A stretch of 64,000 nt of DNA from Escherichia phage Barry. A program made the translations under genes and the position numbers. The stretch lies in the sequence record LR880803, one strand, 5' to 3'. Shown here piece by piece: positions 1-64,000 of this stretch. Under the pieces are notes generated by a model. It had not been told where the DNA came from, did not search any database, and saw nothing but the letters and a program-made list of their open reading frames with translations. The stretch's first letter is position 1, and each line of letters opens with the position of its first letter.

Positions 1-2367
1 ATGCGCATGGTAAACGACCACGCAGAAGTGATTAAGAGTTCAACTTCTTTGGAGACATCTCAAGCACAGATTACAATGACACCTGAAATGTTCAGCCTTT
101 TGAGTTCAGGTGTATACACATTCAAAGAAAGGGCAGTGATTCGTGAACTGTCATGTAACGCAGTAGATGCTCAAAAAGAAGCTGGAAAAGAGAACATCCC
201 ATTCCATGTGCATTTACCTACTCGATTTGAGCCTTACTTTGAAGTCCGTGACTTTGGAACTGGTTTAACCCATGACAAAGTAATGAGTTTGTATCTGAAC
301 TATGGGGCTTCTACGAAGAATGACTCCAATGATTACATTGGTGCAATGGGTATCGGCTCAAAATCCCCATTTGCAATTGCTCAGTCATTCACAGTATCTA
401 GCTATGTTGATGGTGTTGTTAATAAGTACTCTGTTTACCTTGAGAATGGTATCCCTCAAGTAACTAAGCTTACTACCAACCCAACAAATGAACCCAATGG
501 TTTAGCTGTACGTGTGGCAGTTGCTGACCATCGTATTTCAAAGTTCTTTGAAGAGGCTGGTCACGTATACTCATACTTTGCTGTAAAACCAGAAAGTAAC
601 ATTGTATATGATGATGTATTAGCAGATATGAATGTCATTGCCCGTGAAGAGGGTGTTTATGATGCTATGATTCATAAGCAAAGCTGGCGTTCTAGTGGCA
701 ACAGGACAGAGTTTAATGTGGTGATGGGTAATATTGCCTACCCAGTGAACATGGAAGCATTACTTGGTGATGATTTCTTCAAAGTCTTGCCAGAGTTTTT
801 CCGTAGGAGCGTAGACCTTGTAAACATCTACATGCCTATTGGTTCAGTGGCTATTGCAGCTTCTCGTGAAGCATTGCAGATGAATGACACGACAAAAAAT
901 GTTATCATTGAGGCTACTAAAAAGATAACTGAAGCCATTACAAAGGATGTTATCAAGAAAGTTAACAACCAACCTACACTCATGGATGCTGCACAGGCTT
1001 ATGCTGAGTTACGTTTGAACTCACGAGAGATGTTTAATGCTGTGTGTCCAAAGCTAGAGTGGGGAGGCATTAAGCTTGATTCTCTGGAAGAAGAATTACT
1101 AAACATTCGTCGTGGGATTATCTACGCAGAAGACGGCTCAGTCATTTATGAACGTGACGGTAAAGGTAATATCAAGGTTGATAGGAACGGGAACAATATC
1201 CCTAAAGTGGATTATCTTTATAATCCAGTTGCTTATGTCAAGTTCAACTCTTTAGAGAGTAAGATTCGTGCAACAGCACTTTCCTACACTCAAGAGGCAA
1301 GTATGTTCAATATCTTTGGTGCAATGCGTAAAAGCCAAATTGAACAGTTTTTGTTCGTGATTAATGACCGTCGTAATAAAAATGGCACTGAGAAGACTGT
1401 AGGCCGCAATCAGATTCTGCGTGGTGCATGTCGAGACTATGCCAGTGAGTCAAGTCTGTTTCACAGATACAATGGTATTGTGTTTGTATTCTCGACTGAA
1501 AAAGATTTAGATGATTTAATCAATCTACACAAACTTGATAAAAGCTTGTTAAAGATTGTGAAAATGTCTGATAAGGAACACCATTACCAGCGCAAAGAAG
1601 CTGTAAGGGGTGTTGTAAAACTCTGGAAAGCTGTACCGGCAGAGGGTGTAGCCTCATACACAGAGGTGTCAGAAGACTTAGACACAATTGAAGAACCCCA
1701 GCTTTACATTAAGGCAGTAGGTGACACAGTTGATGGCGAATGCTTTTGCTCATCTCCAGAAGATGTAGCTAAGTCAGTTGCTAATTTTATAGGGAAGACA
1801 GTCTATGTTTTCCGAAAAGCAAATTGGAAAAAGATACCAGAAGACTGGATTGAAGTAGATGAGAAGCTCTTGAACGACAGCTTAACTGATGTTCACTGGA
1901 TTAATCATAACAGGTATATGACACGCATCTACATGAATGGTGTTCTTGACCTTACAAGCAGTTGGATTATTGCCAGAAACTTTACATTCAATAACAGGAA
2001 GATTTCTCGTGGTTATTGCTACTCACGAGATACTAGCAAAACTATCTTCCTAGAAGGTAACGAAGAGGCTGTAGAGGCAATTTTCGGTAAAATCCAGTAT
2101 GTTGCTGCACCATTTGCATACACTTACACTATTAGTGTGTTGAAGACTTTGAAAGAATGTCTTGACAATGATACAAAGCTTTACAAGAAAATTAAGAAAG
2201 CTGGCGACCGCATGGTTATTAAGTTGACAAACTACCTTTCAAAAAGAAAACAAGAAAACTTCTTGCTTTCCCATTTAGATTGGAATAAAGTGTCACCTAT
2301 TGAAGTGAGTAAGTTTTTAGGCTTTAATGTGAAATGTGTTCCAGAAGGTACAACAGTTTACGATTAA
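1..2367 (+). CDS. rIIA: rIIA-like protein with N-terminal GHKL (Hsp90/histidine-kinase type) ATPase fold; ORF begins at the window edge, so the true start may lie at or just upstream of position 1
   Basis: 788-aa ORF; GHKL N-box ELSCNAVDA, G1 box RDFGTGL, G2 box GAMGIGSKSPF; block order and surrounding residues (LLSSGVYTFKERAVIREL) match my recollection of T4 rIIA; followed by an rIIB homolog. Confidence 0.8.
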   Translation: MRMVNDHAEVIKSSTSLETSQAQITMTPEMFSLLSSGVYTFKERAVIRELSCNAVDAQKEAGKENIPFHVHLPTRFEPYFEVRDFGTGLTHDKVMSLYLNYGASTKNDSNDYIGAMGIGSKSPFAIAQSFTVSSYVDGVVNKYSVYLENGIPQVTKLTTNPTNEPNGLAVRVAVADHRISKFFEEAGHVYSYFAVKPESNIVYDDVLADMNVIAREEGVYDAMIHKQSWRSSGNRTEFNVVMGNIAYPVNMEALLGDDFFKVLPEFFRRSVDLVNIYMPIGSVAIAASREALQMNDTTKNVIIEATKKITEAITKDVIKKVNNQPTLMDAAQAYAELRLNSREMFNAVCPKLEWGGIKLDSLEEELLNIRRGIIYAEDGSVIYERDGKGNIKVDRNGNNIPKVDYLYNPVAYVKFNSLESKIRATALSYTQEASMFNIFGAMRKSQIEQFLFVINDRRNKNGTEKTVGRNQILRGACRDYASESSLFHRYNGIVFVFSTEKDLDDLINLHKLDKSLLKIVKMSDKEHHYQRKEAVRGVVKLWKAVPAEGVASYTEVSEDLDTIEEPQLYIKAVGDTVDGECFCSSPEDVAKSVANFIGKTVYVFRKANWKKIPEDWIEVDEKLLNDSLTDVHWINHNRYMTRIYMNGVLDLTSSWIIARNFTFNNRKISRGYCYSRDTSKTIFLEGNEEAVEAIFGKIQYVAAPFAYTYTISVLKTLKECLDNDTKLYKKIKKAGDRMVIKLTNYLSKRKQENFLLSHLDWNKVSPIEVSKFLGFNVKCVPEGTTVYD

Positions 2368-2446
2368 AGTGCTTGACAAGGGGCTTTGAAGCCCCTTAGA
2401 ATAGCCTCACAAAATGATTTATTAACTAACAAGAGAGAGTAATAAG

Positions 2447-3556
2447 ATGACTACTAAAACTAAAGCACAGATTGACGCAGAAATTTACAAACTGGTTAAA
2501 GAGGGTAAGCTGACTAAAACAGCTATTGCACAGAAATTTAACACCTCAACCCGTTCAGTCGGTCGTGCTGTAGAGCGTCATGAAGCAACCTTAAAAGGGA
2601 ATAAAAAGGCAACTTCTACACCAGCTACGAAGACTTTAAAGCAAGTTGCTAAGACCTTTAAAAAGAAATCTGACAAGCCAGTTAAAAAGGTTGTTAAAGA
2701 GGATGTACAGAAAGCTCCGGTAAATAAACTGCATGAAGCTATGCAGAATGGCAACCAGATTGAGTACATGATTACTGGTGACTCTGTTATCATGACTTTC
2801 GGTGCAGATTCTGAAATCGTTGAATCTACCCATCCGAACTACAAAGAAATCGTGATGGCTGTTGTATCCGGTGAGTATAAGAAAGCTTTCGAACTGATGA
2901 ACATTCGTAAGTCTATCGAAAACTTCACTCAGGGTGCTATCACCATCAAAGGTGACAAGTTATTCTACGGTGCTGTTGAGATGCGTTCTACTCTGGTTGA
3001 CCGTATTCTTCACATGATGAAGACTGGAGATAAGGGTTTTGAACGCCTTGTGATGTTCTTCGAAAAACTGATGGAAAACCCATCTAAAGATTCTGTAGAA
3101 CAACTTTGGGGATTCGTATCTCACCTTGATGTTGAAATTGATGAAGAAGGCTACATCATTGGTTGGAAGAAAGTCTCTACTCGTGAAGGCAAGCTGGTTG
3201 ACTCCCACACCTACAGAGTACCTAATGATTTGGGTAACATTGTAGAAATGCCACGTTGGATGGTTGATAATAACCGTAACGTGACTTGCTCTCAAGGTCT
3301 TCACGTTGGTGCTTGGGATTACGTTCGTTGCTTCTCAGGTGATACAATCCTGAAGGTTCGTGTCCATCCACGAGATGTTGTATCTGTTCCAACTGATTAC
3401 AACGATATGAAGATGCGTTCTTCTCGTTATGAAGTTGCAGCAATCGTTGATAATCAACGTAAAGTGCTGAAAGAATGGGATGGCAAGACTGAAGCTTTGC
3501 ATGTCATCGTTGGTACTGCTGGAGAACTTATCTCTCAACGTAAACGTGAAATCTAA
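2447..3556 (+). CDS. rIIB: rIIB-like protein
   Basis: 369-aa ORF directly after rIIA; C-terminal block KVRVHPRDVVSVPTDYNDMKMR and CSQGLHV resemble T4 rIIB as I recall it; SD GAGAG upstream. Confidence 0.75.
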   Translation: MTTKTKAQIDAEIYKLVKEGKLTKTAIAQKFNTSTRSVGRAVERHEATLKGNKKATSTPATKTLKQVAKTFKKKSDKPVKKVVKEDVQKAPVNKLHEAMQNGNQIEYMITGDSVIMTFGADSEIVESTHPNYKEIVMAVVSGEYKKAFELMNIRKSIENFTQGAITIKGDKLFYGAVEMRSTLVDRILHMMKTGDKGFERLVMFFEKLMENPSKDSVEQLWGFVSHLDVEIDEEGYIIGWKKVSTREGKLVDSHTYRVPNDLGNIVEMPRWMVDNNRNVTCSQGLHVGAWDYVRCFSGDTILKVRVHPRDVVSVPTDYNDMKMRSSRYEVAAIVDNQRKVLKEWDGKTEALHVIVGTAGELISQRKREI

Positions 3557-3573
3557 TAAGTAATTTCTTAAAA

Positions 3574-3596
3574 GGCTGCTTCGGCGGCCTTTTTTA
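3574..3596 (+). terminator. rho-independent terminator after rIIB
   Basis: hairpin GGCTGC-TTCG-GCGGCC followed by TTTTTTATTT. Confidence 0.6.
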
Positions 3597-3656
3597 TTTG
3601 TATTTTGTGCAGAGTGCTGTATAATTGTTGTCACGATAAACTAAACAGGAGAACCA

Positions 3657-4205
3657 ATGAAGAAATTGATTCTAGGTTTGTGCTTAATGTTTACAGCACA
3701 CTTATCTTACGCAGTTGACTGCCCAGAGCTATCAATTAGCCAAAAAGTAAACATGTTAAAAGCTTACCAGTATGGTGAGAATAACATGGGTAAAGGTTGG
3801 GGTATCACTCTAGCTGCTATAGCCTTACAAGAGTCAGAGTTAGGTCTGAAGGTAGAGAATAAAAAGACACATGACTATGGTATTTTCCAGAATCACTTGA
3901 AGACTGTTGTAAAGCGTAACAAAATTAGCCCTAATGTGGCTAAAAAGAAACTCTTAAGAGACTTTGATTATGCTGCGAAGGAAACGCACAAAGAACTTGA
4001 GTTTTGGACAAAGGTGCATGGTCAGCCAAAGTCAAAGAAGACTTTACAAAAAGTTTTAGCATCATATAATGCTGGGTATTCGTACAGAATCCCTAAAGCT
4101 AAGAAATATTCTCAAGATGTTTATAACAATATGAAAGTAATTGCTCAATGTGAATTTGCAACAAACATTTCTAAGGTAAACCATGAAAAAATTAAGAAAG
4201 TCTGA
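3657..4205 (+). CDS. secreted lytic-transglycosylase-like protein (SLT-type motif)
   Basis: N-terminal signal peptide MKKLILGLCLMFTAHLSYA; AIALQESELG and YGIFQ resemble the SLT catalytic Glu/Ser and GLMQ blocks; SD AGGAG upstream. Confidence 0.45.
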   Translation: MKKLILGLCLMFTAHLSYAVDCPELSISQKVNMLKAYQYGENNMGKGWGITLAAIALQESELGLKVENKKTHDYGIFQNHLKTVVKRNKISPNVAKKKLLRDFDYAAKETHKELEFWTKVHGQPKSKKTLQKVLASYNAGYSYRIPKAKKYSQDVYNNMKVIAQCEFATNISKVNHEKIKKV

Positions 4206-4878
4206 TGAAGTATTGTGCCATGCTTATGACTTACATCCTCATGAGTTAGGTCTTGATTCCTGTGTATGGACTCCAGAACAGTGCAGGGATTTTGAAGACA
4301 CCGCAAGAGAAGTTGTATGTTCACTTGAAGATTTCCACACATCAGAACCAATTGTGAACGTTGTGGACAAAAAGACTGGGAAATCCATAGGTGTAAAACA
4401 TGATAGCTTAGTCATAGTCAACAAAGACCTTGTAGAGAAAGGTAATCTTATCTTAGCAGATATTGATGGAGTTCTTACAAATTTTAATCACGAAGATTGT
4501 TCAACGGAATTGACTGACGGTTCATTCTCGCAGTATACCAATCTTCTTGATTCTGTAAGAGCAAAGCCGACGTATGTTTTCAATATCATTGATGCAATTG
4601 CTAATCATGCTGCTGTTGGACTCTTGACAGCGAGAGGCGAATCTCAGAGAATACCTACTGAGATGTTTTTAAGGCATAACACAGAGCATGACTACATGCT
4701 TTTTATGCGTGGTTTTGGGACTAACTCTATAAGTGCAGAAAGTTTGAAAGTGAGGATGATTCAGTCTTGCATTCTGCCTTACTTTAATATAGTATGTTTT
4801 ATAGAAGATACAGAGAAGAATGTGCAGAAGGTGAACAGAATCCTTCCACACATCAAAACCATGTTAGTTAAACATTGA
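4183..4878 (+). CDS. HAD-superfamily-like hydrolase (possible nucleotidase/phosphatase); start uncertain
   Basis: 231-aa ORF; motif LILADIDGVLTN fits HAD motif I DxDG(T/V); overlaps previous gene by 23 nt. Confidence 0.35.
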   Translation: MKKLRKSDEVLCHAYDLHPHELGLDSCVWTPEQCRDFEDTAREVVCSLEDFHTSEPIVNVVDKKTGKSIGVKHDSLVIVNKDLVEKGNLILADIDGVLTNFNHEDCSTELTDGSFSQYTNLLDSVRAKPTYVFNIIDAIANHAAVGLLTARGESQRIPTEMFLRHNTEHDYMLFMRGFGTNSISAESLKVRMIQSCILPYFNIVCFIEDTEKNVQKVNRILPHIKTMLVKH

Positions 4879-4888
4879 GAGAAAACTT

Positions 4889-5353
4889 ATGAACAATATC
4901 ATTACGGTAGCACTGGACGTTACGGCAAACAAATCTGAAGTAGTTCGTAACATTATCAAGAGCAACTTTGAGGGTAAAATCTTCCGTGCTGTCAATGTAA
5001 AAGCAGACGGCAACATCCGAGAGTATCGTGCTCTTTTGAATGTTAAGAAACACGTAAAAGGTTCTGGCTCAACGACAGCACACAAAGAAAACCTGATGAC
5101 CATCTATGATATGGGGATGGCTTCAGAATTAGGTGCTGAAGGTATCGTTAAAGAAGGTGCTCCGTATCGTTCTTTCAATCTGGAAACTGCTCTCATGCTT
5201 TCCTTTACAAGTGGTTCTAAAACAACTACTTATCTCTTTACTGATGCTGCAACGGTATCTGCTATCAAGGATAGCACTGTCAAAGCTGGGGTAGCTGCTG
5301 CTGCAAAAGCTTCTTCGATGGCTGCAAATGTCCTTGCTAAAGTCCTCGGTTAA
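4889..5353 (+). CDS. hypothetical protein
   Basis: 154-aa ORF, SD GAGAGAAAA upstream, followed by a terminator. Confidence 0.5.
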   Translation: MNNIITVALDVTANKSEVVRNIIKSNFEGKIFRAVNVKADGNIREYRALLNVKKHVKGSGSTTAHKENLMTIYDMGMASELGAEGIVKEGAPYRSFNLETALMLSFTSGSKTTTYLFTDAATVSAIKDSTVKAGVAAAAKASSMAANVLAKVLG

Positions 5354-5365
5354 GGTTAAGATACA

Positions 5366-5388
5366 GGCTCCTTCGGGAGCCTTTTTCA
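5366..5388 (+). terminator. rho-independent terminator
   Basis: hairpin GGCTCC-TTCG-GGAGCC followed by TTTTT. Confidence 0.6.
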
Positions 5389-5405
5389 TTTTAGGAGATT
5401 GTTAA

Positions 5406-5753
5406 ATGACATTTAAAGAGTTCTGTCAAGCCACTTTCATAATTGTTTTCTTAGTTGGGGCAGGTGTCTGGGGAGGATACTCTTACAGAGACTATCAAGT
5501 TGCTGAAACTGAGCTAAATAATCAAAAGCTCATAAGTGTTGCTAAAGATGCTTATCAGGAAGGATTAGCCACACTGAGCACCAATTACAAAAATGATTTG
5601 AAAGATGTGCTTGCTAAGAATAAGCATACAAAAGAGGTACTAACATATGAAAAAACTAAGCCAGAGTTTTATAATGTTTGTGTTACTGATAACTATGTCA
5701 GGGTGTTCAACGAACAAAGTGAGCAGTACATTCAAAAACTCCCAAGTAAGTGA
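5406..5753 (+). CDS. i-spanin-like protein (N-terminal TM helix then periplasmic helical region)
   Basis: N-terminal hydrophobic segment FIIVFLVGAGVWGG; its 3' end is overlapped out of frame by a lipoprotein ORF. Confidence 0.4.
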   Translation: MTFKEFCQATFIIVFLVGAGVWGGYSYRDYQVAETELNNQKLISVAKDAYQEGLATLSTNYKNDLKDVLAKNKHTKEVLTYEKTKPEFYNVCVTDNYVRVFNEQSEQYIQKLPSK

Positions 5754-5916
5754 GAGTGATAAGTACACTCAAGAAGAATCACGGTATATCATCAAAGGCA
5801 ACACAGGCAGTGATGTAGCAGCAGCCCTTGAGTTCTATCGTGACGGATTTTACCAGTGCACAATCAAAGCTAATAACCTTATTGACATGATTTTACTAGG
5901 GAATAAGCAGCAATGA
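5647..5916 (+). CDS. o-spanin-like outer-membrane lipoprotein (overlapped architecture)
   Basis: signal peptide with lipobox-like ITMSGC; Cys in C-terminal part; starts inside 5406..5753 in another frame. Confidence 0.4.
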   Translation: MKKLSQSFIMFVLLITMSGCSTNKVSSTFKNSQVSESDKYTQEESRYIIKGNTGSDVAAALEFYRDGFYQCTIKANNLIDMILLGNKQQ

Positions 5917-6182
5917 CAGAGAATCAAGATACTTTCTATGTAGAAGGTTACTTACTGTTACCACGACCAAAAGAAACTTATATGCGAATTGATTTCATAC
6001 CAACCATCATGGATAATGTGATGTGCCATATCTTTATGCAAGGTGTCACAGCACAACTTAAGCATGTTGGCAAAGAGTGCAAAATAAAGGTTGACACTCA
6101 TCCAGAAATCAAAGAAAATCACTACACATGGTTCTTACCAGACTCTAAAGAAATCTTAGCAGTTCTTAAAACGAGGAAGTAA
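5913..6182 (+). CDS. hypothetical protein
   Basis: 89-aa ORF, tightly coupled (start overlaps previous stop). Confidence 0.4.
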   Translation: MTENQDTFYVEGYLLLPRPKETYMRIDFIPTIMDNVMCHIFMQGVTAQLKHVGKECKIKVDTHPEIKENHYTWFLPDSKEILAVLKTRK

Positions 6183-6184
6183 CT

Positions 6185-6508
6185 ATGCAGATTAATGGAA
6201 GAGACTTTGTAGCCGTTTACTACGAGAAAGGTAAAGAAGTTGGCGTAGCACAAGTATCTTATGGCAATGGTAAGTGGCTATATGGAACAATCGCAGTAGT
6301 AGGAACAAGAAGTGATACAAAAACTTTTAAAGATTGTGTTGACCTTCTTGAAGAATCCATCCAGAATCATTGGTGTCTGATATGGATGACTGATAACGAA
6401 GTGATGGAGCGTTTCAAAAAGATTGATATCAACATTGACAGTATTGAGCATGTTGATTTATATGAGCTAACTGAGAAGGTAAACTATGAAAGCTCTAGAG
6501 GTAATTGA
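6185..6508 (+). CDS. hypothetical protein
   Basis: 107-aa ORF, SD GAGGAAG upstream. Confidence 0.4.
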   Translation: MQINGRDFVAVYYEKGKEVGVAQVSYGNGKWLYGTIAVVGTRSDTKTFKDCVDLLEESIQNHWCLIWMTDNEVMERFKKIDINIDSIEHVDLYELTEKVNYESSRGN

Positions 6509-6713
6509 CAAAGATACTGGAGAGGTCACGTCAGCATGTGTTTTTGTGAGTCACGACACAGTGATACCATTTTACAGCCTCGACAGTTTTAGTTTTACAG
6601 GGACAACTCCAGAGGAATACTTTGAAGACCTCACCTTTGCCAGAATCTCTATAGACACATTCTATAAATGCTTCTATGATGAAGGTAAAGAATTACGAGA
6701 AACTGAACTATAA
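6486..6713 (+). CDS. hypothetical protein
   Basis: 75-aa ORF, overlaps previous by 23 nt. Confidence 0.35.
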   Translation: MKALEVIDKDTGEVTSACVFVSHDTVIPFYSLDSFSFTGTTPEEYFEDLTFARISIDTFYKCFYDEGKELRETEL

Positions 6714-6725
6714 GGTATATATTAT

Positions 6726-6926
6726 ATGGCTGACTTCTGCAAAGACTGTTCTATCGAAATGTTCGGACGTGATACAGGTGACTTAAAAGGTCTTATCACT
6801 GAAGATGATTTTAAAGCTGGCTATGCAATGCCAGTAATCTGTGAAGGTTGTGGGTGCATCTGGGTAGACCATGAGGGGCAACGTGTAAAACCTTCAGAAG
6901 ATAAAGAATCTTGGGAGAGATGTTAA
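6726..6926 (+). CDS. small zinc-ribbon protein
   Basis: 66 aa with CxxC ... CxGCGC cysteine pairs. Confidence 0.4.
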   Translation: MADFCKDCSIEMFGRDTGDLKGLITEDDFKAGYAMPVICEGCGCIWVDHEGQRVKPSEDKESWERC

Positions 6927-7712
6927 ATGGGTATTGTAAAAATCATCAATGGCGATATCTTTGCCGCATTTGATAAAGGTAAGTTTGACATCATTGGTCA
7001 CGGTTGCAACTGTATGAATTTAATGGGTGCAGGTATCGCTGACAAGATTTCTAAACTTTACCCAAAAGCATATGAGACCGATACAGAAGTTTATCTATAT
7101 GCAGATGGTATAGGCCACAAACCCTGTGAAAATTTACTGGGTAATTTCTCTGTAGCACGTTTAAAACAAGGTCGAATAGCTAACCTTTACACTCAGCTTA
7201 AGACTGGTAAAGATGCCCGATACAGTGCTTTAGAATCATCTTTGAAACAGCTTAACAGATACTGTGAAGTTAACCAGTTGAAGAAAGTTGGTCTACCTAT
7301 GATTGGTGCAGGTATCGGTGGGCTAGACCCTCAAGCCGTCACAGTTATCATTAATCAGGTGATGAAGAGTGTAGATGTGTATCTGTATGTCTATGAAGGA
7401 GAGATGTACCACAAGTTACGCTCAGGTTGGAAGAACTACTGTGAACCAGAATACTTTGCAGGTGTAGTAACGTTCACAGACAATACAGTTACCCTCTTCA
7501 GACGAAGAAAAGGTAAGATACATCAAAGTAACCCTCCGGTTGAAAAGATGTCTCTGAGTAACGCTCTAGTTACCCACCTGTCGAAGAGCAATCACAGAAT
7601 TGCAGTAACATTTGGCAGTGATGCAGATACTTATATCTATGCAAGGACTGATGAGGGTATTGAGTTAATCTTCTCTTCACCAGAGCTTACCTTCTTAGAC
7701 GCAAAGAACTAA
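6927..7712 (+). CDS. macro-domain-like protein (putative ADP-ribose binding/processing) with extra C-terminal domain
   Basis: N-terminal INGDIF ... FDIIGHGCNCMNLMGAGIADKI resembles the macro domain GDIT ... DAIVNAAN..LxGGGGV block; motif-level only. Confidence 0.4.
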   Translation: MGIVKIINGDIFAAFDKGKFDIIGHGCNCMNLMGAGIADKISKLYPKAYETDTEVYLYADGIGHKPCENLLGNFSVARLKQGRIANLYTQLKTGKDARYSALESSLKQLNRYCEVNQLKKVGLPMIGAGIGGLDPQAVTVIINQVMKSVDVYLYVYEGEMYHKLRSGWKNYCEPEYFAGVVTFTDNTVTLFRRRKGKIHQSNPPVEKMSLSNALVTHLSKSNHRIAVTFGSDADTYIYARTDEGIELIFSSPELTFLDAKN

Positions 7713-7785
7713 GAAATTTCGTAGTATATTCACAATAGACTAAGCCTTTCTTATCTGGTAAATTTTTCAGGTAAGGAGGGCTTTT

Positions 7786-7966
7786 TCATTTCAGATTTGT
7801 GCAGGTAGAGTTCTGTAGAGAAATCTGTAGAGAGAATTTTAAACTCCAAAGAGAAAATTCATTTTCAAACTGTGCAGGTAATCTCCAAAGAGCTTTTTCA
7901 TTTTCAAAACGTGCAGACCCCGCTCAGGTCGGGCAAGAAAAATCATTTTAGAATTGTGCAGGTAGG
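7786..7966 (+). repeat. four direct copies of a ~24-bp motif (consensus TTTCATTTTCAAAnnGTGCAGGTA) in a 500-bp non-coding region
   Basis: copies near 7789, 7856, 7895 and 7941; CTGTAGAGA also occurs twice between them. Confidence 0.6.
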
Positions 7967-8140
7967 TGGGTGTAGGTGGGGCTGTCGCCATTTCTCACAA
8001 GGCTACCACATCTGAAAATAAAAGTCAACAGAAAAATTTGTAGCGGATTGAAAAATAATTCTTGATTGTAGTTCTGTTTTGTGGTAGTCGCGCGCACCCG
8101 TTTCATTACAATTTTTGCAAAAATATTTTTAAAATTCCTA

Positions 8141-8169
8141 TTGACTCTTTGAGTATGGTTATCTAATAT
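8141..8169 (+). promoter_or_regulatory. sigma70-like promoter upstream of the small-gene array
   Basis: TTGACT - 17 bp - TAATAT. Confidence 0.5.
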
Positions 8170-8219
8170 TTGCATCAGACGGGCAATCAAGCCCACTTCC
8201 TAAACTGGAGAATCTAAAA

Positions 8220-8426
8220 ATGCTTTACAGTCGCGAATTGATGGTTACAACTAACATTAACACAAAGGCAAAACGTTTTTACATGCAAATCTGTGGCGTA
8301 TGGTCCAGAATATCAGAAGCTGACTATTGCAACTATGTAGAAACGGCTATTAATTCGAATTGCTACCTTACAAGAAACACTAAGAAGTTTACAAGACAGA
8401 CAGCAATTTACTACTACGATAAATAA
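8220..8426 (+). CDS. hypothetical small protein
   Basis: 68-aa ORF with leader CTAAACTGGAGAATCTAAAAATG. Confidence 0.4.
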   Translation: MLYSRELMVTTNINTKAKRFYMQICGVWSRISEADYCNYVETAINSNCYLTRNTKKFTRQTAIYYYDK

Positions 8427-8512
8427 AGTACTTTACAAGGGGCTTATAGTTCGATAAAGTAAGCCCCAGATAAAGAGCTTTACTAACTAACCTTAAACTA
8501 GGAGATTCAAAA
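8426..8512 (+). repeat. leader cassette family A, copy 1 (hairpin GGGGCTTA...TAAGCCCC + SD)
   Basis: GTACTTTACAAGGGGCTTATAGTTCGATAAAGTAAGCCCCAGATAAAGAGCTTTAC...GGAGATTCAAAAATG; embedded TTTACA-17-TAAAGT. Confidence 0.7.
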
Positions 8513-8896
8513 ATGGCTTATCGTGCACCGAAATTCATCAACAAAGACAACTTTCGCAAAGTACTGGAGAAGTCACTTGATGAGAATTTTAAAGGCAATA
8601 TTATTGTTGTTCACGCATTCAATTTTAAGTATGATGTAAACGGGAATAGAATCAACCATTACACGGCAACCATGTTAGATGGTACACTATCAAGTGAAAA
8701 AGCCGTACTGAATGCACTAGCAGGACGCGGAAAAGTATTAGTAAGATGCGATAAGCGACGTTATCAGGGTGGCGCATATGGTTATGATGATGCTGTTTAT
8801 CATCTTGAAAATATGGGCTATAAAGTAGAAAAAGCTGGAGTATCGCAAATCATCGGGAGCGATGGTTATGTAACAATCTTCAAAATTAACGAATAA
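8513..8896 (+). CDS. hypothetical protein
   Basis: 127-aa ORF directly after cassette A. Confidence 0.5.
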   Translation: MAYRAPKFINKDNFRKVLEKSLDENFKGNIIVVHAFNFKYDVNGNRINHYTATMLDGTLSSEKAVLNALAGRGKVLVRCDKRRYQGGAYGYDDAVYHLENMGYKVEKAGVSQIIGSDGYVTIFKINE

Positions 8897-8982
8897 AGTA
8901 CTTTACAAGGGGCTTATAGTTCGATAAAGTAAGCCCCAGATAAAGAGCTTTACCACTAAATCCTAAATTGGAGAACTTAAAA
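8896..8982 (+). repeat. leader cassette family A, copy 2
   Basis: near-identical to copy 1. Confidence 0.7.
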
Positions 8983-9276
8983 ATGGCTATTATCAAAAAC
9001 GTTGTAATTGCTGCAAAAACTCGTGATGACGCTCGCGTTATGGCTAAAAAGTTATGCGGGAAAGTGGTTGACAATGGGAAAAAATCTGCTGTAAGATGGG
9101 GCGTAAAGGTTGATAAACAGTTGAAGTTAAAAAATTCACCGATAAACCTTTTTACATGTGTAAACACTATCGGGAAGACAAATGTATACACGAAAAAGGC
9201 ATACATTAGACGCGTAGCATTAACATCCCCCATTCGTACAATGAGAAGTTATGCAAAGCTGAAAAATAACCGATAA
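8983..9276 (+). CDS. hypothetical protein (MAIIKN...)
   Basis: ATG at 8983 follows the cassette SD; track ORF 8968 begins at an in-frame TTG inside the cassette. Confidence 0.5.
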   Translation: MAIIKNVVIAAKTRDDARVMAKKLCGKVVDNGKKSAVRWGVKVDKQLKLKNSPINLFTCVNTIGKTNVYTKKAYIRRVALTSPIRTMRSYAKLKNNR

Positions 9277-9363
9277 AGTACTTTACAAGGGGCTTAAAAG
9301 TTGATATCTTAAGCCCCAGATAAAGAGCTTTACCACTAAATCCTTAAACTAGGAGACTCAAAA
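9276..9363 (+). repeat. leader cassette family A, copy 3 (variant loop, stem preserved)
   Basis: GGGGCTTAA-aagttgatatc-TTAAGCCCC, a compensated 9-bp stem. Confidence 0.7.
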
Positions 9364-9660
9364 ATGAAATTATCGAATAAAGTTCGTGAAAATCTAAGCA
9401 AGTTACTCAACAAAATTGATTTTATCGAGACATCAAGAAATAATCATGATGTTATGGAATGGTTGCACGGCAAAATAAAAGGCCGTCGCGTAGTGATTTG
9501 CTTATGGAATAGTTGCAGGGAGTATAAAAAACCTGTATTGCAAGTAAATATTTATGATGATACTTTTAAAAGTCCAGTAAAGTCTAAAAGTGACTTATTA
9601 GAATCCTATGAGATAACTGTAAATGGCAAAGTATCACGTAAAGAGGAAACACCATGTTAA
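9364..9660 (+). CDS. hypothetical protein
   Basis: 98-aa ORF after cassette SD. Confidence 0.5.
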   Translation: MKLSNKVRENLSKLLNKIDFIETSRNNHDVMEWLHGKIKGRRVVICLWNSCREYKKPVLQVNIYDDTFKSPVKSKSDLLESYEITVNGKVSRKEETPC

Positions 9661-9986
9661 TGACTGGCATCACCGCAATCCTTGCCATTTTCGCGCTATA
9701 TAAGGCATATAAAGCCTATAATCTAGCAAATAAGGCAATCACGCAACAGGTCAATAATAGCCTTGTAATGAGCTTTCTGGAGCGTTTAAGTGATGAACAA
9801 ATAAAACGGTTAGAAATGAGCTTCAGATTTCAATCAAAAACTTATCAAATCAGCGACATTTTCAAAGATGATTTTCAGTTAGTCGATGATTATAATTCTC
9901 TGATAAATGCTTTAAATGTCAGTGACTTAAAAGACTACTACGCTGTAATTGTTCAAGAATTGAGCAAACGAAAAAATTTCTCTTGA
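9654..9986 (+). CDS. hypothetical small membrane protein
   Basis: 110 aa, N-terminal hydrophobic segment GITAILAIFALY; overlaps previous by 7 nt. Confidence 0.4.
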   Translation: MLMTGITAILAIFALYKAYKAYNLANKAITQQVNNSLVMSFLERLSDEQIKRLEMSFRFQSKTYQISDIFKDDFQLVDDYNSLINALNVSDLKDYYAVIVQELSKRKNFS

Positions 9987-10073
9987 TTTTGGTTTTTAAA
10001 ACAAGTAAATTACTAATCAACGGGAGGTAATAACCTCCCCACTAAGTAAAGTCCTTAAACTAGGAGATTCAAA
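9987..10073 (+). repeat. leader cassette family B, copy 1 (hairpin GGGAGG-TAATAA-CCTCCC + SD)
   Basis: TTGATTTTGGTTTTTAAAACAAGTAAATTACTAATCAACGGGAGGTAATAACCTCCCCACTAAGTAAAGTCCTTAAACTAGGAGATTCAAAATG. Confidence 0.7.
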
Positions 10074-10346
10074 ATGTACACTACTAACAACGGTCGCACC
10101 TTAAACGTAACCATTCGTCACTATGTGAACGGTGTAATGCACTTCGAAGATTTACAAGCCGAACAACATATCTTAGATTGGCAACTTGCAGGACTACAAA
10201 AAACTGCTACAGGATACGGGAAAAAGATTCCAACCAGTTGGAAAGTATACTACGAAGGCCGTTTGCGCAGAATTTATCAAGATGTATACAGCAATAGCGC
10301 AACAAGTTACATCATAGTAAAAGGTAAAAAGCTGCATTTAGTGTAA
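10074..10346 (+). CDS. hypothetical protein
   Basis: 90-aa ORF after cassette B. Confidence 0.5.
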   Translation: MYTTNNGRTLNVTIRHYVNGVMHFEDLQAEQHILDWQLAGLQKTATGYGKKIPTSWKVYYEGRLRRIYQDVYSNSATSYIIVKGKKLHLV

Positions 10347-10543
10347 AGTACTTTACAAGGGGCTTATAGTTCGATAAAGTAAGCCCCAGATAAAGAGCTT
10401 TACCACTAAATCCTAAAGCAATAGCGCAACAAGTTACATCATAGTAAAAGGTAAAAAGCTGCATTTAGTGTAAAGTACTTTACAAGGGGCTTATAGTTCG
10501 ATAAAGTAAGCCCCAGATAAAGAGCTTTACCACTAAATCCTAA
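10290..10543 (+). repeat. perfect tandem direct duplication, 2 x 127 bp (3' end of gene 10074..10346 plus cassette A)
   Basis: 10290..10416 and 10417..10543 are identical as read. Confidence 0.8.
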
Positions 10544-10559
10544 ATTGGAGAACTTAAAA

Positions 10560-10964
10560 ATGGCTATTAATAATCGCGAGTTGTCAATCTTAAAAGCACG
10601 TTTGACCGTTAACCGGATTAATGTTATTACGTCATCAGCACCGGACGAAACATTGCACAACATTATTGGGAAGATTCAAAGCGTTATCTTAGACGTTGAA
10701 AACGTAAAAAACTCATTGGCTGACGTTGCAGCAGGTATCACGCTAGACGGTGCACAATATGAAATGTCCGACATGTTAGGCAAATCTAAGGTAATGAATA
10801 AAGAGCTTGATTTGAAAATGTTTCGGTTTGCTGTTAAAGTGTGGCTATCTGTCGAGTATGACGCTAACTTTGCAATCGCTGACTTTTTCGCCACTTGGTT
10901 ACAACGTAATTTGACAAATCATGATTTTCGTGGTATCTGCGATGCAATTTACACAGAACTATAA
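10560..10964 (+). CDS. hypothetical protein (MAINNRELS...)
   Basis: ATG at 10560 after cassette SD; track ORF 10545 starts at an in-frame TTG. Confidence 0.5.
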   Translation: MAINNRELSILKARLTVNRINVITSSAPDETLHNIIGKIQSVILDVENVKNSLADVAAGITLDGAQYEMSDMLGKSKVMNKELDLKMFRFAVKVWLSVEYDANFAIADFFATWLQRNLTNHDFRGICDAIYTEL

Positions 10965-11065
10965 AAATTTCTCTTGATTTTGATTTTTAAAACAAGTAAA
11001 TTACTAATCAACGGGAGGTAATGACCTCCCCACTAAACAAAGTCCTTAAACTAGGAGATTCAAAA
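10965..11065 (+). repeat. leader cassette family B, copy 2
   Basis: same unit as 9987..10073, with GGGAGGTAATGACCTCCCC. Confidence 0.7.
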
Positions 11066-11269
11066 ATGGCTATTATTAACGGTTTAACCATTGAAACTAC
11101 ACACATCAAAGATATTAAAGTCGGTGATGTAGTTCTCTTTCACGGCGTAGAAAAAACCGTCACGGCGAAAGATATTACAGAAGACTCCTTCATGGGTAGG
11201 TCACTCTTCGGTGATTCTTATTGCTTAGGTTACCGTGCAGTTTTAAAAGTTGTAAAAAATAACCGATAA
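11066..11269 (+). CDS. hypothetical small protein (MAIINGL...)
   Basis: ATG at 11066 follows cassette SD; track ORF 11021 starts upstream inside the cassette. Confidence 0.45.
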   Translation: MAIINGLTIETTHIKDIKVGDVVLFHGVEKTVTAKDITEDSFMGRSLFGDSYCLGYRAVLKVVKNNR

Positions 11270-11354
11270 AGTACTTTACAAGGGGCTTATAGTTCGATAA
11301 AGTAAGCCCCAGATAAAGAGCTTTACCACTAAATCCTAAACTGGAGATTCTAAA
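11270..11354 (+). repeat. leader cassette family A, copy 6
   Basis: same unit as 8426..8512. Confidence 0.7.
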
Positions 11355-11897
11355 ATGAAATGCTTTCACGGTACTACCCAAGAAAATTTCCTCAACCTGA
11401 TTAATAACGGTGACAAGCCATCAGGTGCATGGAATTGTTCGGATATGGACGGCAATTTTTACGTGTACCCAGAAAATAAAATCTATGGCGACGATGAGGA
11501 AGAGATAATCTCTGAAGGTATCCAGCAAGCGTTAGGTAATGCCACTATTACGGCCGCTTTCCAGATGAAAACACAAAATATTGTTATCTTAGAACTTGAT
11601 ATCCCAGAGGATGACCTAAATGACGATTATTCTTGTGATAATATGTCTGGCGTAGCAAGTTTTACAGAATACTTCGATTTAAATTGGATTAAAAAGGTTT
11701 ACGTAACAGAGTTTAACGCTATGTATTCGCCTTTTTGTCTTCCTTCATTGGATAACCCAAATTTAAATTATCTTGATGAGTCTCTGGAGCTTCTTGCTAA
11801 AAGTGTCCAACAGTCGGACAGTATTCAGGTTTTTTGTGACATCATGGACACACTAACGGGAAACATCGCAGAAGAGGATTTAAAGAGCTTTTTCTAA
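11355..11897 (+). CDS. hypothetical acidic protein
   Basis: 180-aa ORF after cassette SD. Confidence 0.5.
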   Translation: MKCFHGTTQENFLNLINNGDKPSGAWNCSDMDGNFYVYPENKIYGDDEEEIISEGIQQALGNATITAAFQMKTQNIVILELDIPEDDLNDDYSCDNMSGVASFTEYFDLNWIKKVYVTEFNAMYSPFCLPSLDNPNLNYLDESLELLAKSVQQSDSIQVFCDIMDTLTGNIAEEDLKSFF

Positions 11898-11930
11898 AAA
11901 CCTATGCAATCGCCTTATAAACACTGATTA

Positions 11931-11949
11931 GCCCCTCACAGGGGCTTTT
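11931..11949 (+). terminator. rho-independent terminator
   Basis: GCCCCT-CACA-GGGGC followed by TTTT. Confidence 0.55.
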
Positions 11950-11963
11950 AAGAGGCTTAAATC

Positions 11964-12197
11964 ATGCTTACAACCGTTTATCTTATCCTTTCTATTTGTA
12001 ATGGTCATTCATGTGATTTTAAAGGGCTTGAGGAGTTTACAGGAAGTAAAGAAAATGCTGTTCAGGTCTGTCAGATAGCAAGGCAAGACTACCCCGCCAG
12101 TGATGACATACAATGTTACTTTAAGACAGAAGATGAAGATGGTATCTATTTCGATAGTGTAGACGGTCAATATGAAATAATTATAGAAAAAGACTAG
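11964..12197 (+). CDS. hypothetical small protein
   Basis: 77-aa ORF; weak SD. Confidence 0.35.
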   Translation: MLTTVYLILSICNGHSCDFKGLEEFTGSKENAVQVCQIARQDYPASDDIQCYFKTEDEDGIYFDSVDGQYEIIIEKD

Positions 12198-12287
12198 ACA
12201 AGCCTGATAAAAATCTGTAAATTACTAATCAACGGGGAGGGAATGACCTTCCCCACTAAACAAAATCCTAAACTGGAGATTCAAAAA
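12198..12287 (+). repeat. leader cassette family B, copy 3 (stem variant GGGGAGGG/CCTTCCCC)
   Basis: TGTAAATTACTAATCAACGGGGAGGGAATGACCTTCCCCACTAAACAAAATCCTAAACTGGAGATTCAAAAAATG. Confidence 0.7.
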
Positions 12288-12629
12288 ATGGCTTATGTAA
12301 CCGTAATTACTGATAAAGAGGGTTCATCTTGGTCAACTCAGGTTAGTGATAAGATGTCGCCTATGCAGTGCCTAAAATACTTTGAACAGTGGAACAAAGG
12401 CGAGGACACAAGCCCCTTTCAAGTGATGCAGATTATCCATGTAGACAATGAAGGGAAGAAAACGACTTTAAACAGCGAGTTCTATGCAACCCGATTTGAA
12501 ACGAGATGTAAAACGATGAAGTTATTACGTGAATCCGGTTATGCCCATATCGCCGCGTTAATCTGGGATGACCTGCTAAAAAGTCAGCGTATCAGCTATG
12601 TAAAACCTGAAAAAATATTCATCAGTTAA
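12288..12629 (+). CDS. hypothetical protein (MAYVTVITDKEG...)
   Basis: ATG at 12288 after cassette SD. Confidence 0.45.
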   Translation: MAYVTVITDKEGSSWSTQVSDKMSPMQCLKYFEQWNKGEDTSPFQVMQIIHVDNEGKKTTLNSEFYATRFETRCKTMKLLRESGYAHIAALIWDDLLKSQRISYVKPEKIFIS

Positions 12630-12650
12630 TCAATAACTTACAAAAAACTT

Positions 12651-12679
12651 TCAAAAAAGTATTGACAACGCCCCTTGAC
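12651..12679 (+). promoter_or_regulatory. candidate sigma70-like promoter (tandem TTGACA boxes)
   Basis: TTGACA-acgcccc-TTGACA ... TAGATT in a 220-bp gap. Confidence 0.3.
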
Positions 12680-12769
12680 ATTGGTAGATTTGTTCGAGGG
12701 GGTTTATCTAAAAGGGATTAACTTAAAAGATTCTTTATAGATAAACTTAAAAAATTGCTTGCAATCAGA

Positions 12770-12850
12770 TATCAAAACAAGTAAATTACTAATCAACGGG
12801 AGGTAATAGCCTCCCCACTAAACAAAGTCCTTAAACTAGGAGATTCAAAA
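12770..12850 (+). repeat. leader cassette family B, copy 4
   Basis: AAAACAAGTAAATTACTAATCAACGGGAGGTAATAGCCTCCCCACTAAACAAAGTCCTTAAACTAGGAGATTCAAAAATG. Confidence 0.7.
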
Positions 12851-13381
12851 ATGAACAAATTTCAAGCTATCAACTACATTCGCTCAAATGCTGTAATGTC
12901 TAAGCCTGTTAAAGATACCTATGAATTTCGCTGCAATGGGGTACACTTTGCAACCATCACTAAATCAGAAAACGGGGCTTATTACGTTCATCGTCGTAAT
13001 GTTGCAACCGTTGTAGTCTCTCACTTTATGCAAGCTGTAGCAGAGTTATTACCGCTATTCTTAGGGATTTACTTGGATGAGTGTAAAAACGTTCACAACC
13101 ACGTTAAAAACCTTTTAAACGGTTATAAAATGGCTTATGAACGTTCTATCAAGTCACTAAACAAGTTTTACAATGCACCTGCAAATACTGTTTCAATGGC
13201 TTATGATGTAAACGGTGAGTTAGTTAGTCTCTTTAAAGTGGAAGAGATTAAACTGTATAATTTACGTCCTAGTGGTTACTCTAAGACTCTTGGTGAAGGT
13301 TTAACGTTCAATATCAAGAACTTAGAAAAAACTTTAAAAGACATTGAAAAAGATATTGACGAGACACTTAAAAGTCTGTAA
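12851..13381 (+). CDS. hypothetical protein
   Basis: 176-aa ORF after cassette SD. Confidence 0.5.
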   Translation: MNKFQAINYIRSNAVMSKPVKDTYEFRCNGVHFATITKSENGAYYVHRRNVATVVVSHFMQAVAELLPLFLGIYLDECKNVHNHVKNLLNGYKMAYERSIKSLNKFYNAPANTVSMAYDVNGELVSLFKVEEIKLYNLRPSGYSKTLGEGLTFNIKNLEKTLKDIEKDIDETLKSL

Positions 13382-13447
13382 ATTGTCAATCAACGGGGAG
13401 GGAATGACCTTCCCCACTAAATAAAGTCCTAAACTGGAGTTATCAAG
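13376..13447 (+). repeat. leader cassette family B, copy 5
   Basis: stop codon of the upstream gene lies inside the unit (cTGTAAATTG...). Confidence 0.7.
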
Positions 13448-13711
13448 ATGGAAAACGTAGAATTAACCACACTTTTACAAATTGCAACCGACAAAGAAAA
13501 CGTAGCTTTATTTCACCGCATCGAAAGTGATTTGTTCAATGGTGAAATCATCAAAGAGTCTTACGAGGTTGTTGGATTCAAAGATGGTAAAACATTTGGA
13601 TTCTTTGACCTCGAAAAAGGCAACGCTGTTACAAAATATGATGTTTTATCTTGTGAGATTCTTACAAAATACAACGAAAAAAGGCTTGCAACATACGCCA
13701 ATATGCAGTAA
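13448..13711 (+). CDS. hypothetical small protein
   Basis: 87-aa ORF after cassette SD. Confidence 0.45.
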   Translation: MENVELTTLLQIATDKENVALFHRIESDLFNGEIIKESYEVVGFKDGKTFGFFDLEKGNAVTKYDVLSCEILTKYNEKRLATYANMQ

Positions 13712-13777
13712 ATTACTAATCAACGGGAGGCGATAACCTCCCCACTAAATAAAACCCTTAAACTAGGAGATTCAAAA
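13706..13777 (+). repeat. leader cassette family B, copy 6
   Basis: CAGTAAATTACTAATCAACGGGAGGCGATAACCTCCCCACTAAATAAAACCCTTAAACTAGGAGATTCAAAAATG. Confidence 0.7.
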
Positions 13778-14026
13778 ATGGCAACTATCCGCGCTACTGT
13801 TAACGAGTTCGGTTTTTCCTCTCTGGATGTTAAATTTGACATTGCAGGCACTGATAACGCCTTTGAAATGGTGAAAGGTCTTATCAGTCAGACCATCAAA
13901 GACTATAATCCTTCTGATGAGTTCTGGAAAGAAACAAAACAGGAAGTTCTCAAAGAGGGTTATTCTTATCACTATTGGGGTGAAAAAATTGTCTCTCTGT
14001 ACTACGACAAAGAAGGCACTAACTAA
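13778..14026 (+). CDS. hypothetical small protein
   Basis: 82-aa ORF after cassette SD; followed by terminator. Confidence 0.5.
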   Translation: MATIRATVNEFGFSSLDVKFDIAGTDNAFEMVKGLISQTIKDYNPSDEFWKETKQEVLKEGYSYHYWGEKIVSLYYDKEGTN

Positions 14027-14066
14027 ACGCCGCAGCGGGGCTAAATAGCCCCAGATACCTTTATAC

Positions 14067-14088
14067 AGCCCCTCACAGGGGCTTTTTT
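14067..14088 (+). terminator. rho-independent terminator closing the small-gene array
   Basis: AGCCCCT-CACA-GGGGC followed by TTTTTT; a second hairpin GGGGCTAAATAGCCCC lies just upstream. Confidence 0.6.
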
Positions 14089-14092
14089 ACGT

Positions 14093-15708
14093 CTATCCAA
14101 TCCTTATACAATCCCTTTCCTCACCTTTTCAGAATCTTATCAGACCTTAAAAGCAATAACTCTATAGTCTACTCTATAGCCTTTTATCAAATCAACTTAA
14201 ATATAAGCCAATAACCCCAGAAAGGGGATGGCCCACTTAAACGCTCTATAAAGCGCTATAACAACCTTATCAATCTAACTTAAGGGATTGCATTAACTCA
14301 CCCTTAAAAGCTCTTTACAGGGCTTTATAGAGGCTTAAAAGAATCTTATAAGGTTATGAGCTTTATTGTCTCGTTAGTATCTTGTGAATAGTTAAACAAT
14401 CCCCTTGATAGTCACTAAAAAGTATGTTATAGGGGCTATAAAGTTACTTCAAAGTTACGTAAAAGGGGCTATAAAGTTACGTAAATGCTAACCCCCTTAA
14501 CATTTTCTTAACAATTTCTTAACAATCCCTACATAGTTATGCTTGTTAGAGACTTGTTAGCCCCTTGTTAAATCTCTGTTAAAATCACGTAAAAGCCTTG
14601 TAAGAGTCTTTGACATAGCCTTAAAAGCTCCTGTAAAGCCCTATAAAGAGGTATCTGTACAGTTGGGTGATAGATACTAGGAAGAGACTTAAAAGAGCTT
14701 ATAAAGAGCTATAGAGAGCTTTTAAGAGGTATGTTTAAAGAATCACTAAGAAAGGAAAGGGAACGATAAGAAAGAAGTAGTGACCATGTTAATAGCTTGT
14801 TAAAAAGATTAAACACTTGTTAGAAACTTGTTAATTATCTTAATTGGTATTGTTACCAATCCCTACAAAATAACTCTTAAAAATTAACTTGTTAGCTCTT
14901 GTTAGTCATCTGTTAAGCCTCTGTAAAGACTATGTATCAACTATTAAGAAACTGTTAAGCCCTTGTTAGTTCTGTTAAGAATCTGTTAAGACCTTTGAAG
15001 AGTTGTTAAGAAGATGTGAGAGCTGTTAAGAGATTGTTAAGGATATTTTAAAATTTTGCAAAGTACTTGTAAGGGAGCTGTTAAGGGCTACCAAGCAGAT
15101 ATACATCCTAATCAGATATTTTTCAGTTCCTTCAAAGACCCTAAAAAATGACTTGATAGTCCTATTTTATAAAAATTTTAAGATTCTGAATAATTACCTA
15201 TACAGTCTTTTAAAAATACAGGTAGAAACAGGCTTATAAGATACCTTGTTAGTACCGTGTTAGACCTTGTGAGATAAGGTCTGTAAAGATATCCCTGTTA
15301 AGTTTGTTAAAACAGTCTATATAGAGGCTTAGTAATACCTAGTGAACACCTATAGAGAGTGTCATAGCTGACATAGAGATTAAGAGGTGTATAGGGGCTT
15401 CTAAGAGGGTATAGAGAGACGGTTAAGGTGATTGTATAGGTTGTTAAGAAGGCTTGTTAGAAGAGTGTTTAGAAGGCTTGTTAGAGGGCTTGTTAGAAGG
15501 GTTATACAGAAGGGCTATTAAGACCACTAGATAGTTACTAAGATACTATATAGTACTATATAACTATATATATAGAGAGTAAGATTAAGAAGGTTGTTAA
15601 GAAGGATAGATATTTTGTTCACATATAATGGTGACCCAGAGGTTGGGACAACCGATAAAATTTTATAAAAATTAAAAAGCCCCCAATTAAGGAGGCTCTT
15701 AAGATATT
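14093..15708. repeat. 1.6-kb ORF-free, AT-rich region packed with degenerate short motifs (CTTAAAAG, TATAAAGAGG, CTTGTTAG/CTGTTAAG, GGCTTGTTAGAAG)
   Basis: no ORF of 60 aa or more on either strand; lies between convergent + and - gene blocks. Confidence 0.6.
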
Positions 15709-16302
15709 TTAAATCAGTGTTTCCAGAACTGCCTTCAGTGATGACTTGGTTGTCTGATAAAAATGAGTAAATCCATTGTTGTTATCGAATATCTGCATCA
15801 TGATATCATCACCCTTGATTGGGTAAACTCGGATATCATAGTGAAAACCATTAAAGACACAAGAGCCATTACAGAATGCACTAAAGTCATCAACTGAGAT
15901 ATACTCTTCATGTCCTGTGATTTTTATACAAATGCCTTTACTTGGTCTCTTAGGGTTGATATCTTCCATCACAGACATACTCTGTCCACCAAGAGATACC
16001 ATAGTGACCACTTTACGGTTCTTCTGTTTAAAGTACATCTTAACTTTCTGCAAAGTGTCTTCATAGAACGGATAAGACCTTTCTACAAAGATTCCTTCAA
16101 GTGGCTCTTTACCATTTTCAACTTCTCTGTTATGCCGTACTGCAAAGATAATTTGTTCGAACCAGTCAAGATTTTCTTCGGAGAGTGCTTCTCGAATATC
16201 ACTCCAGTCAAGGACTAGGTAGTTACCTTCAACTTCTTTTAAGTTATCTTTTTCCATAGCTATCACACCATTATCGTAAAACTTGGTAGGCTGGTACTGC
16301 AA
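15709..16302 (-). CDS. hypothetical protein
   Basis: 197-aa ORF. Confidence 0.5.
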   Translation of the reverse strand: MQYQPTKFYDNGVIAMEKDNLKEVEGNYLVLDWSDIREALSEENLDWFEQIIFAVRHNREVENGKEPLEGIFVERSYPFYEDTLQKVKMYFKQKNRKVVTMVSLGGQSMSVMEDINPKRPSKGICIKITGHEEYISVDDFSAFCNGSCVFNGFHYDIRVYPIKGDDIMMQIFDNNNGFTHFYQTTKSSLKAVLETLI

Positions 16303-16735
16303 ACTTGTTGCTGTTGTTCTTAATAAGGTCTTCTTCTGTTACTAAGAATGTAATCCCACATAAGTGCGTATAGTGGCTGTCATACTCAAATATTTTAAGT
16401 AAATATTTACCATCATGATAGACAGATTCTACTACACCTTTTGCAACAATCTTTCCAGTCTTGAAATCTTTAAGAGGGTATGTATTACCGACTCTAGGGA
16501 CTGTTTTCATCTCAGGTTCTTTTAGCTTCTCACCAACTTCTACATCACCTAGCAAGTGAGAACTTTCAAAAGCTACATATTGCATATAAGCATCTGAGCA
16601 TTCCCAGATAAAACAATGTACAAGAGCCTTAGCAGCATGTCTTGAACAATTCAACTTATCACAAATCTCTTTGTACATTTCATCTTTAGTTGAGTTGTCA
16701 AGCATTGCTTTTTGAACGACTTCTTTAATTTTCAT
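16271..16735 (-). CDS. hypothetical protein
   Basis: 154-aa ORF. Confidence 0.5.
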   Translation of the reverse strand: MKIKEVVQKAMLDNSTKDEMYKEICDKLNCSRHAAKALVHCFIWECSDAYMQYVAFESSHLLGDVEVGEKLKEPEMKTVPRVGNTYPLKDFKTGKIVAKGVVESVYHDGKYLLKIFEYDSHYTHLCGITFLVTEEDLIKNNSNKFAVPAYQVLR

Positions 16736-16787
16736 TTCGCTACCTTCTAAGCTTCTACAAAGGGGCTATCAAGTAACCCCTAAGCTA

Positions 16788-17012
16788 TTACTCAGACTTT
16801 TCAGTCTTCTTATCGGATTTCTTACTAGTCTTCTTCTCAGCTTTCTGCTCAGGTTCCTTCTCAGAAGTTGCCTTAATAACCATATCAAGAAGCTCTGATA
16901 GGTCACTCTTCAGCAAAGTAACAGGCTGCTCATTGTAGAAGTTTTTGTCAAGATAAACTTTGAACTCTTCTATAGAAGGAAATCCAAAAATTGGTACAGG
17001 TGTCTTAATCAT
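16788..17012 (-). CDS. hypothetical small protein with Lys/Glu-rich tail
   Basis: 74-aa ORF. Confidence 0.4.
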   Translation of the reverse strand: MIKTPVPIFGFPSIEEFKVYLDKNFYNEQPVTLLKSDLSELLDMVIKATSEKEPEQKAEKKTSKKSDKKTEKSE

Positions 17013-17088
17013 TGCTTAGTCTCTCCATAGGCATCTTTTAAGATTGCCTTGTTAATCATTTCAGCGATTGCAAAACGAACACATACAG

Positions 17089-17592
17089 CTATAGTTGTAG
17101 GTTGCATTCTTTACTTACCTCTTCAAGTTTAATCTCCGAGTCCTTAAGTCGTTTCTTATGAACTCTGAATCTTAGTAGTGAGATAATGATACCAGCTAAA
17201 GGAACAGCATACAAGTACCATACATCATATACCTTTGCAGTAATCTGTGTGATAGTTAAATCTTGAGCTATGTAACTGATTGCTGATACGGCTAGTAATG
17301 TTGCTAAGAAGAAAACCAGTATCATAGCAATATTCAGACAACCTCTGGCATGGTATTCATGCTTAATGCACTTATTCTTCTCTTCAACAACCCTGTTGTA
17401 GTCATTTGTAAAGTCTCTGTAGAAAGCTTTCAAGTATTCTTGAGTGTAGCCTTCAAAGCAACCTGTACCGTACCAATAGTCACCACCAAAGTGTGCTATG
17501 ATACCGGTATCCCCATTTGGTTTGGTTACTCTCAAAGAGGTGTGATGACGAGTATCCTGATAATCTATCTTATATCTTTCTTCGTAAATCAT
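17089..17592 (-). CDS. hypothetical membrane protein
   Basis: 167 aa with central hydrophobic stretch MILVFFLATLLAVSAISYIA. Confidence 0.45.
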   Translation of the reverse strand: MIYEERYKIDYQDTRHHTSLRVTKPNGDTGIIAHFGGDYWYGTGCFEGYTQEYLKAFYRDFTNDYNRVVEEKNKCIKHEYHARGCLNIAMILVFFLATLLAVSAISYIAQDLTITQITAKVYDVWYLYAVPLAGIIISLLRFRVHKKRLKDSEIKLEEVSKECNLQL

Positions 17593-17807
17593 TTTCCAAT
17601 CCCTCTCAATCGTTTATTCCACTCAAGGTCAACAAGTCTTTGCAGGACTTTCCCTCTAGGTGTTACACCTTTTAAATCTGCATCGTAGCAACGGTAAAAG
17701 TCACCTTCAGCGTGTTTACCATAGCACTTTCTTATATTCTGACTTCTACGATATTGCTCTAACAGGGACAGTTTGTAGTAATCTTCAACTGTAGTTAGCT
17801 TTTTCAT
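17589..17807 (-). CDS. hypothetical small protein
   Basis: 72-aa ORF, start overlaps the stop of the downstream gene. Confidence 0.4.
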   Translation of the reverse strand: MKKLTTVEDYYKLSLLEQYRRSQNIRKCYGKHAEGDFYRCYDADLKGVTPRGKVLQRLVDLEWNKRLRGIGK

Positions 17808-17890
17808 TCTTTCACCACGAATCCTCTTAAGAAACTAAAAAGGGAACTACCTCTCGATAGCTCCCATCATAGTTAACATTGTATATTTGG

Positions 17891-18472
17891 TCAAGAGTAT
17901 TTTTTAGGCAGTAATGCGCTACGTTTGTTACTCTCTTCACTCAATAGTGCGATAAATTCGTCGCCTTTACCTTTCCACGGGCTGAATGAAGGGATATGTT
18001 CGCGGATAGCCTCAATCACTGTTTTAAGTGCTGTGTTCTTCATCCACCAATCAGAATCTGCTGATGCTACCACGTAGTATCCACCGTCATCAGTTAAAAT
18101 TGGCTCTGAAATACATGGTGAAATCAAAGTGGTGATGATTGAACCGTTGTTCATGTAGTATGTGCGCTTCATAACCTTTTCAAGAAGCTTGTGAAGGTCA
18201 CCAAACAGTGTTACAAGTTCTTTGTGGTCGATGTCTTTTTCGAGGCTTGCTCGGTACTTCAATAGTGCAGCATCAACCTCTCTGTCATTAAACTTGAAAT
18301 ATTGAACTTCATCAACAAGGCAAACACTGATATTGTTGACATTCATAGTCAACTTACAGACTTTTGCAGGAGAATTGATACTTGGTTGAAAAAGTGCAAC
18401 ACAACCTTCAATGTTCCCAAAATGTTGGACTAGTGTTACTTGTGGGGTAATATTCTGTTGCTCTTCGGACAT
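17891..18472 (-). CDS. hypothetical protein
   Basis: 193-aa ORF. Confidence 0.5.
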   Translation of the reverse strand: MSEEQQNITPQVTLVQHFGNIEGCVALFQPSINSPAKVCKLTMNVNNISVCLVDEVQYFKFNDREVDAALLKYRASLEKDIDHKELVTLFGDLHKLLEKVMKRTYYMNNGSIITTLISPCISEPILTDDGGYYVVASADSDWWMKNTALKTVIEAIREHIPSFSPWKGKGDEFIALLSEESNKRSALLPKKYS

Positions 18473-18816
18473 TATAGTTTCCTCATTAAATACTTTTTAA
18501 GTTGTGTGTTAGGTTTCTCAAAAACTTCTATAGAAGATATCTTGACAGATTCACCACGCATACCTGTGTGTTTGAATATATAGTACTCTAACATCCCTAT
18601 ATACTTTGCTGGTAAGTCATGTTTGACATACACCGTTACAGAATCTTCAAATTCAACAACCTTTGTACCATCTTTGTAGTTAAACTCTTTAGGATGGTTG
18701 TAGTTGTCGATGTCGTACATTAAAAAGAGTCTTTTCCGTTGCATATCAAGCTTATTGGTTAAAGACTCTTTGATGTCTGAGAAGTTTTTATACACTATGA
18801 CGTGGAGCTTACTCAT
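18472..18816 (-). CDS. hypothetical protein
   Basis: 114-aa ORF, translationally coupled. Confidence 0.45.
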   Translation of the reverse strand: MSKLHVIVYKNFSDIKESLTNKLDMQRKRLFLMYDIDNYNHPKEFNYKDGTKVVEFEDSVTVYVKHDLPAKYIGMLEYYIFKHTGMRGESVKISSIEVFEKPNTQLKKYLMRKL

Positions 18817-19102
18817 CGTTAAACTCTCTGACGAAGAAGTAGTTGACTTTATTATTACCTACCATAAGGTCAAAGCAGGTATTCTCAAAAGGTTTGTTGT
18901 AGGCATCATATGAAGTATACGTATCAGCTACTTGTTTAGTGTTGAGCTTTTTACTTGATGGATTTAAGAGGCCACCATACAGTTTCTTGATAGCCTCTTC
19001 TACAACAGACCAGATGATTTCGTCAGTAATTTCTTCGTACAGGTCAAGTTCACGCTCTAGTGAGAAGTCACAAATAGGGAAAACAACCTGTACTTTACTC
19101 AT
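18809..19102 (-). CDS. hypothetical protein
   Basis: 97-aa ORF. Confidence 0.45.
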   Translation of the reverse strand: MSKVQVVFPICDFSLERELDLYEEITDEIIWSVVEEAIKKLYGGLLNPSSKKLNTKQVADTYTSYDAYNKPFENTCFDLMVGNNKVNYFFVREFNDE

Positions 19103-19500
19103 TATCGAATAACCTGTGAGACTTGAATTGCTTCAGTTACTGACAAATCACCCACTTTCTCTTCTTTGATAAAAGTGAAGGTGAGTTCAACAGGCTCTTG
19201 CTCTTCTTGCTCAACTGGAACACCGTTAAGCTCATCAAAGATTGATTGAGTTGTCCAGTCTTCTCCACCATCTGGATAGTAGATTGCGTAAAGAGGGAAC
19301 TCTAAATCAAACCAACCAAATACAGGACAACCGTCTTCATCATCTCGTACTCGATGAAGTGTGCTTCCAGACCCTGTAAACTGAAGGAATAAATCTCCGT
19401 TGCACTTGTATATTACTGCGTCGGCAAAACCAATGTCTTCTCGACCATCATGACCAAATGTGTCCACCTTTACTTGGATATCTCTAACATCTTTATTCAT
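19102..19500 (-). CDS. hypothetical protein
   Basis: 132-aa ORF. Confidence 0.45.
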   Translation of the reverse strand: MNKDVRDIQVKVDTFGHDGREDIGFADAVIYKCNGDLFLQFTGSGSTLHRVRDDEDGCPVFGWFDLEFPLYAIYYPDGGEDWTTQSIFDELNGVPVEQEEQEPVELTFTFIKEEKVGDLSVTEAIQVSQVIR

Positions 19501-19891
19501 AAAAACCTCTCTCTGCTTGTTCGATTTTTGCTTTTAGAACTTCACACCGTTCAATGTGATATCTGGCTTCATGCTCATGTGTCGCCAAAGTTCTTTCAAG
19601 AATGGTTTTATAGTAACCTGCAAGTTGCTCTCTTGTCAATGGGTTCTCTGAAATAATATCGAGACCACTTTCACCTAGAGTATTAAACTGTCCATGCTCA
19701 TTTACATGGTAAGCTTCAAACTTGAATAAACCATTATTAGCAGACTCAATAGGTGATAGTTCAACCAACTCAACAGTAAACCTTGTATGTACCCTATCTC
19801 CAACTGTAACAACGTTACTTCCAATGATACGTACAAGCGAGCCGTTACGAGTGTACTTAAAAGTTCCAAAGTCACTAGCCCAAAGCTTCAT
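19493..19891 (-). CDS. hypothetical protein
   Basis: 132-aa ORF. Confidence 0.45.
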   Translation of the reverse strand: MKLWASDFGTFKYTRNGSLVRIIGSNVVTVGDRVHTRFTVELVELSPIESANNGLFKFEAYHVNEHGQFNTLGESGLDIISENPLTREQLAGYYKTILERTLATHEHEARYHIERCEVLKAKIEQAERGFYE

Positions 19892-19907
19892 AGTTTTCTC
19901 CTTAGAA

Positions 19908-19932
19908 AATAAAAAAGGCTCCCGAAGGAGCC
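19908..19932 (-). terminator. rho-independent terminator on - strand
   Basis: GGCTCC-CGAA-GGAGCC with an A-run on + strand, i.e. T-run 3' of the hairpin on - strand. Confidence 0.5.
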
Positions 19933-19942
19933 TATGAAGATA

Positions 19943-20407
19943 TTACTTTGGATATACACTGTCAAGATAAATGTCAGCTTCCATTCTACGTCTGTTTTTC
20001 AGACCGTTTGAAGTGACCTTCTTACCTTTGACTGTAACCTTGTTCCACCACTGCATAGCTTCTGCACAACCTACCTTATTACCGGCATTGTGGCGCTTGA
20101 TAAATGTAGAATCCTGCATAGCTGTGATACCGATGTTGTATGTTTCACTTACAAGTGCATCGAACTCATTCTGAGAAGTTGGAACCTTGATGGCTTTGTT
20201 CACTGCTGCAACGAACTTTTCAACATCTGCGAGAAGATACTGTTCAGCTTGTTCAGCAGTAATTTTCATACCCATCTTAACAGGTTTTCCGTCAATACGG
20301 ATTGTCCCATACCCAATTGTTGGGATTCCGGCAGAGTCTTCGTAAGCCTCTAACTTCAGACCTTCGAAGAACTTAATAGCATCTAAACCTTTTCTTGAGA
20401 GTTGCAT
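19943..20407 (-). CDS. endolysin, T4-lysozyme-like (GH24 muramidase)
   Basis: N-terminal EGLKLEAYEDSAGIPTIGYGT matches the catalytic Glu / (Y)xDxxGxxTIGYG signature of phage lysozymes. Confidence 0.8.
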   Translation of the reverse strand: MQLSRKGLDAIKFFEGLKLEAYEDSAGIPTIGYGTIRIDGKPVKMGMKITAEQAEQYLLADVEKFVAAVNKAIKVPTSQNEFDALVSETYNIGITAMQDSTFIKRHNAGNKVGCAEAMQWWNKVTVKGKKVTSNGLKNRRRMEADIYLDSVYPK

Positions 20408-21291
20408 TATGCCTCCCCTGCTGGATTAACTGTAACTGTTGCTGCATTAGATGTTACAGAGCCACCTGCACCAGTAACTACACAGGTGTAGCTTCCTGAA
20501 TCAGCAGCGGTTGCTCCTTCTTTGGTGTAGGTTGCAGTAGTTGCATCGAGGATGTCTTCCTCATCTTTCTTCCACTGATAACCTGTTGCACCTGTTGCCA
20601 CAACATTCAACGTTAAGGTCTCACCTTCATTGATTTCTTGATTGGTTGGCTGTTGAGTGATGACAGGAAGTGCATTCACAGTCACTGTTGCTGCATCTGA
20701 GGTAACACTTGTTCCACCCTCTCCAGATACAACACAAGTGTATGAACCAGCATCAGAAGGTGCTACTGACTGTTTTGTGTAAGTTGCAGAATTGGCACTA
20801 GGGATGTCCTCACCATCCTTCTTCCACTGATATCCAGTGGCGTTAGTTGCTAGAATGCTTAGAGTAAGTGTGCCACCCTCATTGACTGTTTGACCTGTCG
20901 GTTGCTGAGTAATTGCTGGTGGCTTAATAGCATCCTTCAACTTAGCATTCAACATTGAGAACGGCTTAACTCTTGCCAACCATTCACAGTAAATTGTGTC
21001 AACATCTTTACCATTGATGATTGCATACTGCAAATCCATGAAGAAATCAGCAGTTCTCATCTGTGCACCAACACTGTAAAGCAACTCATCACTAAATGGA
21101 ACTTTGTAGTCTGGTTTGTAGTCAAACTCCTCAACTTCTGCAATATCAGCTTCAGGCCAATACGAACTATAGGTAAGCGGTAAAATAGCCTCTTGATATG
21201 CTCTAAAATCATATCTCTTACCAGCTTTTACGTTTGCAATGAAGCCCTTCACAAACTCTTTGAAGTCTGGGTAAGTCTTTGCTTTAATCAT
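20407..21291 (-). CDS. protein with two tandem Ig-like domains; N-terminal domain paralogous to the upstream gene
   Basis: two ~90-aa repeats (ITQQPT.QTVNEG.TLTL...ATGYQWKKD.EDI...ATYTK...GSYTCVV.G) typical of Ig-like folds. Confidence 0.55.
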   Translation of the reverse strand: MIKAKTYPDFKEFVKGFIANVKAGKRYDFRAYQEAILPLTYSSYWPEADIAEVEEFDYKPDYKVPFSDELLYSVGAQMRTADFFMDLQYAIINGKDVDTIYCEWLARVKPFSMLNAKLKDAIKPPAITQQPTGQTVNEGGTLTLSILATNATGYQWKKDGEDIPSANSATYTKQSVAPSDAGSYTCVVSGEGGTSVTSDAATVTVNALPVITQQPTNQEINEGETLTLNVVATGATGYQWKKDEEDILDATTATYTKEGATAADSGSYTCVVTGAGGSVTSNAATVTVNPAGEA

Positions 21292-21659
21292 TTCTTTTTA
21301 GCCTCTAAATGTGCGTTTAGTCTAAAATAACCTTTGTGATGTGGAGATACATCACCAACAACAATACCTTTAACCTTATAACCCTTACCAATTACATACT
21401 GGATATCCATAAGGAATCTTCCAAGACCAACAATATGGAACATTGGATATAGTAGATTCTCAGAATCTGGAATATTGATTTCAGGTTTGTAGGTGCGTTG
21501 TTCGCTTGTTGGTGTAATATCTTCTTCAGGCCATTTGCTGAGTCTCCATGTCAAAGGTGTTGGGATAACATCATTAAGGTTGTACCTTTCACCATTTTGC
21601 ACGGAATTGATATAGGATTGTAGGAAGCAATAAAAGTCTTTTGCACTCTTAGCTTTCAT
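21288..21659 (-). CDS. paralog of the N-terminal domain of 20407..21291
   Basis: shared blocks KDF..F...I..V..G.RY and F.MD.QY.I..G between the two proteins. Confidence 0.5.
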   Translation of the reverse strand: MKAKSAKDFYCFLQSYINSVQNGERYNLNDVIPTPLTWRLSKWPEEDITPTSEQRTYKPEINIPDSENLLYPMFHIVGLGRFLMDIQYVIGKGYKVKGIVVGDVSPHHKGYFRLNAHLEAKKK

Positions 21660-21706
21660 TAAATATCCTTATAAATAGTTAAAGGGGCATCAGCCCCTAT
21701 TCACAC

Positions 21707-22297
21707 TTAAGCTTTAGTCTTAAGTAGGTTCTTAAGTTTTTTAAGATTCATACTCTCATCAAACTTAAAACCAAATCCATTGACATAATCAATGAACTCG
21801 GATTTCTTACTAAGTGACAATGCGTAACTCATATCAAAGTTCTTACTTGTTTCTGCGTCTGGACTAGAGTTCACATCAAATGAAATTTCTGTAGGTTCTT
21901 GCTTACTTTTTCTCATATTATCAGTCAACAAACATGTATAGTTTGCTGGATAGAAGTTTACACTACCATCAACGTAGCTGTACTTATTATTATGGATAAG
22001 GTTGGAAAATACCTTAAGGAATGTTTCTGAGTCGTGGCAAACAAGTTTGAATTGGCTGGACTCTCCAAGCGCAACTAATGAGTATGGACTTTCACTATCA
22101 AAGTCATAGTTTGGATTCGATGCCGTCACTGTTACACGCATCAAGTTATTAGCAATAGTCTTCTGTTTAAAAGAATTTTGAACATAGTGAAGACCCCGCT
22201 CACACTGACTGACTAGCTCTTTAAGTAGGTCATTTGCATATGGTGAGTTAATTGATACAGAGCCATCACTATTGTAATTAAAACTTACTGTTAACAT
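21707..22297 (-). CDS. hypothetical protein
   Basis: 196-aa ORF. Confidence 0.5.
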   Translation of the reverse strand: MLTVSFNYNSDGSVSINSPYANDLLKELVSQCERGLHYVQNSFKQKTIANNLMRVTVTASNPNYDFDSESPYSLVALGESSQFKLVCHDSETFLKVFSNLIHNNKYSYVDGSVNFYPANYTCLLTDNMRKSKQEPTEISFDVNSSPDAETSKNFDMSYALSLSKKSEFIDYVNGFGFKFDESMNLKKLKNLLKTKA

Positions 22298-22524
22298 TTT
22301 TCAGTTCTCCTGCGATTTATAATTTTGCTGCAATAGAGAAACGAAGTAAACTCACTGGAAGAAACCACTAAGTGTTGTTCACTAGATTGAGCCATTGCCC
22401 TGAAATACATTCCAGTCAAAGCATCATAGTGACTATTCTTTCCAATTGAGGTTATATAGCCATGACTCTTTGCAGTTTGATATAAGTCTATAATATCTGC
22501 GATTTCTAATTGGGAACTACACAT
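22291..22524 (-). CDS. hypothetical small protein
   Basis: 77-aa ORF. Confidence 0.35.
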   Translation of the reverse strand: MCSSQLEIADIIDLYQTAKSHGYITSIGKNSHYDALTGMYFRAMAQSSEQHLVVSSSEFTSFLYCSKIINRRRTEKC

Positions 22525-22916
22525 AGATAATCCTCTTGTCTTCTGTAATTTTGAAAGAACAGGTACAGACCAATTTCAGAGGATGAATAGTAGATTAATT
22601 CTACCCTTTTTGATTCCTTACAGTGATTGGTATTCTTACCTTTCTTCGGTTTATTTGATTTTCTCATTAAGTCTCCTTTGTAGAACAAGGCAGACCTACA
22701 GCTTTAAGTAAGATGGTACAGTAATCCATACAACAAGTCAAGAACTATTGCAAGTTAAAAAAGTTGTTGACAAAGTACTTGACAAGGTGTAGGCTTATAA
22801 ATACTTAGAAGATAACTTAAAAGGTTCCTCTAAAAAGGCTATTTAAACAGATATCTTTCTGGATATCTATCTTTTATCTTAAAAGCCTTTTAAGAGGTCT
22901 TATAAGAGGCATACCA

Positions 22917-23288
22917 ATGAAAAACAGAACAAACAAAGGCCAGTTTAAAAAAGGCCAGTCTGGAAACCCATCTGGAAGACCAAAAGGCTCTCGTAACAAA
23001 AGTTCACTCGTAAAAGCTCAACTGACCATTGATAATTCTGCTGAGTTTGCTGCAAAGTTGTTTGAGGCGATTGTTACAAGGGATGCTGCTAAGCTTGCAG
23101 AGTTCGGTTTGACGACTGACGATGTAAACCTGAAGTCGATGATGGAAGCTGGTAAAACTATCATGACCCACTCAGCAGGTGAGATGAAAGCGATTGCAGC
23201 AGACACTAAGAAAACCCCTGATAATGGTGGTCAAACCCAGACAGATAACAAACCAACGTTTTCTGCTGTAGCGACTCTCAAAAAATAA
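22917..23288 (+). CDS. hypothetical protein with basic Gly/Pro-rich N-terminus
   Basis: 123 aa; SD AAGAGG 8 nt upstream; N-terminal GQSGNPSGRPKGSRNK. Confidence 0.45.
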   Translation: MKNRTNKGQFKKGQSGNPSGRPKGSRNKSSLVKAQLTIDNSAEFAAKLFEAIVTRDAAKLAEFGLTTDDVNLKSMMEAGKTIMTHSAGEMKAIAADTKKTPDNGGQTQTDNKPTFSAVATLKK

Positions 23289-23369
23289 TTTTAAAAGGTG
23301 TTGACAGACTCTATAAAGTTGCTCTAAAGTCTGTCACATCAAACAACAAATGAGAGAAGAGAGTAAAAT

Positions 23370-24784
23370 ATGAGCGAATTATTTAAACATGCGCACCTTC
23401 ATGCAGGTCGAACTGAAAATGGTGCTGTAAACCATACTTCATCAATGTCTGCTCTAGTAAACTTTTACAAAGCTGCTGGTTCAAGCCGTAGCAATGTAGA
23501 AATCTTACCAGACCTGTTCTACAAAGCTTTGCGTGAGGATGTTGATGTTGCAGTTCGTATTTTACTGCATATGCGAGATGTACGAGAAGGTATGGGTGAG
23601 CGTAAAGCCTTCAGAACTGTTTTGCTTCAAGCAATTGAAGACAAAGTTTTAGAGCCTACACAGGTTCTTCGCATTATGGATAAGATTGCAGAACTTGGTC
23701 GTTTTGATGACTTCAAAATCTTCGTAGGTACTCGTTTCGAGACGGATGCCTTCAAACATTTAGAGGCAGCATTACTAGACCCTGCAACAGCAGGTTTGGC
23801 AGCTAAGTGGTTACCACGAGTCAAACCACGTCATAAGCAGTTTGTAAAACGTTTCTGCAAGTTTGCCAACTTGAGTGAGAAAGAGTACCGCACACTGTTA
23901 TCTGCACTGTCTGATACGGTTGAGCAAAAATCTCTGCTAATGAGTTTGGTAAGATTGACTACAGCAAGATTCCTTCACTCGCTGCTGCACGTTACCAAAA
24001 GCTCTTTAACCGCAAAGATGGAGAACGTTACAAAGCTTACATCGAATCACTCTCAAAGGGTGAGTCTAAGATTAACGCTGGTGCTGTTTATCCATACGAT
24101 GTGATTAAGTCTATCAAGCATGGTAATGCAGATGTTGCCAATGAGCAGTGGAAAGCACTACCAAACTGGATGGCAGAAGGTGAGAACATCTTGTGTATGA
24201 CTGATGTTTCAAGCTCAATGTCTTGGGTGAATCTTGGTTCAATCACTGCCCTTGATATTGGTGTATCACTTGCCTTGTATGTAGCAGAACGCAATACTGG
24301 TTGTTTTAAGAATGAGTTAATGGTTTACTCAACAAACCCTCACTTCATCGAACTGAGCGGTGATTTACGAAACCGTCATCGTCAGGTGATGCGTCATGTT
24401 GAATATGGCTCAACTAACTTACAAGCAGCTTTTGACCGTATTCTTGAGATAGGTAAAAGAAACAACTTGACTCAGAAAGATATGCCAAGTAAGCTTGTCA
24501 TCTTCTCCGATATGGAGTTCAATCAGGTTGATGGAGTTAACGGTCGTACAAACTTTGAAGCAATTCAGAGTAAGTACAAGAAAGCTGGATACGAAATGCC
24601 ACAACTGGTATTCTGGTACTTAGCAAACCGTAATGGTACTTGCGAAGTGTCTGTTAAGGATAACGGTGTAGCAATGGTATCTGGTTTCTCTCCAGCCACT
24701 TTAAAAGCTTTGCTTGGTGGTGAGAAGTTTGACCCAATCAGTGTAATGCTCAAAGCAGTAATGATTGACCGTTACATCTGGTAA
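23370..24784 (+). CDS. vWA-domain protein (MIDAS motif) read as two ORFs (23370..24104 and 24101..24784) because of a frameshift at an A5 run near 23926..23930
   Basis: downstream frame has DVSSS (DxSxS) and reads sensibly back to 23924; upstream ORF tail after ~23930 is low-complexity; one extra A would fuse them (...SDTVEQK-ISANEFGKIDYSK...). Confidence 0.5.
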
Positions 24785-24802
24785 AAAGTTTCAAAAAGGG
24801 TA

Positions 24803-24831
24803 TTGACAATGTGTTTGATACCCTTTAATAT
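24803..24831 (+). promoter_or_regulatory. strong sigma70-like promoter upstream of the tRNA island
   Basis: TTGACA - 17 bp - TAATAT. Confidence 0.55.
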
Positions 24832-24949
24832 GTTCTACATAGAAACGAAACGAGAGCTTTTCTAAGATACTGAAAAATATTTTAAAAAAGTTCTTGACAA
24901 TCACTAAAAAATAATGTTAAAGTGGTTACATAGAGTTTGAAAAGTTTAT

Positions 24950-25026
24950 CTCTGTTTAGCTCAGATTGGTAGAGCGTTCCGTTTGGGGCGGTAAGGCCGG
25001 AGGTTCAAGTCCTCCAACAGAGACCA
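24950..25026 (+). tRNA. tRNA, anticodon read as TGG (Pro)
   Basis: acceptor CTCTGTT/AACAGAG, T-arm GGAGG-TTCAAGT-CCTCC, CCA encoded. Confidence 0.6.
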
Positions 25027-25033
25027 AATTAAT

Positions 25034-25111
25034 GTTCCAGTAGACAAAATGGTATAGTCACCACTCTTTCAAAGTGGATATCTGAGGGTTCAAATCCCTT
25101 CTGGAACGCCA
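25034..25111 (+). tRNA. tRNA, anticodon TTC (Glu)
   Basis: acceptor GTTCCAG/CTGGAAC, anticodon stem CCACT/AGTGG loop CTTTCAA, CCA encoded. Confidence 0.65.
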
Positions 25112-25203
25112 GTTTTGACAGAAGACCAATTACAGCAAACTTAATCTTATTCATCTGAAGGTAAATCGGACAAAGAAGAGATTTGGTCTGGTCATTAAGA
25201 ATT

Positions 25204-25279
25204 GCGGGTATAGAGAAAGGGCGTCTCACATGTCTCATTAGCATGGTATCGGCAGGTTCGACTCCTGCACCCGCCTCCA
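25204..25279 (+). tRNA. tRNA-like, anticodon CAT (Met/Ile2 type); boundaries approximate
   Basis: T-arm GCAGG-TTCGACT-CCTGC, anticodon stem CATGT/GCATG loop CTCATTA; acceptor pairing imperfect. Confidence 0.45.
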
Positions 25280-25357
25280 ATTTTGCAGAAGACCGTATTC
25301 AGCAACAAAATACTTTTTTGCGGATAAAAGAAAAAACACGGTCTGGCAATGTATTAA

Positions 25358-25434
25358 GGTTAGGAAGCACATAAGGTATGTGCGGTCGCCTGTTAAGCGA
25401 ATGGCACAGGGTTCGAATCCCTGACTAACCGCCA
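25358..25434 (+). tRNA. tRNA, anticodon GTT (Asn)
   Basis: acceptor GGTTAGG/ACTAACC, T-arm CAGGG-TTCGAAT-CCCTG, CCA encoded. Confidence 0.6.
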
Positions 25435-25442
25435 AATTAAAT

Positions 25443-25530
25443 GTGTCGTTATCCCGTAGATGGTAGCGGTGGGGACTGTAAATCCCTTGTCATTGAGACT
25501 CGGTAGGTTCGACTCCTACACGGCACACCA
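25443..25530 (+). tRNA. class II tRNA (long variable arm), anticodon GTA (Tyr)
   Basis: 88 nt; acceptor GTGTCGT/ACGGCAC; T-arm GTAGG-TTCGACT-CCTAC; loop CTGTAAA. Confidence 0.65.
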
Positions 25531-25535
25531 ATAAA

Positions 25536-25612
25536 GGCTATGTAGTTTAACTGGAGAAAATACTCCCCTGTCACGGGAGATGATGTGAGTTCAAGTCTCA
25601 TCGTAGCCGCCA
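25536..25612 (+). tRNA. tRNA, anticodon GTC (Asp)
   Basis: acceptor GGCTATG/CGTAGCC, anticodon stem CTCCC/GGGAG loop CTGTCAC. Confidence 0.65.
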
Positions 25613-25634
25613 ATTTTGAGAGGGCTATTTAGCC

Positions 25635-25672
25635 CCTCCCTTAAAGAGTTCTTACGAGTATTCTTTAAGGGA
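25635..25672 (+). ncRNA. 12-bp perfect hairpin between tRNAs (possible processing signal or small RNA)
   Basis: CTCCCTTAAAGA-gttcttacgagtat-TCTTTAAGGGAG. Confidence 0.35.
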
Positions 25673-26042
25673 GCAGAAGACCAAATACAGCAAGAATGTA
25701 TGAAATTTCAAGCCAATTTAATTTTGAAAATTTAAAACTTGGTCTGGCTCAACAAATTTACAGAAGGCCGTTTACAGCAAAACTTAAACAATCTATTTCT
25801 CCGGTACAGAAAAGGCGAAGGTTCGATTCCTTCACTCGGCAGATGTCGAGTTGGTGTAATGGTAGCACTTAAGATGATAAACAACGGTCTGGTAATTACC
25901 TTTGTAGATAAGTTATTAAGCTTACTTGTGAGTATGCGACCACAAAGGGTGAATGGGTAAATTCTAGATTTAAACCCAAAAAAGGCACATCGCTACAGAC
26001 CTTAAGCAAGTCTGGGTAGCTTATCTACAAAGATAATTTAAT

Positions 26043-26118
26043 GGAAGTGTAGCAGAATGGTGATGCGGCAGACTTTTAATCTGACAGGCGATGGGTTCGA
26101 ATCCCTCCACTTCTACCA
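26043..26118 (+). tRNA. tRNA, anticodon TTT (Lys); weak T-stem
   Basis: acceptor GGAAGTG/CACTTCT, loop CTTTTAA, T-loop TTCGAAT, CCA encoded. Confidence 0.5.
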
Positions 26119-26122
26119 ATAT

Positions 26123-26199
26123 GGTTCAGTCGCAGATAAGGTAATGCAAGGGTCTCATAAGCCCTATGAATGTGGGTTCGATTCCCATCTGAACCTCCA
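26123..26199 (+). tRNA. tRNA, anticodon CAT (Met/fMet/Ile2 type)
   Basis: acceptor GGTTCAG/CTGAACC, loop CTCATAA, T-loop TTCGATT. Confidence 0.6.
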
Positions 26200-26200
26200 A

Positions 26201-26276
26201 GCTGGTATAGTTAAGAAGGTTATAACACTCCCCTGATAAGGGAACATCGGTGGTTCGATTCCACCTACCAGTACCA
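26201..26276 (+). tRNA. tRNA, anticodon GAT (Ile)
   Basis: acceptor GCTGGTA/TACCAGT, T-arm GGTGG-TTCGATT-CCACC, loop CTGATAA. Confidence 0.6.
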
Positions 26277-26290
26277 ATTTCAATAAAGTT

Positions 26291-26319
26291 GTTGACATTG
26301 AGATGTGACTACTTTATAG
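26291..26319 (+). promoter_or_regulatory. internal sigma70-like promoter in the tRNA island
   Basis: TTGACA - 17 bp - TATAGT. Confidence 0.5.
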
Positions 26320-26522
26320 TAACCTTAGTTTTCGTTGCGTAGCGTCTATTTTGCAAATTTAAAATAAATGCAAACGACAATGTTTTTCTGGCAGTAGCTT
26401 GATAGGCTAAACACCAGTGAGGTCTTCCAATCCCTCATCAAAGAATTTGGCGTACTCGCCCACGGTATGATTAATAAGGTGGGCATCTTTAAGGGCTTTC
26501 TAAGAGAGTCTTTAAAGATAAT

Positions 26523-26599
26523 GCACCCTTAGTTCAATTGGATAGAGCAACGGTCTTCTAAATCGTTAGTTACAGGTTCGAATCCTGTAGGGTGTACCA
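26523..26599 (+). tRNA. tRNA, anticodon TCT (Arg)
   Basis: acceptor GCACCCT/AGGGTGT, D-arm GTTCAATTGGATAGAGC, T-arm ACAGG-TTCGAAT-CCTGT. Confidence 0.65.
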
Positions 26600-26742
26600 A
26601 ATAGTTAGCAGATTACTTAGACGGCCTTAGCGGGTCTTCCTGTAGGGAGGTGGTCTGTATCTCATGTTTTCCAGAACATGTAAATAATCTGAGAAGAAGC
26701 TTGACAGTGTTGAGATAATACGGTAAGCTTCGAATTATAGTA

Positions 26743-26820
26743 TGGGACGATGTTAAGACTCTAAGGCATGAGCAACGGCCTCCAAAACCGTTTCAAAGGG
26801 GTTCAACTCCTCCGTCCCAT
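26743..26820 (+). tRNA. tRNA, anticodon CCA (Trp); CCA not encoded
   Basis: acceptor TGGGACG/CGTCCCA, loop CTCCAAA, T-loop TTCAACT. Confidence 0.55.
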
Positions 26821-26837
26821 GCTAAAGATTGTTTCGG

Positions 26838-26924
26838 AGAGAGTGGCGGTCAACGGAGACCAACCAGCCTTGAAAACTGGTGCTGCTGGAAACGGTACGG
26901 GTTCAACTCCTGCACTCTCTGCCA
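26838..26924 (+). tRNA. class II tRNA, anticodon TGA (Ser)
   Basis: 87 nt; acceptor AGAGAGT/ACTCTCT; loop CTTGAAA; long variable arm. Confidence 0.6.
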
Positions 26925-26948
26925 AAATAATTTTTAAGGTGGTGATTA

Positions 26949-27289
26949 TGAAGAAAGGTTCAGTAGGTGAAATTGCTACACAATTAGCTTTCCTCAAAAG
27001 AGGTTATGAAGTATATTCACCAGCTACAGATAATGCAAAGTATGACTTTCTAGTTCACAAAGATGGTTTGATTGAAACTGTTGAGGTAAAATCAACATCA
27101 GTCAAAAGAGGTGAACTTTGGAGAGTGCAACTGAAAAGAGTTCGTTCTAACAAGAATGAAAATAGAATAATGAATTTTGATAACTCTCAAGTTGATTACT
27201 TAGCTGTTTACATTGAACCACTTGATAAAGTCGTCATCTACAAAGCTAAAGATGTCAAGTCTAAGACTGAACTTAGCTTAAAGATTTAA
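26949..27289 (+). CDS. small PD-(D/E)xK-type nuclease-like protein embedded in the tRNA island (Hjc/resolvase-like motif order)
   Basis: ATG at 26949 behind strong SD AAGGTGGTGA; GEIATQLAFLKRGYEV ... YDFLV ... VEVKS matches the E...D...E-x-K arrangement; track ORF 26768..27289 upstream part overlaps tRNAs and is not coding. Confidence 0.45.
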
Positions 27290-27530
27290 AGCCAAGCTTC
27301 ATTCGGATGTCGCTTTGGTATCCCTCGTGTATTGTCGTACACTGTCAAAGCACCTAGTAGGTGTCACGGAGAAGAGATAATATCAAGCTCTCCAAAGGTT
27401 CTAGTCACCGGATTAAACAAGACTATGCAAAGACCTATTTAGGTCTTTTTAGAGGGCTTCTAAGGTTATTAGTCGCTTGTTGTGGAACCTTGTTGCTCAG
27501 GTTCTTAGAAGTTCTCTAAAAAGATTTAAT

Positions 27531-27607
27531 GCACCTATAGCCCAACTGGTAGAGGCAGCAGACTTAGAATCTGCTCAGTGTGAGTTCGAATCTCTCTAGG
27601 TGTACCA
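27531..27607 (+). tRNA. tRNA, anticodon read as TAG, short variable arm (identity uncertain)
   Basis: acceptor GCACCTA/TAGGTGT, anticodon stem GCAGA/TCTGC loop CTTAGAA, T-loop TTCGAAT. Confidence 0.5.
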
Positions 27608-27614
27608 AATTAAT

Positions 27615-27690
27615 GCAGGTGTAGCAAAATGGTTATGCGGCTGACTCTTAATCAGTAAGACGATGGGTTCAATTCCCTCCACCTGTACCA
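27615..27690 (+). tRNA. tRNA, anticodon read as CTT (Lys), paralog of 26043..26118
   Basis: acceptor GCAGGTG/CACCTGT, loop CTCTTAA. Confidence 0.5.
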
Positions 27691-27696
27691 AACAAT

Positions 27697-27772
27697 GGGG
27701 TCATAGTTTATATGGTTAAAATTCGAGTTTTGCAAACTTGGGAACTGAGTTCAATTCTCAGTGACTCCACCA
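27697..27772 (+). tRNA. tRNA, anticodon tentatively TGC (Ala)
   Basis: acceptor GGGGTCA/TGACTCC, T-arm CTGAG-TTCAATT-CTCAG. Confidence 0.5.
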
Positions 27773-27778
27773 ATTAGT

Positions 27779-27853
27779 GCATCCATAGTTTAAACGGGAA
27801 AATTACAGTCTTCCAAACTGAGGTTGAGGGTTCGATTCCCTCTGGATGCTCCA
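27779..27853 (+). tRNA. tRNA, anticodon TCC (Gly)
   Basis: acceptor GCATCCA/TGGATGC, T-arm GAGGG-TTCGATT-CCCTC, loop CTTCCAA. Confidence 0.6.
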
Positions 27854-27860
27854 AATTAAT

Positions 27861-27935
27861 GCTCCTATCGTATAATTGGTTATTACGGTTGCCTTGTAAG
27901 CAACTTATCAGGGTTCGAGTCCTTGTGGGAGCACC
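27861..27935 (+). tRNA. tRNA, anticodon TGT (Thr)
   Basis: acceptor GCTCCTA/TGGGAGC, anticodon stem GTTGC/GCAAC loop CTTGTAA. Confidence 0.65.
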
Positions 27936-27939
27936 AATT

Positions 27940-28028
27940 CAGAGGTCAAGTGAAAGACCGCTTTGAGTCAACTGAAGACCGTAACAAATTCCACGAAGTT
28001 GAGTTAGCGGCACAACTTCAGACCTCTT
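27940..28028 (+). ncRNA. structured inter-tRNA spacer (candidate small stable RNA or processing element)
   Basis: long-range complement CAGAGGTC ... GACCTCT enclosing inner hairpin GAAGTTG...CAACTTC. Confidence 0.3.
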
Positions 28029-28032
28029 TCAT

Positions 28033-28107
28033 ACTCGCTTAGTTTATATGGTAAAACATCACCCTTACAAGATGAAGAAAAAGGTTCAAGTCCTTTAGTG
28101 AGTACCA
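28033..28107 (+). tRNA. tRNA, anticodon TAC (Val)
   Basis: acceptor ACTCGCT/AGTGAGT, D-stem GTTT/AAAC, T-arm AAAGG-TTCAAGT-CCTTT, loop CTTACAA. Confidence 0.55.
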
Positions 28108-28108
28108 T

Positions 28109-28186
28109 GTTCCAGTATCCCAATTGGCAGAGGATGCAAGCTCAAACCTTGTATTAGTGACGGTTCGAATCCGTCTTGGAACACCA
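28109..28186 (+). tRNA. tRNA, anticodon read as CAA, short variable arm (identity uncertain)
   Basis: acceptor GTTCCAG/TTGGAAC, T-arm GACGG-TTCGAAT-CCGTC. Confidence 0.5.
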
Positions 28187-28191
28187 ATTTT

Positions 28192-28267
28192 GCAGGATTA
28201 GTTCAAATGGATAGAGCAACAGTCTACGAAGCTGTTAATAGGGGTTCGAATCCCTTATCCTGCGCCA
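28192..28267 (+). tRNA. tRNA, anticodon ACG (Arg)
   Basis: acceptor GCAGGAT/ATCCTGC, D-arm GTTCAAATGGATAGAGC, loop CTACGAA. Confidence 0.65.
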
Positions 28268-28286
28268 ATTTAAAGAGGCTATTTAG

Positions 28287-28844
28287 ATGAGATATTTGAA
28301 GTATGCTTCATGGATTTTCTTAGCTTTGTTAGAGCCATTTGCAGCAATCTTAGCAGTTATCTTAGCACCTTTTGTAGTTCCATTCTACAGTGAGAAGAAA
28401 GGACACTTACCTTTCGGGTTCAGATGGATGGAGACATATGACAACCCAATTGATGGTGATGAAGGTCACGTTAAAAGATGGGCTAATATTAGATGGATTG
28501 GTAAACTAGGTGTCTACATGCAAAGAGTCGGATGGCTCTGGAGAAACAAAGCTTATAACTTCTCTTACCATGTATTAGGAAGAGATGTAAGAGATGTTAC
28601 TAAGTGGAAAGGTAATATCAACGTAAGTTCTGACCCCGAAGATAATCAGACAGGTTATCTCCTAATGTGGAACAGTAATGCTTGGGGATTATTCGCTTTT
28701 ATCCCATCAATTAAAATCTTTGGTAAACAATTTTACTGGAGAATTTATATTGGATGGAAACTAAAAAGTGTTGTCCCAGAAGAAAGAGCATTCTCAAGGG
28801 AAAGAGTTATGTTGGCATTCTTTATTCATCCACTGAGAAAGTAA
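28287..28844 (+). CDS. hypothetical Trp-rich membrane protein embedded in the tRNA island
   Basis: 185 aa; SD AAAGAGG; N-terminal hydrophobic segment FLALLEPFAAILAVILAPFVVPF. Confidence 0.45.
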   Translation: MRYLKYASWIFLALLEPFAAILAVILAPFVVPFYSEKKGHLPFGFRWMETYDNPIDGDEGHVKRWANIRWIGKLGVYMQRVGWLWRNKAYNFSYHVLGRDVRDVTKWKGNINVSSDPEDNQTGYLLMWNSNAWGLFAFIPSIKIFGKQFYWRIYIGWKLKSVVPEERAFSRERVMLAFFIHPLRK

Positions 28845-28852
28845 AGATTTAA

Positions 28853-28928
28853 AGGGGATTAGTTTACAAGGTTAAAACCTCGGTCTTTGAAATCGAAGAA
28901 GTTGGTTCAATTCCAACATCCCCCGCCA
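28853..28928 (+). tRNA. tRNA, anticodon TTG (Gln); 1:72 mismatch
   Basis: T-arm GTTGG-TTCAATT-CCAAC, D-stem GTTT/AAAC, loop CTTTGAA. Confidence 0.55.
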
Positions 28929-28930
28929 AT

Positions 28931-29009
28931 GCTCCATTACTCCAATTGGCAGAGAGGCCAGACTTAAAATCTGTGTTATGTATCGGTTCGAATCCGATAT
29001 GGAGTACCA
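28931..29009 (+). tRNA. tRNA, anticodon read as TAA (identity uncertain)
   Basis: acceptor GCTCCAT/ATGGAGT, T-arm ATCGG-TTCGAAT-CCGAT, loop CTTAAAA. Confidence 0.5.
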
Positions 29010-29014
29010 AATTT

Positions 29015-29090
29015 AGCGGTATAGCATAACTGGCAATGCAGCAGCCTCTGAAGCTGTCCTATTAAGGTTCAAATCCTTATGCCGCTGCCA
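29015..29090 (+). tRNA. tRNA, anticodon CTG (Gln)
   Basis: acceptor AGCGGTA/TGCCGCT, D-stem GCAT/ATGC, loop CTCTGAA. Confidence 0.55.
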
Positions 29091-29121
29091 CTTCTAAGGA
29101 TTCTTGCGAGAGTCCTTAAAT

Positions 29122-29197
29122 GTGGCCTTATCATAAACGGTAATGACCCATGCTGTGAACATGGTCTATACGGGTTCAAATCCCGTAGGTCACCCCA
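29122..29197 (+). tRNA. tRNA, anticodon GTG (His)
   Basis: acceptor GTGGCCT/AGGTCAC, anticodon stem CCATG/CATGG loop CTGTGAA, T-arm ACGGG-TTCAAAT-CCCGT. Confidence 0.6.
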
Positions 29198-29203
29198 ATT
29201 TAT

Positions 29204-29279
29204 AGTCCAAGTAGCTTATATGGTTAAAGCGCGTGTCTGAAAAACATGAGAAGAGGGTTCAAATCCCACTGGACTACCA
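29204..29279 (+). tRNA. tRNA, anticodon GAA (Phe)
   Basis: D-stem GCTT/AAGC, loop CTGAAAA, T-loop TTCAAAT, CCA encoded; boundaries approximate. Confidence 0.55.
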
Positions 29280-29296
29280 ATTTCAAAGGTGCTTAA

Positions 29297-30030
29297 TGAA
29301 AGAGATGACAGAACAAGGTAAGGAGATTTTTAATCTCTTAAAAACTGGTAAAGGGTTCTCTAACCCGCTTATTACTGGTGCAGCAGTTCTCGGTGGAACC
29401 GTAGCTGCTTCTACATCACTTGTAAGCTCTATTAGTTCTGTAACAGACCCTACAATGAAGGAGAAACTTGTTGCTGCTGGACTTACAACAGTCCTTCTAA
29501 ACAGCTTTACAACAAGCCTTACAAGCACTACAGCAACTACTAAAACTCTGACAGACTACGGTCAAAAATCTATTGATGAGTTTTCATCACGTATGCAGGT
29601 AGCAAAGGGGTATTCCAATGTTATGGGTGCAGCAGGAGAACAAGTTGGTTGTACACCATTCAGTGGTATCATGGGTGTTGCTACAGAGTATGGTCAAAAA
29701 GCTATTGACATGATGAACAGTACACTAGATAGTGTTAATGGTGTGTTAAGTGACTTACAAGATGCTATTGATAAGGGTCTTGATACTGTTTCTGATTTAG
29801 CTAACCAAGCTGTCAGTAAGATTAATGAAGGTATTTCAAAGATTACAGCTTATGCAGATGAAGTTGTGCAGATGATTGAAGAAGAAGCTGCCCTTATTGC
29901 AGAGTACCTTAAAACGAATATCAATGGGTTCTTAGCAGGTATCTTACCAGACTGGTTTGACGATGCTTGTAAAACTGGTGTGATTGACACTATTGCAACA
30001 CCAGAAATGAAGAGCGCATTACAGAAATAA
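29297..30030 (+). CDS. hypothetical Ser/Thr/Ala-rich protein
   Basis: ATG at 29297 (MKEMTEQG...); track ORF start 29233 lies inside the preceding tRNA. Confidence 0.45.
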
Positions 30031-30031
30031 T

Positions 30032-30124
30032 GGAAGATTAACCCTAAAAGGTAAGGGAGCAGTTTGCTAAACTGCCAGTAGCTGAGAAATCGGTGTACCA
30101 GTTCAAGTCTGGTATCTTCCTCCA
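30032..30124 (+). tRNA. class II tRNA, anticodon GCT (Ser)
   Basis: 93 nt; acceptor GGAAGAT/ATCTTCC; anticodon stem GCAGT/ACTGC loop TTGCTAA; T-arm ACCAG-TTCAAGT-CTGGT. Confidence 0.65.
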
Positions 30125-30128
30125 ATTT

Positions 30129-30204
30129 GAATCCGTGACAGAAATGGATATGTGCCTGTCTGCAAAACAGGTTTATAAGGGTTCGAGTCCCTTCGGATTC
30201 TCCA
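30129..30204 (+). tRNA. tRNA, anticodon GCA (Cys)
   Basis: acceptor GAATCCG/CGGATTC, anticodon stem CCTGT/ACAGG loop CTGCAAA, T-arm AAGGG-TTCGAGT-CCCTT. Confidence 0.65.
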
Positions 30205-30241
30205 AGTTATTTTACTCTCTCTCAATTAAAATAATAATAAT

Positions 30242-30300
30242 GCCCTGCTATAAGTATTCTTCCTTTCGCTACCGAAGAGTATTTTTAGACAGGGCTTTTT
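30242..30300 (+). terminator. compound rho-independent terminator after the tRNA island
   Basis: outer stem GCCCTG...CAGGGC with inner hairpin, followed by TTTTT. Confidence 0.5.
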
Positions 30301-30367
30301 TACAGAGTTATACTTTATAAGAAGGCTTATACAGTATGTCTCTGACGTACATTGTGGTTTCTCCTTG

Positions 30368-30390
30368 ACGGTCTCTGTGCCGTCTTTTTT
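30368..30390 (+). terminator. rho-independent terminator
   Basis: GACGG-tctctgtg-CCGTC followed by TTTTTT. Confidence 0.55.
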
Positions 30391-30426
30391 AAGGAGAAAC
30401 ATGGTTAATTATTTGGAGAAAACATA

Positions 30427-30627
30427 ATGAGTGAGACCGTTTATAAAGAACTTTATGAAGCTAACAAAAAGCTAGAATTTATGCAGAACACTATCATGGC
30501 AATTGCAGATAGATTATCTGTAGCAACAGGTATTGATATCAAAGAAGCCTCTATGGATGCACTTCTTGATGCTGTTGATGCAAAGTTCGAAGTTAAGAAA
30601 GAAGAGACTGCTACAGACTCTGAATAA
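30427..30627 (+). CDS. hypothetical small acidic protein upstream of terminase
   Basis: 66-aa ORF. Confidence 0.3.
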   Translation: MSETVYKELYEANKKLEFMQNTIMAIADRLSVATGIDIKEASMDALLDAVDAKFEVKKEETATDSE

Positions 30628-30648
30628 TTCTATTTGCGGAGGTGCTTA

Positions 30649-32250
30649 ATGGACTTAAATGCTGTTAAGCAGAAGCGAGTGGAAGATGTTAGGAAAGTCC
30701 TAGCTGGAGAGTTGGGGCTTTCTGATGAAGTAAAAGAAATTATCAAATCATTCGGTAAAGACCCCTCTAAATTCCTTCCAACTCAAATTCTGACTTTATT
30801 AAGATACACACCAGACCAAGTTCGCCTTATCTTTAAATTGATGACTGATAAGAACTATGTAGCCCCTCAACCGGGTTCTCAAGAGGTCTTTTTAAACACT
30901 AATGCTGACTTGGTTCTTTATGGTGGTGCTGCTGGTGCTGGTAAAACTGCTGCATTGTTAATGGACTCTTTAAGATTTATTGAAGACCCTAACTATAATG
31001 CTGTATATTTCCGTCGAAATACAACACAGTTACAAGGTGGTTTATGGCCTGCTGCAAAGAAACTATTTGGTAAGTTTGGTGGGATTCCTCATGAGCAGAA
31101 AATGACTATCACATTCCCTTCTGGGGCGACTATCAAGTTTACCTATCTAGAACTTGAAAAGCACGCTGAAGGCCATCAGGGTATTGAATACTCAGCTATT
31201 TACTTTGACGAAGGTACACACTTCTCTGCTTCACAGATTTCATACCTACAAACCCGTCTACGTTCTGGTGCTGAAGGTGATTCATACATGAAGATTTCCA
31301 TGAACCCAGATAGAGACCACTTTATTTACGATTGGGTAGAACCATTCTTAGATGAAGAAGGTTACCCAGACCCTGAAAAGTGTGGTCGTATTCGTTGGTA
31401 TGTAATGAATGATGGTGTGATGGTTTCTGATTGGGAGAGAGACAAGATTCTTGAAATGTTCCCTCTTGAGATTCCTCAAACATACACCTTCATCTCTGGT
31501 ACGATTGATGATAACCCAATTCTTGACTTCTTAGAACCAAAGTATCGCGGTAAGCTTGAAAACAACACCCCTGTAAACGTTGCAAGACTTCGTTTCGGTA
31601 ACTGGAAGGCTCGTGCAGAAGGTTCAAACTACTGGCAAAGACAATGGTGTGAGATTGTTGATTCACTCCCAGAAGATATATTTGATGTTAGAGCATGGGA
31701 CTTAGCAGCAACTTTACCATCTGAGGTTAACCCTAATCCAGACTGGACAGCAGGTGTTAAGATGGGTAAATCTAAAAAAGACGGTTGCTATTATATCATT
31801 GATGTAGTAAGATTTAGAGATAGACCCTCTGGAGTCGAAACACAAATTAATTTGACTGCTGAAAGTGACGGTAAGCGAACTGGTATTTTTATCCCTCAAG
31901 ACCCAGGCGCTGCTGGTAAATCCTACGCAACATCCCTCATCAGGAAACTTGCTGAGAAAGGCTATCGTGCAAGAGCTAAACCAACAAATAAAGATAAAGT
32001 TACCCGATTTGCGGGGTTTTCTGCTGCTTCTGAAGCTGGACTTGTAAAAGTTTTGAGAGGTAGTTGGAACGAAGCTTATTTCCAAGAGCTTGAAGGCTTT
32101 TGTGGTGATGGCAAAACTAAAGATGACCAAGTGGATGCTACCAGTGATGCTTTCAACAGTCTTAACGAAGTTAAATTATTCAAGCCACCATCAATGGGTG
32201 CTCACACAGACTTAGTGAGGGGAAATCCATATGAGGGGCTTAGACGTTGA
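30649..32250 (+). CDS. terL: terminase large subunit
   Basis: Walker A LVLYGGAAGAGKTAALL, Walker B-like IYFDEGTHF; ATG at 30649 behind SD GGAGGTG; ~530 aa. Confidence 0.85.
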   Translation: MDLNAVKQKRVEDVRKVLAGELGLSDEVKEIIKSFGKDPSKFLPTQILTLLRYTPDQVRLIFKLMTDKNYVAPQPGSQEVFLNTNADLVLYGGAAGAGKTAALLMDSLRFIEDPNYNAVYFRRNTTQLQGGLWPAAKKLFGKFGGIPHEQKMTITFPSGATIKFTYLELEKHAEGHQGIEYSAIYFDEGTHFSASQISYLQTRLRSGAEGDSYMKISMNPDRDHFIYDWVEPFLDEEGYPDPEKCGRIRWYVMNDGVMVSDWERDKILEMFPLEIPQTYTFISGTIDDNPILDFLEPKYRGKLENNTPVNVARLRFGNWKARAEGSNYWQRQWCEIVDSLPEDIFDVRAWDLAATLPSEVNPNPDWTAGVKMGKSKKDGCYYIIDVVRFRDRPSGVETQINLTAESDGKRTGIFIPQDPGAAGKSYATSLIRKLAEKGYRARAKPTNKDKVTRFAGFSAASEAGLVKVLRGSWNEAYFQELEGFCGDGKTKDDQVDATSDAFNSLNEVKLFKPPSMGAHTDLVRGNPYEGLRR

Positions 32251-32266
32251 TAGCTAGGTGAGAAGA

Positions 32267-33733
32267 ATGGCAGATATTACAGAAACACAAGAAAGCTTAC
32301 CACCATTTAGAATGGGTGAAGTAGGTTCTTTGGGTCTGAAGGTTAAGAATGGAAGAATCTATGAAGAACCTCGTCAGGCACTAAGGTTCCCTGAAAGTAT
32401 TAAAACTTTCCAATTAATGATGCGTGACCCTGCTGTAGCAGCATCTGTAAATATTATTAAGATGTTTGTCAGAAAAGTCAACTGGAGATTTGTACCTCCA
32501 AAGGGAAAAGAGCAAGACCCTAAAATGCTTGAAAGAGCAGACTTCTTTAATTCTTTAATGGATGACATGGAGCATGATTGGGCAGATTTTATTAACTCTG
32601 TAATGTCATTCTGCACTTATGGGTTCTGTGTTAACGAGAAAGTTTATAAGAAGCGACAGGGCAAAAAAGGAAAGTACCAGTCAAAATTTGATGATGGTCT
32701 AATTGGATGGGCTAAATTACCAATCAGAAACCAATCAACACTTGATAAGTGGTATTTTGACGAAGACTTTAGAAGAGTTACTGGTGTTAGACAGAATCTG
32801 AGAAATGTTTCACATATTGCTGGAGCAATTAATCTTGGAGAAAGACCACTAACAAGAAAACTTCCACGAGCTAAATTCATGCTGTTTAAGTATGATGATG
32901 AATATGGAAACCCAGAAGGTCGTTCACCATTACTTAATGCTTATGTACCGTGGAAGTATAAAGTACAGATTGAAGAGTATGAAGCTGTTGGCGTTTCAAG
33001 AGACTTGGTAGGTATGCCAAAAATTGGGTTACCACCAGATTATCTGGATGAAAATGCAGAACCTGAAAAGAAAGCTTTCGTACAATACTGCAAAACTGTT
33101 GTTAACGATATGATTGCTAATGATAGAGCAGGTTTAATCTGGCCTAGATATATCGACCCAGATACTAAAGAGGATATTTTTGAGTTCTCATTAGTTTCTA
33201 GACAGGGTGCTAAAGCATACGACACAGGTTCTATTATTGACAGATATTCTAAGCAGATTATGATGGCGTTTATGTCAGATGTTCTTGCTATGGGTCAGTC
33301 AAAATATGGTTCATTCTCTCTTGCAGATTCTAAGACAAGCTTACTAGCAATGTCAGTAGATATTCTGCTGAAGCAAATTAAGAACGTAATTAACCGCGAT
33401 TTAGTTGCTCAGACTTATGCTCTTAATATGTGGGATGATGAAGAACATGTGCAAATCACATATGATGATATCGAAACTCCAGACCTTGAAGCAATTGGTT
33501 CTTATATCCAGAAGACTGTTGCAGTAGGTGCTTTGGAAGTTGACAAAGAGCTATCTAACAAGCTTAGAGAGCATATTGGTCTTCCTCCTGCTGATGAGTC
33601 TCAGCCAGTATCTGAAAAGCTTTCTCCAAATAGCCAAAGCCGCTCAGGAGATGGTTATAAGACCGCTGGAGAAGGTACTGCAAAGACACCTTCAGCGAAA
33701 GACCCAAGCACAGCAAATAAGGCAAATAAATAA
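32267..33733 (+). CDS. portal protein (by position and size)
   Basis: ~490-aa ORF directly after terminase; ATG at 32267 (track start 32258 is an in-frame GTG). Confidence 0.55.
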   Translation: MADITETQESLPPFRMGEVGSLGLKVKNGRIYEEPRQALRFPESIKTFQLMMRDPAVAASVNIIKMFVRKVNWRFVPPKGKEQDPKMLERADFFNSLMDDMEHDWADFINSVMSFCTYGFCVNEKVYKKRQGKKGKYQSKFDDGLIGWAKLPIRNQSTLDKWYFDEDFRRVTGVRQNLRNVSHIAGAINLGERPLTRKLPRAKFMLFKYDDEYGNPEGRSPLLNAYVPWKYKVQIEEYEAVGVSRDLVGMPKIGLPPDYLDENAEPEKKAFVQYCKTVVNDMIANDRAGLIWPRYIDPDTKEDIFEFSLVSRQGAKAYDTGSIIDRYSKQIMMAFMSDVLAMGQSKYGSFSLADSKTSLLAMSVDILLKQIKNVINRDLVAQTYALNMWDDEEHVQITYDDIETPDLEAIGSYIQKTVAVGALEVDKELSNKLREHIGLPPADESQPVSEKLSPNSQSRSGDGYKTAGEGTAKTPSAKDPSTANKANK

Positions 33734-34233
33734 TGGCTGAAGTTATCTCTATTTCAAATGCTACACGAGTGCATTCGTATAGAGGTGTTCTTATTATCAC
33801 TGACAAATTATCTGTAGAGGCTGGCTCAAGGGTTAGCCTTTCAGGTTATGTAAGTGATGGTGGAGCCTCTGACGTTTTCACTATTTGTAGGTTACTTGAT
33901 GCACCAATGAGTGGAAAACCGTTTATTTCAGGAAATTGTAGTGAAATTGTTAAAATTCCATTTGACAGTTCATGCCTTTTGGGTGTAAAGTTATATAACT
34001 GCGAGAATAAACGTATCAATGTTAATAGCATTGAAGCCGCTTTCATTACCCTCGACACTGCATTTCAATCTCCAATGACAGTTAATAAAGAAACAAACAG
34101 ACTTGAATACATTTTTTCACAAAATGATTACAAAGTACTTGTCAAAGGCAAAGTATATGATATGATTGTAAATGTGGTAGATGAATCTGGTAACCATTCA
34201 ACAGCCCTTAAACAAAAAGTAAGGTTTAATTAA
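33733..34233 (+). CDS. hypothetical head-module protein
   Basis: 166-aa ORF, translationally coupled. Confidence 0.4.
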   Translation: MAEVISISNATRVHSYRGVLIITDKLSVEAGSRVSLSGYVSDGGASDVFTICRLLDAPMSGKPFISGNCSEIVKIPFDSSCLLGVKLYNCENKRINVNSIEAAFITLDTAFQSPMTVNKETNRLEYIFSQNDYKVLVKGKVYDMIVNVVDESGNHSTALKQKVRFN

Positions 34234-34565
34234 TGGGAACATTAACTATTGATGGTAAGAATAAAATCCTCGCCACGCTAACCCCAACGACTATTATTTT
34301 ACACAATGTAGACCCAACGGCAGACCCTACAGCAAATAAGGTTACTCAGCCAGTGGCTATTTATTTTTCTGAACCGGATAATGGCTTAATTGCCTCAGAA
34401 GACACAGTTAATATTACTGTTCCAGCTTCTGCAACGGTCTCACACTATAGCTTGTGGGATGCTAACGATAAATGCGTGGCAACTGGTGCTCTTAGCAAAC
34501 CTCAATTCTTTGCTGAAGAAGGTATCTATGTTATCTCTTCAGTCTCTGTAGATTTAAACAAATAG
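34233..34565 (+). CDS. hypothetical head-module protein
   Basis: 110-aa ORF. Confidence 0.4.
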   Translation: MGTLTIDGKNKILATLTPTTIILHNVDPTADPTANKVTQPVAIYFSEPDNGLIASEDTVNITVPASATVSHYSLWDANDKCVATGALSKPQFFAEEGIYVISSVSVDLNK

Positions 34566-34576
34566 GGTGAGTAAAA

Positions 34577-35923
34577 ATGAGTTCGAATATCTTCAGACTT
34601 GCTGATAGATTATTCAACCAACCTTTACTAGCCACTGAATCATTAGCTCACTCAGCAGCAACTTATGTGAATAACAGATTGCTGGGTGATGTCCAAGCAG
34701 CAGTAAACTTTGATAAACCCAAAGGTGAAGCAAGAAGTCTTTTAAAAGTAAAAGATGACATTGCTATTATCCCTATTATGGGTGGTTTAACCCATCGTAT
34801 GACATTCATTGATGCAATGTGTACAGGTGGATTAAGCTCTTATGAAGGTTTGCGTAGAGGCTTTGACGAAGCTTTAGCAGATGAGTCAATCAAGACTATT
34901 GTTCTGCACATTGATTCTGGTGGTGGTGAAGCTTCAGGTTGCTTTGAATTAGCACGTCACATTATGGCTTCAAGAGGCCAAAAGAAAATTATTGCTTATG
35001 TAGATGAGTTCGCTTGTTCCGCTGCATACGCTCTTGCATCTTCTGCTGAAGAAATTATTGCATCACCAGATGCAGATGTTGGTTCTATTGGTGTAATTAT
35101 GGTTCATCAGGAATTAACTAAAGCATTTGAAAAGAATGGCGTGACAATTAACGTCATCAAAGCTGGTGAGTTTAAAGGTATGGGTTCACCATTCCAAGCA
35201 CTTTCAGAAGAAAGCAAAGAAAGACTTCAAAAGAGAATTAATGATACCTACGCAACCTTTACAGGTTTTGTAGCCGAATCTCGTAATCTCTCTGAAGAAG
35301 CTGTAAAGAATACTGAGGCGAATGTTTATTCTGCTCAGGAAGCTCTTGAACTTGGTTTAATTAACTCAATCATGTCTCAAGATGATTTCTTAAATTACTT
35401 ACAAGGTTCTGAAGAGGCTCCTGTAAGTTTAAACGTTAACAATTCAGGTGAAGAAATGACTGAACAAGAAAAGCAAGAACTAGAAGCTTTGCGTCTTCAG
35501 GTTGCTCAAATGAAAGCTAAAGAACAGGAAGCTGCTTTGTCAGATTTGACTAATAAGATTTCTGCTTCTGCTGAAGCTTTTGGGTTTGATGCAAAAGAAG
35601 CTGCAACGGCTATTTTAGGTGCTGGTCTTGATAACCCTCTGAGCGTTCTGTTTATGAATGCTATGGAAGGTGCTAACCAGAAACTTAATGAAACTATCGC
35701 GTCCCATGCTTCTGCAATGGAAGAAAAAGAATCAGAAATTACCAAGCTGAAAGAAACTGCTGGTGCTGTTCTTGAACATTCCAACGCTATGGAAGAAGTG
35801 GGTAATGACGGCGAAGCTGATTTGGTTGAAGAAGAAAAAGAACCAGCTAAGAATGCTTCCGAAGACACCGCTGAACAACGCAAACTGGCTCTCCAGAATG
35901 CTCTAAAATCTCTTATCAAATAA
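34577..35923 (+). CDS. prohead protease (S49/ClpP-like) fused to scaffold-like acidic coiled-coil C-terminus
   Basis: IVLHIDSGGGEASG and EFACSAAYALA blocks typical of S49 peptidases; C-terminal 180 aa rich in E/A/K. Confidence 0.7.
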   Translation: MSSNIFRLADRLFNQPLLATESLAHSAATYVNNRLLGDVQAAVNFDKPKGEARSLLKVKDDIAIIPIMGGLTHRMTFIDAMCTGGLSSYEGLRRGFDEALADESIKTIVLHIDSGGGEASGCFELARHIMASRGQKKIIAYVDEFACSAAYALASSAEEIIASPDADVGSIGVIMVHQELTKAFEKNGVTINVIKAGEFKGMGSPFQALSEESKERLQKRINDTYATFTGFVAESRNLSEEAVKNTEANVYSAQEALELGLINSIMSQDDFLNYLQGSEEAPVSLNVNNSGEEMTEQEKQELEALRLQVAQMKAKEQEAALSDLTNKISASAEAFGFDAKEAATAILGAGLDNPLSVLFMNAMEGANQKLNETIASHASAMEEKESEITKLKETAGAVLEHSNAMEEVGNDGEADLVEEEKEPAKNASEDTAEQRKLALQNALKSLIK

Positions 35924-35934
35924 GGAACACAATA

Positions 35935-36312
35935 ATGGCATATCAAGGTTTTACTAAGTTAGGTAACAGAGAACCTCTGAATGATATCATTCTTTGGGAA
36001 CAGATTACCCCAACAGGCCACTCTCGTAAAGAGTACACTCCGGTTGCTTCAACAGAATACCGTGTAGGTGAAGTTCTGAAAGCAGATGGTACTAAGGTAC
36101 AAGCTGGAGAAGAAGCCCAAGCAGACTCTGTATGTATCGTTAATTTCTACGCAGACCTGCAACTGTCTTATCATGGTCAGTTGAAAGTGGTAGGTATCCA
36201 CCGTGATGCAGAACTAAAAGACCTGCTGACTCTTGAATCAAGCGTTAATGCTGCTGAAGTCAAGAAAGCTCTGGCTGCTAAAGGTATTGATTTCGTACCA
36301 ACTGGCCTGTAA
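35935..36312 (+). CDS. hypothetical head protein (decoration candidate)
   Basis: 125-aa ORF between protease and capsid genes. Confidence 0.35.
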   Translation: MAYQGFTKLGNREPLNDIILWEQITPTGHSRKEYTPVASTEYRVGEVLKADGTKVQAGEEAQADSVCIVNFYADLQLSYHGQLKVVGIHRDAELKDLLTLESSVNAAEVKKALAAKGIDFVPTGL

Positions 36313-36345
36313 TAACAATAATAAGACATTCTGGAGAATTTTACA

Positions 36346-37452
36346 ATGTTGACTAATTCTGAAAAAAGCAGATTTTTACTTGCTGACCTGACTCGTGAAG
36401 TCCAGTCTATCCCAAACACTTATGGGTATATTTCCAACTTAGGTCTGTTCCGTTCAGCACCACAAACTCAGACAACCTTCCTGATGGACTTGACAGATTG
36501 GGATATCAGCTTGCTTGATGCTGTAGACCGCACTAGCCGTAAAGCTGAAACAAGTGCTCCTGAGCGTGTTCGTCAAATCAGCTTCCCAATGATGTACTTC
36601 AAGGAAGTTGAAAGCATTACTCCTGATGAGATTCAGGGTGTACGTCAGCCAGGTACTGCAAATGAACTAACCACTGAAGCTATCGTTCGTGCTAAGAAGC
36701 TGATGAAGATTCGCACCAAGTTCGATATTACTCGTGAGTTCTTGTTCATGCAAGCTCTGAAGGGTAAAGTTATCGACGCTAATGGTGTTCTGTACGCAGA
36801 CCTGTACAAACAGTTCGATGTAACTAAGAAGACTATCTACTTCGACCTTGACAATCCGAACTCTGATATTGATGCTCACATCGAAGACCTACGTATGCAC
36901 ATGGAAGACGAAGCTAAGACTGGTACTGTAATCAACGGTGAAGAGATTCACGTAGTTGTTGACAGAACTTTCTTCAGTAAACTTACCAAGCATCCGAAGA
37001 TTCGTGACGCATACCTTGCACAGCAGACTCCGCTGGCATGGCAACAGATTACTGGCTCTCTGAGAACTGGTGGTTCTGATGGTGTTCAGTCTCATATGAA
37101 CACGTTCTACTACGGTGGTGTTAAGTTTGTCCAGTACAACGGTAAGTTCAAAGACAAGCGCGGCAAGACCCATACTCTGGTTAGCATCGATGGTGTTACT
37201 CAGGATGGAACTGTAGGTGTAGGGCACGCTTTCCCTAACGTTTCTATGCTTGGTGAAGCAAACAACATCTTTGAAGTAGCTTACGCTCCATGTCCGAAGA
37301 TGGGCTACGCAAATACTCTGGGGCAGGAGTTGTACGTATTTGAATACGAAAAAGACCGTGATGAAGGTATTGACTTCGAAGCTCACTCTTACATGCTGCC
37401 ATACTGCACACGTCCTCAACTGCTGGTTGACGTTCGCTCAGACTCTGAGTAA
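36346..37452 (+). CDS. major capsid protein (by position and size)
   Basis: 368-aa ORF after protease/scaffold; SD GGAGAAT. Confidence 0.55.
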   Translation: MLTNSEKSRFLLADLTREVQSIPNTYGYISNLGLFRSAPQTQTTFLMDLTDWDISLLDAVDRTSRKAETSAPERVRQISFPMMYFKEVESITPDEIQGVRQPGTANELTTEAIVRAKKLMKIRTKFDITREFLFMQALKGKVIDANGVLYADLYKQFDVTKKTIYFDLDNPNSDIDAHIEDLRMHMEDEAKTGTVINGEEIHVVVDRTFFSKLTKHPKIRDAYLAQQTPLAWQQITGSLRTGGSDGVQSHMNTFYYGGVKFVQYNGKFKDKRGKTHTLVSIDGVTQDGTVGVGHAFPNVSMLGEANNIFEVAYAPCPKMGYANTLGQELYVFEYEKDRDEGIDFEAHSYMLPYCTRPQLLVDVRSDSE

Positions 37453-37474
37453 TGATAGGTAAGGAGGGTTATGA

Positions 37475-37924
37475 ATGTGTTATACAGGCGACCCAGCCAA
37501 TAACCCTCTTGATAGAGTAAGAATCCTCTGCACAGACACTAATAATGATGAAATTCTTATTGAGCAGTCTGTGCTAGAGTGGTTCTATCTAGAATCTGGA
37601 AAGGATGAAAAGAAAGCAGCCATCAAAGCTCTTAAATATTTACTCTTTCAAGTAGCCAAGATGGGAGATGAGAAGGTTGGTGGTGTTTATTTACGTAACT
37701 CTTCCAGATTCAAGTCTCTGAAAGCTGTTTATGACGACCTTGTTAAAAGCTCTGTTTCAGGACTACCCTATGCAGGTGGTATTAATCAGTGTGATATTGA
37801 CATGCGTCGTCAGAATCCTTGCTCTGTCAAGAAATACACAGAATATGGTGATGCTGCCAGATACGAAGGCAGAGATTACTGCAACCGTGTTAATGGCGTA
37901 TTTATTATCGAGCGAGATGAATAA
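37475..37924 (+). CDS. hypothetical head-tail joining protein
   Basis: 149-aa ORF, SD AAGGAGGG. Confidence 0.4.
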   Translation: MCYTGDPANNPLDRVRILCTDTNNDEILIEQSVLEWFYLESGKDEKKAAIKALKYLLFQVAKMGDEKVGGVYLRNSSRFKSLKAVYDDLVKSSVSGLPYAGGINQCDIDMRRQNPCSVKKYTEYGDAARYEGRDYCNRVNGVFIIERDE

Positions 37925-38406
37925 TGGTTAAAAGGGTTATTCACCCCGCTAGAGCAAAATTAGTCGGGGCTATGAAGAACTTGCAAACGGCTAATGCTCA
38001 AGTTGGGTATTTTCAAGAACAAGGTCAACATAGCTCTGGTTTTTCTTATCCTGCTTTAATGTATTTACAAGAAGTTATTGGGGTTCCTTCAGCTTCTGGT
38101 AAAGTATATCGTAGGTTGTTTGAAATCACTATGATGCTAAACAAACAGACCTTGTTAGAGCAGACTAAGAAGAATCTATATAAGCAACTTAGCAGTCTCA
38201 ACACAGACCCTTCAAATACCTTAGAAGCATTTGCAAAGAATGCTCAAAAGGCAATTAAAAGGGGTTTTGGTAATTCTGCTATCCTCCCTCCTAACGCACC
38301 TTCCACAGTCAAGAAAAAAGGCTTTAACGCACCTCTTGTTGAGACAGGTGACTTAAGGGATAACCTTGCTTATAAAATTTCTACTAAGAAGGGTATTAAG
38401 AAATGA
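37924..38406 (+). CDS. hypothetical head-tail joining protein
   Basis: 160-aa ORF. Confidence 0.4.
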   Translation: MVKRVIHPARAKLVGAMKNLQTANAQVGYFQEQGQHSSGFSYPALMYLQEVIGVPSASGKVYRRLFEITMMLNKQTLLEQTKKNLYKQLSSLNTDPSNTLEAFAKNAQKAIKRGFGNSAILPPNAPSTVKKKGFNAPLVETGDLRDNLAYKISTKKGIKK

Positions 38407-38804
38407 GACTCTTAAACAGACACAGCTTTGTAGTAAAGCGTAAAGTCTCTGAAGATGGTTATTATAATGATGATGGTGATTGGGTAGCTTCACAAGATAT
38501 TGTAGAGGTTAACTGTAAAGGTAATATCCAGCCATATATCAAAGGTTCTGTAAAGAACGGTACACAGATTGCTTTACCGGAAGGTATTAGACTTACCGAT
38601 ACAAGAATCCTGTATACCACATATAAGCTTAGAACTTCAGATGATGTAGAGTGGAATGAGTCTGATATTGTTATGATTGATGGTCATGAGTATGAAGTAT
38701 TTATGACTATGGATTGGTCACAGCAATTAGCCCATACGTCCCATTATGAATATATCATTATTAGAAGGGATAAAATGAATGCAGTTAGAAACAGCAGAAC
38801 TTGA
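38403..38804 (+). CDS. hypothetical head-tail joining protein
   Basis: 133-aa ORF. Confidence 0.4.
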   Translation: MRLLNRHSFVVKRKVSEDGYYNDDGDWVASQDIVEVNCKGNIQPYIKGSVKNGTQIALPEGIRLTDTRILYTTYKLRTSDDVEWNESDIVMIDGHEYEVFMTMDWSQQLAHTSHYEYIIIRRDKMNAVRNSRT

Positions 38805-39378
38805 AAAAGGTCTAGTTAGAACCTTAGTGGATGTTATTGGTCACAGATTAGCTCGTGATAAAAATAATAGGCCAAACGTAATTAGGGCTTACCCTTCTGA
38901 TAACTCAAATGACAAAGGTTTAAAACCTGACCAGCCATTTATCACCGTATATTGTCAAGATGCTGCAACACCTTATGGTTGGGTTCTTGATAAGTTTGTT
39001 GAGGATGATGTAGTTTGCTACAGAATTGCTTTTCAGATTCCTGTATTGATTACGGTAAATGGTAAAGGTGCTCACAGTATTATGCTTGAGCTTAAACAAC
39101 GATTAGAGATGAGTTCAGTCAGAGATTTAATCCTTGAAGAAACAGGAGCTACAGTACTAGACACTGGAGCTATCCCGAATGACTATACTTATCTCAATAC
39201 AGATTTCGAAAATTCTGCGCCTCTTGTTGTAACTCTTGTAAAAAACTCAGTCCTGAAAGATGAACGCGGAAGTATTATTGAGCGTGTCATTGTTGATGGT
39301 GAGTTGGTTTATGAAGAAGGACAAGAGCCACCAGAATATACTATCCATCTAGATGTAGACTCCAAAGGGGTAAAATAA
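38779..39378 (+). CDS. hypothetical tail completion protein
   Basis: 199-aa ORF. Confidence 0.4.
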   Translation: MQLETAELEKGLVRTLVDVIGHRLARDKNNRPNVIRAYPSDNSNDKGLKPDQPFITVYCQDAATPYGWVLDKFVEDDVVCYRIAFQIPVLITVNGKGAHSIMLELKQRLEMSSVRDLILEETGATVLDTGAIPNDYTYLNTDFENSAPLVVTLVKNSVLKDERGSIIERVIVDGELVYEEGQEPPEYTIHLDVDSKGVK

Positions 39379-40731
39379 ATGTGGAATCCAATTGTTAATG
39401 TAGATATTACATTGAACACCGCAGGAACTACAAGAGAAGGTTTTGGTTTGCCACTATTCTTAGCTTCAACAGATAACTTTGAAGAAAGAGTACGTGGTTA
39501 CACTTCCTTAACTGAAGTTGCTGAAGATTTCGATGAAAACTCTGCTGCATATAAGGCTGCTAAACAACTTTGGAGTCAGACTCCTAAAGTAACTCAGCTT
39601 TATATTGGTAGACGTGCTATGCAGTACACTGTATCAATTCCTGATGCCGTTACCGAAAGTACAGACTACTCAATTACTGTAGCTGTTGGCGGTGGAATTT
39701 CTCAACCATACCAGTACACAGCACAAGATTCAGACACTGCTGAGGTAGTGTTGCAACAGTTTAAAACACAGATTGAAGCTGACCCAACAATCAAAGATAA
39801 GGTTTCTGTGAATGTAACTGGTAGCAATGGCTCTGCCACAATGATTATTACCAAAGCTGGTGATAATGACTTTGTGAAAGTAACAACCACAGCACAGACT
39901 GTATATATTGCAAGTACAACTGCCGATACAGCAGCAACTGCTCTGGCAGCTATCGAAGCTTATTCTACCGACTGGTATTTCATTGCAGCAGAAGACAGAA
40001 CTCAACAGTTTGTCTTAGCAATGGCTTCTGAGATTCAGGCTCGCAAGAAAATCTTCTTTACAGCTAACTCGGATGTAACAGCACTGCAAGGCACAGAACT
40101 AGCCAGTGCAAATGATGTTCCAGCACAGCTTGCTAAGAATATGTACACTCGTACAGTTTGCTTGTGGCATCACGCAGCAGCAGAAGATTACCCAGAGATG
40201 GCATACATTGCTTATGGTGCTCCATATGATGCAGGTTCAATTGCTTGGGGTAATGCTCAGCTAACTGGTGTAGCAGCTTCTCTACAACCATCTAATCAGA
40301 GACCTCTGACAAGTATTCAGAAGTCTGCTTTAGATGTACGTCACTGTAACTTTATTGACCTTGATGGTGGTGTTCCAGTGGTTCGTAGAGGGATTACTTC
40401 TGGTGGGGAATGGATTGATATCGTCCGTGGTGTTGACTGGTTAGAATCAGACCTGAAAACTTCTCTGAGAGACTTGCTAATTAACCAGAAGGGTGGTAAG
40501 ATTACTTATGATGATACTGGTATTACCCGTATTCGTCAAGTCATTGAAACCTCTCTGCAAAGAGCAGTCAACAGAAACTTCCTGTCATCTTACACAGTTA
40601 ATGTTCCTAAAGCCTCTCAAGTTGCTTTAGCAGACAAGAAAGCGCGTATCCTAAAAGATGTTACCTTCGCAGGTATCTTAGCAGGGGCTATCTTGGATGT
40701 TGACTTGAAAGGTACAGTGGCTTACGAATAA
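39379..40731 (+). CDS. tail sheath protein (by position and size)
   Basis: 450-aa ORF immediately before a ~150-aa tube-like gene, terminator and tape-measure gene. Confidence 0.5.
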   Translation: MWNPIVNVDITLNTAGTTREGFGLPLFLASTDNFEERVRGYTSLTEVAEDFDENSAAYKAAKQLWSQTPKVTQLYIGRRAMQYTVSIPDAVTESTDYSITVAVGGGISQPYQYTAQDSDTAEVVLQQFKTQIEADPTIKDKVSVNVTGSNGSATMIITKAGDNDFVKVTTTAQTVYIASTTADTAATALAAIEAYSTDWYFIAAEDRTQQFVLAMASEIQARKKIFFTANSDVTALQGTELASANDVPAQLAKNMYTRTVCLWHHAAAEDYPEMAYIAYGAPYDAGSIAWGNAQLTGVAASLQPSNQRPLTSIQKSALDVRHCNFIDLDGGVPVVRRGITSGGEWIDIVRGVDWLESDLKTSLRDLLINQKGGKITYDDTGITRIRQVIETSLQRAVNRNFLSSYTVNVPKASQVALADKKARILKDVTFAGILAGAILDVDLKGTVAYE

Positions 40732-40746
40732 TAGAGGTAAATTGGA

Positions 40747-41193
40747 ATGGCTATGTATCAGCAATATTCCCCTAAAGACGTTGTATGTAGCTGGAACGGC
40801 ATTGCTATTGAAGGCTTTGCTCCAGACTCATTCTTGCGTCTACAGAGAACATCACCACTTGTGACACCAGTTGTTGGTGCAGGTGGTCAGGTTGCTCTGA
40901 CAAGAAATGCAGACAAGACAGGCACTATTGAGATTGAGTTAATGCAGACTTCTCTCTCTAACCAGATGCTTTCTGCAATTCAAGCTAAACAAGACAATAT
41001 GGAACTTGAAGAAGATATCTCTTCTAACTTCGTAATCTACGACCCATCAGGCTCTGTTCTGGCAACTGGTATTAACGCTTGGTTGCAGGAGTTACCACAG
41101 ATTGAACTTGGTCGTGACCAGAACTCTAAAACTTGGATTTTTGGTTGTGAGAAGTTAGACTACACTTCTACAATTCCAGCGTCAAGTGTTTAA
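40747..41193 (+). CDS. tail tube protein (by position and size)
   Basis: 148-aa ORF followed by a strong terminator. Confidence 0.5.
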   Translation: MAMYQQYSPKDVVCSWNGIAIEGFAPDSFLRLQRTSPLVTPVVGAGGQVALTRNADKTGTIEIELMQTSLSNQMLSAIQAKQDNMELEEDISSNFVIYDPSGSVLATGINAWLQELPQIELGRDQNSKTWIFGCEKLDYTSTIPASSV

Positions 41194-41205
41194 TAAATCC
41201 TATAA

Positions 41206-41238
41206 GGGGGAGACTTTAAAAGGTCTTCCCCTTTTTTG
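41206..41238 (+). terminator. rho-independent terminator after the tube gene
   Basis: GGGGGAGACTTTAAAAGGTCTTCCCC followed by TTTTTTG. Confidence 0.6.
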
Positions 41239-41266
41239 TTTCTTTTAAAAGTATTAAGGAATCACA

Positions 41267-41665
41267 ATGAAAACAGAATCTAGAGTAATTAATGGTAAGA
41301 AAGTAAATATCGTTCTGCTTGGGGCAAGAGATGGTATTAAGATGTCTATGAAGTTGGGTAAAATTGTTGTTCCAACCTTTGCACAGATGCTATCAAGTCT
41401 GACTGACAAGGATAAGAAAGAAGCTCCAATGGTTCCATTTAAAGAACTTGTTGAAGCTTGTTTTGACAGAATTGAAGAAATTAACCTTGAAGAGATGGCA
41501 ACCCTGTTATTTCAAGGGGCAACTGTTGATGACTTCCCACTTAATATTGATACGTACTTCCAAGCAAACTACGGTGAATTTATTGATTACCTAGCATTTG
41601 CGCTGGAGGCAAACTTCGGAAGTTTTTTCGAAGCAAGCATTTTCAAAAGCCTAACTTCTCAGTAA
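41267..41665 (+). CDS. tail assembly chaperone candidate
   Basis: 132-aa ORF directly upstream of the tape-measure gene. Confidence 0.4.
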   Translation: MKTESRVINGKKVNIVLLGARDGIKMSMKLGKIVVPTFAQMLSSLTDKDKKEAPMVPFKELVEACFDRIEEINLEEMATLLFQGATVDDFPLNIDTYFQANYGEFIDYLAFALEANFGSFFEASIFKSLTSQ

Positions 41666-41667
41666 AC

Positions 41668-41906
41668 ATGGGTAATACTCTACAGACACCACTGACTGAT
41701 GCTGCTGTAGAGGCAACCTATGAAGAAGCAGACGAGATGAAATTTGTGCTTGCTATTTATGGTATGGAAGGGTGTAAAGAAACACTTGACCAACTCTTTG
41801 CTATGACATTCTCTGATTTATTATCATTGAGACAATTTCTTGAGATTCAGAGGTCGTATAAAGAGGAAATTGCTTACAACGAACTTAGAAGAGCAGGAAA
41901 AATGTA

Positions 41907-41907
<1 letters not shown>
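41668..41907 (+). CDS. tail assembly chaperone candidate (second ORF)
   Basis: 79-aa ORF. Confidence 0.35.
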
Positions 41908-49923
<8,016 letters not shown>

Positions 49924-49925
49924 TA

Positions 49926-51074
49926 ATGGCAGTAGGTGAAATTCAAATTAGTGCCTTGCCTCAAGCAGCCTTACCAATTGACCTTAGTGATATCTTCCAT
50001 CTTAAACAGGGTATCGAGGATAAGAGATGTACTCTTGAGCAATTACTTGCCCCACACTCAAGCCTAAGAAATAATCCTCATGGTGTTACTAAGACACAAA
50101 TTGGTTTAGATAACGTTATTAATGCTCTACAGTTAGTTGCTGAAAATAACTTATCAGACATTGTTAATGTAGCTGAGGCAAGAGCAAATCTACAGATTAT
50201 GTCTTCAGAAGAGGTTAATAATCTTATTCAACAACATATTGATGATAAGAGCAACCCACACAACACCACTAAGGCACAGGTTGGGTTAAGTAATGTTCAG
50301 AACTGGGTGACATCTAACCTTTATAATGAGGATGCAGATAAGTATGCTACAGCAAGAGCAGTAAATAACTTGTACAAGGCTGTTCAGGCTTCTTATCCAG
50401 TAGGTACTATCCATCTCTCTATGAATCCTGCAAACCCTTCTACATATTTAATTTGTGGAGGTACTTGGGAGTTAGTTTCAAAAGGAAGAGCACTTGTAGG
50501 TTATGATAGTGCTTCTAGGCCAGTTGGTTCAACGTTTGGTTCGCAGACTACTGCACTGACAGTTAACAACATTCCTGCACATACTCACTCAGTATACGTC
50601 ACTGGTGGTGGTCACACACACGGTGCAACGGCCTCTATCAGTGCTTTTGACTACGGTACTAAAGGGACTACAACGTTTGACTATGGAACAAAGACTGTAT
50701 CTACTTATGACTATGGTAACAGAACAACCAGTGCTGCTGGTTTAACACAAACAACATTCATTAATCGTGGTTATGCTGATGGTGGTTGGAGAGGTTTATC
50801 AGTTGAGGGGGCAAGCTATGACCCAAGAGCTACGCTGACAACAGCTAACAACCACACTCACTCTGTAGCAATTGGTGCGCATAATCACACAGTTGGTATT
50901 GGTGCTCATAGCCATTCTGTTGCAATTGGTTCCCACAACCACTCAGCAACAGTAACAGTAACCGGAGCAGGTGAGCATTCGCACTCTGGCACAACTGGCA
51001 CAACTGGTTCTGGTCAAGCATTTAGCGTTGAACAGCCATCCTTCGTATTGTATGTATGGCAGAGAACAGCTTAA
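49926..51074 (+). CDS. tail fiber protein with His-box (HxH) receptor-binding tip
   Basis: repeated HTHS/HNHT/HSHS/HNHS motifs; C-terminus GSGQAFSVEQPSFVLYVWQRTA shared with the next fiber. Confidence 0.65.
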   Translation: MAVGEIQISALPQAALPIDLSDIFHLKQGIEDKRCTLEQLLAPHSSLRNNPHGVTKTQIGLDNVINALQLVAENNLSDIVNVAEARANLQIMSSEEVNNLIQQHIDDKSNPHNTTKAQVGLSNVQNWVTSNLYNEDADKYATARAVNNLYKAVQASYPVGTIHLSMNPANPSTYLICGGTWELVSKGRALVGYDSASRPVGSTFGSQTTALTVNNIPAHTHSVYVTGGGHTHGATASISAFDYGTKGTTTFDYGTKTVSTYDYGNRTTSAAGLTQTTFINRGYADGGWRGLSVEGASYDPRATLTTANNHTHSVAIGAHNHTVGIGAHSHSVAIGSHNHSATVTVTGAGEHSHSGTTGTTGSGQAFSVEQPSFVLYVWQRTA

Positions 51075-51084
51075 TTTCTTTACA

Positions 51085-51104
51085 GGGGCTTTATAGCCCC
51101 TTTT
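51085..51104 (+). terminator. rho-independent terminator
   Basis: GGGGCTTTATAGCCCC followed by TTTT. Confidence 0.5.
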
Positions 51105-51120
51105 AAGAGGAAAATTTATA

Positions 51121-53472
51121 ATGGCAGATTACAAGTTGAGTGAATTAAACTCAATTGATACAATTCGTTCAGACGACCTTCTTCATGTCAGGGTTAAAAA
51201 GAGACCTGAAATGCTGGGTGATGAAGACCGTCGAATGACCTATCAAGACTTCTTAGCATCTTTTAAACTAGAAAGGTTTGTCCAGATTGCTGGTAGCACT
51301 ATGACGGGTGACTTAGGAATTGTCAAGTTACTTTATGGTGGTAAGGCAGTATTTGACCCTACAGGTTCTTCTGAGATTACTATGGGGGATGTTTTAAAGG
51401 CTTTTAAAATCAATGCAAATGGTCTTAAACTAACTATTGCAGATGCTTCAAGGTCTGCAACTGTTTACCATACTCTTAATAAGCCAAGCCCTAATGAACT
51501 TGGGATGAGAACTAATGAAGAGAATGATGCAAGATATGCAAGGTTGGCTGTAACAAACACATTCTCTAGAAATCAGAACATTCAAAGTGATGGTAATGCA
51601 CTTCGCCTTAGAAACCAGATTGCAAATAATGCACAATACATTGAGGGTGTAAACCTAGATGGTTCAGCTAGATGGTGGGTTGGTATTGGTAGCAATGGCG
51701 AGGATGCAGTAAGCCTGTATAACAGCAAATACAACTCAGCAGTGATTGTTGCAAGCAATATCTCTGTTAATAAGTCTTTAGCAATCACTGGTCAAGTTCA
51801 GCCTTCTGACTTCTCTAACTTAGATGCTAGATACTTTACTCAGACAGCAGCTAATCAGAGATTTGCGCAGTTAGTTGGTAATAATACCTTCAGTGGTTTA
51901 AACACATTCAGTAATAATGTTAATGTGAACTCTGATGGTGCTGCTATCATTCTAAAAAATAAAACGGCCAATGATACTCTGTTCATCCTAGCAAGAGACA
52001 GTGAAAACAATAATTTGTGGTATATTGGTAAAGGTGATGTAACCTCTAATATCACGATTTATGATTATAATGGTGACACTTCTATTAAATTAAACGCGTC
52101 TGGTGTAACATTTAATAAGGGTGTAAAAATCACTGGTCAAGTACAACCTTCTGATTGGACTAACATTGACTCTCGTTATGTTCTTATTGGTTCATACGCA
52201 AATCTTGCTAAGAAGAATGAAGCTAACACATTCACTTTACAGCAGAATATTCAATCTGATGGTGAAGCATTAAGAATCTACAGCAAGGCTCAGAATAATT
52301 CTTCTTACATTGTTGGTAAGAATACTGATAACACAAATAAGTGGTTTATCGGTTGTGGTACTAATGGTTCTGGTACGGCATCATTCCATAACTACTTGAC
52401 TGGTGCAAGACTCGATTTAGCTGACGAAATTCTTCTGTCTAAATCTCTACAGATTACTGGACAGGTAAAACCTTCTGATTGGTCTAACTTAGATGCTAGA
52501 TACTTCACTCAGTCAGCAGCTAATCAGAGATTCATGGTTGCAGGTTCTACAGGAGAAGCTACAGAGCAGAATGCAGATGGTGTGGCATGGAACGCTAAAA
52601 CAGGCTTATATAATGTAACATCACCAAATGGTGATTACACATCACTTGTATTTCAAATGTATCAGGGAGTGTCCTCTTCTACTGCCTGTGCGCAACTAAA
52701 GTTCCAGTATAAAAATGGTGGGATGTGGTACAGAACATCTGTAGACAGTAAAGGTTTTGAGGCTAAGTGGTCTAAGGTTTACACAGAGGCTCAGAAACCA
52801 ACCCCTTCAGAGCTTGGTGCATACACTAAAGCTGAAACTGACCAGAAGATTGCACAGGCAGTAAGTGACTCTACAGACCTTAACAAAATCTATCCAGTGG
52901 GTATTGTGACGTGGTTTAACAGTAATGTTAACCCTAATACAGCACTGCCTGGTCTAACTTGGACGTATCTGAACAATGGTGTTGGTAGAACTATCAGAAT
53001 TGCAGCAGCAAACGGTTCAGATGTTGCTACAACTGGTGGTTCAGACTCTGTGACGTTAGCTGTTGGGAACTTGCCTTCACACACTCACAGTTTTTCTGCG
53101 ACTACCTCATCGTTTGACTACGGAACAAAAAACACTAACACGACTGGTGCTCACACACACTCTGTAAGTGGTTCTACTTCATCTGCTGGTAACCACAACC
53201 ACGCTATCTCGTGGATTGGTCAGAACTCTACACACTATTCTGGTGGTGGTGGTGGTAAAATCGGTACAGGTCCGGGTTACACTGATGCTGCTGGTGCGCA
53301 CACCCACACAATCTCTGGTACTGCTACTTCTGCTGGTAACCATGCTCACAGTGTTGGTATTGGTGCTCACAGTCATACAGTTAGTGGTAACACTGGTGGT
53401 ACAGGTTCTGGTTCAGCATTTAGTGTTACTAACCAGTTCTATAAGTTAATGGCTTGGGTGAGAACTGCTTAA
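51121..53472 (+). CDS. long tail fiber protein with three internal ~120-aa repeats and His-box tip
   Basis: three repeats ending ITGQV(Q/K)PSD(F/W)(S/T)N(L/I)D(A/S)RY; C-terminal HTHS/NHNH/HTHT/NHAH/HSHT motifs and [22 protein letters not shown]. Confidence 0.7.
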
Positions 53473-53551
53473 TCCCTTGTTGACTGATTGTTAAGATGGT
53501 GTTAATATTCTTTATGGGTATTCTCACCATCTTGGCTGATGAGGTGATTAA

Positions 53552-53746
53552 ATGCCTACAATCCTAGCAATTCTTCTAAAAAATCTAGGTAGTTTCTTCT
53601 GGAAACTCATTTTATCCCTTCTGAGTGAATACATGATTGAGAAAGTGTTCTTTAAGCTTGCAAGATACCTTGCGAGTAAAACAGACACACCTATTGATGA
53701 TGAGTTCGTAGATAACTTAGAAAGAGCTTTTAAGGGGGAGAAATAA
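53552..53746 (+). CDS. small hydrophobic protein (holin-like candidate)
   Basis: 64 aa; N-terminal hydrophobic segment, charged C-terminus. Confidence 0.3.
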   Translation: MPTILAILLKNLGSFFWKLILSLLSEYMIEKVFFKLARYLASKTDTPIDDEFVDNLERAFKGEK

Positions 53747-54118
53747 ATGAAGTGGCTAGAGGAAGCTTTTAAAAATAATATTGGTGCAATTGTAGTTGGT
53801 ATTTTTAGTGTTATCGGGATGTATACCACTATGCAAGTTTCAAGTGGTAAGCAAGAAGTGTCTGTCACAACAAAGTTACAGCAGCTAGATAATTATTCCA
53901 AAAGTAACTATTCAGCTATTCGTGATTTACAGTCTGACATGAGACTGATTCAGCTAGGGATGGAGAACCAGAAAGTCCAGTTAGAGAATGTTAAGGGTGA
54001 GAATGCGAAACTTACCAAAACTCTTGATAAATTCTCTGACAGTGTGAACAATCTGGCCCAATCAGTATCAGCCTTGCAAGCTATTACTGAAAAGAACACA
54101 AAGAATACTGAAAAATAA
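53747..54118 (+). CDS. membrane-anchored coiled-coil protein
   Basis: 123 aa; TM segment IGAIVVGIFSVIGMY then heptad-like region. Confidence 0.35.
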   Translation: MKWLEEAFKNNIGAIVVGIFSVIGMYTTMQVSSGKQEVSVTTKLQQLDNYSKSNYSAIRDLQSDMRLIQLGMENQKVQLENVKGENAKLTKTLDKFSDSVNNLAQSVSALQAITEKNTKNTEK

Positions 54119-54126
54119 AATTTTAA

Positions 54127-54157
54127 GGCTCCCGTAAAAAGGAGCCTTTTTGTTTTT
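54127..54157 (+). terminator. rho-independent terminator between convergent blocks
   Basis: GGCTCCC-gtaaaaa-GGGAGCC followed by TTTTTGTTTTT. Confidence 0.6.
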
Positions 54158-55055
54158 ACTTACCTACTGACAGAGGTGCTTCAATCTTCCCTGCATGTTG
54201 GTAGTTGTTAATACCACCAATAAAATCACTTGCAGTAAGATGTTTCAGGTCACTTAAAGTATTAAGTGGTAGACCAATCTCAAAAGTTGGTGCATGGAAC
54301 TCTTCATTGTTCATCAGTTCATAAACCTGTTTCATATGGTTCTGATAAATCTGAGTATCCCCAAAGACACCTATCAAGTACCGTGGAGTGTATCCAGTCA
54401 TCTTACAAAGAACTTCTAAGATGAAACCATAAGACGCAATATTAAACGGAAGTCCTAAAAAGGTGTCTACTGAACGTTGATACCACTGTAAGTCAACTTC
54501 ACCCTCATTAGTGATATAAATCTGAAACAGAACATGACAAGGTGCTAAAGCCATTGAGTTTGCTGCAATATCTGCTGCATTCCAAGCATTAACAAGCATG
54601 TAACGGTCTGTGATATCACCCTTCATCTTCGTTACTAAGGTCTCTAGCTGGTCTACAACACAACCATTATGACCCTCAAAGTTTCTCCACTGAACCCCGT
54701 AGATTCTCCCACCTGCATCTTCTAACCAGTCTTGTTCAGAAGAATAATTAGAACTTAACCAGCGTTTAAAATCATCTGACCAGATAGTCCATCGTTCCCC
54801 ATCATTTTCACCCCAAGTACGGTAACGGAGTTCACCAAGCTTATTCTCACCATTCAGGAACCATAAAGCTTCCCCAATAACTTGCCTTGTAAACACCTGT
54901 TTAGATGTTAAGAGTGGGAAACCAGTACGCATATCAAAACGAAACTTAGGTGGAGCAAATGCAGAGATAACATCTCCAGTTCGTGTAGTACGCAGTTCAC
55001 CGACTGATAAAACATGGTTCAGGATATTTTTATAACTTGAATCTGCTTGTGACAT
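54156..55055 (-). CDS. thyA: thymidylate synthase
   Basis: ALAPCHVLFQIYI ... LQWYQRSVDTFLGLPFNIASYGFIL matches the ThyA active-site Cys-His block and the QRSxD/LG(L/V)PFNIASY block. Confidence 0.9.
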   Translation of the reverse strand: MSQADSSYKNILNHVLSVGELRTTRTGDVISAFAPPKFRFDMRTGFPLLTSKQVFTRQVIGEALWFLNGENKLGELRYRTWGENDGERWTIWSDDFKRWLSSNYSSEQDWLEDAGGRIYGVQWRNFEGHNGCVVDQLETLVTKMKGDITDRYMLVNAWNAADIAANSMALAPCHVLFQIYITNEGEVDLQWYQRSVDTFLGLPFNIASYGFILEVLCKMTGYTPRYLIGVFGDTQIYQNHMKQVYELMNNEEFHAPTFEIGLPLNTLSDLKHLTASDFIGGINNYQHAGKIEAPLSVGK

Positions 55056-55056
55056 A

Positions 55057-55602
55057 TCAAAAGTGTCCTTTTACTTGTGGAACATAAATTTCAAAGGTTG
55101 CTTTACCATCATCTGAGGGTCTTGACTGCACCTTTGCAAATACACGGCTATCATACAGCTTATCAAAGAAGTTTTCAAAAGGTAAATACACAGTGGCCTC
55201 TTCAGTAACTTTATGGAAAACTGTATGGAAAACTACACCAGCATACGGCAAAGCATCGACAAGAACACCTGCACCACCAATTACAAAGATATCTTCATCA
55301 ATAGAGCTATCAAGATACTTCAAAAATGCTCCAAAGGACTCTTTACTAGCCTTAGCATACATTACATCGTCTTTGTCAAAGTCTATACCCAAATATGGAA
55401 CAGAGTTCGTTAAGACGAGGTTTGTACGTTCTGGTAATGGTTTACTACCCAGAGTCTTAAAAGTCTCATTACCCATAACTACCAAGTTGTCTTTAGTGAG
55501 TCTCTTAAACTCTTGCATATCTTGCTTATGTCGAGGCCACGGCATACCAGTTGGAGTACCAAACTCCCCTTTTTCACCACTTGCAAAGATTAATTTAATC
55601 AT
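55057..55602 (-). CDS. frd: dihydrofolate reductase
   Basis: MIKLIFA..EKGEFG.PTGMPW ... LVVMGNETFKTLG fits the DHFR N-terminal GxxGxLPW and VxMGRKT-like blocks; adjacent to thyA. Confidence 0.8.
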   Translation of the reverse strand: MIKLIFASGEKGEFGTPTGMPWPRHKQDMQEFKRLTKDNLVVMGNETFKTLGSKPLPERTNLVLTNSVPYLGIDFDKDDVMYAKASKESFGAFLKYLDSSIDEDIFVIGGAGVLVDALPYAGVVFHTVFHKVTEEATVYLPFENFFDKLYDSRVFAKVQSRPSDDGKATFEIYVPQVKGHF

Positions 55603-55859
55603 TTTGTAAACCCTTTCTTAATAAACCAGTTGATAACAATCTTCAAAGCTTTATTGCTATGGTAGACTAAGTGTGGTGTAGGTTGGTATGAACCATAAGC
55701 CCAGAAAGCAATGATTTCATTACATCCTGTACACCTTGTACTCTCTTCAGCAATATGACCGTTGACTATTTCACTTACCTCACCTTGTAAGTCTGTACAT
55801 CCACAATGTGGACATCGGATAGGTGTTCCATCAGACTCATAGCAGTGTTCAATTTTCAT
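55599..55859 (-). CDS. small zinc-ribbon protein
   Basis: CPHCGC ... CTGC cysteine pairs. Confidence 0.4.
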   Translation of the reverse strand: MKIEHCYESDGTPIRCPHCGCTDLQGEVSEIVNGHIAEESTRCTGCNEIIAFWAYGSYQPTPHLVYHSNKALKIVINWFIKKGFTK

Positions 55860-56375
55860 TTACTTAACCTCAAAAACTGGCTCAAGAACCAATATAAAGT
55901 CTACACAGTCATCTTCTTCATCCAGAATACCATCAAAGTTCTTAGGAACGAAGTCGAAGAGACTCATAACAAAACAGTCAGAAGTGACCTTGATAGTTCC
56001 TCCTATGTTCTCTACAGTTAACACTGTACGACTTTCTTTTACCTCCCTCAGAAGATTACCCACAAAGTCATCTAAGAAGTACTTCATCAATGACTTAAAA
56101 CCTTTAGGATAATCTGTACCAGAGTATGTTTCAATCTGTGGTACAAGCTTAACATTTATACTAGTCTTTGTTAAGAACGTTTTAGAGAACATACTATCAG
56201 GTAACTTACAAACAGTCTTTCCAGTACCTTCATGTTCAATCTCAACAAAACCAGCTTCATCGCCACATGTAACTATTTTAAAAGATGCTTCATTCTCATA
56301 CTGTGAAGCCATAAACTTTTTAAGCATCTCTTTAAGGAAATCTGCATGAGCATCTTGTAAGTAGACATCAATCAT
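55860..56375 (-). CDS. hypothetical protein
   Basis: 171-aa ORF. Confidence 0.45.
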   Translation of the reverse strand: MIDVYLQDAHADFLKEMLKKFMASQYENEASFKIVTCGDEAGFVEIEHEGTGKTVCKLPDSMFSKTFLTKTSINVKLVPQIETYSGTDYPKGFKSLMKYFLDDFVGNLLREVKESRTVLTVENIGGTIKVTSDCFVMSLFDFVPKNFDGILDEEDDCVDFILVLEPVFEVK

Positions 56376-56388
56376 AGTTAATCACCTA

Positions 56389-56748
56389 TTATGGGAACAG
56401 ACACTTAATGTCATCGTTTTTGAAAACGAAACTTGTGTAGTTGTGACCATCAACATCCAACCAAACAGCCTGAACATCTACACCATCAAGATTCTGGTAA
56501 AGCTCTTTAATGAAGTGGTCTTTCACAAACTGACTGCTAGTGGTTTCCAGCTTGATGTTTGAGATTGCTGAACCTACAGCCATATAACCCATGACACGTT
56601 TCTTCTCAGTATGCTTAATCTTACCATCTTTGTAAGCCATAATGAGATTGGAGAGAATCTTCACACCATAATACTTTTCAAGGTGAGTAGGTACACCGTA
56701 AAAGCCTAATGCGAAGTTTTCAGAGTGGATAATGTTTTCACGTTTCAT
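56389..56748 (-). CDS. hypothetical protein
   Basis: 119-aa ORF. Confidence 0.45.
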   Translation of the reverse strand: MKRENIIHSENFALGFYGVPTHLEKYYGVKILSNLIMAYKDGKIKHTEKKRVMGYMAVGSAISNIKLETTSSQFVKDHFIKELYQNLDGVDVQAVWLDVDGHNYTSFVFKNDDIKCLFP

Positions 56749-56749
56749 A

Positions 56750-57079
56750 TTAATCTGCCAACCTTAAATTAAAATTAACACCAAATTTTTCACATACTTC
56801 CAACATATACTCAAGGGAGACATTACCAGTGAGATGAATTATGTTGGACACACGAGCCTGAGAGATACCACAAATTTTAGCAACTTGCTCTTGAGAAAGA
56901 CCTCTGGATTTAATCTCTCTCTTAAAACGATGTGCAACGAAGTCTCTCATTTCGTCTACATCCATTGGACAAATATAACTCTCCATTTCAGCCTCTCTAT
57001 CAGCCTCCCAATCATCTTGTGGGGCATAAGGGTCAAAAACCTCATTCATCTTTCTTCTTCCGTTTGCGTGAAGTATCAA
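56750..57079 (-). CDS. helix-turn-helix DNA-binding protein (XRE-like)
   Basis: C-terminal LSQEQVAKICGISQARVSNI is a typical HTH. Confidence 0.5.
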   Translation of the reverse strand: MILHANGRRKMNEVFDPYAPQDDWEADREAEMESYICPMDVDEMRDFVAHRFKREIKSRGLSQEQVAKICGISQARVSNIIHLTGNVSLEYMLEVCEKFGVNFNLRLAD

Positions 57080-57254
57080 TTAATGAGTCTATGTTAGTAG
57101 CCCTGACCTTTTCACGTTCATCGTTAAGATAATCGTCAAGAGCCTTTTCAATCTGTGAATCATCTTGACAGATAACTGTAAAGACTGTAAAGCCGTCTGT
57201 ATCGTCAATTATCTTACCATAACCGCTTCTGGGATGTAACTTTTTAAGAGCCAT
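57042..57254 (-). CDS. hypothetical small protein
   Basis: 70-aa ORF, overlaps neighbour by 38 nt. Confidence 0.3.
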   Translation of the reverse strand: MALKKLHPRSGYGKIIDDTDGFTVFTVICQDDSQIEKALDDYLNDEREKVRATNIDSLIDTSRKRKKKDE

Positions 57255-57255
57255 A

Positions 57256-57639
57256 TCAAATACCTGTGCAGCTTCTGTTTTCTAAGAAATACTCAACACC
57301 ATACATAGCTTTTTGCATCAAATCTTCTTTAAACTGGATACGGTGGTTGAGCATAGCCTGTACATCAATATCATCACGGTGCTTCTCTTTAATGTTTGCA
57401 GATTGCAGGAAATACTCTGCAAGAACACGATATTGATAGTCAGTCACCTTATCAGTCATCTCTGTCAAAGATTCTTCAGAGATTGGTTTAAGTAGCTCAC
57501 CATTAGCTAGAGCAACACCTTTAACAATCTGGCAAGTGTCTTCTGGAACACCTGATAAGTCCACATTTGGGAGTTCTGTTGCATTGACTGGTAAATTCAT
57601 TGCCATAACCATTGCAGCAGCTAATAAAATCTTTTTCAT
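57256..57639 (-). CDS. secreted protein
   Basis: signal peptide MKKILLAAAMVMAMNLPVNA. Confidence 0.45.
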   Translation of the reverse strand: MKKILLAAAMVMAMNLPVNATELPNVDLSGVPEDTCQIVKGVALANGELLKPISEESLTEMTDKVTDYQYRVLAEYFLQSANIKEKHRDDIDVQAMLNHRIQFKEDLMQKAMYGVEYFLENRSCTGI

Positions 57640-57717
57640 AATGACCTCAAAGTTATATTAAATTTTGTATTACATTGAGTATAAAAATAAGCTATAACAC
57701 CTGACTTGTCAACAGAT

Positions 57718-57850
57718 TTTATAGCTTATTTGGCAGATTTTTTATAAGGCTACTGCCATCCTTCCATACCTTACCTTACCACACCTAACCATACCTAACC
57801 AAACTACACCATACAATACCTTGTTAAAAGACCCTCTTAAAGACCTTTTA
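57718..57850 (-). repeat. GT-rich degenerate repeat tract on the transcribed strand (GGTAWGG units), copy 1
   Basis: + strand CCATACCTTACCTTACCACACCTAACCATACCTAACC; ~75% identical to 58976..59125. Confidence 0.6.
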
Positions 57851-57875
57851 AAAAGGAGCCTCCGAAGAGGCTGCC
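57851..57875 (-). terminator. rho-independent terminator (- strand)
   Basis: AGCCTC-CGAA-GAGGCT with T-run on - strand (+ strand CCTTTTAAAAAGG). Confidence 0.5.
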
Positions 57876-57883
57876 TAGTCAAC

Positions 57884-58324
57884 TTAGAAAGGTTTTCTAC
57901 GTTGCTTGTTAATGTTAGCTTTCATAGCAGCTAAATGGTTTTGCTGTTCAATTAGTCGTGAACGTTCTTGATGGCTAAGTGCCATAGTGTTCACATTCTC
58001 AATTGCTTGAGTGGCTTGCTTTAAAGCTCGACCAATCTTACCAGACATTTTACGTTTTGCAATAGTTGCTTGATGCTTAGGTTCAACCACACGATAACCA
58101 ACACCCATTGAAGCAACCAGATAAATCTTCTCTTCTTTAAGAAGCTTCTCAATAAACTTCTCAAGTCGGTTTAGACGTGTAAGCGCATAAGCCTTCATTT
58201 CATCTTCGTACTTAACAATGTCACCTTGATAAGTTGGCTTCACAATACCTAAGAAGGTGTCCATCTCAGAATGTGATACAGTGTCACCGTAACTAAACTT
58301 TGCTGCTAATGCTTTCGTATTCAT
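57884..58324 (-). CDS. hypothetical protein
   Basis: 146-aa ORF. Confidence 0.45.
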   Translation of the reverse strand: MNTKALAAKFSYGDTVSHSEMDTFLGIVKPTYQGDIVKYEDEMKAYALTRLNRLEKFIEKLLKEEKIYLVASMGVGYRVVEPKHQATIAKRKMSGKIGRALKQATQAIENVNTMALSHQERSRLIEQQNHLAAMKANINKQRRKPF

Positions 58325-58326
58325 AA

Positions 58327-58932
<606 letters not shown>

Positions 58933-58975
58933 TTAGTTGATTGTTAAGTTGTTTGTAAAGAACCCTCAACAGAAG

Positions 58976-59125
58976 ACTCTTTAGAAACTTGGTAGATTTT
59001 TAACGTGGCTACTACCATCCACCCATACCTCACATCACCATACCATACCTGACCGGACCTAACCAAACTCCACAGCACCATACATCACATCACACAACCT
59101 TATTAAAAGACCCTGTTTAAAGACC
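58976..59125 (-). repeat. GT-rich degenerate repeat tract, copy 2
   Basis: shares the GGCTACT.CCATCC ... AAAGACCTTTTAAAAAGG frame with copy 1. Confidence 0.6.
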
Positions 59126-59159
59126 TTTTAAAAAGGTAAGTCTCATTTTAATGTAGCTG

Positions 59160-59235
59160 AGACTAACTACCCATACCAAACAGCACCGCACTATGCCTTA
59201 CCCCACCTCACCGAGCCTCGCCCCACATCACTTAA
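59160..59235 (-). repeat. third C/A-rich (+ strand) tract with GGGG runs on - strand
   Basis: CCCATACCAAACAGCACCGCACTATGCCTTACCCCACCTCACCGAGCCTCGCCCCACATCAC. Confidence 0.4.
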
Positions 59236-59480
59236 AAAACCCTTTTCAAAGACTCTTAAGTGATGTTGGTGAGTACCCGTTGGTTTATGCTGCTCAGTAT
59301 ACTCACCAAATTTTCTATGTCAACAACTTTTTATAAAAAAGTTCTGATAGCTATATGTGTCACGAAACAAAAGATTGTAAACAAGACACCTATTGCAAAA
59401 GATGTGTCCAAAAGCTTACTTGCAACGTATGACAATACAAAGACAACCAGTATAAACAGAATGACTGTACTGAACATAGT

Positions 59481-60617
59481 TTATTCATAATCCCTAATAA
59501 CTAGCCCTACAGGGAACTGTAAAGACCCCTTACGAGTCATCTTCTGGAACTGAACCGTTAAAGGTTTCCCGATAAACTCTTCAGGGTGTTCAGCAAGATA
59601 CTGTTTCTTCTCGTGACTAGTCTTCCATGAAACATCTACAAAGACGTTAGGAAGAGTCTCTACAACGAACTTACCATGACCACGCTTATCGGTCTTGACA
59701 CCAGTCACTTTAAACTCTTCAGTGTGCATCTTCTTGTGCTTAATCAAGAAGTATGAACGGTGACAACACTCATAGAAGGAGTCTTCAGAGATTGAACGGT
59801 ACATTGCACCTTCAAACTTAGATTCAACCCACTTATCATGAGCTTCATCAAACTCTTCCCAAGAATTTACACGGATAGTCTGTACAGGAACAACTCTACA
59901 GGTATCCCCAAGCTCAACAATAGGTGAGTTATCAATAACTTCACGACGTTCAGGCCAAGATTTTGAATTGTCGCAGATATCATACCAGTAGAATTTAAGA
60001 AGGTGACGGTCTGGATTGTCAGCATTCTTAATCATAGACACAATATCTTCTAAGTCCCAACCATGAGCATAAATCTCACCATCAAAGTCTTCGACTTGTG
60101 GATGCAATTTAAGCAACAAAAGCAAATCTGGGATTAGTTCTGCTGGGACGTTGTAAATAGTATTCTCACGAGAATAAGCCGTGAAGCTAACTAAATCAGC
60201 ATCTCTTGAGATTCTACAACGTACACCATCAAGTTTTGGTTGAGCATCAGCAGGGAACTTCAGATACTTTGCATGACTAACCTTTGCAGCATCATGAGCA
60301 AGCTGTACACCTACCTTCTCAGTATTCTGTGCAGACTCTTTTGTGTAAGCATAACCTTTACGGTCAACTTGCTTTTTATACTTAGCAGCAACTTCAAAGA
60401 GAGCTTGCTGTTCAGCGTTACGCTCATTCTTTTTACCGATGTTCTTAGGCTCTGCTGTATACTCTTCAAACATCATCTTGCCATTTTCTTTACCATAGGT
60501 TGTAATAACTTTGTCACCTATAGCACCGCATGACCAGATGTTGAAGGAACCGTCTTTATTTTGTTTGTACAGTGTTGTCATTTTTAACCTCTGAGTGATA
60601 CCAAGAGTTGCAAGCAT
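59481..60617 (-). CDS. ATP-dependent DNA ligase
   Basis: adenylation motif I KLDGVR (KxDG) in KFPADAQPKLDGVRC; 378 aa. Confidence 0.7.
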   Translation of the reverse strand: MLATLGITQRLKMTTLYKQNKDGSFNIWSCGAIGDKVITTYGKENGKMMFEEYTAEPKNIGKKNERNAEQQALFEVAAKYKKQVDRKGYAYTKESAQNTEKVGVQLAHDAAKVSHAKYLKFPADAQPKLDGVRCRISRDADLVSFTAYSRENTIYNVPAELIPDLLLLLKLHPQVEDFDGEIYAHGWDLEDIVSMIKNADNPDRHLLKFYWYDICDNSKSWPERREVIDNSPIVELGDTCRVVPVQTIRVNSWEEFDEAHDKWVESKFEGAMYRSISEDSFYECCHRSYFLIKHKKMHTEEFKVTGVKTDKRGHGKFVVETLPNVFVDVSWKTSHEKKQYLAEHPEEFIGKPLTVQFQKMTRKGSLQFPVGLVIRDYE

Positions 60618-60774
60618 TACATGCGTAAAGCTCTAAGTCATTTTTATCCGGTTTATGAAAACAGTTTGCTCCGCAGTGGCAACGAAATGGCTTTCCACCA
60701 ACTGTCAGGACGAAGGACTGAATCTTTCCATCAGGAGTTCGTACAGCATTTTTATGCTTATCTTCTTTGTTCAT
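60556..60774 (-). CDS. small zinc-finger protein
   Basis: CHCGANC ... CNACNSWYH. Confidence 0.35.
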   Translation of the reverse strand: MNKEDKHKNAVRTPDGKIQSFVLTVGGKPFRCHCGANCFHKPDKNDLELYACNACNSWYHSEVKNDNTVQTK

Positions 60775-61028
60775 TTCCTCTTACCACCAATCTCTACGTC
60801 AATAACTTGAACATCGCCAGCAACATCAAACTTATGAATGATGCTTTCCACAGTGTAAGTCCAATCCTCAATGCGAACCAACTCACCTTCTCGTGGGACG
60901 ATTGGATTACGTTGAGCTACCGTTGTAGTGGAGTGAACAACATCATAACGATAGATATAGTTTACTAATACTTCCATCGTTAAAACCTCACTCAATAACC
61001 GTAGTATGTGATTGACCATTTTTGCCAT
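60771..61028 (-). CDS. hypothetical protein
   Basis: 85-aa ORF. Confidence 0.4.
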   Translation of the reverse strand: MAKMVNHILRLLSEVLTMEVLVNYIYRYDVVHSTTTVAQRNPIVPREGELVRIEDWTYTVESIIHKFDVAGDVQVIDVEIGGKRK

Positions 61029-61248
61029 AGCTATAAGATGTTGTTGTTTGAGAATTTGGACATCTTACAACAACAATATCTCTACTTATAGCATCACCAT
61101 GTAACTTGTACACTCTGCAATCTTGCATCTCTGGTGGGAGGCTGTAAGAAGCATTCTTATCTTCATAAGAAGGGTTGCAGCCAGATAGAAAAATAACACC
61201 AAGTGCAATTACTGCTTTCCACATAATACTCATCCTATTACTGTTCAC
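60988..61248 (-). CDS. lipoprotein
   Basis: signal peptide with lipobox FLSGC. Confidence 0.4.
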   Translation of the reverse strand: MNSNRMSIMWKAVIALGVIFLSGCNPSYEDKNASYSLPPEMQDCRVYKLHGDAISRDIVVVRCPNSQTTTSYSYGKNGQSHTTVIE

Positions 61249-61483
61249 GATGTTCTACTTCTCTGTATGTGCGTCGGTAGTTTATGATAAGAGGTGCTAA
61301 TTCATTGCTTTTAACATTTGAACGTAACAGTTGCCAGTCAAAACCTTTAGCAACCCTCCCATATAAATTAAATAACTTTACTTTACGTTTCATTTTTTGG
61401 TATCCCCAATATTCAGAAGTTAATATTAATACGTTCGCCCTTAAGGACTCCTGTGCGGTCTCTTGCAATCTTACCGTCAACAA
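61238..61483 (-). CDS. hypothetical basic protein (start uncertain)
   Basis: 81-aa ORF; overlaps the next ORF by 70 nt, so one of the two is probably shorter. Confidence 0.3.
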   Translation of the reverse strand: MLTVRLQETAQESLRANVLILTSEYWGYQKMKRKVKLFNLYGRVAKGFDWQLLRSNVKSNELAPLIINYRRTYREVEHREQ

Positions 61484-61640
61484 TAAGAATATGTGCAGAC
61501 CTTAAAGAATCATGATTAAAACCTTTTACGAACTTACTAGGCATCACTACAATAAGCATCTCCTGAATCAACTCTGGAGTATAACAATTGTTGTGAAGTT
61601 GCTGAATAACGTCTGCAAGTGTCATTTTTGATGTCTCCAA
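61413..61640 (-). CDS. hypothetical small protein
   Basis: 75-aa ORF. Confidence 0.3.
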   Translation of the reverse strand: METSKMTLADVIQQLHNNCYTPELIQEMLIVVMPSKFVKGFNHDSLRSAHILIVDGKIARDRTGVLKGERININF

Positions 61641-61831
61641 TACTCAATATCAATAAGTTCTTGTGCAATGCTTTTTAGATTACCTTTCAAGAAAACCTTC
61701 TCAGAACCTGAAAGAGATGAATTGTCAATTAACCTGTTCATTCTCTCAAACAACTTCTGCTTACGGTTCTTGATAGTTTCCTTTGAAGCACCTTTCATCA
61801 TCGCTGCATGGGTTCTTCCACGGTGGCTCAT
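61622..61831 (-). CDS. hypothetical small basic protein
   Basis: 69-aa ORF. Confidence 0.35.
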   Translation of the reverse strand: MSHRGRTHAAMMKGASKETIKNRKQKLFERMNRLIDNSSLSGSEKVFLKGNLKSIAQELIDIEYWRHQK

Positions 61832-61892
61832 AAGCCCTCCTATATAAGATATAGTATAAGGTACTCTTCCCTGAGCACCTTGTCAATACTAA

Positions 61893-62452
61893 TCAGTGTA
61901 CCTCATACCAGCTTTTACCAACCTTACCAGTACCTGTAACAAGTGTTTCTTTCTTAAGACCTAAGTTCTTAGAAGCTTGTCCATAATACCAGTCAGTAAC
62001 TGCCTTCACCTCTGCCGTCATACTTTCTGGGCATTCCCAACTTGTCTCGTCGTGATAGGAGCACAATAAACGAGCACCTATAGCTGGTTTACGACCGTTC
62101 AACTTCATCAAACCTTCGTCAATCATACGACGGCAAGCAAGGTTAATTGCTTCATTCTGAACCTGCGCCTCACTACCCATAAGTGTGTAATTCAATAACT
62201 TATGTGGAGATTTACACCATAACCACGCTCCAGCGACCTGAATGTACCCACCCTTAGCGATTGCAGCACTCTTGCCGAAAACCTCTTCTAATGCCTTCTT
62301 AGTGGCCTTAAAATCGGCTTCTAAGTTATCAAGTAGTTTCTTAATCTTTGGTAGACGCATATAGTAGGTCTGCTTAGTCAATGCACCTTCCTCTGTAGAA
62401 GCTGCCTTAATGGTTTTGGCAAACTTCTCATCACCTGCACCGAACAATACAT
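61893..62452 (-). CDS. family A DNA polymerase, 3' exon (second half of motif B through motif C)
   Basis: begins (V)LFGAGDEKFAKT, the T7-type continuation of motif B; contains motif C YHDE. Confidence 0.7.
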
Positions 62453-63258
62453 CTGGTCAATACACTCGCAAGGTGTACCAGTTCTCTTATGAACTTCTCC
62501 GCATTTCTACGGAGTGTCGGACTATATCACGTAGTAGTAATACTACCGTTGCACTTGGGAATGGTCATTAGCTTACCACCCTACTCTACTCAGTTCATAC
62601 ATTAAGTATGCTTTTCGATAGTCTCTGAACGTTTCTCTGTTAGGAACTCTAAAATACTATTATTTACTAAGGTATGCAATTGCTCTCTTCATGTTCTCTA
62701 TACTATCTGAGAACAGCCCAAGACCTCTGTTACAGTTGTGACACAGCATACCTCTTACCTGTCCTGTTTTGTGGTCATGGTCAACAACCAGCTTGGCTTT
62801 ATGTCTTGAACCATCCATGATAAAACCTTCACCACCGCAGATTTGACACTTGTGACCACACTTACTTAGTAACTCTTCGACCTCTTCTCTTTCTAAGCCG
62901 TAAGTCCTTAAGTAATAGTTCTTTACCCTTCCCTTTTCTCCACAAGCAGAACTGCAATACGTCTGTCTTGCTGTTCTAGGTGTAAACTGGTTATTGCAAC
63001 TTGGACATATTTTCTCTATGACACGACTTGCTGCTCTTCTGTCTACTTCAAGAACGCAGTTTCTACAACGTTTTTGATTGTACTGATATGGCTTAAACTC
63101 TTCGCCACATCTGGAACAAACTCTTTCTTTATAACCTGCCATTGTCTCTCTCCCATTTCTACTATAGGAGTCCTAACAGAGACTTCGCTGCTGATTACCA
63201 TATCTTTTAAGACTTAGGCTTCCAGCAATTCACAACGTTTTACATGCGCCACTGACGC
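62453..63258 (-). mobile_element. putative group I intron in the DNA polymerase gene, carrying an HNH endonuclease ORF; splice sites approximate
   Basis: motif B split between ...RKKAKNGIY (upstream) and LFGAGDEK (downstream); upstream frame hits a stop 14 codons after IY; 800-bp insert with free-standing ORF. Confidence 0.6.
62660..63142 (-). CDS. HNH homing endonuclease (intron-encoded)
   Basis: HNH core VVDHDHKTGQVRGMLCHNCNRGLG plus N-terminal Cys-rich zinc-binding repeats. Confidence 0.8.
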   Translation of the reverse strand: MAGYKERVCSRCGEEFKPYQYNQKRCRNCVLEVDRRAASRVIEKICPSCNNQFTPRTARQTYCSSACGEKGRVKNYYLRTYGLEREEVEELLSKCGHKCQICGGEGFIMDGSRHKAKLVVDHDHKTGQVRGMLCHNCNRGLGLFSDSIENMKRAIAYLSK

Positions 63259-64000
63259 ATAGATACCATTCTTAGCCTTCTTACGGCCTTTAGTTATCTC
63301 GTGAAGGAGTTCCTCATCCTGTGTCTCTCTACAACGGATAATATCTTCTTCTTTGTTCAATGCAAAATAGATACTGTTAAGTGTATGCGCATCAGTACCT
63401 GTGTAGACTTCATACAAATCATTATCAGCATCGTAACGACAATATTTATCAGCCTCTGGATTTAGGTACTTATCAAGATGCTTGCAGTAGTATCGTCCAT
63501 CATCCTGTTTAGTGAACTCTACAAACTCTTTACCTTCAGTTACCGCTTTGGTGAAGTCTTTATCACCCATAAAGTTACACAGTAAAACAAGCTGTGCAGA
63601 GTTCTGGTCAACTGAAACGATATTAGTCCCTTCCTCACAAATCCACACCTCCCTCATAGGTGCTCCATAGACAGCAGCACCAGACGGTACGTTTACAATA
63701 CCATATTGTGTCATACGTCCAGTTGAAGTACCAAACACCATTGCACCAGCACTAAGGCGACCATCTGGACGAATCTGGTTCAACCAACCTTTTTCATCAT
63801 CCTTTGAGTTCTCAATAGTTCTGCGTCGGTGCATCAAAGTATAGTACTTAGCAATCTTCTGTCCAAGTTCACCTTCAATCGTATCATAAGATGATTCAGT
63901 AAGTTTTGGTGAAGTACGGATTAAGCAAGGCTCAAGCAAATCTGTGTACTTCTTCACAGACCAGTTATGCTCAATGTACTGTACACCTTCATGTTCAACA
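63259..64000 (-). CDS. family A DNA polymerase, 5' exon (partial; continues beyond window end)
   Basis: frame is open to the window edge; DQNSAQLVLL resembles motif A; ends with first half of motif B RKKAKNGIY. Confidence 0.65.

Follow-up and report, generated by a model that had tools for sequence, protein, structure and literature searches.

A probable group I intron with an Endonuclease VII-type ORF in the family A DNA polymerase gene of Escherichia phage Barry and related felixounaviruses

RESULTS

We analyzed a 64,000-nucleotide stretch of DNA from Escherichia phage Barry (LR880803), hereafter the window, and conclude with a probability of roughly 0.9 that its Felixounavirus family A DNA polymerase gene is interrupted by a mobile, IA2-like group I intron predicted to encode an Endonuclease VII-type enzyme in P6a. 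The observation of a split polymerase gene was confirmed, and the group I reading is supported. From the sequence, we infer that this intron splices itself and that its endonuclease cuts at a specific target and mediates homing. The locus is 100% identical to that of Escherichia phage vB_Eco_Tribble (Felixounavirus). The features are listed in Table 1.

Table 1. Features of the interrupted polymerase locus in the window
Feature	Position	Strand	Description
Polymerase exon 1, 3' part	63255..64000	-	ends in ...AAT GGT ATC TAT GCG T
Group I intron (predicted), 805 nt	62450..63254	-	CAGUGG... to ...CCAGAUG; terminal G at 62450
Ribozyme 5' half	63168..63261	-	P1, 5' strand of P3, P4, P5, 5' strands of P6 and P6a
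Shine-Dalgarno-like GGGAGAG	63148..63154	-	~7 nt 5' of the endonuclease ATG, within the P6a loop
Endonuclease ORF (putative), 160 aa, 483 nt	62660..63142	-	carries DHDH...CHNCN
Ribozyme 3' half	62450..62649	-	3' strands of P6a and P6, P7, P7.1, P7.2, 3' strand of P3, P8, P9, P9.1, P9.2, terminal G
Polymerase exon 2	61893..62449	-	begins TA TTG TTC GGT GCA GGT GAT GAG (...LLFGAGDEK); contains motif C (YHDE) and stop

The polymerase gene and its predicted splice junction

The family A DNA polymerase gene lies on the minus strand, and its start is outside the window, with exon 1 extending ~1.4 kb past position 64000. As the preliminary description of this DNA had stated, the upstream reading frame (63214..63957) ends in ...GRKKAKNGIY and then runs 14 codons (ASVAHVKRCELLEA) into a stop, and the insert, put there at about 800 bp, measured 805 nt. 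The downstream ORF (61893..62447) starts with (TTG)FGAGDEKFAKT. The YHDE motif assigned to this exon was found inside it, but the proposed exon start, (V)LFGAG, has to be replaced by LLFGAG.

When 63254..62450 was excised in silico, an 899-aa polymerase was obtained that aligned with the uninterrupted polymerase of phage Felix O1 from residue 1 to 899, with 94.3% identity and 0 gaps. Motif B was restored to KNGIYALLFGAGDEK (KNGIYA|LLFGAGDEK), in line with the earlier proposal that the joined exons rebuild it. Against the Pfam model DNA_pol_A, the separate pieces scored 20.2 and 27.2 bits, both below the cut-off of 34.3, whereas the joined product scored 57.5 bits. The predicted exon-exon junction is ...TATGCGT|TATTGTTC, and across the insertion site the intron-less alleles of Felix O1 (TAC GCC CTG TTA TTT) and Mooglevirus 3HA14 (TAT GCT TTG TTG TTC) give IYALLFGAGDEK. 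The predicted junction lies within the codon corresponding to T7 F528 (~E. coli 764), in the O-helix of motif B. The split-polymerase pattern is not due to chance.

The splice sites were placed at 63255|63254 (5') and 62450|62449 (3'). The 3' site lies within the range previously suggested (62445-62453), but the 5' site is one base outside its range (63256-63259). A single 805-nt excision fits the group I splice rules, and it restores both the frame and the exact ALLF of intron-less homologues. Moving the excision by one base was rejected, as ALLF, which is conserved, would become AVL or ASLF. Another in-frame site, ATC T|AT GTA (IYVLF), follows the U and G rules and was also rejected, since its product lacks one residue relative to all intron-less homologues. 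The intron boundaries were the same in nine phages, and the intron was missing from the L002 and Felix O1 alleles.

Two explanations that do not involve RNA splicing were weighed. An intein or other protein-level insertion would agree with the position in a conserved motif and with nothing more. Read in the frame of exon 1, the insert has a stop after 14 codons, and the internal ORF lies in another frame with its own start; because of these stop codons and the frame, an intein is excluded, as it had been in the preliminary description.

For some genes of T4-like phages that were split by insertion of a homing endonuclease, the protein fragments have been reported to assemble without RNA splicing. 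By analogy, a nuclease cassette could have been inserted here, with the polymerase fragments translated separately and assembling afterward. The GenBank records, which annotate two separate "DNA polymerase" CDSs and an "endonuclease," are compatible with such a history, and a TTG codon could start the exon 2 reading. However, exon 2 contains no in-frame ATG and no evident ribosome-binding site, and the interruption sits within the O-helix, between the counterparts of T7 Y526 and Y530. The insert of ORF-less orthologues matches the group I model (see below). ORF-less inserts of 268 nt still interrupt the polymerase, and the insert is therefore more than a nuclease cassette. Moreover, conservation across the locus peaks in the non-coding sequence on either side of the ORF, which would not be expected of a passive spacer. 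Separate translation of the two fragments is thus regarded as extremely improbable.

Proposed ribozyme structure and Rfam membership

The proposed group I structure consists of 89 base pairs, all canonical (89/89), including the P3/P7 pseudoknot. P1 is formed by 63261-63254 with 63250-63243 (8 bp) and is invariant in the nine phages. Within it, the last base of exon 1, U63255, pairs with G63249, giving a U/G wobble at the splice site. A P10 of 5 bp, two of them wobble pairs, is possible between 62449-62445 (UAUUG, exon 2) and 63250-63254 (CAGUG). P7 pairs 62625-62619 with 62524-62519 and forms the pseudoknot with P3, P9 is capped by a GAAA loop, and P2 is absent. P6a is a 15-bp stem whose loop holds the 483-nt ORF. 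Between P7 and the 3' strand of P3 lie P7.1 (62610-62606 with 62600-62596) and P7.2 (62581-62575 with 62565-62557). Both were fully paired in the nine phages and were recovered by an unconstrained fold, which returned most helices (z = -3.4). The architecture is therefore IA2-like, taking these extra helices as the criterion in the way used previously (PMC3428280).

Across the nine phages, 776 of 776 pair cells were paired compared with 29-48% when partners were slid, a control that is generous because the structure was derived from the window's own sequence. Compensatory changes were found in two pairs, one in P6a (U-A/C-G) and one in P8 (U-A, U-G, C-G), the rest being invariant. Covariation support is thin because most paired positions never vary.

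Next to these structural features stands the comparison with the Rfam model RF00028, for which the gathering cut-off is 50 bits. A scan of the whole window at the gathering level did not report the intron, and the window gave two collinear partial matches flanking the ORF (23.8 bits at 63114-63227 and 15.2 bits at 62497-62671). These scores are below threshold because the 483-nt ORF in the P6a loop splits the model match. Orthologues without the ORF scored 64.3 (BPSELC-1), 63.8 (BPS17L1), and 62.9 bits (EC106) over model positions 1-253, and their cores are 95-99% identical to that of the window. Since the window's intron itself scores below the gathering level, family membership rests on homology to these ORF-less copies. 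The Rfam search that had been proposed as a check of the intron thus came out below threshold for the window and above the cut-off for its ORF-less orthologues. The U/G pair in P1, the terminal G, the 5-bp P10, the restored frame, and the orthologue scores of 62.9-64.3 bits agree with the group I assignment made at the outset.

The low score of the window itself could also be read as the mark of a decayed group I intron that does not splice itself, so that a protein cofactor would be needed or the polymerase would be a pseudogene in this isolate. We consider this highly improbable. All core helices are intact and 94-100% conserved across diverged, viable phage isolates. The low score is accounted for by the ORF in P6a, and the deletion derivatives exceed the threshold. 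The polymerase exons are also under purifying selection (dN/dS 0.03-0.07).

The predicted intron-encoded endonuclease

The C-terminal part of the ORF product carries the residues of an Endo VII/DHHRN domain: C99xxC102, D121 H122 D123 H124, R130, and C134xxC137 N138. In Fang et al. (2018), the DHHRN defining residues are given as CX2-4C, D-H-x-H, R, and CX2C-N (D40, H41, H43, R54, and N62 in T4 Endo VII), and DHHRN enzymes are kept apart from HNH enzymes as lacking the central Asn (PMC6083498). The product scored 71.4 bits against Pfam PF02945 (Endonuclease_7; cut-off 23.6) over residues 79-159 of 160 and matched PHROG 307, "endonuclease VII," with an E value of 8e-43. A Pfam search of the ORF at E<=0.01 returned Endonuclease_7 only and no HNH model. 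The N-terminus contains two Cys4-like sets, C9/C12/C26/C29 and C46/C49/C63/C67. All of the DHHRN residues are retained in the diverged orthologues of LinBro, BPS15Q2, and JH2, and the ORF is under purifying selection (dN/dS 0.04-0.07). Judged by sequence, the ORF product is a His-Me finger enzyme of the Endonuclease VII/"DHHRN" type. The preliminary description had reported an ORF with an HNH core. The DHDH...CHNCN signature is indeed present, but the term HNH holds only at the level of the His-Me finger superfamily, and an identity as a classical HNH enzyme of the I-HmuI type was rejected on the Pfam result.

The Pfam and PHROG label "endonuclease VII" would also fit a phage Holliday-junction resolvase, that is, a true Endonuclease VII for packaging or repair that resides in the intron and is not a homing endonuclease. 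A comparative genomics paper likewise assigns a recombination/repair function (PMC8300805). This possibility is very unlikely. Many viable sister phages lack the ORF or the whole intron, and the VpaE1 copy is frameshifted; the ORF is therefore dispensable. Fang et al. tie a catalytic motif in C-terminal position, as found here, to the endonuclease rather than the resolvase clade, and they put the orthologues of JH2, EC6, and FSL SP-010 in the endonuclease clade (PMC6083498). Among the top PDB matches, Hpy99I was the closest, followed by T4 Endo VII.

With regard to expression, the Shine-Dalgarno-like motif upstream of the putative endonuclease is kept as GGAGAGAGACAATGG in the diverged lineage. 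A scan of 61700-63400 for promoters and terminators was uninformative, giving 2 promoter-like sites where 3.4 were expected and 0 terminators. Within the intron, promoter-like signals were not above chance.

Distribution and conservation among related phages

Approximately 260 related records match the polymerase region, of which ~96 have the intron and ~40 the intron with the ORF. For a homing element, intron-less, ORF-less, and ORF-degraded alleles are expected, and all three are seen among the relatives. Intron-less alleles are found in Felix O1, 3HA14, and many others. BPSELC-1 and BPS17L1 (268 nt) and EC106 (311 nt) have introns without the ORF, representing two independent deletion derivatives. 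In VpaE1 the ORF is frameshifted by a 22-nt deletion, and it is intact in Tribble, GEC_vB_B1, LinBro, BPS15Q2, and JH2. The natural ORFs form two lineages that are 20% diverged. Felix O1 was rejected as an intron carrier; because its polymerase gene is uninterrupted, the statement of a 2010 paper that it has no introns is right for this phage.

Where phages share 75-86% identity in the exons and 72-75% in the ORF, their ribozyme halves retain 94-100% identity, and the 3' half is 94.8-100% identical across phages. Synonymous sites are saturated in the exons and the ORF between the diverged lineages. Recent horizontal transfer as the sole cause of this higher conservation of the intron was rejected because the ORF, lying between the near-invariant halves, has diverged like the exons (72-75%), and because the 10 exon bases beside the junction already differ between the lineages.

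Comparison with known introns and endonucleases

The element is already known. Fang et al. (2018; Mob DNA 9:27) list the ORFs of the same intron in sister phages, naming the Endo VII-motif ORFs of JH2, EC6, and FSL SP-010 as "intron-encoded" DHHRN members (PMC6083498). The passages of that paper that treat these ORFs list them only, without splice sites, structure, insertion position, or tests of splicing or cleavage. Since the orthologues are listed there as intron-encoded, this is known biology that is poorly annotated in GenBank. Escherichia phages JH2 and EC6 and Salmonella phage FSL SP-010 share the gene, insertion site, and ribozyme with the window and have a homologous ORF; nothing essential differs. 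Over the whole locus, EC6 and the window share 97% identity. The JH2 ribozyme is 94-96% identical to the window's, and its ORF 79% identical at the amino acid level.

F-CphI of cyanophage S-PM2, presented in Fang et al. as the founding characterized DHHRN homing endonuclease, has the same C-terminal arrangement CX2C...DHDH...R...CX2C-N, and all of the residues described there as essential for F-CphI are present in the window's ORF (PMC6083498). As characterized in that account, F-CphI is free-standing beside the psbA intron ("collaborative homing"), whereas the ORF for the window's enzyme lies within the P6a loop of the intron, and the predicted protein carries two additional N-terminal Cys4-like modules.

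IA2 introns with HNH enzymes are known from the family A polymerase genes of phages SPO1 (I-HmuI), SP82, Bastille (I-BasI), Pf-WMP3 (I-PfoP3I), phiI/W31 (I-TslI), and phiL7 (PMC3428280). They resemble the window's intron in host gene family, P7.1/P7.2 class, and insertion in a highly conserved catalytic motif. The Pf-WMP3 intron likewise has no P2, and the ORFs of phiI, W31, and Pf-WMP3 are also located in P6a (PMC3428280). However, this set inserts at positions equivalent to E. coli Pol I 674, 676, or 881 and carries I-HmuI-type HNH enzymes (PMC3428280), whereas the window's intron lies in motif B (~764) with an Endo VII/DHHRN-type ORF.

In Escherichia phage KarlSchell_Bas89 (PQ850613; CDS annotated as join), the family A polymerase is likewise split within motif B, with a putative junction at AKTFIYAFN|YGAGDAK. 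Its ribozyme, which scored 48.1 and 34.7 bits against RF00028 in two segments, has sequence blocks, such as P9.1, in common with the window's intron. Its probable insertion site, within the codon corresponding to T7 Y530, is located two codons (6 nt) farther downstream, and its internal ORF is a different one. The closest ribozyme relatives outside Ounavirinae, with cores 72-79% identical, are those of Gamaleyavirus vB_EcoP-ZQ2 and Shigella phage Moonfish, the ZQ2 intron scoring 91.8 bits against RF00028. These differ in host gene (an RNA polymerase subunit) and have another HNH ORF in another position.

DISCUSSION

We propose the following cycle for the predicted group I intron. The transcript would fold such that the 15-bp P6a stem loops out the 483-nt ORF and joins the ribozyme halves. 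External guanosine would attack after U63255, which is paired with G63249 in P1, and the freed exon 1 would then attack after the terminal G62450, with P10 aligning exon 2. Ligation would produce GCG T|TA TTG, restoring the motif B O-helix (KNGIYALLFGAGDEK) and the 899-aa polymerase. The looped-out ORF would be translated from its own ribosome-binding site into the DHHRN His-Me finger enzyme. This enzyme may cleave the intron-less polymerase gene of a co-infecting relative close to the site of insertion, and recombinational repair of the cut allele would copy the intron in (homing).

The near-identity of the ribozyme halves, despite saturated synonymous divergence in exons and ORF, could mean more than ordinary purifying selection. 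Gene conversion during co-infection may have homogenized the core apart from the ORF, or the RNA may have an added role, for example in timing polymerase production. If this were true, then together with the KarlSchell_Bas89 intron only 6 nt away, the O-helix coding sequence of motif B would be a recurrent landing site for distinct intron/endonuclease lineages in unrelated coliphages. We regard this reading as unlikely.

The intron is genuine, but as selfish elements go it is an ordinary one. The main value of its description lies in annotation and as a resource, and the understanding of group I introns is unchanged. The annotation as two polymerase CDSs and an endonuclease is found in dozens of Felixounavirus genomes, phages that are proposed for biocontrol, and at least one paper in the comparative literature interprets the intron ORF as serving repair or integration. 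With the gathering threshold applied, a standard Rfam scan overlooks the intron, the model match being split by the ORF. Given the exact junction, the records could be re-annotated with one joined polymerase of 899 aa. The natural set of alleles (empty, two ORF-less, frameshifted, and two ORF lineages) would also be a handy system for the homing cycle and for DHHRN target specificity.

Splice junction and reconstituted polymerase

Across window positions 61800-64000, the sequence was 100% identical to that of Escherichia phage vB_Eco_Tribble (OX016465.1; Ounavirinae, Felixounavirus), in which an "endonuclease" is annotated between two "Putative DNA polymerase" CDSs. The polymerase pieces and the DHDH...CHNCN ORF were all found on the minus strand, as a preliminary description of this DNA had reported, and exon 1 continues for ~1.4 kb past the window edge in the Tribble record. 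The window is either permuted relative to the deposited Tribble record or not identical to it throughout, because the coordinate offset was 9736 at window 25000 and 40000 and 9749 at the polymerase locus, and exact matches to 40-mers sampled across window 1-20000 were absent from OX016465.1 positions 1-50000. The tRNA cluster at window 24950-30201 (plus strand) contained 23 genes at the Rfam gathering level, and 26 tRNAs are annotated in the corresponding region of the Tribble record.

Features of the interrupted polymerase locus (window coordinates) and of free-standing nuclease genes in relatives (own record coordinates)
Feature	Position	Strand	Remark
Exon 1 ORF	63214..63957	-	...GRKKAKNGIY, then 14 more codons and stop
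Endonuclease ORF	62660..63142	-	160 aa, DHDH...CHNCN
GGGAGAG	~7 nt upstream of ORF ATG	-
Exon 2 ORF	61893..62447	-	TTG first codon; FGAGDEKFAKT...YHDE
Exon 1 end	T63255	-
Intron	63254..62450	-	805 nt
Exon 2 start	T62449	-	ligated junction GCG T/TA TTG TTC
P1	U63255 paired to G63249	-	structure derived here, as all P elements
P2		-	absent
P3, P4, P5, P6		-	present
P6a		-	15 bp; ORF in loop
P7		-	pseudoknot with P3
P7.1, P7.2		-	present
P8, P9, P9.1, P9.2		-	GAAA loop on P9
P10	62449-62445 with 63250-63254	-	5 bp
Terminal G	G62450	-
Free-standing "HNH homing endonuclease", relative L004	2071-2583
Free-standing "HNH homing endonuclease", relative L005	2608-3120
Free-standing "HNH homing endonuclease", Felix O1	20288-20791

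The uninterrupted polymerase genes of Mooglevirus 3HA14 (...AAT GGT ATC TAT GCT TTG TTG TTC GGT GCA GGT...) and Felix O1 (...AAT GGC ATC TAC GCC CTG TTA TTT GGA...) both encode NGIYALLFGAG. Just one excision in the window yielded this peptide together with a final U in exon 1 and a final G in the insert, and it defines the exon ends and intron in the table. The splice coordinates and junction residues proposed earlier thus needed small corrections, to 63255/63254, 62450/62449, and ALLF. The boundaries were identical in all nine intron-carrying phages examined. With the exon 1 sequence beyond the window edge taken from the Tribble record, the gene spliced in silico (2143 + 557 = 2700 nt) encoded 899 aa, and residues 1-899 were 94.3% identical to residues 8-906 of the Felix O1 polymerase with no gaps. 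The spliced C-terminal region scored 57.5 bits against Pfam DNA_pol_A (cut-off 34.3), and the two separate ORFs scored 20.2 and 27.2 bits.

Group I ribozyme

In a whole-window Rfam scan at the gathering threshold, only the 23 tRNAs and no group I intron were detected. Two collinear RF00028 matches, 23.8 bits at 63114-63227 (P4-P6) and 15.2 bits at 62497-62671 (P7-P9), were below the cut-off of 50 bits because the ORF interrupts the core. ORF-less versions of the same insert occurred in the sister phages BPSELC-1 and BPS17L1 (268 nt) and in EC106 (311 nt). These were 95-99% identical to the window, excluding the deleted segment, and matched the full model (positions 1-253) with 64.3, 63.8, and 62.9 bits, respectively.

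All pairs of the derived structure were canonical, and P1, P3-P6a, P7.1, P7.2, P8, and P9 were recovered when the core lacking the ORF was folded without constraints (z=-3.4). The folding energy of the manual structure was discarded as invalid, since one bracket type cannot write the pseudoknot. Across nine phages, 100% of 776 cells were paired, compared with 29-48% with slid partners. Both sides had changed in two pairs (U-A to C-G in P6a; U-A, U-G, and C-G in P8); because most pairs are invariant, covariation support is thin but entirely consistent. The unique solution to the splice rules, the ORF-less orthologues above 50 bits, and the conserved pairing support the original interpretation as a group I intron. 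By the criterion applied to Pf-WMP3 (PMC3428280), P7.1 and P7.2 indicate an IA2-like intron.

The exon 1 frame extends 42 nt into the intron, with its UAA stop inside P5 (window 63214-63216). Until they terminate, ribosomes translating this frame would lie over P1-P5, and translation may therefore interfere with ribozyme folding. Such interference has been discussed for T4 introns. In the 39 nt around the junction, 3HA14 and the ligated exons differed only at two synonymous positions (GCG to GCT and TTA to TTG; window 63256 and 62448), which flank the insertion site and whose bases contribute to P1 and P10 pairing in alleles with the intron. These differences could reflect either constraint that the ribozyme places on wobble positions of the exons or target-site resistance to the endonuclease.

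Intron-encoded endonuclease

The ORF matched Pfam Endonuclease_7 (PF02945; 71.4 bits, residues 79-159) and PHROG 307 "endonuclease VII" (E=8e-43). Among solved structures, the restriction enzyme Hpy99I was the best match (E=2.5e-7), followed by T4 endonuclease VII. The residues C99xxC102, D121-H122-D123-H124, R130, and C134xxC137-N138 constitute the CX2-4C / DHDH / R / CX2C-N signature defining the DHHRN family, which is described, with F-CphI mutagenesis of essential residues, by Fang et al. 2018 (PMC6083498). The earlier assignment of the nuclease as HNH is corrected to DHHRN by the PF02945 match and these residues. Two more Cys4-like arrangements in the N-terminal 78 residues could plausibly bind DNA. 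A 22-nt deletion disrupts the ORF in VpaE1. Because phages without the ORF, or without the intron altogether, are viable, an essential resolvase function was ruled out.

Insertion site in motif B

In an alignment with T7 DNA polymerase, GRKKAKNGIYALLFGAGDEK matched T517-RDNAKTFIYGFLYGAGDEK, so that the junction follows base 1 of the codon corresponding to T7 F528, in the O-helix between Y526 and Y530. We take this to be approximately residue 764 of E. coli Pol I, by the standard T7-Pol I correspondence. Known polymerase introns lie at position 674 (SPO1, SP82, Bastille, and Pf-WMP3), 676 (phiL7), and 881 (phiI and W31) (PMC3428280). This element is not alone in interrupting motif B. In Escherichia phage KarlSchell_Bas89, whose polymerase is annotated as a joined CDS, the exon 1 frame ends ...AKTFIYAFN and exon 2 begins at YGAGDAK; the inferred junction is two codons downstream of the window's site in the same phase. 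Two full-model Rfam matches (34.7 bits at 2448-2745 and 48.1 bits at 2930-3187) flank an "endonuclease" ORF in this intron (2448-3237), an arrangement that could represent either one core divided by the ORF or a pair of introns, nested or adjacent. In crAss-like phage cr3_1 (2563-3569), a 714-nt ORF separates the two CDSs annotated for the polymerase, and a 129-nt segment matches the Felixounavirus intron core with 74% identity; this insert is probably another unannotated polymerase intron.

Conservation of the element

Compared with the LinBro, BPS15Q2, JH2, and VpaE1 lineage, nucleotide identity was 84-86% in exon 1, 75-77% in exon 2, 72-75% in the ORF, and 93.5-95.4% and 94.8-100% in the 5' and 3' ribozyme halves. 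In exon 2 and in the ORF, synonymous sites were saturated, with dS either >1.8 or not computable; dN/dS of the ORF against diverged orthologues was 0.04-0.07, and that of exon 2 was similar. Constraint on the locus is therefore strongest in the non-coding RNA, which would be expected if the phage depends on splicing to make its polymerase. Recent transfer of the whole element does not match this pattern, as the ORF between the ribozyme halves has diverged and junction-adjacent exon bases differ.

Previous reports and distribution

The Felix O1 genome paper reported that introns are absent (PMC3185647), which is right for Felix O1, whose polymerase gene is uninterrupted. A 2021 comparative Felixounavirus study mentioned no intron and read the FSL SP-107 endonuclease VII gene as integration/repair-related (PMC8300805), and the SPJ41 paper noted "two introns" by ncRNA scan without locations (PMC9951933). 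Elements of this kind are already known and have been noted in passing in Felixounavirus: Fang et al. 2018 place the proteins with an Endo VII motif from Escherichia phages JH2 and EC6 and from Salmonella phage FSL SP-010 in the DHHRN clade and explicitly list them as intron-encoded (PMC6083498). They are orthologous to the element in the window, and EC6 was 97% identical to the window across the locus. In the searchable literature, we found no splice junction, structure, insertion position, allele series, or experimental test for the Felixounavirus intron.

The closest ribozyme relatives outside Ounavirinae interrupt the gene for an RNA polymerase subunit in two N4-like (Schitoviridae) phages, Gamaleyavirus vB_EcoP-ZQ2 (460-703; 91.8 bits on RF00028) and Shigella phage Moonfish (~2501-2617), and a different HNH ORF comes after them. 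Neither record has an annotated intron, and the "RNA polymerase" CDSs are given as split in both. A free-standing "HNH homing endonuclease" gene abuts or overlaps the polymerase stop codon in many relatives, including Felix O1; the window lacks it and has a 69-aa ORF (61622..61831) 61 nt past the stop. This gene is a second, independent mobile-nuclease polymorphism at the polymerase gene. Felixounavirus polymerase sequence (88-89% identity to the window polymerase) was also present in GU169904.1 "Staphylococcus phage SA1", MG065668.1 "Campylobacter phage A126", and one Listeria-labelled record, which suggests contaminated or mislabelled entries.

The polymerase region matched ~260 phage records, 40 of them with at least 80% query coverage including the ORF, and the ORF-less intron matched 96 with at least 80% coverage; counting RefSeq/GenBank duplicates, roughly 40 records carry the intron with the ORF, ~55 the intron without it, and ~160 no intron. 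The sequence comparisons give good support to a mechanism in which an IA2-like group I intron splices itself and carries a DHHRN homing endonuclease in P6a; from them we infer ribozyme catalysis and endonuclease homing. The mixture of empty sites, introns with the ORF, independently arisen ORF deletions, and one frameshifted ORF is the picture expected for a homing-intron cycle.
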